From: a virus | Lineage: Duplodnaviria > Caudoviricetes | DNA: 28,229 nucleotides | Reading direction: 5' to 3' (one strand) | IMG/VR virus record: IMGVR_UViG_3300030329_003526 | Coordinates: 1 to 28,229 of that record | Shown: piece after piece, positions 1 to 28,229 of the stretch | How the letters are laid out: every line of letters starts with the position of its first letter | Numbering within the stretch: the first letter of the stretch is position 1 | Translations under genes and position numbers: made by a program | Notes under the pieces: generated by a model | The model's input: only the letters and a program-made list of their open reading frames with translations | Databases searched by the model: none | Told to the model about the DNA's origin: nothing

Positions 1-1
1 G

Positions 2-208
2 ATAGCATTTGGGTATTACATATGGCGTCAGACTCAGTTCATACAAAAAGACTTGACGGATTCAATGACAACGAATTCTCAGAGGCTGGAAGGAATAATA
101 ATTAAATTAATTGACCAGCAAAAAATAACACAGATGGAACTAAAACATATACGTGGTTATATTGAAGGGATAGAAGATATAATGACGAGATTAATAAAGG
201 AGAAATAA
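2..208 (+). CDS. Partial (5'-truncated) small membrane-anchored/coiled-coil phage protein
   Basis: Manually translated open frame IAFGYYIWRQTQFIQKDL...RLEGIIIKLIDQQK...RLIKEK*. It has a hydrophobic start then a helical region, and stops 1 nt before the next ATG. Confidence 0.6.
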   Translation: MAFGYYIWRQTQFIQKDLTDSMTTNSQRLEGIIIKLIDQQKITQMELKHIRGYIEGIEDIMTRLIKEK

Positions 209-209
209 A

Positions 210-308
210 ATGCCATACGGAAAGGGAACATACGGAAAGAAAAGGGGCAGGCCGCCAAAGAAAACCAAAAAAATGAAAAAAAAATCATCTAAATCTAAAA
301 AAAAGTAA
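210..308 (+). CDS. 32-aa Lys-rich peptide with AT-hook (RGRP) motif; probable DNA-binding/condensing peptide
   Basis: MPYGKGTYGKKRGRPPKKTKKMKKKSSKSKKK*; preceded by RBS AAGGAG; exactly fills the gap between neighbours. Confidence 0.7.
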   Translation: MPYGKGTYGKKRGRPPKKTKKMKKKSSKSKKK

Positions 309-320
309 AGGAGAAGTAAA

Positions 321-896
321 ATGGCTAAATGGGGCTTAGGCAATATATTAAAAGCGATGAAAGACAGCCTTGCAAATCAAGAAGGATTTCAAGGAGAAGG
401 TGGAGGTAAAGGTTATGGACGTGATTCAGGTCCCTTAGCTAAAGCTCCTAATGATGAATATGGGGATGCTTTATCAGGTATTTATAATAGAGATACTGCA
501 CATGAAATGTCAACTGATTCACCTAGCTTTGAAAGTTTCGCTAAAAGTTTTGATGAAGAAGATAATCTTCAGGTAGAAAAACTACAACGTCAATTAAATG
601 ACTTAGGTTATACTGATTATGAAGGAGCTTCCTTAGCCGAAGATGGTATTTTAGGGGAGAGAACAATTTCAGCTCTAAGAATGTTTCAATCAGGTGCTAG
701 TCCTGAAGGTATACCTTTTGAAGAAGGTGAAGAGACTTTTAGACCTTCACCTCTTATGCCTGAAGGTAGTGCGCCTTCTTCTTGGAAGGATTGGTTGTTT
801 AAACGTCCAGCTAGTGGTAAAAGCATGGTAGCTCGTGATAAATTATTTGATAGAAGTTGGGATGGTGGAGAAGTAAAATATACTAGAAAGAAATAA
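321..896 (+). CDS. Protein with peptidoglycan-binding (PG_binding_1-like) domain
   Basis: VEKLQRQLNDLGY...EDGILGERTISALRMFQ matches the V..LQ..L...GY...DG.fG..T..A...FQ pattern; RBS AAGGAG; no catalytic domain recognised. Confidence 0.7.
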   Translation: MAKWGLGNILKAMKDSLANQEGFQGEGGGKGYGRDSGPLAKAPNDEYGDALSGIYNRDTAHEMSTDSPSFESFAKSFDEEDNLQVEKLQRQLNDLGYTDYEGASLAEDGILGERTISALRMFQSGASPEGIPFEEGEETFRPSPLMPEGSAPSSWKDWLFKRPASGKSMVARDKLFDRSWDGGEVKYTRKK

Positions 897-3403
897 TGCC
901 TAAACGTACTTACAAAATATTACGCTTTGACGGTGGAATAAATAATAACGCTCATCCTAGAGATATAGCTGATAATGAATTAGTTGAAGCTATTGATATA
1001 GATGTTAGTTCAATGGGTATTGTTAGACCTTCAGGCCATTTTGGTCTTGTATTGCATTCATCGTTTACTATAGGTGGCGGTGAAGATATAACAACTGATG
1101 GAACAGGTTTTTTTGCTTTCTCTTCTGATTATAATGGATTTAGAAGTGGAACAGTGGCATATAATGCAAGCCAAAGAGTGTATTATCTCGTTGAAAATGG
1201 AAATCAAATCTCAATAATGCATGCCGACACCTTCCCGTGGCCAACTACAAATCATGCAATTGACCTTAATTCAGTATTAATGTATGCAATAGATGGAAAT
1301 GTTAGATTTGCAGAAAGAGACCATTCCTCTGCTAAAAAACATAAAATAAGAGGATTTCATGCTGCTCGTAGTGGTAATTTTCCAGGCTCAAGCTATAGCC
1401 CTTCAGAATTGAATGACAATAGATGGTATACTGAAGATGCTGAAATTAAAGGATGCTTTCCTTTAACTCAAGAAGTTAATGGTTCAGCTACCTTTAAAGA
1501 TGTTGCCTATAACGCTCTTATGCTAAATACAGAATATGCCGCTGCATGGACAGGTTCTAATCAATGGTACGGTTTTATAAATACTTTATCAAATGTAGAT
1601 ACTAAGGATGCAAATTGTGATGGCACAACCACTTCTGGGACGAGTGATATGGAATGGGGAGTAGCTCTCAGGTTTAAAGAAACTGCTAATGGTGGAGGTT
1701 CATGGATGCCTTCAACTGACGTTAGGTATAAATTTTATGTAACTACCATGTATGATGACCATACGCAGGAGAGCCTTCCACAGCTATTTAGAATGTTTGA
1801 TACAGACCAAATACATGGAGGTCAAAACTTTCACAATAAAACAGCAACTAAAGAAATAGCTTTTAGAGATGGAGATTCAGCTACACTTGGTGAAAATGTT
1901 GCAGTTAATTTTTCATTTGTAGTAAATGCTGGTCTTACCTCAGGGTATTCATATGTTTTTGGAGGCCCCTTAGATGGTAGCACAGATGGAAATTTTAGAA
2001 TTAGCGGTGTAAGAGTGTATTGGGCTTCCAATGAGGACGGATATTCTTCTTTATGGCAAATATTTGATTGTAAATTTGATGAAGGTACAAAAGTTATCGG
2101 TAAAGATGGCGCGGGTACTCCAGGGAGTGGTTATACTCCTTTTATAGATGATGATGAGGCTGCTGGAGCTAAAGTCAATATTCCAGTTTCATCTACTTGG
2201 AAACTCCCACCAAGAATAATACAATATGCTGTTGTAAATGGACATTATCCGACAGATACAATAGCTGTAGATTCTTATAAAACTGCTGTTTTAGCTAATA
2301 GAAGGCTATATATAGGGAATGTCAAACAAAACGGAGTAGTACATGGAGATAGAATGTTGAAAAGTCCTGTTAATCAATTTGATAAATTTCCAGAAATAAA
2401 CAGTATTGATGTAGCTATTAATGATGGGGATGAAATAATTCATTTAGCTGAATATGCTGATAGATTATTACAATTTAAGAAAAATGCACTTTATATTATT
2501 AATATAGCAGATAATGTAGAATTTTTAGAAGCAGAACATAAATTTAAAGGAGTTAATAGTCCTGGTTCTGTTTGCAAAACTGATTATGGTGTTGCTTGGG
2601 TTAATGGTTTTGGATGTTATTTATATGATGGTCAAGTAGTAAGCGATTTATTAGAAAAGAATGGACAAAAAATAATCAATCATACAGAATGGAGGGAATT
2701 TTTAGGGGCATCAGGTAGTGATTCTACTAATAAAAAAGAGAAAATAATTTATAATCCTTCTCGTAAATCATTAATAGTAGTAAATGGAAATGATTCTTAT
2801 ATTTATGACCTACCAACTAAAAGTTGGGTAAAATCTATAAATAATATTACCACACAGGACGGTAACCTGCTTAATGACCCATCTGATGGCACGCCTATAT
2901 TATGCAATACATTAGGAGCTATTTATGAATATCAAAATATAGCTACATCGCTTCGTCAAAATTGGACTCTAGTTACTAAATTTTTTGATTTAGGAGAGCC
3001 TAGTCAAAGAAAAAAAATACATTTTATTTATATTACACACAATGAAACTGCTGCTGATTCACTTGGTTTATGGATAACTATAATTGCATCTAAAGCGACA
3101 GGAGGTCAAGATGCAGGAGAGATAAGCGCTCCTGCTTTTTGTGGATTCTTACATCATGATGAATCTGATAGTGATGGTGTAACAGGACTTTGCACACAAA
3201 AATTTACATTACCTTCTGTTGATTTAATAGGAAATCCTATTAAATTTAACAATGTGCAAAGCTTGCAATTACGAATATCATCTCAATCCCCTGACCCTCC
3301 TGGTGGTACAATTTTTACTGGAGCAGGCTCTGCAGTAAATGGAGGTAGTGAAGCAGAAATTCATGATATTACAGTTATATTTAGACCAAAGGCAATAAAA
3401 TAA
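896..3403 (+). CDS. Tail stabilization / tail tubular (nozzle)-like structural protein
   Basis: 835 aa; N-terminus MPKRTYKILRFDGGINN and beta-propeller-like C-terminal half (RLYIGNV, DGDEII, LLQFKKNALYII) typical of podovirus-type tail stabilization proteins; lies before ejection proteins. Confidence 0.6.
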   Translation: MPKRTYKILRFDGGINNNAHPRDIADNELVEAIDIDVSSMGIVRPSGHFGLVLHSSFTIGGGEDITTDGTGFFAFSSDYNGFRSGTVAYNASQRVYYLVENGNQISIMHADTFPWPTTNHAIDLNSVLMYAIDGNVRFAERDHSSAKKHKIRGFHAARSGNFPGSSYSPSELNDNRWYTEDAEIKGCFPLTQEVNGSATFKDVAYNALMLNTEYAAAWTGSNQWYGFINTLSNVDTKDANCDGTTTSGTSDMEWGVALRFKETANGGGSWMPSTDVRYKFYVTTMYDDHTQESLPQLFRMFDTDQIHGGQNFHNKTATKEIAFRDGDSATLGENVAVNFSFVVNAGLTSGYSYVFGGPLDGSTDGNFRISGVRVYWASNEDGYSSLWQIFDCKFDEGTKVIGKDGAGTPGSGYTPFIDDDEAAGAKVNIPVSSTWKLPPRIIQYAVVNGHYPTDTIAVDSYKTAVLANRRLYIGNVKQNGVVHGDRMLKSPVNQFDKFPEINSIDVAINDGDEIIHLAEYADRLLQFKKNALYIINIADNVEFLEAEHKFKGVNSPGSVCKTDYGVAWVNGFGCYLYDGQVVSDLLEKNGQKIINHTEWREFLGASGSDSTNKKEKIIYNPSRKSLIVVNGNDSYIYDLPTKSWVKSINNITTQDGNLLNDPSDGTPILCNTLGAIYEYQNIATSLRQNWTLVTKFFDLGEPSQRKKIHFIYITHNETAADSLGLWITIIASKATGGQDAGEISAPAFCGFLHHDESDSDGVTGLCTQKFTLPSVDLIGNPIKFNNVQSLQLRISSQSPDPPGGTIFTGAGSAVNGGSEAEIHDITVIFRPKAIK

Positions 3404-3882
3404 TGAGAAAAGGCATAGAAAGAGTATTAAGTCATTCTAAAGGTTCTCAGATAAGAGTTATATCTGAACCTCCTCTACCTTTATCAGGAAAAGATGGTGA
3501 TATTAGGATGATGCCTTCCTATCAGGATGGCGCAGTACTTTATATTAAAGTGGCTGGTAAATGGTTTTCTTTTAAGCCTGAGAAAGATGTTTCTGAACCT
3601 GCTAGTATTGAAGAATCAGGCTATATAACTCTTGGAGGTGGACTAATTGTACAATGGGGTTCTTTAACCCATGGCTCTACTTCTGTAACGTTAACATTTC
3701 CAGTGCCTTTTCCAAATGCAGCATTTATGTGTGTAGTATCTGCAGCAGATGCGGGTATATCCCCTACTGCTGAGCAATGTGGTACCGATGATTTAACAAA
3801 ATCTCAAGTTACCGTAATAGGATATCGAGCTGACTCAGGAGCATCGGTTGGAACTGTTCATTGGATAGCAATTGGAAATTAA
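3403..3882 (+). CDS. Tail-associated protein with gp53-like C-terminal domain
   Basis: SGYITLGGGLIVQWG...TLTFPVPFPNA...WIAIGN is the characteristic phage tail-fibre gp53-like C-terminal pattern; start overlaps the upstream stop. Confidence 0.75.
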   Translation: MRKGIERVLSHSKGSQIRVISEPPLPLSGKDGDIRMMPSYQDGAVLYIKVAGKWFSFKPEKDVSEPASIEESGYITLGGGLIVQWGSLTHGSTSVTLTFPVPFPNAAFMCVVSAADAGISPTAEQCGTDDLTKSQVTVIGYRADSGASVGTVHWIAIGN

Positions 3883-3894
3883 AGGGAGAATAGT

Positions 3895-4905
3895 ATGGTA
3901 AAATCAGCTGGTCCTGGTGGGTATGGGCAACTTGAAATAGCTTCTAAGAAGGTTTCTTCTAGGTTAGGAAAGCAGATGGAATCTCTTGCTAAAGCTAAAT
4001 CTGGTGGAGCAACTATAGGTGGATTATTAGGTTCTGTTATAGGCTTTGCGATAGCAGGCCCTGCTGGAGCAGCTATTGGTGGAGGTTTAGGCGCTTTAGG
4101 TGGAAGTAAAATTGGAGAAAGTAGCGCTGGTGGTGCAGATTCTTTAAATAAGGAAAAGTTGTATAAAGGCTCTCAGGTTGAAATGATGGAAGATTTAGCA
4201 AAATCTGAATTTACTGATACTATTGTAGGGGCTGTATCAGGCTATACAAATGCAGGTAGTATAGGTAAAGGGTTTGATGCTTTTAAAGGAGGGTGGAAAG
4301 CAGCAGGTGGAAGTGGAATGTCTGGTTTGTTTGGTGGACTTAAAGGTTTAGGCAAAGAGTTCCTCCCTGATTTAAAAGATTTAAAGGATTTTAAAGGAAT
4401 GGGGTATAAAGGTTTAGATAAAAGTCTGGGAGGCATATTACCTGGTGGTGAGAAATTAAATCTTGAAGGCATTAAAAAGGCTGCATGGGGAGCTGCAGAT
4501 GCTGGATTAGGTGGATATTTACCTGGCGGACTTAAACCTTTACATACTGGTGAATATGGAGATGATTTAATAAATAAGACTATAGGTAAATTACCTGGTT
4601 TGTTAGGACATAATGATACAGCGGTTAACAATCCAATTGGAACCGAAGAAACTATTGGAAGCCCTGAAGGACCTGAAATGGACTTCACTGACAATAGTCC
4701 TTATGTTTTTGGTTCTGAAAATAATGACGTTTATAATTTTGGAAGTCCTCAAGGTGATGAAATGGATTTTACTACAAATAATCAAAAAGGTTCAAAACAA
4801 GATGCATTTGACAGAGCTCAAGATTATATGCGAAAAGGATGGGCAGGTGACACTACCATAGATAAGGAAATTTGGAAAATGTTAGGGGGCACAGTTAATT
4901 GGTAA
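3895..4905 (+). CDS. Gly-rich probable DNA ejection/pilot protein with glycine-zipper membrane helices
   Basis: GGLLGSVIGFAIAGPAGAAIGGGLGALGG GxxxG zipper near the N-terminus; position between tail genes and the giant virion protein. Confidence 0.55.
   Translation: MVKSAGPGGYGQLEIASKKVSSRLGKQMESLAKAKSGGATIGGLLGSVIGFAIAGPAGAAIGGGLGALGGSKIGESSAGGADSLNKEKLYKGSQVEMMEDLAKSEFTDTIVGAVSGYTNAGSIGKGFDAFKGGWKAAGGSGMSGLFGGLKGLGKEFLPDLKDLKDFKGMGYKGLDKSLGGILPGGEKLNLEGIKKAAWGAADAGLGGYLPGGLKPLHTGEYGDDLINKTIGKLPGLLGHNDTAVNNPIGTEETIGSPEGPEMDFTDNSPYVFGSENNDVYNFGSPQGDEMDFTTNNQKGSKQDAFDRAQDYMRKGWAGDTTIDKEIWKMLGGTVNW
4657..4779 (+). repeat. Imperfect intragenic direct repeat (2 x 39 bp)
   Basis: ggaagccctgaaggacctgaaatggacttcactgacaat (4657-4695) and ggaagtcctcaaggtgatgaaatggattttactacaaat (4741-4779), encoding GSPEGPEMDFTDN and GSPQGDEMDFTTN. 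Confidence 0.8.
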
Positions 4906-4921
4906 ATAAAGGAATTATAAA

Positions 4922-6031
4922 ATGGGATTAAATTTATTATCACTAGCAAGGGCATCAGCAGCAGGTCTGCATAACTCAGGCAGAGGTGGAGGTAAATCTT
5001 ATTCTCCAGGTTCTAAGCATGGAAATAAGATTGCTGGAACCAATATCAAACAAGGCGCTGGTCTTATCAATTTAGCAAAAAAAGGTCGTGGTGGTGATAC
5101 TAAGATACGTAAAGTTGCTGGTCAACCTTCACATGTTAATACTGTCGAAGCAGAGGCTATAGATAAGTTAGGACCATTAGGTGAAGCATGGGTGCAACGT
5201 ATTGGTAGTGGTACTATCAATCCTGAAACTGGATTAAAAGAATTTAAGCCATTCTTTAAGCGTAAATGGGCTAGAAAGGTTAAAAAATGGGGTAAAAAAG
5301 CCTTTAAATCTTCATCAAGATGGAGACCTTCTCAAGGTAAATGGGGTATATTTGGACAAACTAAAAAATCAAAGCAAAGAGATAGATTAAAGGCTCAAGC
5401 AAAATCTAGAGAAAAAGCTTTCGATACATATCGTAGAAGTTATGAAAATGAAAATATTGCGGGAATTATGACTGATAACCCTGAGGATAATACTGAAAAA
5501 GTTAAAGATTATTCAGGTAATCAAGGTTTTATAGATTTTGTTACTAATGAATCAGGATTAAATAATCCTAGTGGATTTGTTACTCAAAATGATATTGAAG
5601 ATTTCACTGATTATTATGACCCTCGTAAAGAAGAAGAATTAAAGGACCAATATAATAGGGATATTGAAGCTCTTGAAAATGAAGAAAATTTATTAAATAA
5701 AACATTTCAAACAACAGCACAAAATACTGGTGCAGAAAATTCATCTAATTTATTCGGATTATTAACTCAATCTCAAGAGTTGGATTCTAATCAAAATTTT
5801 GCAGGTGGAGGTGATTTTGCTACAGAATTTGCTAATAAACAGCTTGTAGAAGCTGCTGAAAGAGAAAATAATGCTGGACAGACGCAGGTAGAGGTAGATA
5901 GGGATAAGATTGATGCAGGATTTGAAGAATTAGATGCTAATTTAGTATCTGGTACACAAGATTTACATGATGCGTATAATCAAGAGTTCTGGAATAATAT
6001 GACTAAATGGGAAAGTAAGATTAACGCTTAA
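4922..6031 (+). CDS. Probable internal virion/ejection protein
   Basis: 369 aa with motif GRGGDT...HVN..EA...GSGTINPETGLKEF that I recognise from phage internal virion proteins; basic N-half, acidic coiled-coil C-half. Confidence 0.5.
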   Translation: MGLNLLSLARASAAGLHNSGRGGGKSYSPGSKHGNKIAGTNIKQGAGLINLAKKGRGGDTKIRKVAGQPSHVNTVEAEAIDKLGPLGEAWVQRIGSGTINPETGLKEFKPFFKRKWARKVKKWGKKAFKSSSRWRPSQGKWGIFGQTKKSKQRDRLKAQAKSREKAFDTYRRSYENENIAGIMTDNPEDNTEKVKDYSGNQGFIDFVTNESGLNNPSGFVTQNDIEDFTDYYDPRKEEELKDQYNRDIEALENEENLLNKTFQTTAQNTGAENSSNLFGLLTQSQELDSNQNFAGGGDFATEFANKQLVEAAERENNAGQTQVEVDRDKIDAGFEELDANLVSGTQDLHDAYNQEFWNNMTKWESKINA

Positions 6032-6046
6032 TATTAAGGAGAAACA

Positions 6047-7450
6047 ATGGGAAGAAAATATGGCGATATATATGTAGACACTTCTACAATGGGTACTATA
6101 GATAGAGTTCAAAATATATTATCTCAAGCACAACGAATGAGACATGCTGAATCTAATCAGCAATTTATGGAAGATACTAGGAATCAATTATTAGCTGCAG
6201 AAAATGCTTTAAATAAATGGAAATCGTATACAACAGATGATACTAGTATTTTCAATAAAGATATATCTAATCAGCAATTTAATTACCATACTGATTTAGA
6301 AACTGCCTGGGAGGGTTATAGAAAAGAAATGTTAGCAAATGGCATAACATATCCTGATAAAGAGGCTTTTACTAGAAAGTTTCATGATAATTTTACACAG
6401 AGAATAATGACTGTTGCAAGAAAGTTTAGAGCTCAAAGGGAACAAATTAGAGCTAAAACTGGAATAGAGGATAATGTGCTACTTAATAAATATATGCAAA
6501 AAAATCATAATGCAGATAATCTATACCTTCAGACTTCAAGTATTTTAGGAAATGATGAAGCTCAACAAATATTAGGATATTCTCCTCCTGTTAAAAGTAA
6601 AACTTGGAAAAAGTGGGCTCAAGATTTGCTTATGAAGCCTAGCTATACTGACCCAGAAACTGGCGAAACTATAGGTGGGGGTATGAGGGGAGTATTAGGC
6701 TTTACTATACCTGGTATGGCGTTAGGCGCATGGCAACAATATGGAGAATTTAGTAGGAATAAAGCAGATATTCTCAAAGAGGCAAAGGCTAATCAAAATA
6801 GACATAAGCAAACATTCCAAAAATATAAAAAAGGAAAAAATAAAGGCAAATTTAAATTAGATAAAAAAGGTAATAAAATTCCATTAGGTACTAAACCTGG
6901 TAGTGGTATATCAGCAGCTGAGTTTATGAAAAAATATAATTTAAGTAAATCAGAAGCATTCGGAGCTGATGGCAAGCCTACTAAAGAATTTAATAAGATA
7001 TTAAACCAAAAAACATTACCAGAAACTAAAACAGGAAAAGTCCTTCGAGCTGGAAGAAGAAACCTTAAATCTTTAGCAGGTTACGGTATAGGCTCAACTC
7101 TTGGAGGAGAATTAGGTGAATTAACTGGAAGCGAAGAAGCAGAATTTGTTGGTAGTGTAGGTGGGGGAATAGGTGGTGCTATTGGTATGAGAAAATTATG
7201 GAAAAAACTTCAAGACCCTAACACTATTAAGAGATTAAAAGCTGTAGCAGCAAAATCAGGTAAAAAAGGTGCAATTAATAAAATATTAGCAAAATTAGGA
7301 GTATCTGCGCTAGGTTATGTAGGTCCTCAGGCGATAGAGCCTTTTTCAACTGCAGTAGGAGCCGCAGGGACAGCATGGGCTATGTATGATATATATAAAA
7401 TAGCAAAAGAAGTTCCAGCACTTATGGATATTTTATCTGAAGGAGATTAA
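6047..7450 (+). CDS. Probable internal virion/ejection protein with C-terminal membrane-type helices
   Basis: 467 aa, RBS AAGGAG; C-terminal GSVGGGIGGAIG zipper and hydrophobic AVGAAGTAWAMYDIY; stop overlaps the start of the giant gene. Confidence 0.5.
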   Translation: MGRKYGDIYVDTSTMGTIDRVQNILSQAQRMRHAESNQQFMEDTRNQLLAAENALNKWKSYTTDDTSIFNKDISNQQFNYHTDLETAWEGYRKEMLANGITYPDKEAFTRKFHDNFTQRIMTVARKFRAQREQIRAKTGIEDNVLLNKYMQKNHNADNLYLQTSSILGNDEAQQILGYSPPVKSKTWKKWAQDLLMKPSYTDPETGETIGGGMRGVLGFTIPGMALGAWQQYGEFSRNKADILKEAKANQNRHKQTFQKYKKGKNKGKFKLDKKGNKIPLGTKPGSGISAAEFMKKYNLSKSEAFGADGKPTKEFNKILNQKTLPETKTGKVLRAGRRNLKSLAGYGIGSTLGGELGELTGSEEAEFVGSVGGGIGGAIGMRKLWKKLQDPNTIKRLKAVAAKSGKKGAINKILAKLGVSALGYVGPQAIEPFSTAVGAAGTAWAMYDIYKIAKEVPALMDILSEGD

Positions 7451-10400
7451 TGTCATTACCAACAAACTGGCAACCCAGTTATGATGAAGAGCGTACAAGA
7501 TACCTTGTTGATAGATATAAAGGACAATCACATCTTTTAGGTAAAGAGGGTGAGGCTGAGCTACAGCAACATGCTGAAGCTTATGGTATTCCTTTTTATA
7601 CAGGTGATTTTTCAATATTAGAAGCTATTAAGCAGGCTGGAGCAGGCTTTGTAGAAGGTTTTACTACTCTTAATATAGCTGACCACCCAGATAATGAATA
7701 TGAACAAATATTTCGCAACCTAGGACATTTGGCAGGTTTTGCACCTGGTATTATAGCAGGACCTGCTAAATTACTTCCAGCTAAGTGGATAGGGGCTCGT
7801 ACACTTGCAGCCTCTACAGCTAGATTAAAATCACTTCCGATGCTCGGTGCTGATGTTATAGAAAAATATAGCAAACAAGCTATTCGTTCTGCAGGTAAAG
7901 GTTTTGTAGGTAGAAGCGATGCTATGAAAACTACAAAAAACTTTTTACTTGGAGATAAAGCTAAACATATTATGCAAGGAGCTTTTCATTTAGGTACAGC
8001 ATCTGCTTTATCTTCATGGCAGGGTGGTGTAGACCAAATGTTAGAAGCTGCAAAAGGTGGTGCCGTAGCTGGGGGTGTTTTTAGAGCAATAGGAAACCTA
8101 AGCCCAGGTACCAGTGCACATGAAAGAATGGGAAAAGCTATGGCAGGCTCACTATTTATGGGCTTACCAGCTACAATGAGAGGAGCTACTACCCCTGAGC
8201 AAGTTTATGAATATGTAATGGGTGCTTATTTTGGAGGAAATGAAGTATCTTGGACTAGAGCTAAAGCTGGTAAATTTGTTAAAGGAATGCAGAAATGGGC
8301 TACTGATAAAAATACTAGGCAAGATGCTATTAAATCAGGAATGGACCCTGAGTTTCATCCTAAATTTGATGCATTACCTGAACAGGTCAAACCTCTTGTA
8401 AAAGAAGAAGCTGCAAAAGCATTTAATCCTCCTGAAGTAAATATAGCTAATAATATGGCTTATGAATTAGCTACTAAACTAGGACTAACTGGCCATTTAA
8501 AAGAAGCTGAATTAATAGCTGAAGGCGCTAAACCTACTGGTGAATACAGAGATGGTGAAGCAGTATATAGGTTTAATGAATCTCTTATAGCTGAAAAATT
8601 TAAAACATTTCAAACATCTGGTGGAACAAGAGGTGATAATGTATTTGCTAAAGAAGCAGATAAAGTTGGCATACCTACTGTGCATTATGGGTTTGGACAG
8701 AAAGGAAGACGAAGTAAAGCAACTGGTTTTCATAGAATATTAGATGCAGCTGAACTGCAGGAAGCAGAAGTACAACTTAAAAAAGCTGAAACTGTACTAA
8801 AAAGAGCTTCTAAAAAGGAAAGTGAAGATGTTAGAAACTTACGTCGTTCTAATTGGTATAAAGTAAAATGGGCAGATTCAGTATATGTTATTGGTAATTT
8901 TCAAAAAGGAAGACATCAATTAGCTGGAATGCCTGGTATTGCTGCTCAAATGGCTATTAATAATGGTAAAAAGGTATTTGCTTTTAGTCAAAAAGATGGT
9001 AGATGGTTTGAATGGAGAGGTGCAGCTCGTGGGGGAAAAGGCACTTTTATAGAAGCAGGTAAACCTCCTAGACCTACTATGAGATTTGCAGGAATTGCTG
9101 ATGATAAAATATCCCATAAAGGAAAACAGGCGATTAAGACGCTTTTTTCTGAAAACTATGTTCAAGTACCATCAGTAACAGAAAGTGTCTCTAAAGGGCG
9201 AAAATCGAAGAAATTAGAGCAAAAGGTGTCAGCCTTAAGGGATGAGTTAGATGTTACCCAAGAATTATATAATGAAAAAAAGGATGATATTTTACTTAAA
9301 AAGGCAGCAGGTCAAGATACTACTGTTGAAGAAGTTGAACTGGCTCAAATAGCTCAAGAAAGTAAAAGTCTAGCTGAAAGACATAATAGGTTAGTTAATT
9401 TTGGACTTGCTACTAGAACCATTACTCCTGAAGTTAAAAATAAAGAAGGAATATCAAACGAGATATCCGATATATCTGATGTTGATTTTGAAGGTCCTGT
9501 TAATTTAGAGGTTGGAAAGGTTCCTCTGCAATTTACTTCAAAGCATTTAGATAAAGTATGGTCTGGGGATATTGATGTATTACAACAACAGAATGTTAAA
9601 CGGGAACTATCTCAGCTGGTTGAACAAACCTTGCTAAAAACTGAAGATGGTACACCCATAACTCAAGGAGGTAATCCACTCTATTTAAGGCCTGGCTCTA
9701 AAGAGAATTTATCTGAGAGATGGGCAGATGCTGTAGAAAGAGAAATAAAAGACACGTATGATAGCGAATTTACATTAACTAAAGAAGCTAGACGTGACAT
9801 GCGTAAATGGATGACTAGAAAGAATCTTGGAAGAATAGTTACTCATTTACAATCTGATGGTAAAACAATCAGAATGATGGAAAATCCTAATGCACCTATT
9901 ACTTTAGCTGGAAATAGAAAACATCAGGAAGAACCTTTAAAGCGTATTGAAGAAGCATATATGGAAGCAGGAGGTCAATCTCCTGCAATAGAGCCTATTT
10001 ATATGGTTCTTGACCACGTTACTATTGAAGGTAAAAGAGGTAGAAGGGATTTAGATATATCCGATTATAGAAATAAGAATCCTGAAGAATTTAAATCAAT
10101 GATGACTACTGCTATGGTAGACATGGGTAAAAGAGGATATTATCCTTTAGGTGGTAAAGGTGATTCTGACAGGATTATATGGGCAAAACATCATCCTCAA
10201 ACAAATACATTGACTGAAAGTCAGATAAAATCTACTTTATCAAAATTTAAATTAGGTAAAGGTAGAGATGTAGATGAGAATTACAATTTATCTGAAAAAG
10301 AGTTTAATAAAATGGTATTATCTAATGTTTATTATGACTTACAGATGAATGGTATGCAGATTAATGATGCTAATATTAAGACATTATTAACACATCCTGG

Positions 10401-13400
10401 TTTCATTAAAGATTCAGCAGCTTTTAACAAAAGACAACAAATATGGATGAATAATGCTTGGTCTGGTGATGTTGAATTTATTAAAAAACAGGGTATTAAG
10501 TTAAATGATGCGGATAATTATAATTATCTAATAGTAAAGGATTTGTCAGATATTGATGCAAAACTTGATTCTAAAGTGTCGAATTTAAAAAATAGTCAAT
10601 TACCTGAAAATGTTGATGGTGCAATTATAGTCTCTGATAAGGTTCTTAATGCTATTAATGCTGATTTTGGTAATCCTCCATCTGGTCAAAATAAATCATT
10701 TATTGTTTCACCTAATATTCAAAAAGGAGCTTTATTAGGTAAATATATGATGCATGCAGCAGGACCTAAAATGAGTAAAGCGATGGATGCTAAAGGTGTT
10801 CATATGATTATGCAGGAATCTGCTGTAAAGCAAAGAGGATTGCGTAAAGTAAATGATTATTCTATTGAAAAAGGTGAATTAAAATTTACTGGCTTTATGT
10901 ATAATGATTTATCACCTGAGCATATTAAAGGTAATTTTGGTGTATATGGTAATGAGCACTTTATTCAAAATCAACGTATTCCTAAACAGCTATTACAAGC
11001 TTTATTACCTTCTGCGTGGAATCCTGTTAAACCTGAAGTAATAGATGATGCTTTTAAAAGTATTATTAGAGAAAGATGGCAAGGTAAAACTGAAGTTAAT
11101 AATCAAGTTAGAGAATATCTGGATAAAATTAAAACAACAGATATTTCTCAAGCAGAACTTTTAAGGCTTGAAAAAGAAATTATAAATAGAATAGAAGATA
11201 TTGGCGTAATGGAATTGGTTGATGCCATGAAAAGTGAACATGCTCCTAATCTGAATGAAGCTATTTATAATAAAATATTAAAATTAGATAAAAACAATTC
11301 AATAGAAGATTTAATTGAAAAGAATGCTAATCCTGCTGAATATGATGCTTATAATAATACATTAACTGAATTCAATTCTATTGTTGATAGAGTATTATTA
11401 AATGCGAATGAATGGGCTAGTTCACAAAGAAGGAATGGTATTGATGCAAATGTAACATCAGTTTATATGCATAAATTTGTTAGAGATTTTCGTATTAAGG
11501 CTGTTCAAAATTTTATCATTAATTCAGCAACTAAACCTAAGCGTGATAATTCTGCTGTTGGGTTTATGCGGCCATATGATAAGGCTATGAGATTAAATCT
11601 AGATGGAGCTAATCCTAGGTTAAAAGAATTAGAAAAGAATGATGAAATCTTCTTTTTAGATAATGCTTTTAAAGAATTATATGTAAAACTAGACATGCCT
11701 GGTAAACCTAATTTAAAAGGAATGAAACTTGAAGCTTTATGGAATAGGTATGAAAAAACAAAATCTAAAAAAGAAAAAGAATATATAGAAGATGTATTTG
11801 AAGCTATATCAGTTCGTGTTCCAATGGATTCAATGTCTGGTGCACAGATTTTAAAATTTGCTGGTTTTACTGGAAGAGAAGGTCATGGTATATTAATGCA
11901 TGGACGTTCCATGAGAGCTCAAGGCGGTGCTGATTTAGACGGAGATAAGTCTTTCGTCTTTTTTGGTGGTAGAGGAGGAATGAAAAAGGAATGGAAAGAT
12001 GCTTATAAAAATAATAAAAAGGAATTCTATTATACAGAAAAAGGTATAGAAAAAATTGGTGACAATAAAGGTTCTATTAATCCTTTTACAAATAAACCTT
12101 ATAGAGAAGAATTAGCTATAAGCCTTAGTAAAGAAGAACGTGCATTTTATACTTCTAAAGAAGCACAATATTCTCCATTAGAAAGATTAAGAATATCTAA
12201 TGCAGCTGTTGATGGTCGTAATCAACTTGGACCTGCTGTTGTAGCTAAACAGGTAATGTCGGCAGCATATAATGCTATTGAAGCTAATGGTGGTACAGAT
12301 TATTTAACCATTAGAATGAAAACTGGTAAAAAAACTAAAAAAGGTAAACCAGAATATGGTCTTTATAGATTAGAATTAAACTTAAAAAATGATAAAAAAT
12401 CTAAAGAACATCAAAGGAATCTAGGTAGAGCTCAAATAGGTTTAGCTTCTGACCCTTTAGATGAACTTGGATTGAGAGGTAATGATGCTTGGTTTAAATC
12501 TATGTGGCAAGCTCATTTTAATATTAAAGATGTTAAAAGAATGAACCCTAAAACTAACAAATTTAATTTAAAGGTTGATAAAACGTTTATTAATAAAAAT
12601 TTAACGGCTGAAGATTTAACTTCTAATAATTTAAGAAAAGGTGTTTATGGTAGTTTAATGAAGATAAATCAAGCTTATTGGGGTAAGAATTGGGCTGAAG
12701 GTAGAAAATTCTCCATGGAAGAGATACTTGATAAAGGAGAAGCTATTAGGGGACTTTCAGATGCTAGTATTGATGCTAGTTTTTTAGGTAGAACAGGTCA
12801 ATTATTAAGAGGTTTAGATTGGTCTGATTCGGTTTTTGGTAAAATAGAACATAAAAATTTAGATAAAGCTTATGCAGAACATAATGCTAGATTATCTAAA
12901 TACGATGGTTTAAAAAATATATTAGGTAGAAGTACTTTTAGAGTTGTTCCTGGTAATATTGTTAATAATGTAATGAATCCAAAATATTCCTTATGGACTG
13001 CAGAAGGTGTTGTCAATACAGCTTCTAATTTAACTGATTTTCAACGAGTTATTAAAGGAACTAAATATCACCATCAGGTACATAGAAATTTATCAGATTA
13101 TTTTAATGTAGAAAAGAAGAAGATTAAAAATGCTGGACATGATAAACATTTTAATGCTCGCAGAGATTTACTTATTGAAATGAGGAAGGAAGCAGAAGAT
13201 TTTGTAATTAATGACATGACTGATATAGCTACAATTATGGAGGTTTCTAGGATATATGAGGATATGGTCAATAATAAAGATAAAGGATATATACAACTTG
13301 AAAATGTTAAGGAAAAACAATTAAATATAAATCAGGTTGTTGAGATGATTCATAAAAAGGTGGAATCTTTAAAACGTAATTCTTATTTAATGGCTAGAGA

Positions 13401-16400
13401 TAGGGGTAAAATGAAGAGTTATGAAGCTCTTATTGATAAGGTCGATGTAGAATCTAATCCTGGTAGAAAGTTAGTTAAACTTTTAGAAGCGGAACTTGGT
13501 ATTGGTAGAAAAGTAAGGACTGTTGGTGAAGATAGAACTGCAGAATTAGACCAAATGCAAATTGACAATAAAATTATTGAATTTAAACAAAAACTTACTC
13601 CAAGAGGTCAGAAATTATTTGACCATTTAATGCTAGGCTCTTTGAATAGAGGAGAGATTAATGCTATTAATGAATTTGAAAATAGTGTTACAAAATGGGA
13701 CTCGATGACAAGGGATGTAATTAAAGGATTAAGAAAAGCTGCTGCAAGAACTTCAATTTCTAGGTTAGGATTTAATAGTAATGCTATACCTGATGTATCG
13801 ATTAAAGAACATATTGGAGCATTTGCTAATAATTTTAAACAAACATATAGACCCTTAAGTAAAGAACAATCTAAAATAGTTAGCTCTGAAGTTGAAAATT
13901 ATAAAACGAGAATAGAAACTTTAGATACAGGTTTAGTTGAAGCTTTAACTCCTTCAGGATATCAAGGATTAAAAGCAGGTAAACTTGATGCTGAAAGTAA
14001 GAAAATTGTTACTGAAATAGCTGATTTAATGGCTGATTTACCTAATTATCAAAAAGAATTATTACCATACATTGTGCGTAATCCTGAGATAATAGGAAAA
14101 GATTTGAACGCAATGAATAAACAGGATTTTCTGGTTTTAAGAAATTATCTTAATAGTTTAAAAGGTGGTACATGGTTGCAAAGAATGTTTTCAAAACCAG
14201 GGCCAGTAGAATTAAGTAAAAGGCATCATGCACTGTTTCCTAAAACTGTTAATAGAGAACTAATGAGAGATGATTTAGTAATGATGAAGGAAAAAGGTTT
14301 CTTTATTGATGGTACTGGACTCCCTAGAGTTGGTCAAATAGTTAAACCTACCCATTATGTAGATATTGTTCAAAATTTTATAGCTAAAATGAATGGTTCT
14401 GCTGTAAATGTATCTGATAAATATATAAAACAATTTAATGAATCAATGTTATTTCATAGTGGTTTAGAGGATAGTGCTGGTTTATGGGAAATAGCTATAC
14501 GTAAAAGAGAAGCCTCTGAACATGCTATTAAAGTTATATCTGATAAATATAAAGCAAATAAAACTAGTCGTGAAGCAGCTATTAATGAACGAAGACTTCA
14601 ATTGGGTAAAGCTGAACGAGAATATGATTGGGCAAATAAAAAAAATAAAGAATATACAGTTACAGTTGATGGTGTACGTCAAACTTTAACAGGTACAGAA
14701 ATTGTTAATCGTATTAATACTGAATTAACAGGATTATTTAAAGAGATGATGACTTTTATTCATGGTAAAGAAGGTGCTTTAGATGCTTATCAATATGATA
14801 CTTGGGAATTAGGTCAACGTGTAAAAAGATATGATTATAAAACTTTTATGAAAGATTTACAGAATCATATTGCTGGAAATACTCCTAAAGGTTGGATTAA
14901 GGAAGGTATTGCTGATGTACCATCTTACTTTGGTGTTGATGGGTTAAGATTAATGGCTCGTGAAATGCAATTAGATATGATTAAAGACCCTGAGGTTAGA
15001 TTTAAAATAATGCAACAACCTGCTACTGAATTTATTACAGGCAATCTAGGAGAATCTTATTTCCCTCATATGTTTTTTGATAAAGTAACATCTAAAAAGC
15101 TTATGAATGATGCTATGAAAAAGATATTAGAAACTCCTGAATCACAAATGACTGAAGAACAAAAAAGAACTGAAATTAGAAAATTATATTATAAGAATAA
15201 ATCTCTTGGTGGTGAAATGCGTTTTCAAGATTTAGAACAATGGGATTTAGTTTATGATGTTCTTGATGATATTGCACAAAATAAAAAAGTATCTAATGAA
15301 AAGATTAAATGGTTTAATGCAAATGAACGTTCTGGTTCAATGAAAACTAGAGAAGTTAATATGGGAGGTTATAGTACAGACCCTGCTGTAATTGAATCAT
15401 ATGTAAGGTCATTATCTAACACTTATCATAGACAATTATCTCAAATGTTTGGAAGATGGTCTATTGATAAAATGTACGGTCAAATGAGAGGTAAATGGGG
15501 GCAAGAACAAACTACTGCATGGCAGAATTTTATGCGTTTATTTGTTCAAGATGCAATAGGTAATCCTTCGATTATACCTGAAAGATTATATGAAGACCCT
15601 AAAATGAAGATTAAAGGAACTCCTTATGGTTGGTGGGCTGATAATAGGGTAAAGAAAAGATTAAATAAAATAGGTGAATCTCTTGGTATTGTTGATAAAA
15701 AATTACCTGAACAACTAAGAGGTGTAGATGAGGAAACTTTACGTCATTGGTCTAATTTAGAGGCACAATATGAAATGGCTACATTATTAGCACATCCAAA
15801 ATCAATGGTTGCTAATATTTTTGGAGGTACTTCACATACAATACAATCAGCAGGTTGGGGTAATTTTGTTAAAGCTAGAACTCCTAATTTTTTAGCTAAA
15901 ATTAATCCTAATTGGAAAACAATGAAAGATGTAGATGATTTTGTTGTAGCTCAAGGTGTTCTTCCTGAATACCTGGTGTATGAAATGGGTTTACAAAAAG
16001 AATTCCAAAATACTAAAGGAAAAGGTTTTTTAGCAGATTTAACATCTAAATTAGCTAGAGACCCTGAAATGTCTGAACAATCCATAACTGATTTAGCAGG
16101 TAAATACGGTTTAAAAGATAAAGTAATGAACTTTGCTTCTAAATTTATGTCCGTTCCTGAAAGAATGTTACGTAGAGATGCCTTTATGGCACATTATGTA
16201 CATGCTTGGGAAAAGTTTGGTGGTGCTATTAAAGAGTATGACCATCCATTTTTAATAGAAATGGCTAAAAAAGGTGTAAAAGCTACTCAATTTTTATATA
16301 ATGCTCCTTTTAGACCTGCTTTTGCTCGTACTGCATTAGGTAAGATAATGACTAGGTTTCAATTATGGGGATGGAATTCAGTTAGATTTAGAAATGATGT

Positions 16401-16914
16401 TCATAGGCAAGCTAAAATATATGGTTTTACACCAGGTACTGAAGCCTGGAAACGATATGAAAGAACAATGCAAACAGATTTATTTGTTTTTGCTCTTGCT
16501 AATGTATTTGCATATTCATTATTTGAAAGTAATCTTCCTCAACCATGGGGTTGGATACAAGATTATTCAGATTGGATATTTGGTGATGAAGGTGATAGAG
16601 ATAAAGCGTTTTATGGGGCTTGGCCAAAGCAAGTTGCTCCTCTTCAAATGGTAACTCCTCCCGGCTTGCGTTTGGTCGGCCCCACTTTTAACGCTATGCT
16701 AAACGATGATTGGTCTAAGGTTAGTCAATATTATGCATATACAATGCTTCCATTTGGAAGAATGATACGTGATGTAAATCCTTATGCTAAAGGTAACTTG
16801 ATAGAGAATCCAATGCGTTTACCAGAAAAGTTATTTGGGCTTCCTGTAATGCAATTACAAAGAAATATAACTGAATGGAAAGAAGAAAAGCCTGAAAAAT
16901 TATATCCAGGCTAA
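7450..16914 (+). CDS. Giant virion protein with single-chain two-barrel RNA polymerase (putative virion RNAP) and N-terminal SLOG-like domain
   Basis: 3154 aa. Ordered motifs NVDGAIIVS (D1056), LLGKYMM, MQESAVK, RVPMD (R1456) and GGADLDGDKSFVFF (D1495-D1497-D1499, nt 11932-11946) parallel the DG / KG / RPSxxK / RxP / GxDxDGD motifs of QDE-1-like and crAss-like polymerases. Confidence 0.8.
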   Translation: MSLPTNWQPSYDEERTRYLVDRYKGQSHLLGKEGEAELQQHAEAYGIPFYTGDFSILEAIKQAGAGFVEGFTTLNIADHPDNEYEQIFRNLGHLAGFAPGIIAGPAKLLPAKWIGARTLAASTARLKSLPMLGADVIEKYSKQAIRSAGKGFVGRSDAMKTTKNFLLGDKAKHIMQGAFHLGTASALSSWQGGVDQMLEAAKGGAVAGGVFRAIGNLSPGTSAHERMGKAMAGSLFMGLPATMRGATTPEQVYEYVMGAYFGGNEVSWTRAKAGKFVKGMQKWATDKNTRQDAIKSGMDPEFHPKFDALPEQVKPLVKEEAAKAFNPPEVNIANNMAYELATKLGLTGHLKEAELIAEGAKPTGEYRDGEAVYRFNESLIAEKFKTFQTSGGTRGDNVFAKEADKVGIPTVHYGFGQKGRRSKATGFHRILDAAELQEAEVQLKKAETVLKRASKKESEDVRNLRRSNWYKVKWADSVYVIGNFQKGRHQLAGMPGIAAQMAINNGKKVFAFSQKDGRWFEWRGAARGGKGTFIEAGKPPRPTMRFAGIADDKISHKGKQAIKTLFSENYVQVPSVTESVSKGRKSKKLEQKVSALRDELDVTQELYNEKKDDILLKKAAGQDTTVEEVELAQIAQESKSLAERHNRLVNFGLATRTITPEVKNKEGISNEISDISDVDFEGPVNLEVGKVPLQFTSKHLDKVWSGDIDVLQQQNVKRELSQLVEQTLLKTEDGTPITQGGNPLYLRPGSKENLSERWADAVEREIKDTYDSEFTLTKEARRDMRKWMTRKNLGRIVTHLQSDGKTIRMMENPNAPITLAGNRKHQEEPLKRIEEAYMEAGGQSPAIEPIYMVLDHVTIEGKRGRRDLDISDYRNKNPEEFKSMMTTAMVDMGKRGYYPLGGKGDSDRIIWAKHHPQTNTLTESQIKSTLSKFKLGKGRDVDENYNLSEKEFNKMVLSNVYYDLQMNGMQINDANIKTLLTHPGFIKDSAAFNKRQQIWMNNAWSGDVEFIKKQGIKLNDADNYNYLIVKDLSDIDAKLDSKVSNLKNSQLPENVDGAIIVSDKVLNAINADFGNPPSGQNKSFIVSPNIQKGALLGKYMMHAAGPKMSKAMDAKGVHMIMQESAVKQRGLRKVNDYSIEKGELKFTGFMYNDLSPEHIKGNFGVYGNEHFIQNQRIPKQLLQALLPSAWNPVKPEVIDDAFKSIIRERWQGKTEVNNQVREYLDKIKTTDISQAELLRLEKEIINRIEDIGVMELVDAMKSEHAPNLNEAIYNKILKLDKNNSIEDLIEKNANPAEYDAYNNTLTEFNSIVDRVLLNANEWASSQRRNGIDANVTSVYMHKFVRDFRIKAVQNFIINSATKPKRDNSAVGFMRPYDKAMRLNLDGANPRLKELEKNDEIFFLDNAFKELYVKLDMPGKPNLKGMKLEALWNRYEKTKSKKEKEYIEDVFEAISVRVPMDSMSGAQILKFAGFTGREGHGILMHGRSMRAQGGADLDGDKSFVFFGGRGGMKKEWKDAYKNNKKEFYYTEKGIEKIGDNKGSINPFTNKPYREELAISLSKEERAFYTSKEAQYSPLERLRISNAAVDGRNQLGPAVVAKQVMSAAYNAIEANGGTDYLTIRMKTGKKTKKGKPEYGLYRLELNLKNDKKSKEHQRNLGRAQIGLASDPLDELGLRGNDAWFKSMWQAHFNIKDVKRMNPKTNKFNLKVDKTFINKNLTAEDLTSNNLRKGVYGSLMKINQAYWGKNWAEGRKFSMEEILDKGEAIRGLSDASIDASFLGRTGQLLRGLDWSDSVFGKIEHKNLDKAYAEHNARLSKYDGLKNILGRSTFRVVPGNIVNNVMNPKYSLWTAEGVVNTASNLTDFQRVIKGTKYHHQVHRNLSDYFNVEKKKIKNAGHDKHFNARRDLLIEMRKEAEDFVINDMTDIATIMEVSRIYEDMVNNKDKGYIQLENVKEKQLNINQVVEMIHKKVESLKRNSYLMARDRGKMKSYEALIDKVDVESNPGRKLVKLLEAELGIGRKVRTVGEDRTAELDQMQIDNKIIEFKQKLTPRGQKLFDHLMLGSLNRGEINAINEFENSVTKWDSMTRDVIKGLRKAAARTSISRLGFNSNAIPDVSIKEHIGAFANNFKQTYRPLSKEQSKIVSSEVENYKTRIETLDTGLVEALTPSGYQGLKAGKLDAESKKIVTEIADLMADLPNYQKELLPYIVRNPEIIGKDLNAMNKQDFLVLRNYLNSLKGGTWLQRMFSKPGPVELSKRHHALFPKTVNRELMRDDLVMMKEKGFFIDGTGLPRVGQIVKPTHYVDIVQNFIAKMNGSAVNVSDKYIKQFNESMLFHSGLEDSAGLWEIAIRKREASEHAIKVISDKYKANKTSREAAINERRLQLGKAEREYDWANKKNKEYTVTVDGVRQTLTGTEIVNRINTELTGLFKEMMTFIHGKEGALDAYQYDTWELGQRVKRYDYKTFMKDLQNHIAGNTPKGWIKEGIADVPSYFGVDGLRLMAREMQLDMIKDPEVRFKIMQQPATEFITGNLGESYFPHMFFDKVTSKKLMNDAMKKILETPESQMTEEQKRTEIRKLYYKNKSLGGEMRFQDLEQWDLVYDVLDDIAQNKKVSNEKIKWFNANERSGSMKTREVNMGGYSTDPAVIESYVRSLSNTYHRQLSQMFGRWSIDKMYGQMRGKWGQEQTTAWQNFMRLFVQDAIGNPSIIPERLYEDPKMKIKGTPYGWWADNRVKKRLNKIGESLGIVDKKLPEQLRGVDEETLRHWSNLEAQYEMATLLAHPKSMVANIFGGTSHTIQSAGWGNFVKARTPNFLAKINPNWKTMKDVDDFVVAQGVLPEYLVYEMGLQKEFQNTKGKGFLADLTSKLARDPEMSEQSITDLAGKYGLKDKVMNFASKFMSVPERMLRRDAFMAHYVHAWEKFGGAIKEYDHPFLIEMAKKGVKATQFLYNAPFRPAFARTALGKIMTRFQLWGWNSVRFRNDVHRQAKIYGFTPGTEAWKRYERTMQTDLFVFALANVFAYSLFESNLPQPWGWIQDYSDWIFGDEGDRDKAFYGAWPKQVAPLQMVTPPGLRLVGPTFNAMLNDDWSKVSQYYAYTMLPFGRMIRDVNPYAKGNLIENPMRLPEKLFGLPVMQLQRNITEWKEEKPEKLYPG

Positions 16915-16943
16915 TCTTATGGCACGTTTATTAACAACGTAGG

Positions 16944-17159
16944 TTAATTTTTTTCTATTTTATCTACAACTTTCTCTAAAGTATCTCCTTGTACACACTC
17001 TGTATGTACAATAACACTTTCATCTATATAGAAATCAGTTCCTGTTACGAACCCGTGAGATACTTCTACAGCAGGTGTGCTAGGACCTATTAGTTGTTTA
17101 CATTCTTCGCATAATACATATGCTGTTTCATTACGTCCTATTCTCTCTATCATCTTCAA
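16944..17159 (-). CDS. Small hypothetical protein, probable Zn-binding
   Basis: CEEC ... HTEC ligand pattern; last gene of the minus-strand block. Confidence 0.6.
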   Translation of the reverse strand: MKMIERIGRNETAYVLCEECKQLIGPSTPAVEVSHGFVTGTDFYIDESVIVHTECVQGDTLEKVVDKIEKN

Positions 17160-17448
17160 TCATGCCTCTCAATAAGCAGAGATAAACGATAGCATCAGTA
17201 ATACGACCTGAAACATCTTCACGTTGAGATTTATGTCCTTTTATATAAGAGCCAATACCATCAATGTGTTTTAATAAAAATACCATTAATGCTTTATCTC
17301 TTGGTATATCAAGAAGGGCGGCTGAACGTTCAAAATTAGCAAATACGTTATCTACGTCATGTGCATATTCTTTTTGTCCAGCATCTCGAGTTTTAAGGAC
17401 TTCCTTCAACTGGGACCGTACTACTTTTTTCATCTTTTCGTATGTCAT
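17131..17448 (-). CDS. All-alpha NTP-pyrophosphatase-like / nucleotide-modification-associated (DUF1599/Nmad1-like) protein
   Basis: KEYA..D..FANFER ... LKHIDGI ... EDVSGRITDAIVYL pattern; RBS GAGG. Confidence 0.6.
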   Translation of the reverse strand: MTYEKMKKVVRSQLKEVLKTRDAGQKEYAHDVDNVFANFERSAALLDIPRDKALMVFLLKHIDGIGSYIKGHKSQREDVSGRITDAIVYLCLLRGMIEDDRENRT

Positions 17449-17635
17449 CCTTTACCTCTACATTTAGTTTTTTATTTACAAATTCATCAAACTGTTTCTC
17501 TTTACCTTCCATTTCCATATACATATTTAAAACGCCAGTAAGGGTTTGAATATCATTCCTTATTAATGTTATTTCCTGTATAACCTGGTTGATAACAGTA
17601 ACAGTTTCTTTCATTGTTGGTTTTCTACGAGCCAT
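17393..17635 (-). CDS. Hypothetical coiled-coil protein (start revised to MARRKPT)
   Basis: GGGAG RBS precedes the ATG at 17635; the ORF-track extension to 17707 overlaps another gene. Confidence 0.6.
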   Translation of the reverse strand: MARRKPTMKETVTVINQVIQEITLIRNDIQTLTGVLNMYMEMEGKEKQFDEFVNKKLNVEVKDDIRKDEKSSTVPVEGSP

Positions 17636-17876
17636 TTTTTCTCTCCCTATGTTTTTTAGCTTCAGAAGACATTTGCTTTGAAAACTTTTCCATAGCAATA
17701 TCAGCATCTGCTTTGAGTTTCTCTATTTTATCGTCAAAACCAACTTGAATGTTAGTTGTTACTCCAACTGGAGTAGTAGAGATTTTTCACAATGCTGCTT
17801 TTAGCTTAACTTTTAAGTTTAAATTTTCTTCTTCTAAAGCTTCTATTTTCTTTATAGCTTCTTCAAAATTATTCAT
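17625..17876 (-). CDS. Small coiled-coil ORF with an in-frame TGA at 17787-17789 (readthrough, Sec or pseudogene)
   Basis: MNNFEEAIKKIEALEEENLNLKVKLKAAL*KISTTPVGVTTNIQVGFDDKIEKLKADADIAMEKFSKQMSSEAKKHRERKNGS*; the full frame overlaps both neighbours as the other genes of this block do. Confidence 0.5.
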
Positions 17877-18039
17877 ATATCTTTACCGCTTCATGAAATT
17901 TATCAGAATCAAAACGGTCGTTACTCTCCTCAAAAATTACACATAAATCATTGACAAAATCAACGTAATTATGATAATCAAAAGCAGGTCTATGTTTATG
18001 TACAACTTTAGCTATTTTCTTAAAATAAATTCTTGTCAT
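17869..18039 (-). CDS. 56-aa hypothetical phage protein (not in ORF track)
   Basis: MTRIYFKKIAKVV...LCVIFEESNDRFDSDKFHEAVKIYE*; RBS GAGGAGG; ATGA overlap with the upstream stop. Confidence 0.7.
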   Translation of the reverse strand: MTRIYFKKIAKVVHKHRPAFDYHNYVDFVNDLCVIFEESNDRFDSDKFHEAVKIYE

Positions 18040-18236
18040 AACTTTAATTCCTCCTCTTCTTTTTTAATACGTGCATGAGGGGCTTTTGGAGGGTCCTCTA
18101 AATCCTTTATCCTTCCTGATAGCATATCAATCATTGCATTTAGTTTACTTAACTCCTCTCTACATTTAAGACGGAATTCATTCATTCCGTCACGCCAATC
18201 AGCATCTTGTGTTATTTTATCTGAAAATCTAGGCAT
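18036..18236 (-). CDS. Hypothetical coiled-coil protein
   Basis: 66 aa, GGAGG RBS, overlaps both neighbours. Confidence 0.65.
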   Translation of the reverse strand: MPRFSDKITQDADWRDGMNEFRLKCREELSKLNAMIDMLSGRIKDLEDPPKAPHARIKKEEEELKL

Positions 18237-18432
18237 CTTCTTCCTCCAATGGTTTATTACTAATTTGTGTGTTTTTCTCTAATACAAGTCTTAATGCATG
18301 AATCCAACCTTTATTCTTCATATAATCAAAATAAACAGGTCCTTCATCTCCTGTTAAATTCATTTCTTTAAATTTTTCGTCTGCGTTTTCGCAATGTTTT
18401 AAAACTCTTTTTATTTGATTTAAACCTAACAT
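18229..18432 (-). CDS. Hypothetical protein (start revised to MLGLNQ)
   Basis: AAGGAG RBS before the ATG at 18432; the upstream extension runs into a stem-loop. Confidence 0.6.
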   Translation of the reverse strand: MLGLNQIKRVLKHCENADEKFKEMNLTGDEGPVYFDYMKNKGWIHALRLVLEKNTQISNKPLEEEDA

Positions 18433-18452
18433 GTAAAATCTCCTTTTTATAA

Positions 18453-18512
18453 CATCGAGTGCAATAAGGCGTCTTCTCATCTAATAAGACAGCTGCATTA
18501 TTACACTCTATG
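18453..18512 (-). other. Intergenic long stem-loop
   Basis: Minus-strand CAUAGAGUGUAAUAA pairs with UUAUUGCACUCGAUG (14 of 15 pairs including one GU), with an inner GUCUU/AAGAC helix. Confidence 0.65.
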
Positions 18513-18518
18513 CAATGT

Positions 18519-18797
18519 TTAGGAATTGGCAAGATAACGCCTTATTCCGTTATAGGTACGTTTAAAAACATTAGGCCTCCTTGGATATGGTGTTTCTATA
18601 CACATAACAGGAGCTACTAATGGTTCTTTTTTACCTTTTTGTTCATTATTTAATTCAACTTCATTTAACCTTCTTTGTATACTTGTTACTTCATTAGTTA
18701 ATTCTATTGAAGCATCGAGAACATTATTAGTTATTTGAGCTAAATTCTCTATTGTTTTAGAGAGTTCTTCAACTTTTTCCATAATCTCTTTATTCAT
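18519..18797 (-). CDS. Hypothetical coiled-coil protein
   Basis: 92 aa with heptad-like N-terminus; GGAGG RBS. Confidence 0.65.
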   Translation of the reverse strand: MNKEIMEKVEELSKTIENLAQITNNVLDASIELTNEVTSIQRRLNEVELNNEQKGKKEPLVAPVMCIETPYPRRPNVFKRTYNGIRRYLANS

Positions 18798-19365
18798 TTT
18801 CCTCCAAAAGTAGTTTATTGAGGGGTATTAATGCTAATCCACTAGTATTATCATCACCTCCTCGTGTTTCTCTTATTTCTCCTTTTTCCTTTAAAGTTTT
18901 TATTTTCTCTTTTAAAACTTTAGTTGGTAACATAACAATAGCTCTGCATTTATCATCTTTAGTTAAGATTTGTACCCACCATTCAGCTTCAGTAGTGAGT
19001 ATACCTGATTTCTTTCCTCTAGAGCTAAATTCAATAGCTATATTATTTGTTTGTCCCCAATCCTTTTTATCGCCAGAATCACGTTCTGTTTTAATTTCTG
19101 CTTTCCAACCTATTTCTTCTAACAGATTAACAAATTCCTCTTCATATATATTGCCAAAAGCTAAATCTACATCAAATTTATTATCGTTATTATACAAGCC
19201 GCGTATCCTTTCTCTTTCTAGATTATATTCTTCTTTTGTCATTACTTCATCAGGATGCCACCATCTACCTGTTAATTGCCCACATCCATAGCACATTGAA
19301 GGTTTTTCATGAACAGAAACTTGATTACAACATTCACTTAAGTAGTCCTTACCATTTATATGCAT
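18790..19365 (-). CDS. PD-(D/E)XK nuclease-like phage protein with N-terminal Zn ribbon
   Basis: SECC...CYGCG; FDVDLAFG..YE, EIKTERD, NIAIEF.SRGKKSGI.TTEAEWW pattern; start revised to MHING. Confidence 0.5.
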   Translation of the reverse strand: MHINGKDYLSECCNQVSVHEKPSMCYGCGQLTGRWWHPDEVMTKEEYNLERERIRGLYNNDNKFDVDLAFGNIYEEEFVNLLEEIGWKAEIKTERDSGDKKDWGQTNNIAIEFSSRGKKSGILTTEAEWWVQILTKDDKCRAIVMLPTKVLKEKIKTLKEKGEIRETRGGDDNTSGLALIPLNKLLLEENE

Positions 19366-19495
19366 ATTTATTTCTTTTCTTTCTCTTTTCACTCCATTTT
19401 TTGCTATATTCACTTTTACAAGGTTTACACATAGAGCTTGTTTTATGAAATGATTTTCTTGGAAATTCTTTTTTACACATTGTACATTCTTTCAT
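19349..19495 (-). CDS. 48-aa Zn-finger protein with basic tail (not in ORF track)
   Basis: MKECTMCKKEFPRKSFHKTSSMCKPCKSEYSKKWSEKRKKRNKYAYKW*; two CxxC motifs; strong AAGGAG RBS. Confidence 0.7.
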   Translation of the reverse strand: MKECTMCKKEFPRKSFHKTSSMCKPCKSEYSKKWSEKRKKRNKYAYKW

Positions 19496-19510
19496 AAATC
19501 TCCTTTTTAT

Positions 19511-19543
19511 AAAAAAGGGGAAGCTAACCTCTTAACTCCCCCT
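19511..19543 (-). terminator. Rho-independent terminator
   Basis: Minus strand GGGGGAGUUAA-GAGG-UUAGCUUCCCC (11-bp stem with 2 GU) followed by UUUUUU. Confidence 0.8.
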
Positions 19544-19545
19544 TA

Positions 19546-19827
19546 TCCGACGGTATCCCCTGTTAAGGAATCACCTATGTATGCTTCGTTAAGGTCAAGC
19601 GCAACCTGTGACAATGTGGAGTTTTTATACTGCAACTTCCAGCCAGTTAATTTAATGAGAGAGACCACGCTTAAGCCTCGGTTCCCGTTTTAAAGCTTGT
19701 CGACTATTAACGAATGGTGGTTTTAGCCGTAACTCTCTCAATTACATGAGCAAATAGCTATGAGGTATGTGCGGATTACACTATCATGTTCATTTACCAA
19801 GGTAGATATGGAAGCGTATTTGCTCAT
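19546..19827 (-). ncRNA. Candidate structured non-coding RNA cluster
   Basis: ORF-free gap with closing stems tgagagag/ctctctca (19656-19663 / 19733-19740) and atgagcaaata/tatttgctcat (19746-19756 / 19817-19827), plus smaller hairpins upstream of the terminator. Confidence 0.4.
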
Positions 19828-19832
19828 AATTA

Positions 19833-20171
19833 TCATACTATACGCCAAACACGTATTAATTTACCTGCTTTGCCTTTACCATCTATTCTTCTAGTGATAA
19901 ATTGACCTTTATTAGCCCTATGCCTTCTAGAAATAGCATTACGTACAGCTTTTTCTTCCTTCATAGGTACATTAAAACAAGGTCCTGTAAGAATATTCTT
20001 TTTCATTTTAACAGGAGTTAATTCCTCAAAAGGAAATCTCTCTGTAGATGCTTGCATATTAGGAATTGGTGTTTCCTTTTGCACCTTGTAGTTCGTAGTA
20101 TTTCTCAAAGTATGCTTATTGATATACTCTGCAAAATCACTTTTTTCATAACTTTTAGTTGTTCTTTTCAA
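19833..20171 (-). CDS. Small basic probable DNA-binding phage protein (FPF...RVWR type)
   Basis: RFPFEEL...FNVP...VRNAISR...FITRRI...IRVWRIV; TTG start after AAGGAG, overlapping the HNH stop (TTGA). Confidence 0.55.
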   Translation of the reverse strand: MKRTTKSYEKSDFAEYINKHTLRNTTNYKVQKETPIPNMQASTERFPFEELTPVKMKKNILTGPCFNVPMKEEKAVRNAISRRHRANKGQFITRRIDGKGKAGKLIRVWRIV

Positions 20172-20659
20172 AACATCTCCTTTCCCGATAATTTTCGGTA
20201 AATGTATGAGCTTACTTGCTCTGGTTGTGAGTTCAGCCAATTTACAACATTTTTATATTGAATTGCTGTAAGAGGCCCTTTTCTTGTATTGCAGCGATTA
20301 CAAATCATCTCTACATTCTCAAGAGTAGATGGACCGCCATGAGAAAGAGGTATAATATGGTCACATACCATAGTCCTGATGTCAAGTACACTAGGACAAT
20401 ACCTACAGGGCTTTCCATAATTAGATAAAAATAATTCTCTAATAGTTTTAAGAGATATGTTAAATTCAACTTCATATTCCCTACTCCTTCTTTTTAATGT
20501 TGAACGTAAAGAAGAGCTTTTCTTCATTAGCCGATGAAAGACGTTCTGGGAATGGGTTCCATGAAACTTCTTTAATAAAGGAAGAAACTTAGCTTCCCAA
20601 TCCATTGTGGATTTGTGAATCCTCTTTTTAGAACGTCTTTTATATCGCTTTTTTTCCAA
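20168..20659 (-). CDS. HNH endonuclease
   Basis: CRYC...DHIIPLSHGG...NVEMICNRCNTRKG, canonical Zn-binding HNH motif. Confidence 0.9.
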   Translation of the reverse strand: MEKKRYKRRSKKRIHKSTMDWEAKFLPLLKKFHGTHSQNVFHRLMKKSSSLRSTLKRRSREYEVEFNISLKTIRELFLSNYGKPCRYCPSVLDIRTMVCDHIIPLSHGGPSTLENVEMICNRCNTRKGPLTAIQYKNVVNWLNSQPEQVSSYIYRKLSGKEMF

Positions 20660-20663
20660 TGAT

Positions 20664-20876
20664 TTAAGAGTAACCTTTTTCAGTTATTGTTATCTCTATG
20701 GATGGTTTCCATGCTAATGAAATTACTAATTCAAGCCTATAAATACCAAGTAAAATAGATTTGTATGGACCGAATCCATCGTCTCCTCTAAGAACTCCGA
20801 ATTTAAATAACGAGAATAATGTAATTATAAAGCCATTTTCTAACTGTTGTAAGTTAAAGATATAACCTTTATTCAT
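20664..20876 (-). CDS. Hypothetical protein
   Basis: 70 aa, AAGGAG RBS, overlaps the primase-helicase stop. Confidence 0.6.
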   Translation of the reverse strand: MNKGYIFNLQQLENGFIITLFSLFKFGVLRGDDGFGPYKSILLGIYRLELVISLAWKPSIEITITEKGYS

Positions 20877-22650
20877 GTGTTTCAGTTCTCCTTAATCTAA
20901 AACTAGGATGCCATTCTAACTCTGTTTTAAATAATTCACCATCAGTGTTTTTAAACAGATTGATTTCTTTTATTGTATCTTCAGGTTGGCCATTTATTCC
21001 CAGTACTTTTCTACTAGCATTTTCTATTGCTCCAGAACCTTTACCTGCGTAAAGGTCAAGAACTTCATTTCTACTATAATCACGAGCTACTTGAGATATT
21101 TGGATAATAATAAGGTCATAATTAACTGCCATATTTGATAGATTGTGTGATATATATTTAATTTGTTCGTACTCTCCTTTTATATGTGGAGGTGTTTCTA
21201 TTAAATCAATATAATCTACAATCACTACAGCAGGATTTAATTCTCGAATTTTATCTTTAATTTGTTCAATAGTAGGTGACACAGTTTGAACTGATATGTG
21301 TCCTAATTCATCTTTATGTTTTTTAAAGATAGTTTTGTATTTAGCATTTGCCCTTTCTTTTGAACAGTTGGCTACAATTTGCATATGCCTTCTATGCATA
21401 TACCAAGCTGATAACTCTAAAGAAATAAATAAAGTAGGGATTTGCCATTCTTTAACTATTTTATTATTAACAAAATCAAAGCCTAATGCAATATTTTGTG
21501 CTAGTGTTGTTTTATTAGAACCAGTAGGTCCAAAGATTGTTACTAGTTCACCAGGATAGATAGTTGTATCTATATGTGGAGGTAATCCAAGCATTTTACT
21601 TAATTCAATGCATCTACCACTAAAGTCAGCAGTTAATCTTGATTCTAATTCTTCTTGTAATGTATGAGAAGTCTTAACATCGATTAAAAAGTCTTTACGT
21701 TTAAAGTAAATACATTTAGTTTGACAATGTTCTTCCATGAATTTGTCTTTACATGAATACTGATAGCCTTTATTATATGTTTGTTCTATATTATTTATAA
21801 GAACCTTTTCGTCTAAGCTATTGTTATTCCAATGCAATAATGAAACTTTAGCAAATTCACTAGGAATGCCATTTCTTCTAAAATAGCTTGCTATTCTCAT
21901 TGATATATTATGCCTTGAACCACTTTGAGGCCCTAGATTTAACATACGTTGAACACAAGGAACTACTTTAGTATTTTCATTAACAGGTCTTAACTCTGCT
22001 ATCCTGGGTGTTTTAGTATTTACAGCTGTTTCTAATTCACCTTCTCCTATTAAACCACTGTAAATAAATTCTAAACGTGGAGTTTTTGCCATTTCTAGAA
22101 TTTCTTCACATTTTTTAGTCATAACTTCTTGACAAGTTAGTGGTATTTTATATAGTCCTGTTTTCTGATTTTTAGTATGAGGTACACGATATATAGCTGT
22201 TCTTATATATACCATATCATCAATTCCAGAAAGCAACTCTGTCATAGTTTGTCGAACTATAAAAGGTAATTCAGGAGATGGTTCAAAATTAAATACAGAA
22301 TTTGGTATCATTAAATGATATCCAGAACCACTAAAGAAGGGTTGTACAGATTTATTAGGATTTAATCCATATTCTTCCAGCGTTAGAATATATCCAACTG
22401 TCCTTCTTAATGTTTCTTCATTAGAATTATCCCCTTTATCGATGTCAATTAAGATTTTATCAATCCATCTTGGCCCATGAAAGTTTTTAATCGAACCTTC
22501 CTTTTCAACTAGTAACTTTGCATCATCATTATATAAATATAATGAACGATAAAGGGGTTTTTCTAAATTAATGTAAGAAGCTAAGTCTTTCCGATTAATT
22601 ATGTGTCCACGATTCCTCGGAGTATCTATAGCAATCTCTACATATTTCAC
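20869..22650 (-). CDS. Primase-helicase fusion (AEP/Prim-Pol N-terminus, PriCT-like linker, DnaB/RecA-like helicase)
   Basis: AEP motifs IDID, FSGSGYH, RVPHTKN; GSRHN plus a Cys cluster; helicase motifs GPTGSNKTT, FISLEL, VIVDYID, ISQVAR, GSGAIE. Confidence 0.85.
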   Translation of the reverse strand: MKYVEIAIDTPRNRGHIINRKDLASYINLEKPLYRSLYLYNDDAKLLVEKEGSIKNFHGPRWIDKILIDIDKGDNSNEETLRRTVGYILTLEEYGLNPNKSVQPFFSGSGYHLMIPNSVFNFEPSPELPFIVRQTMTELLSGIDDMVYIRTAIYRVPHTKNQKTGLYKIPLTCQEVMTKKCEEILEMAKTPRLEFIYSGLIGEGELETAVNTKTPRIAELRPVNENTKVVPCVQRMLNLGPQSGSRHNISMRIASYFRRNGIPSEFAKVSLLHWNNNSLDEKVLINNIEQTYNKGYQYSCKDKFMEEHCQTKCIYFKRKDFLIDVKTSHTLQEELESRLTADFSGRCIELSKMLGLPPHIDTTIYPGELVTIFGPTGSNKTTLAQNIALGFDFVNNKIVKEWQIPTLFISLELSAWYMHRRHMQIVANCSKERANAKYKTIFKKHKDELGHISVQTVSPTIEQIKDKIRELNPAVVIVDYIDLIETPPHIKGEYEQIKYISHNLSNMAVNYDLIIIQISQVARDYSRNEVLDLYAGKGSGAIENASRKVLGINGQPEDTIKEINLFKNTDGELFKTELEWHPSFRLRRTETHE

Positions 22651-23261
22651 AGTGCTTCATCAAGAGAAAATGGCAAATCAGTAGCAGTTTCAGGTTTTGG
22701 AGCTTCTGTTTCAGCTGGTGCTTCATTGATATGACCATTTGTTTTCATCCATTTTACGTATGATGCTAAATCATTTCTTCCATTACTTGTATTTGGAAAG
22801 ATTCTCCAGAGAACTGTATTATAAGCTTTACCATTTTTCTTATTTTTCTCTTTATAAATATAACCAAGGTATGGATATGAATGTAATTTATCAGTATGAT
22901 GGTCATTTAGATATTTAGCTATATCTTTTACAGCTTTACCATCTGATTCTTTTTCCCATTTACCCTTTAAATTAATACCAACTTCACATCCTATATCATC
23001 AAAGAATTTATACATGCGATTCAATACTGTACCGCCTGATACGTTTCCTTTAGCATCTTTTTCTACAGAGCCACATATTCTTAAATTACGAGAATATTCA
23101 CTATCTTTAACAGCTATTTCCGCATCAATATAGATGTCAGCCCAATCAAAGTCTTTTGATTTATCTGTAAATCCTTTGATTCCTATTTCACAAATACCAG
23201 TCCATCTATTGCTAGCACCTGTTGTTTTACTACCAGTACCTTTTGGTTTGAATAAGGCCAT
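22647..23261 (-). CDS. Probable single-stranded DNA-binding protein
   Basis: Located between a Sak4-like ATPase and the primase-helicase; acidic flexible C-tail with DLPF. Confidence 0.5.
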   Translation of the reverse strand: MALFKPKGTGSKTTGASNRWTGICEIGIKGFTDKSKDFDWADIYIDAEIAVKDSEYSRNLRICGSVEKDAKGNVSGGTVLNRMYKFFDDIGCEVGINLKGKWEKESDGKAVKDIAKYLNDHHTDKLHSYPYLGYIYKEKNKKNGKAYNTVLWRIFPNTSNGRNDLASYVKWMKTNGHINEAPAETEAPKPETATDLPFSLDEAL

Positions 23262-23262
23262 T

Positions 23263-23928
23263 TTAACTCTCCTTTACATAGATTTTTTTCCAATCAAATG
23301 GAAAGATTTTACCTTTAAGATGTTCACAGCGACTACCTGCTTCTAAAGCTACTCCTGATTGAAATGAAACCATTAGCTTATCATCTTCATCTCTAAACAT
23401 ATAACCAATAGCATCAGCTTGAGCCATTAATTGATTCTTTAGTTTACCTGATAAGTCTAATGATTCAGGTTCAACAGCAGTTGAATTATCTACAGCAGCA
23501 GCTGTCTTTCTGTGTCCAACAATAATCGTTTTTGAACATAAACTTTGAAGCTTCTTGATATTATTTAATACGCGTTCTCTAACCATTCCAAAACCTTTAC
23601 CATAAGGTAAATCTGCAATGTCTTCAACGCCCATTTCTCTGCATACATCTTTAGATGTCCATTCAACTAGTTTGTCGATTGTGTCAAGTGCAAAGATATT
23701 ATAATCATGACCTTCTGATGCCTCCTTGTAAAAAGAAAGCAATTCCTCTTTACTGTTTACTCCATGGAAATAACCCTCGAGCATATGGGACCCAGATTCG
23801 GTGTCAATAACTAAGCAATCTGAAAGTTTACTTAACATAGTAGTTTTACCGACCTTAGGTGCCCCATATAACAAGAGTATTTTTGGATTAACAGAGATAG
23901 GTTTACGCTTGGCTTTTTTTAATGCCAT
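23263..23928 (-). CDS. AAA_24 / Sak4-like phage P-loop ATPase (recombination/annealing)
   Basis: LLLYGAPKVGKTT Walker A, IDTESGS, ALDTID Walker B, PYGKGF, ADAIGY, EAGSR. Confidence 0.85.
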   Translation of the reverse strand: MALKKAKRKPISVNPKILLLYGAPKVGKTTMLSKLSDCLVIDTESGSHMLEGYFHGVNSKEELLSFYKEASEGHDYNIFALDTIDKLVEWTSKDVCREMGVEDIADLPYGKGFGMVRERVLNNIKKLQSLCSKTIIVGHRKTAAAVDNSTAVEPESLDLSGKLKNQLMAQADAIGYMFRDEDDKLMVSFQSGVALEAGSRCEHLKGKIFPFDWKKIYVKES

Positions 23929-23979
23929 GGTGTTTTCTCCCTATTTTCTGATTAATTTTGGCTAGATAATATAAGCCTT

Positions 23980-24636
23980 TTATTTGGAATGACCAAAGAT
24001 TAAATTAGGCAATGCAGTAATAAATCTTTTAGGAAATTCTTCTCCTATTAAGAGTTGTTTAACTGCAAGCGAAATGAAACCTCCTGCCATATTAGAACAG
24101 TAGGATGTCGCCTTGGCGTTACAAGGGTCCTCCGAAGCATCTGCATCTGAATACCAGGTATCTTTATATTCTTTAAGAGTTGGATTCTTCAACACATACT
24201 GTTGGTACTCCTCCGCCCCCATTCGTCCATCTATAAGGACAAATGGTCTGTTACGCTTAGTCAGCGCTGCAGTCGCGGCTTCAAGACGACTATCCATACT
24301 GTCGAAGCCCAAGATTACAATGTCGTCTTCGCTGAGAGGCTTGACGAATGCCGAGAACCGCCCTGGTTCTATGGTAACATTGACTCTTGGGTTTATTGCT
24401 TTTAAATGCTTACTTAAAGCATCAACTTTAGTTTTACCAATATCTTTATAAATATAATGAGAAACACCTATATTTTGTATTTCTACACTATCTAAATCGT
24501 ATAAAACAAAGTGTTCAACTCCCATCCTGCAGAGTTGTGTGGATGCAGAGCTACCTATAGCCCCGCATCCTAATATGTGAAAGATTTTATTACCAAAATC
24601 TTCTATTAAACCTCTACTTCTTTCATTAATTTCCAT
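23980..24636 (-). CDS. ThiF/E1-like ubiquitin-activating enzyme
   Basis: ERSR Arg finger, ILGCGAIGS nucleotide-binding loop, YDLDSVEIQNI, KVDAL, INP, GFDS, IDGRMG, candidate catalytic Cys in DPCNAK; start revised to MEINERS after AAGGA. Confidence 0.9.
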   Translation of the reverse strand: MEINERSRGLIEDFGNKIFHILGCGAIGSSASTQLCRMGVEHFVLYDLDSVEIQNIGVSHYIYKDIGKTKVDALSKHLKAINPRVNVTIEPGRFSAFVKPLSEDDIVILGFDSMDSRLEAATAALTKRNRPFVLIDGRMGAEEYQQYVLKNPTLKEYKDTWYSDADASEDPCNAKATSYCSNMAGGFISLAVKQLLIGEEFPKRFITALPNLIFGHSK

Positions 24637-25579
24637 AATGGTCCTTTCTAACATTAGACGTTTGAAGAGTTGCTTGTACAACTGGTTGAATATTTTCTAG
24701 AACATCTTCAGGGGCAACATATATTTCATGTTTCCAACTAGATAATTCTCCTCTAGTAAATTCAGGTATTTCAAGATTGTATTTCTTTATACCCTTATTT
24801 AATTCAGAAAACATTCTATTTATTTCCTTACATTGCTTTTTAGATATATTATTAGGAACTTTATCTATAACTTTTGTTATATATTCATATAATTTATCTA
24901 TTTCACTATCAGGAACTAAACTTACATCAACTTCCTCTTCATCATCATAGAAACTATTATAAGAACCTATACCATAGGATTTATTATAATGGTCAACCTC
25001 TTTATTTTGCTGTGCTGCCCAGAGGTTAGATTGTTTACCATTATATCCATAGGTAGTTACAACAGTTCTTTCAGGTTTATTACAAAGCTCAATAACTTCT
25101 TTGTTAATACTTTCTGGAACTTCTTGTCCGATGATATTTAACTTTACATCTTTATCTAATTCAATAGGTTTGAAATATTGTACTCTTAATTTATATTCTC
25201 TATTAAGATTAACAACCAATGATAAAGAAAAGTCATTTGTCTTTTGACTTAAGATTGTATCAACGTCAGTTCCTGACCAAAATGCTTGCATTGTATGATG
25301 ACTGTGCCACCAGCAATGTCTAACTTTATTGCCATATTTCTTATATAATTTATCATAATATATAGCTAGTTCTGTAGCATCTAAATCACAAGTACCATTA
25401 CTTACTTCCTGTTTTAATATAACAGGTTCAATCAGTTTAAATTGCCCATCTTCTTCTATTACAGTCAATTGTCCACCTATTTCTGCTTTTAATTGAGTAT
25501 AAGCTGATTGAGCATAATGAATGATTTTATTCCAATCTTTAATTGATATATGGAATATATCATCTTTTTCTTCTTTCAT
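24626..25579 (-). CDS. JAB/JAMM (MPN+) metallopeptidase, deubiquitinase-like
   Basis: AEIGG catalytic Glu; WWHSHHTMQAFWSGTD fits HxH-x7-S-x2-D; SLVVN; long acidic C-terminal extension; start revised to MKEEKDD. Confidence 0.9.
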   Translation of the reverse strand: MKEEKDDIFHISIKDWNKIIHYAQSAYTQLKAEIGGQLTVIEEDGQFKLIEPVILKQEVSNGTCDLDATELAIYYDKLYKKYGNKVRHCWWHSHHTMQAFWSGTDVDTILSQKTNDFSLSLVVNLNREYKLRVQYFKPIELDKDVKLNIIGQEVPESINKEVIELCNKPERTVVTTYGYNGKQSNLWAAQQNKEVDHYNKSYGIGSYNSFYDDEEEVDVSLVPDSEIDKLYEYITKVIDKVPNNISKKQCKEINRMFSELNKGIKKYNLEIPEFTRGELSSWKHEIYVAPEDVLENIQPVVQATLQTSNVRKDHYGN

Positions 25580-25590
25580 ACATTTCCTTT

Positions 25591-27489
25591 CTAATTGCAA
25601 TAACAATTTTTATTTATTATTAACTTAGCAAAGCCTATAGGATTAATACTTTCGGTACTACCTGCTTCCATCAATGTAATGCCAGCTATATGTACTATCT
25701 CATTCATATTAGCTTTGTTTGTCATTCTAAAAGCATAATCCCTATTACTTTCATCATGAGTCTTCTTAATAGGTTTAGAACTTGCATAATCCATCCAACG
25801 TCCTTCATTATGAAGCATTATTAAATCAGTAAAATGTATTCTTTTTGCTATTTTAAATAATAAAATAGCTAATTCTACTACATCATCCCAATTGTCAGAA
25901 TCATAAATACCACCTCTTATTCTATCTATTAAATCACAAAATACAGAAACAAATGAAGTAAGTGAAACAATATTACCATTAGTTATCCTGCCTTGAAGAT
26001 TTAAAACATATTTTAATTTGCTTTCCATAGTTCCTCTATTAACACAATTCCACATTTGATAAATAATACATTCAACAGCTGTTTGTATATCATCCATCTC
26101 TGATTCATTAAGTGCAAATACAGGGTCAATAATTTGCTGTGCGATTTCTTCTGTTATACCTTCAGGAAGATTCTTCTCTATATAAGATATTTCATCATAT
26201 ACACCACAATCTTGCACTAATTGACAATTTGTACAATATTTATTTACGAAAAGCTCATAATCATCAAATCCTTCATCTATTACTCTTCTACAAGTACTTT
26301 TAGATGTAGCTAATAAGGCTTTTAAGTTATCATCCCAATCAAGAGGCATGCCAATATGATGTGTTTGTGGCTGATTTAAAGGCGTTGTGTTGCCTAACCT
26401 GTATGTTTTAGCCCAAATATTAAGAAGTGTCTTTAAATGGCTAAAATTGGCCGTTAAAAGAGCAATCATGATATCATCATCTAAATCACCAAAGCATATA
26501 TTACCTCTATTATATGAATTATAACGAAGGTTACCATCTCTATGTACAAAAGGGTGTTTTAATCCATTAACATGTGGAAATACAATACCATGATTAGCAA
26601 TACGCCTTAAATTTAAGTTGCGAAACAATTCATGCGCATCTCTATTGGCTGGAAATGATTGAATTCTTTTATAATTTACTATCATGTCATATATAGTCAT
26701 GCTAAAATTTACAATCATATCTCCAAATGGAAGTGTGACTAATGTCTCATACCTATTTTTCTTAAATGTAGAATATTCAATATTGATATCCTTTAATGCA
26801 ATACTAATGTTAATCCACCATCTTTTTGGGTCAATATTTGTACCATACACTCTAAGCGCTTCAGGTGTCGTAATTTCACCAATCCTATTAATCCATAACC
26901 TGTTTTCATTGAATTTAATATTGTTTATATCCTCAAATATTGGGTGTATTGGCATGTCCCAAGTTGGTTCAAAGACAGGTATTCTTCCTGCATTATATTG
27001 CCTTGTTCTTCTAGCAGCCTCATCACTACGTTTATGATTTGTAGTGTAATATGGTAATGGAAGTATATTAATCTCCATATCATCATATTCTTTTAATAAT
27101 AAAGGTGTTATTTCACTTAAAGCTAATTGACCTTGTTTTTTAGTATATTCTTCATCTAAACTAGCCTTTTGAGCTCTAAATTCCTTCAATTGTGCATCAA
27201 TTTTATGCATATCTTCTACACAACTAGATAGGCCATATCTATCATAACGTGTTAATCTTTTAATAGTATTAGCACCTTTAGGTTTTTCCCAATGAGGGAA
27301 TAATGAGCGTACTATTTGACCTTTTAATCTTTCATATGAACCTGGTCTCCAACGAGCATTTTCATTAAATTCTAATTTAATACCATATCTTTCCGTAAAA
27401 CGCTCTACTTGTCTTAAAAATGGTTCAACATTTGATAATCTTTTAGTATCAATGTTAGGCATTGATTTAAAGTTTATTCTTTCTTGCAT
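25591..27489 (-). CDS. Large prokaryotic E2 (UBC-fold)-like conjugating enzyme with Cys-rich Zn module
   Basis: KHPFVH...RGNICFGD matches the E2 HPxV...GxIC signature (Cys codon 26494-26496); followed by C-x19-CTNC-x5-C; lies between Ubl and JAB; start revised to MQERIN after GGAG. Confidence 0.7.
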   Translation of the reverse strand: MQERINFKSMPNIDTKRLSNVEPFLRQVERFTERYGIKLEFNENARWRPGSYERLKGQIVRSLFPHWEKPKGANTIKRLTRYDRYGLSSCVEDMHKIDAQLKEFRAQKASLDEEYTKKQGQLALSEITPLLLKEYDDMEINILPLPYYTTNHKRSDEAARRTRQYNAGRIPVFEPTWDMPIHPIFEDINNIKFNENRLWINRIGEITTPEALRVYGTNIDPKRWWINISIALKDINIEYSTFKKNRYETLVTLPFGDMIVNFSMTIYDMIVNYKRIQSFPANRDAHELFRNLNLRRIANHGIVFPHVNGLKHPFVHRDGNLRYNSYNRGNICFGDLDDDIMIALLTANFSHLKTLLNIWAKTYRLGNTTPLNQPQTHHIGMPLDWDDNLKALLATSKSTCRRVIDEGFDDYELFVNKYCTNCQLVQDCGVYDEISYIEKNLPEGITEEIAQQIIDPVFALNESEMDDIQTAVECIIYQMWNCVNRGTMESKLKYVLNLQGRITNGNIVSLTSFVSVFCDLIDRIRGGIYDSDNWDDVVELAILLFKIAKRIHFTDLIMLHNEGRWMDYASSKPIKKTHDESNRDYAFRMTNKANMNEIVHIAGITLMEAGSTESINPIGFAKLIINKNCYCN

Positions 27490-27506
27490 TTTTATCTCCA
27501 AAGTAT

Positions 27507-27705
27507 TCAAGGAGAGGCAGGAACCACTTGCACTGAGTTGCGTTGGGTCAGAAACCTCTCCTTGACGTCTTAATAAAATAACATTTCGTATCAGTGATTT
27601 GTAAGAGTGGCCTGACTATCTACTCGACTTATGATTCGTCAATCATTTACGTTAGTTATTAGTGCTGCCTGTCTTTAAATGTAATACTATTAATCATTTT
27701 ATTAA
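27507..27705 (-). other. Two tandem long-stem RNA structures between Ubl and E2 genes
   Basis: Perfect 11-bp inverted repeat tcaaggagagg/cctctccttga (27507-27517 / 27555-27565); 13-bp stem with 2 GU (27570-27582 / 27693-27705) enclosing hairpin atgatt-gacg-aatcat (27631-27646). Confidence 0.6.
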
Positions 27706-27715
27706 TTCTGGTTAA

Positions 27716-28066
27716 TTACTTTATAAAAGGTGTATTAAGAAGTTGATTAATAATGCCACCTTTCTTGTTACCATCTACGTAACTTACTCTACTACCTGTT
27801 TCATTTTCCATATCCCATCTACCATCTGCATCTTTTACCATTGATTCTACTGGTGTTGAGTCATGAGCTGGAACTCCATCAACAATAATATCACCTGATG
27901 GTAAATCTAAACCACTAACACCTGTTTCAGCTGTTGGTTTACGCAAATCAGCTACAGTTAGTGTTTGTGATTCATGTTTTACAATTGCAACGGCTGGTGT
28001 AATGCCATTTCTTATATATTTAATTGCACTTTCGTACAATGTTGGTCCTGCAACGACGTCTGTCAT
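27716..28066 (-). CDS. Ubiquitin-like (beta-grasp) protein precursor with KKGG and 12-aa C-terminal extension
   Basis: TVADLR helix start, IIVDG strand, DSTPV, GSRVSYV last strand, then NKKGG-IINQLLNTPFIK; first gene of the E2-JAB-E1 cluster; RBS AGGT. Confidence 0.75.
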   Translation of the reverse strand: MTDVVAGPTLYESAIKYIRNGITPAVAIVKHESQTLTVADLRKPTAETGVSGLDLPSGDIIVDGVPAHDSTPVESMVKDADGRWDMENETGSRVSYVDGNKKGGIINQLLNTPFIK

Positions 28067-28094
28067 GTTTTACCTGCTTTCTTTTGTTAACTAG

Positions 28095-28223
28095 TTAATA
28101 TAATGAAGGATAATAAATCTTCATTATGATAATAAATCCAATTGCAGTCCATACACCACGCCATAAATGACGTAGTATATGGATGATGCCTTCTTCAATC
28201 CAAAACGATTTTAAGTGATTCAT
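28095..28223 (-). CDS. Small membrane peptide (may be 5'-truncated by window edge)
   Basis: MNHLKSFWIEEGIIHILRHLWRGVWTAIGFIIIMKIYYPSLY*; single hydrophobic helix. Confidence 0.45.
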   Translation of the reverse strand: MNHLKSFWIEEGIIHILRHLWRGVWTAIGFIIIMKIYYPSLY

Positions 28224-28229
28224 ACGTAC

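Follow-up and report, generated by a model that had tools for sequence, protein, structure and literature searches.

Do phages carry a ubiquitin-like conjugation pathway of their own? In the accessible text of PMC11601596, the bacterial ubiquitination pathways characterised to date (CBASS Cap2/Cap3, Bil and Bub) are host anti-phage systems. The question is raised by a viral stretch of 28,229 nt (IMGVR_UViG_3300030329_003526, the whole of which is called the window here), in which a first-pass annotation reported a complete operon for a ubiquitin-like protein (Ubl), an E2, a JAB peptidase and an E1. The best reading, as argued below, is that the four genes likely form a phage-owned set for Ubl maturation, activation and transfer, with predicted activity.

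Four genes with conserved catalytic signatures

All four ORFs lie on the minus strand within positions 23980-28066 (Table 1). ORF calls reproduced the arrangement first described, i.e., four co-oriented genes with a gap of exactly 11 nt between E2 and JAB and an overlap of exactly 11 nt between JAB and E1, and the catalytic signatures quoted for them (KKGG, HPFV...GNIC, E...HSH-x7-S-x2-D, GCGAIG and DPC) were all located in the ORFs. The motif set is far beyond chance, given that the GCGAIG-type and catalytic-Cys motifs are present in 71/71 distinct E1s, the JAMM motif E...HxH-x7-S-x2-D in 69/69 JABs (a count that is not independent, the JAB loci having been gathered partly with that motif), the candidate E2 cysteine in 139/139 representatives of 50% clusters that have a residue at the aligned position (141 aligned), and the Gly-Gly in 64/64 aligned Ubls. 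The word "complete" has to be narrowed: Ubl, E2-like protein, JAB and E1 are present, but completeness here means only that no E3 was found, the four-Cys cluster of the E2-like protein not being a RING by sequence pattern.

Table 1. Features of the cassette and its surroundings in the window
Feature	Position	Strand	Basis or remarks
Ubl precursor, 116 aa	27716..28066	-	Beta-grasp domain 1-104 ending K-K-G-G, then 12-aa tail, removal predicted
Spacer upstream stem-loop domain (predicted)	27570..27704	-	Fold prediction
12-bp hairpin	27507..27565	-	Purine-rich 5' arm; ends 17 nt ahead of E2 start
E2-like protein, 632 aa from ATG	25591..27489	-	Divergent UBC-type core and four-Cys cluster
JAB/JAMM zinc peptidase, 317 aa	24626..25579	-	E33, H92, H94, S102, D105; variable C-terminal extension
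Minimal E1/ThiF-type adenylyltransferase, 218 aa	23980..24636	-	Pfam ThiF E 1.4e-21, above cut-off
Sak4-like annealase/AAA ATPase	23263..23928	-	PHROG 124 E 9e-32; AAA_24; 51 nt downstream of E1
204-aa protein	23261-22647	-	No family match; precedes primase-helicase fusion
Primase-DnaB helicase fusion	20869..22650	-	PHROGs primase and DnaB helicase; Pfam DnaB_C

The Ubl precursor and the JAB peptidase

The KKGG motif is not the C-terminus of the Ubl, as G103 and G104 (codons 27760-27755) are followed by a tail of 12 residues (IINQLLNTPFIK). A variable tail follows the Gly-Gly in 51/54 distinct Ubls and 20/27 metagenome Ubls, the Gly-Gly being terminal only in 3/54 and 7/27, respectively, so trimming by JAB is likely needed. 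The beta-grasp fold on which the Ubl assignment depends was recovered in the fold model of the 116-aa protein, with bacterial multi-ubiquitin structures among the top fold matches; the nearest sequence matches are ThiS/MoaD. None of the 64 Ubls matches the Prok_Ub family, and neither the Ubl nor the E2-like protein of the window matched anything in Pfam, PHROGs, NCBIfam or PADLOC. Three fused Ubls have long C-terminal extensions without a convincing stand-alone homologue among the collected loci, and these extensions therefore give no clue to the target. The JAB protein matches Prok-JAB with E 0.006, below the cut-off, and the PADLOC JAB model with E 0.002, and its family profile gives weak matches to Rpn11/CSN5 (E ~0.02).

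A minimal E1 without a zinc site

The E1 reaches 77 bits with Pfam ThiF against a cut-off of 28, and its PDB sequence matches are MccB, UBA6, UBA5 and ThiF. Beside the GxGxxG at 23-28 (GCGAIG) and the candidate catalytic C172 of D-P-C172, it has R6, D47, N55, K70 and D112, all five invariant across the family; the Cys motif is kept in 79/80 metagenome loci. The CxxC zinc site occurs in 0/71 E1s. The NxxRQ arginine, which belongs to the E1/ThiF nucleotide pocket, is found in 0/71 distinct and 2/80 metagenome E1s, where N-[IV]-G-V-S stands instead.

An E1 of this kind could also serve a sulfur carrier like that of ThiS/ThiF, a thiocarboxylated Ubl donating sulfur with the 632-aa protein as the acceptor enzyme. 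The ThiS/MoaD matches of the Ubl fit this, the best NCBIfam scores of the E1 belong to ThiF models (all below cut-off), and some sulfur-carrier clusters also use JAB trimming, per the accessible portion of PMC1779556. However, these E1s lack the CxxC zinc site of ThiF/MoeB, and the 632-aa partner resembles an E2 in its signature and in its fold tendency. The absence of sulfur genes nearby, remarked on in the first-pass annotation, extends beyond the immediate neighbours: Pfam searches of the 23 window ORFs and of the 95 ORFs of two near-complete relatives, G001 and G003 (97-99% complete; ORFs of at least 70 aa, E<=1e-4), gave no match to ThiG, MoaE, a rhodanese, a desulfurase or a thiouridylase. 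Most of those ORFs have no family, so that a divergent enzyme of this sort could have escaped notice. To our knowledge, a dedicated Cys-bearing UBC-like protein plays no part in the ThiS/MoaD sulfur relay. We favor a conjugation pathway and consider a sulfur carrier quite unlikely.

A divergent E2-like protein

The 632-aa protein opens with an N-terminal helical hairpin (~13-110), followed by a divergent UBC-type core with insertions (~113-375) containing H312, C332 (26496-26494), W359 and P370-L-N, and by the four-Cys cluster (C400, C419, C422 and C428); its C-terminal part is variable. Proteins of the family span 420-720 aa and have extra domains. Their signature comprises a Pro (135/138), a His (110/138, F/Y otherwise) and a PLN-type motif, and the motif is kept in 36/36 metagenome loci.

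The proposal that this protein has a UBC fold gained modest support. All 10 of the listed VIA matches over the core are E2/RWD-type chains, with Bil, Bub and Cap2 E2 structures absent among the 50 VIA matches listed, but Foldseek against the PDB returned nothing at E<=0.001 for either of the two models, that of the 632-aa protein included. HMM searches of the PDB with the E2 core gave 0 matches, the Prok-E2_D family is matched by 0/54 E2 cores, and Atlas gives a weak Prok-E2_D lead under its bar. Neither sequence searches nor Foldseek-PDB linked the protein significantly to any E2, and its profile did not match that of the crAss001 gp78 family significantly; both results would suit an unrelated Cys/zinc enzyme, with E1, Ubl and JAB conjugating in the style of SAMP/TtuB. 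Nevertheless, the VIA chains and the Atlas lead point to an E2, as does the HPx...CxG...W...PLN order, which we take to be the E2 pattern, making an unrelated enzyme very improbable.

A structured spacer between the Ubl and E2 genes

The 226-nt spacer between Ubl and E2 is structured, with the entire sequence folding at -58.8 kcal/mol (z -5.05 against 200 shuffles). Its 12-bp hairpin is likely a signal for processing or stabilisation of the mRNA. Stems of at least 9 bp occur in 30/41 Ubl-E2 spacers, compared to 34/195 other spacers and 19/46 after E1, and the hairpin has two-sided changes at 8/10 pairs in 17 sequences, with a +1 slide scoring nearly as high. The spacer RNA has no Rfam match, the tRNA scan was likewise empty, and the promoter/terminator scan did no better than chance (27 against 28.0 expected).

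Viral context and distribution

The position of the cassette beside phage recombination and replication genes proved to be a general one, as the same order with the same neighbors recurs in dozens of independent contigs. GC is 0.321 in the cassette and 0.322 in the replication genes, and terminase, portal and capsid genes are present on related viral contigs. The near-identical GC and the recurrent gene order beside the same replication genes argue against a chimera and, with the virion genes of the relatives, rule out the host insertion that the first-pass annotation had kept in view. Contig depth is flat across the cassette; the read runs are possibly the contig's own source, and this depth is not counted as evidence.

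The family carrying the cassette is large and marine, its phages mostly 50-56 kb. The order Ubl-E2-JAB-E1 was found in 18/19 metagenome loci (E1-anchored loci having at least 4.5 kb upstream) and is complete in 66/106 loci overall, a set that includes re-fetched contigs and in which the partial loci mostly begin at a contig or locus edge. Each cassette gene is single-copy in the window and in each of four near-complete relatives, and in G003 the neighboring recombinase has been exchanged, ERF standing in place of the Sak4-like annealase, with the cassette retained. A linked ParB gene is one of the traits of PRTRC/class 6d loci; in the marine family a ParB_N gene lies upstream of Ubl in 8 loci, some of them re-fetched duplicates, while in the window only 163 nt of sequence precede Ubl. 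PDB sequence searches with the giant protein gave no match.

Matching stretches number 322 confirmed in IMG/VR and an estimated ~1,300 in the metagenome collection. Among prokaryote genomes 1/185,579 matched, on a contig of a MAG titled uncultured Nisaea sp. which, at only 3.9 kb, we do not trust as a prophage. No cultured phage in the GenBank set is a close member of the marine family (best E1 ~34%; 2 weak JAB matches), and the openly accessible literature yielded no description of the marine cassette.

Identity to the closest contig is 90% for E1 and 96% for Sak4, and 64%, 46% and 45% for JAB, E2 and Ubl. The divergence of the latter three would fit diversifying pressure on an E2 that faces the target, or an exchange of modules. 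Divergence faster than that of E1 also suits a counter-defence or decoy role, in which JAB strips host Ubl/CD-NTase conjugates and Ubl and E1 jam host E1/E2, with no target of their own; host Bil, Bub and CBASS run the same chemistry against phages, according to what is accessible of PMC11601596. However, within the marine family the cassette is fixed and nearly universal, not patchy, both catalytic cysteines are kept although a decoy would not need them, and the Ubl is unlike the BilA/Prok_Ub models. We give a decoy role a low probability.

Proposed pathway

We consider that the four genes probably encode a self-contained Ubl conjugation pathway attaching a phage tag to proteins. The genes, their motifs, order, conservation and viral context, and the Ubl fold model come directly from the data; every catalytic step we infer by analogy with Bil, and on this footing the first-pass proposal that the phage carries its own maturation, activation and transfer set stands as the best reading. 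JAB would trim the Ubl precursor after the Gly-Gly, E1 would adenylate the Ubl and carry it on Cys172, and the predicted E2 would take it on Cys332 and, with no E3 involved, transfer it to lysines of a protein encountered early in infection. The extra domains of the E2 may select this target, and JAB may also reverse the tagging. The pathway is favored by four catalytic signatures kept family-wide while the remaining sequence diverges, by a fixed gene order that is also that of Bil, by a variable tail after the Gly-Gly, as in BilA, and by one copy per gene in relatives, where the recombinase is swapped and the cassette stays.

There is about an even chance that the target is a host protein, which is more likely than a phage protein of transcription or replication, a candidate we view as doubtful. 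The same enzymes might also act on a non-protein acceptor, with the E2 passing the tag to a lipid, a nucleotide, a DNA/RNA end or a small molecule. Such an acceptor is consistent with a minimal homodimer-type E1 whose best PDB sequence matches include MccB and UBA5, with the large unique insertions and four-Cys cluster of the E2, and with the adjoining DNA-handling genes. It is nonetheless unlikely: the scanned relatives showed no accompanying gene for this kind of chemistry, and Bil-type order and precursor trimming fit protein conjugation, as described in the accessible text of bioRxiv 10.1101/2023.09.26.559546.

More tentatively, protein tagging by this cassette may represent a virus-specific Ubl-conjugation branch, a core early-infection function common to the marine family and crAss-like gut phages, with an E2 family of its own, no E3 and a zinc-free E1 without the RQ arginine, tagging a host or phage transcription/replication protein for takeover. 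If true, phage-run ubiquitylation of bacteria would be offence, not defence, and a fixed, virus-restricted version would put ubiquitin-like chemistry on the attacker's side in very common marine phages.

Comparison with known systems

A homologous block occurs in cultured crAss001 (gp79-gp78-gp77-gp76), DAC15, Flavobacterium phage Fpv3 and Steigviridae; crAss001-type genes are annotated merely as hypothetical, metalloprotease or ThiF, and the block has gone unrecognised. In crAss001 the four-gene order within the replication module is the same, E1 and JAB are clearly homologous to the marine ones (hhalign 99.9% and 98.0%) and have the IDGR..E..Q and C-x-x-K-x-T signatures in common with them, and the marine E2 model matches a crAss-like virus protein (E 3.7e-3). 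The Ubl-like domain of the crAss block, by contrast, closes with K-x-[KR]-S-G and has a long C-terminal part fused to it. The protein in the E2 position (gp78) has H-S-H...C-x-G, and profile matches of the marine Ubl and E2 to gp79 and gp78 are not significant (hhalign 0.15% and 26%). The block in cultured crAss001, DAC15 and Fpv3 opens a direct way to the target. The reading, if true, would account for four genes conserved in dominant phages of the human gut and labelled "hypothetical", "metalloprotease" or "thiamine biosynthesis". The "ThiF" label may also cause the gene to be listed, probably wrongly, among metabolic auxiliary genes.

PRTRC/class 6d loci (in the classification of Iyer, Burroughs and Aravind) likewise have a stand-alone Ubl, an E2-like protein, JAB and a ThiF-type E1 on mobile DNA, and class 6d lacks the classical His before the Cys that most marine E2s keep (both points from the accessible part of PMC1779556). 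With the PRTRC ThiF and protein A models (NCBIfam TIGR03734-42), E1 scores 23.4 bits against a cut-off of 144.75 and JAB 11.9 against 101.8, respectively. As a positive control, the Bacillus phage Edson cassette matches Prok-E2_D (E 4e-10) and Prok_Ub (E 1e-27). Bub (6E/DUF6527) shares bacterial Ubl, E1, E2 and JAB conjugating proteins but, as far as the accessible text of PMC11601596 describes it, works through oxyesters on Tyr (E1) and Ser (E2) and has fused genes and a DUF6527 protease, whereas the marine E1 and E2 are stand-alone with invariant C172 and C332. ThiS-ThiF and MoaD-MoeB, like the cassette, pair a small beta-grasp protein bearing Gly-Gly with an adenylyltransferase of the homodimer type; the marine cassette differs in having no nearby acceptor or sulfur source, an E2-like partner and an E1 without the zinc site.

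Bil (BilABCD, type I/II) shares the Ubl-E2-DUB-E1 order, a JAMM peptidase that trims residues past the reactive Gly of the Ubl precursor (BilC trimming BilA), and a Cys-based E1 and E2 without an E3, all per the accessible portion of bioRxiv 10.1101/2023.09.26.559546. In the accessible Bil literature, however, Bil is a host-encoded anti-phage locus and BilD an E1 of two domains (IAD-AAD) that also has a CYS domain and a zinc site of four cysteines. The marine cassette, by contrast, lies on viral contigs, and its 218-aa E1 has a single domain without CxxC; the long, multi-domain marine E2s are also unlike Bil, and Ubl and E2 have no PADLOC match. The marine cassette falls outside the Bil, Bub and PRTRC families by their own tests yet likely works like Bil, and its chemistry is of a known kind.

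Conservation and distribution of the cassette

The cassette is real, conserved, and virus-restricted. On the window sequence, the ORFs, their motifs, the 11-nt gap between E2 and JAB, and the 11-nt overlap of JAB with E1 were all confirmed as first annotated. The KKGG motif of the Ubl is likewise present but is not the C-terminus, being followed by a further 12 residues. When synteny was surveyed in other viral DNA (IMG/VR), the same Ubl-E2-JAB-E1 order recurred. A search with the window E1 alone retrieved 44 viral loci, a JAB alignment search of IMG/VR gave 322 confirmed among 387 pattern stretches, and an E1 alignment search of metagenomes gave 319 confirmed among 600 scanned (about 1,300 estimated), with 80 stretches kept from each of the two alignment searches. 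Across 185,579 prokaryote genomes, five stretches matched and one was confirmed, i.e., the 3,859-nt MAG contig CAYFGZ010000200.1, which holds just the family's Ubl-E2-JAB-E1, is probably a binned phage fragment, and is at most a weak host lead.

The complete order was found in 66 of 106 loci (duplicates counted); the others show sub-orders and mostly lie at the edge of a contig. Where an E1-anchored locus had 4.5 kb or more upstream, the order was complete in 18 of 19 cases, L190, without a Ubl match, being the exception. Each gene is present in one copy in the window and in the near-complete relative genomes G001, G002, G003, and G004, and a few genomes have small ORFs between Ubl and E2. Directly upstream of Ubl, eight loci carry a ParB N-terminal domain gene, an echo of PRTRC. 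Some Ubls carry in-frame fused tails of 60-117 aa, of three unrelated kinds, which we liken to ubiquitin-ribosomal protein fusions; predicted JAB cleavage would free a second protein.

Features discussed in the text and their positions
Feature	Sequence	Position	Strand
Tail and lysis-type genes, 3,154-aa protein	window		+
HNH, primase-helicase, 204-aa unknown, Sak4-like annealase, four cassette genes	window		-
3,154-aa protein	window	7450-16914	+
Ubl-E2 spacer	window	27490-27715	-
ParB N-terminal domain gene	L009	664-1380	
ParB N-terminal domain gene	L060	6900-7595	
ParB N-terminal domain gene	L094	7355-8095	
Fused-tail Ubl	L008	637-1191	
Fused-tail Ubl	L086	2288-2878	
Fused-tail Ubl	L070	728-1111	
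crAss001 gp79-76	L046	4247-8657	
Fpv3 four-gene block	L047	4616-8627	
DAC15 four-gene block	L113	2194-6371	
cr106_1 split block gene	L111	1699-2902	
Bacillus phage Edson cassette	L117	915-6937	
Spore photoproduct lyase-family gene, G003	L125	12866-13726	

E1 and JAB

E1 matched Pfam ThiF (E 1.4e-21) and, among PDB sequences, MccB, UBA6, UBA5, and ThiF; all NCBIfam models fell below cut-off (PRTRC ThiF, 23.4 vs 144.75 bits). The glycine loop, the IDGR motif, and the Cys of P-C-x-x-K occur in 71/71 distinct E1 relatives, and CxxC and NxxRQ in none of them. In 80 further metagenome E1 loci, the Cys motif was found in 79 and NxxRQ in two. Because crAss homologues keep C172 and lack the second invariant Cys, C180, C172 is the candidate catalytic residue. 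Family matches of JAB were weak (Prok-JAB, E 0.006; PADLOC JAB, E 0.002), as were those of its family profile to Rpn11 and CSN5 (E about 0.02). All 69 distinct JAB relatives have a complete JAMM motif, many of them having been collected by that very motif.

Genome setting

The window spans all 28,229 nt of its IMG/VR record, which is linear, with an estimated completeness of 55%. The sequencing runs containing its DNA are marine metagenomes, two of which may be where it came from. Five relatives reached via the collected loci are 97-100% complete (four of 50-56 kb, one of 85 kb). Both relatives scanned have a P22-like portal and an SU10-type capsid and adaptor, and one has a recognisable terminase, which identifies the family as tailed phages. 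The E1 stop and Sak4 start lie 51 nt apart; the recombinase gene at this downstream position is either Sak4 or ERF, depending on the relative. A gene of the spore photoproduct lyase family (Pfam SPL, E 2e-22) also lies in the replication arm of G003. The 3,154-aa protein carries an R-x-P ... D-x-D-x-D signature near residues 1463-1499 (GGADLDGD), kept in G001-G003 (GDYDID in G003), which we take to resemble the catalytic loop of two-barrel RNA polymerases. The protein had no match in PDB sequence searches or Atlas; one possibility is an RNA polymerase carried in the virion, such as crAss-like phages have.

The spacer between Ubl and E2

The 226-nt spacer folds well (z -5.05), has no Rfam match, and has a conserved hairpin preceding the E2 ribosome site. 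Stems 9 bp or longer lie shortly before the E2 start in 30/41 distinct Ubl-E2 spacers, as compared with 34/195 other spacers, 19/46 regions after E1, and 1/23 before Ubl. Counts of pairing and covarying pairs exceed those of 500/500 shuffles, though a +1 slide scores nearly as well, the arms being runs of purines and pyrimidines. Hairpins of this type also stand ahead of other genes in these phages, and this one probably acts as a general signal for processing or stabilising transcripts; it could set a high tag-to-enzyme ratio.

Related blocks in cultured phages

E1 matched 78 GenBank phage records, the best matches, at 26-34%, coming from crAss-like and Flavobacterium phages. Six records besides crAss001, Fpv3, and DAC15 share with them a four-gene block that closes with the ThiF gene; in the three named phages, the block's genes carry no annotation beyond hypothetical, metalloprotease, or ThiF. 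The block's E1 and JAB are homologous to those of the window (hhalign 99.9% and 98.0%), while hhalign was not significant for the first two genes (26% and 0.15%). C-x-G is nevertheless invariant behind H-S-H in one of the two, and the N-terminal domain of the other ends in K-x-[KR]-S-G. In cr106_1, an HNH endonuclease gene splits the first block gene just after KSG-K-F, marking a domain border; it separates the Ubl-like N-domain from its C-terminal part at the predicted cleavage site. In BFVD, six viral proteins matched the E2 model at E<=1e-11, and a crAss-like protein did so at E 3.7e-3. The crAss block is likely a sister system of the cassette, although this is not proven for Ubl and E2. 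A fifth gene (gp75), conserved in position after E1 in these blocks, has no Pfam match.

Proposed pathway and target

The cassette is likely a functioning Ubl conjugation pathway. JAB would cut the Ubl precursor back to G104, an E1 dimer would adenylate the trimmed Ubl and hold it as a thioester on C172, and the Ubl would then pass to C332 of E2. E2 may recognise the target directly via its helical hairpin, Cys cluster, and variable tail, and JAB would make the tagging reversible. The alternative of sulfur transfer, already disfavoured in the first-pass annotation, has against it that the partner is E2-like, that E1 is zinc-free, and that no sulfur acceptor gene was found in 95 ORFs of two near-complete relatives, most of these ORFs having no family assignment.

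The cassette is fixed and sits in the early/replication arm, apart from virion genes. Relative to the closest contig, E2 (46%), Ubl (45%), and JAB (64%) have diverged much faster than E1 (90%) and Sak4 (96%). On our reading of the two together, the cassette serves a core function whose target changes. That target is probably a host protein, to which we give about an even chance; a phage transcription or replication protein is possible but less likely.

Comparison with known systems

Our search of literature listings turned up no account of an operon of this kind. Passages on phages in PMC1779556 concern the lambdoid tail Ubl-JAB pair, and a 2026 preprint (10.64898/2026.03.05.709809) mentions in passing a UBA5-like gut-phage protein family. 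A term search of the PMC7886860 main text found no ubiquitin, ThiF, or JAB, and 'ThiF family' and 'MPN, metalloprotease' appear as labels in one of its supplements; none of six terms searched was present in the PMC6235969 main text.

The window cassette fails the PRTRC/class 6d models, whereas these recognise the one carried by Bacillus phage Edson. The Edson cassette is PRTRC-type (five-fold tandem Prok_Ub, Prok-E2_D, JAB, and ThiF), with all genes annotated hypothetical. The window cassette is Cys-based, whereas Bub (PMC11601596) is not. With Bil, the cassette has gene order and precursor logic in common, but differs in E1 architecture and in Bil's host location.

What the first reader, a model, noticed from the sequence alone, without database searches (positions are those of the whole stretch)
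25591..27489. 632-aa E2-like protein with large unknown flanks and a Zn module: possible built-in E3/substrate selector
Seen: the E2-like motif lies mid-protein, preceded by about 300 aa and followed by a C...CTNC...C cluster and a helical domain of about 190 aa. No separate RING or HECT gene is visible in the window. Established: a UBC fold is only about 150 aa. Inference: the extra domains supply target specificity, making this a fused E2-E3-like enzyme.
Basis: inference. Interest (0 to 1): 0.7.

Follow-up and report, generated by a model that had tools for sequence, protein, structure and literature searches.

The report
Phage multidomain E2 in ubiquitin-like operon
A family of uncultured marine phages carries a conserved four-gene, ubiquitin-style tagging kit whose predicted carrier enzyme (E2) is wrapped in extra domains that likely let it pick targets without a separate E3 ligase; its cysteine cluster is not a RING finger.

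Summary
The 632-aa ORF is real (minus strand). It is the second gene of a Ubl-E2-JAB-E1 operon, found in that order in 56 of 56 locus records (37 distinct E2 sequences), ahead of phage replication genes.
In 55 homologues C332, P313, W359, P370 and N372 are invariant; H312 is kept in 53. A predicted model of residues 110-436 matches UBC/RWD folds (43 of the top 50 rows, but Z only 3-4).
Two corrections. The UBC fold starts near residue 113, so the N-flank is about 110 aa, not 300. The Cys cluster has four ligands (one Zn or Fe-S site), so it is not a RING; no HECT-type Cys is conserved.
The N-domain is basic and as conserved as the core. The C-domain is acidic and hypervariable, the likeliest target selector, but this is untested.
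Verdict: a likely E3-independent E2, not a strict E2-E3 fusion. Nine literature searches found no description of this family. This scan noted related phage cassettes on other DNA, and cultured phage crAss001 has a like-ordered cassette. A conserved hairpin precedes the E2 start codon.

The parts
25591..27489 (-). 632-aa multidomain E2-like protein (whole gene)
   Evidence: 23 full-length proteins incl. itself; no Pfam, NCBIfam, PHROG or PADLOC hit
27154..27489 (-). N-terminal domain, residues 1-112: basic, helical, conserved W47-x-P-G-x-Y-xxx-K56 motif; function unknown
   Evidence: mean pairwise identity 0.30 vs 0.29 for the UBC core; net positive in 36 of 38; not folded or searched on its own
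26281..27153 (-). Predicted UBC (E2) fold with insertions, residues about 113-403; variable insert at 147-220 and a long loop between HP and the Cys
   Evidence: model pLDDT 82.6, pTM 0.84; VIA matches to UBC/RWD/UEV, Z 2.8-4.2
26551..26556 (-). H312-P313 (HPN-like motif; third residue F/Y, not N)
   Evidence: 53/55 and 55/55
26494..26496 (-). C332, predicted catalytic cysteine
   Evidence: 55/55
26374..26415 (-). W359...P370-L-N372, resembling the C-terminal PLN motif of classical E2s (motif recalled)
   Evidence: W, P and N 55/55
26206..26292 (-). Four-Cys metal site, C400-x14-39-C419-x2(4)-C422-x5-12-C428; one Zn or an Fe-S cluster; not a RING
   Evidence: 54 of 55 keep all four; no RING pattern
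25594..26181 (-). Acidic, helical, hypervariable C-terminal domain, residues 437-632; candidate target selector
   Evidence: identity 0.15; 52 of 703 pairs detectable vs 596 for the core; net charge positive in only 2 of 38
27716..28066 (-). Ubiquitin-like protein, 116 aa, KKGG at 101-104 followed by a 12-residue tail
   Evidence: GG invariant in 22 of 22; weak ThiS hits in 12 of 22 members, best E 0.0015, none for the window's own copy
27507..27565 (-). Conserved three-stem hairpin ending 17 nt before the E2 start codon
   Evidence: no Rfam match here
24626..25579 (-). JAB/JAMM peptidase, E33, H92, H94, S102, D105
   Evidence: invariant in 25 of 25; weak Prok-JAB E 0.006 and PADLOC JAB E 0.002, below cut-off
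23980..24636 (-). Minimal ThiF/UBA5-type E1, 218 aa, GxGxxG, R6, D47, K70, D112, crossover-loop C172; no Zn CxxC pairs
   Evidence: Pfam ThiF E 1e-21; residues invariant in 38 of 38
20869..23928 (-). Downstream replication block: Sak4-like ATPase, 204-aa unknown protein, primase-helicase
   Evidence: PHROG hits; same order in related loci

Best explanation
This protein is likely the E2 of a phage-encoded ubiquitin-like conjugation pathway that works without a separate E3. Predicted steps: the JAB peptidase trims the Ubl after its GG; the minimal E1 adenylates it and takes it as a thioester on C172; the Ubl passes to C332 of this protein; the E2 then joins it to a target lysine. Shown here: the gene order, the conservation of every catalytic residue, and a predicted UBC-type fold over residues about 113-403. 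Inferred: all chemistry, and that target choice comes from the E2's own additions. The hypervariable acidic C-domain and the variable inserts most likely bind the substrate. The four-Cys site is likely a structural link between UBC and C-domain. The conserved basic N-domain likely binds a constant partner such as nucleic acid or a phage protein. The operon's place at the head of the replication genes suggests that tagging acts during phage DNA replication, on phage replication proteins or on host proteins.
For: Ubl-E2-JAB-E1 order in 56 of 56 records with at least 3.6 kb upstream of E1 (37 distinct E2 sequences). C332, P313, W359, P370, N372 invariant in 55. 43 of the top 50 rows of a search over 48,161 chains are UBC/UEV/RWD (34 by title, 9 by recall), and all 19 rows with Z >= 2.9 (15 by title, 4 by recall). 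Atlas feature hits for residues 215-436 point to Prok-E2_D, score 0.86-0.89, a lead only. The core profile aligns HP and C onto a cellular E2-like protein with 10-residue His-Cys spacing (L123, E 3e-4 among 7 sequences). E1 C172 invariant in 38 of 38; JAB metal ligands in 25 of 25. 39 of 45 distinct Ubls carry residues after GG and would need trimming. No RING pattern or second conserved catalytic Cys. C-domain far more variable than the rest. Precedent: BilB is proposed to recognise targets through a divergent loop in the absence of an E3 (PMC10557695, passages).
Against: Each structural match is weak (best Z 4.2, rmsd 3-5 A). Foldseek found nothing in PDB at E <= 0.001. Pfam UQ_con and Prok-E2_D do not hit. 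No residue-level superposition of C332 on a known catalytic Cys was available. The canonical HPN asparagine is missing and the His-Cys spacing is 17-30, not 10. dN/dS of the C-domain is 0.36-0.72 in 11 close pairs, which is relaxed but not positive selection, so its variability may be drift. No target is identified.
Confidence: 0.6

Rival explanations
1. It is an active E2, but the flanks do not choose substrates. They serve localisation, oligomerisation or regulation: for example the basic N-domain would bind DNA or the hairpin in its own leader, and tagging would be by proximity or onto the E2 or Ubl itself.
For: N-domain as conserved as the core and net positive in 36 of 38. Conserved hairpin just before the start codon. 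C-domain as short as 91 aa in one homologue and under only relaxed constraint.
Against: Five related records with no Ubl-E2 gap, and so no hairpin, keep the W-x-PG motif. All 55 homologues keep a C-domain, with dN/dS below 1.
Confidence: 0.18
2. Strict E2-E3 fusion: the Cys module or C-domain acts as a built-in ligase that activates the E2~Ubl thioester like a RING, or takes the Ubl on a second Cys like a HECT.
For: The four-Cys module directly follows the UBC and is kept in 54 of 55. No separate E3 is seen.
Against: Only four conserved ligands. H378 is present in just 33 of 55, and no Cys after 428 exceeds 11 of 55. In the model's fold searches the rows come from the UBC part.
Confidence: 0.1
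3. Sulfur relay rather than protein tagging: the Ubl becomes a thiocarboxylate, and this protein, perhaps with an Fe-S cluster in the four-Cys site, passes sulfur to a nucleic acid or small molecule.
For: The Ubl's only family hits are to ThiS and the E1 is ThiF-like. The C-x2-C-x5-C spacing (18 of 54) recalls the Cas4/AddB Fe-S staple (recalled). The operon abuts DNA metabolism genes.
Against: No rhodanese, desulfurase or PP-loop family among the 23 window ORFs scanned. UBC fold and motif are conserved. E1, E2 and JAB without rhodanese is the conjugation-type arrangement of Iyer et al. 2006 (section read).
Confidence: 0.07
4. Counter-defence decoy: the module mainly soaks up or removes host Bil/CBASS-type tags, with the E2 as a sink.
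For: Hosts use Ubl conjugation against phages (PMC10557695 passages; PMC11601596 Results).
Against: The phage encodes its own Ubl and E1. Well-supported splits of the N and UBC trees never conflict with the E1 tree, as expected of a vertically kept core module.
Confidence: 0.05

Closest known systems
BilABCD (Type I/II Bil; PMC10557695, passages seen; PDB 8TYZ/8TZ0 as cited there)
   Same: Four genes in the order Ubl, E2, JAB, E1; Cys-based E1 and E2; no E3; Ubl made as a precursor; long divergent loop before the E2 Cys.
   Different: Bil is host-encoded antiphage defence with an IAD-AAD-CYS E1. Here the module is on a phage, the E1 is a single 218-aa domain, and the E2 is 476-660 aa with an N-domain, a four-Cys site and a variable C-domain. 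The conserved His lies before the Cys, not after it.
Operon class 6d / PRTRC with Prok-E2_D (PMC1779556, section read; the PRTRC = 6d equivalence comes from scan notes and recall)
   Same: Stand-alone Ubl, E2, JAB and E1 genes. Language-model features of residues 215-436 are nearest Prok-E2_D clusters, many of them viral.
   Different: No Prok-E2_D hit; PRTRC ThiF scores 23 bits against a cut-off of 145. 6d E2s lack the classical His, which is kept here. No extra alpha-helical gene lies within this operon.
Bub (6E) pathways (PMC11601596, abstract and Results parts 1-2 of 3 read)
   Same: Homodimer-type minimal E1, JAB trimming of the Ubl, no E3.
   Different: Bub uses Tyr (E1) and Ser (E2) oxyesters, gene fusions and BubE. 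Here both nucleophiles are Cys and the genes are separate.
Eukaryotic E3-independent large E2s such as UBE2O (E2/E3 hybrid role recalled)
   Same: A UBC domain embedded in a larger protein. UBE2O chains appear among the fold matches (Z 2.9-3.3).
   Different: The match is to the UBC part only and is no better than other E2s; the flanks are unrelated.
crAss001 gp79-gp78-gp77-gp76 (MH675552.1; annotated hypothetical, hypothetical, metalloprotease, ThiF)
   Same: Same order among replication genes. gp76 matches the E1 profile (E 7e-28), gp77 the JAB profile (2e-7), gp79 weakly the Ubl profile (0.004).
   Different: gp78 (444 aa) has an H...C motif but no detectable similarity to this E2 family and lacks the four-Cys module.

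Membership tests
UBC/E2 superfamily | Helix, beta-meander, helices fold | tested here: met
   43 of 50 and 19 of 23 rows UBC/UEV/RWD, but Z <= 4.2; Foldseek found none
UBC/E2 superfamily | Invariant Cys downstream of an HP motif | tested here: met
   C332 55/55, H312 53/55, P313 55/55
Canonical eukaryotic E2 | HPN motif with Cys 10 residues after the His (recalled) | tested here: not met
   HP-F/Y; spacing 17-30 in 35 sequences
UBC/E2 superfamily | Cys superposes on the catalytic Cys of a solved E2 | not testable with these tools
   Fold searches give ranges only, no residue pairs
UBC/E2 superfamily | Forms a Ubl thioester | not testable with these tools
   Needs biochemistry
RING E3 | Eight metal ligands, cross-brace | tested here: not met
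   Four conserved Cys only; no RING pattern
HECT/RBR E3 | Second conserved catalytic Cys outside the UBC | tested here: not met
   No Cys column after 428 above 11 of 55
BilABCD | Ubl-E2-JAB-E1 order, no E3 | tested here: met
   56 of 56 records
BilABCD | E1 with IAD, AAD and mobile CYS domain | tested here: not met
   218-aa single ThiF domain
BilABCD | Host-encoded antiphage locus | tested here: not met
   Virus record; of 4 genome-contig matches only a 3.9-kb MAG contig was close
6d/PRTRC | Prok-E2_D domain lacking the classical His | tested here: not met
   No PF14460 hit; His kept 53/55
Bub (6E) | Tyr in E1 loop, Ser in E2, BubE gene | tested here: not met
   E1 C172 38/38; E2 C332 55/55
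Beta-grasp Ubl (partner gene) | Beta-grasp fold ending in Gly-Gly | tested here: inconclusive
   GG 22/22; ThiS hits below cut-off in 12 of 22; no PDB sequence match; not folded

The most novel reading that the evidence does not exclude
A widespread marine phage family runs its own ubiquitin-like tagging pathway as a core part of its replication operon, using a self-sufficient E2 whose exchangeable, fast-evolving C-terminal domain picks the host or phage protein to be tagged, with an Fe-S or Zn site as hinge and a conserved leader hairpin setting E2 levels. It would be a virus-run counterpart of the Bil defence system and a natural programmable single-protein ligase.
Probability: 0.3. Interest if true: 0.85.

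Novelty: new variant of a known kind. Interest (0 to 1): 0.6.

Why it matters
Characterised bacterial ubiquitin-like conjugation (Bil, Bub, CBASS Cap2) is host-side, and how it finds targets without an E3 is open. Here the same chemistry appears to be owned by phages, kept vertically next to replication genes, with an E2 divided into a conserved part and a hypervariable part. That makes E3-free target selection testable by domain deletion and swapping. It also suggests that the 'thiamine biosynthesis' label on such phage ThiF genes, including in cultured crAss001, is a misannotation.

Tried and rejected
Profile libraries: no hit for the E2 in Pfam, NCBIfam, PHROGs or PADLOC, none relevant among 24 domain-only members, none by PF14460 or PF00179 on the record. 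Sequence searches of PDB gave only chance hits. Foldseek on PDB gave nothing at E <= 0.001 for either model. The full-length VIA search was filled by generic helical matches to 453-567; the best was a sigma-factor region-2 chain (Z 6.0, rmsd 3.6, 80 aligned), below what is meaningful for helical bundles, so it was not used. The N-domain was never folded or searched alone, so its fold is untested. Domain swapping of the C-domain: its tree conflicts with the E1 tree, but the AU test rejected the E1 topology for N and UBC too, and the C alignment is unreliable, so swapping is not shown. Positive selection on the C-domain was not found. Split or stand-alone forms: 11 short hits, 9 on contigs under 1.7 kb; the four read were N-terminal fragments, so no evidence of a stand-alone UBC. 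No GenBank phage matched the E2, the JAB or a 900-aa piece of the 3154-aa protein. Sigma-70 promoter and terminator counts were at chance level. No RNA holder was listed.

Full report
Observation. The window is a linear virus record, about 55% complete, held by marine metagenome runs. The finding is a minus-strand ORF from ATG 27489 to stop 25591, 632 aa. A longer TTG start at 27510 falls inside an upstream hairpin, and M1 aligns in 35 of 35 homologues, so 632 aa stands. A contig from another study covers the motif and Cys cluster with no difference. Pfam, NCBIfam, PHROGs and PADLOC do not recognise the protein.

Context. Upstream lies a 116-aa protein with KKGG and a 12-residue tail. Downstream lie a JAB peptidase, a 218-aa ThiF-type E1, then a Sak4-like ATPase, an unknown protein and a primase-helicase. 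Relatives were gathered with the E2, JAB and E1 as queries; the E1 scan confirmed 334 viral stretches, of which the best 80 were kept. Among records with an E1 at E < 1e-50 and at least 3.6 kb upstream, 56 of 56 have the order Ubl, E2, JAB, E1. These are partly repeat fetches and hold 37 distinct E2 sequences. E1 keeps GxGxxG, R6, D47, K70, D112 and the loop C172 in 38 of 38. JAB keeps E33, H92, H94, S102 and D105 in 25 of 25. The Ubl GG is invariant in 22 of 22; 12 of 22 hit ThiS weakly. Of 45 distinct Ubls, 6 end at GG and 39 have a tail (crude rule).

Is it an E2? In 55 non-redundant homologues of 476-660 aa, C332, P313, W359, P370, N372 and C422 are invariant; H312 is kept in 53 and C400, C419 and C428 in 54. 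The full-length model has pLDDT 73, low at both ends. A model of residues 110-436 has pLDDT 82.6 and pTM 0.84. Against 48,161 chains, 43 of its top 50 rows are UBC, UEV or RWD domains (34 by title, 9 by my recall, 1 unclear, 6 other). In the second look all 19 rows with Z >= 2.9 are of this fold. The scores are weak (best Z 4.2) and Foldseek finds nothing, so the case rests on consistency of the list, the motif and the operon together. Atlas features point to Prok-E2_D as a lead. Six predicted viral proteins of 423-592 aa match the full-length model at E 1e-17 to 6e-13, so the family is wider than my sequence set. The residue-level position of C332 could not be read from these tools.

Domain anatomy, corrected. 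The UBC alignments span model residues 1-294, that is residues 110-403. Helix 113-132 and strand 138-143 therefore belong to the fold, followed by a variable insert (3-74 aa), a long hairpin, and a loop that stretches the His-Cys spacing to 17-30. The real N-flank is about 110 aa. It is as conserved as the core (identity 0.30 vs 0.29) and net positive in 36 of 38. The Cys module has four ligands. It matches no RING pattern, H378 is kept in only 33 of 55, and no Cys after 428 exceeds 11 of 55, which rules out RING and HECT/RBR membership. Its commonest spacing, C-x2-C-x5-C (18 of 54), recalls Fe-S staples (from memory), so Zn is not established. The C-domain is acidic (net positive in 2 of 38), 91-233 aa, 15% identical on average, and only 52 of 703 pairs are detectably similar against 596 for the core. 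Its dN/dS is 0.36-0.72 in 11 close pairs against 0.17-0.44 for the core and 0.11-0.53 for the N-domain (ratios): faster, but not positive selection. Evidence of domain swapping failed its control.

Mechanism. Most likely JAB trims the Ubl, E1 activates it on C172, it passes to C332 and is joined to a lysine without an E3. All chemistry is inferred from homology with Bil and Bub. I put an active E2 at about 0.8, and target choice by its own additions at somewhat better than even given that. The variable C-domain and inserts suit substrate binding; the conserved basic N-domain suits a constant partner. Supported splits of the N and UBC trees never conflict with the E1 tree, which suggests a vertically kept core function tied to replication. 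The target is unknown. Rivals are a scaffold or regulatory role for the flanks, a strict E2-E3 fusion, a sulfur relay and a counter-defence decoy. An E1-E2 complex model was not available, so binding is untested.

Comparison with print. It works like Bil (same gene order, Cys chemistry, no E3) but is not a member: the E1 architecture, E2 size and phage location differ. It is not 6d/PRTRC or Bub by the tests listed. Nine completed literature searches and a tenth broad one listed no paper describing this family or a phage-borne Ubl-E2-JAB-E1 operon. I saw: PMC1779556 passages and section 14; PMC11601596 abstract and Results parts 1-2 of 3; PMC10557695 passages; a 2026 gut-virome preprint, two passages noting a phage UBA5-like fold; term searches of PMC7886860 (no hit) and PMC7824862 (nothing relevant). 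Supplements were not read, and subscription papers, such as the 2011 survey of prokaryotic RING and E2 systems that I only recall, are outside the library and may list such loci. This scan has noted related phage cassettes on other DNA, none matching this sequence; they are unchecked leads. crAss001 has a like-ordered cassette whose E1 and JAB match these profiles but whose second gene does not.

In passing, a covarying hairpin sits 15-28 nt before the E2 start in 25 of 25 closer relatives and has no Rfam match.

Verdict. Real feature; E2 call supported; strict E2-E3 fusion not supported; built-in target selection plausible and testable. New variant of a known kind, interest 0.6.

Noticed in passing
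window 27507-27565 (-); also L001-L054 upstream of the E2 gene: Conserved hairpin (10-14 bp basal stem, two internal loops, apical stem) ending 15-28 nt before the E2 start in 25 of 25 sequences; shuffles reach 11 bp 1.6% of the time. 9 of 10 consensus pairs show two-sided changes. One strong hit in 35 of 38 sources, by construction for the training set. No significant hit in 23 distant sources, though 8 of 19 distant loci show a similar long stem by eye. No Rfam match. Could be an RNase III-type processing site or a translational operator.
   Followed up: partly
window 27570-27715; A3 alignment: Repeated (T)CACGAA-like motifs recur in the Ubl-E2 gap of many relatives; possible promoter or protein-binding sites.
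   Followed up: no
L006:637-1191, L046:2081-2650, L093:2288-2878, L106:2713-3336, L114:2465-3079: The Ubl is fused after its GG to a further protein of about 100 aa, which JAB cleavage would release.
   Followed up: no
L123:4711-8597 (Nitrospirota MAG): Cellular analogue: tandem two-copy Ubl (both ending EGG), 512-aa protein with HPHV-x5-VCLG and several C-xn-CxxC-xn-C repeats, JAB, an ArdA-like ORF (recalled likeness) and E1. The repeat resembles the single four-Cys unit here, by eye only; the profile score is not significant.
   Followed up: partly
L126:1247-5657 (crAss001 gp79-gp76); L127 (cr106_1): Like-ordered cassette in cultured crAss-like phages, annotated as thiamine biosynthesis. 83 GenBank phage records match the E1, mostly Bacteroides and Flavobacterium phages. 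In cr106_1 the gene in the Ubl position does not look like an intact Ubl.
   Followed up: partly
window 7450-16914 (+): 3154-aa protein with a GGADLDGD motif like double-barrel virion RNA polymerases of crAss-like phages (motif recalled); no family hit and no GenBank phage match for a 900-aa piece.
   Followed up: partly
window 24626-25579; 23980-24636: JAB has two extra invariant Cys (C64, C166) plus C89, and E1 has invariant C24 and C180 besides C172; roles unexplained.
   Followed up: no
L122:392-2374: The most distant E2 homologue, on a 3.9-kb contig binned as Nisaea, keeps the catalytic Cys but has lost H312 and three of the four module Cys; too short to name a host.
   Followed up: no
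L120:751-1605: The ORF before JAB ends like an E2 C-terminus but begins with unrelated sequence; probably a chimeric contig. It was outside the 56-record count because E1 lies under 3.6 kb from the locus start.
   Followed up: no
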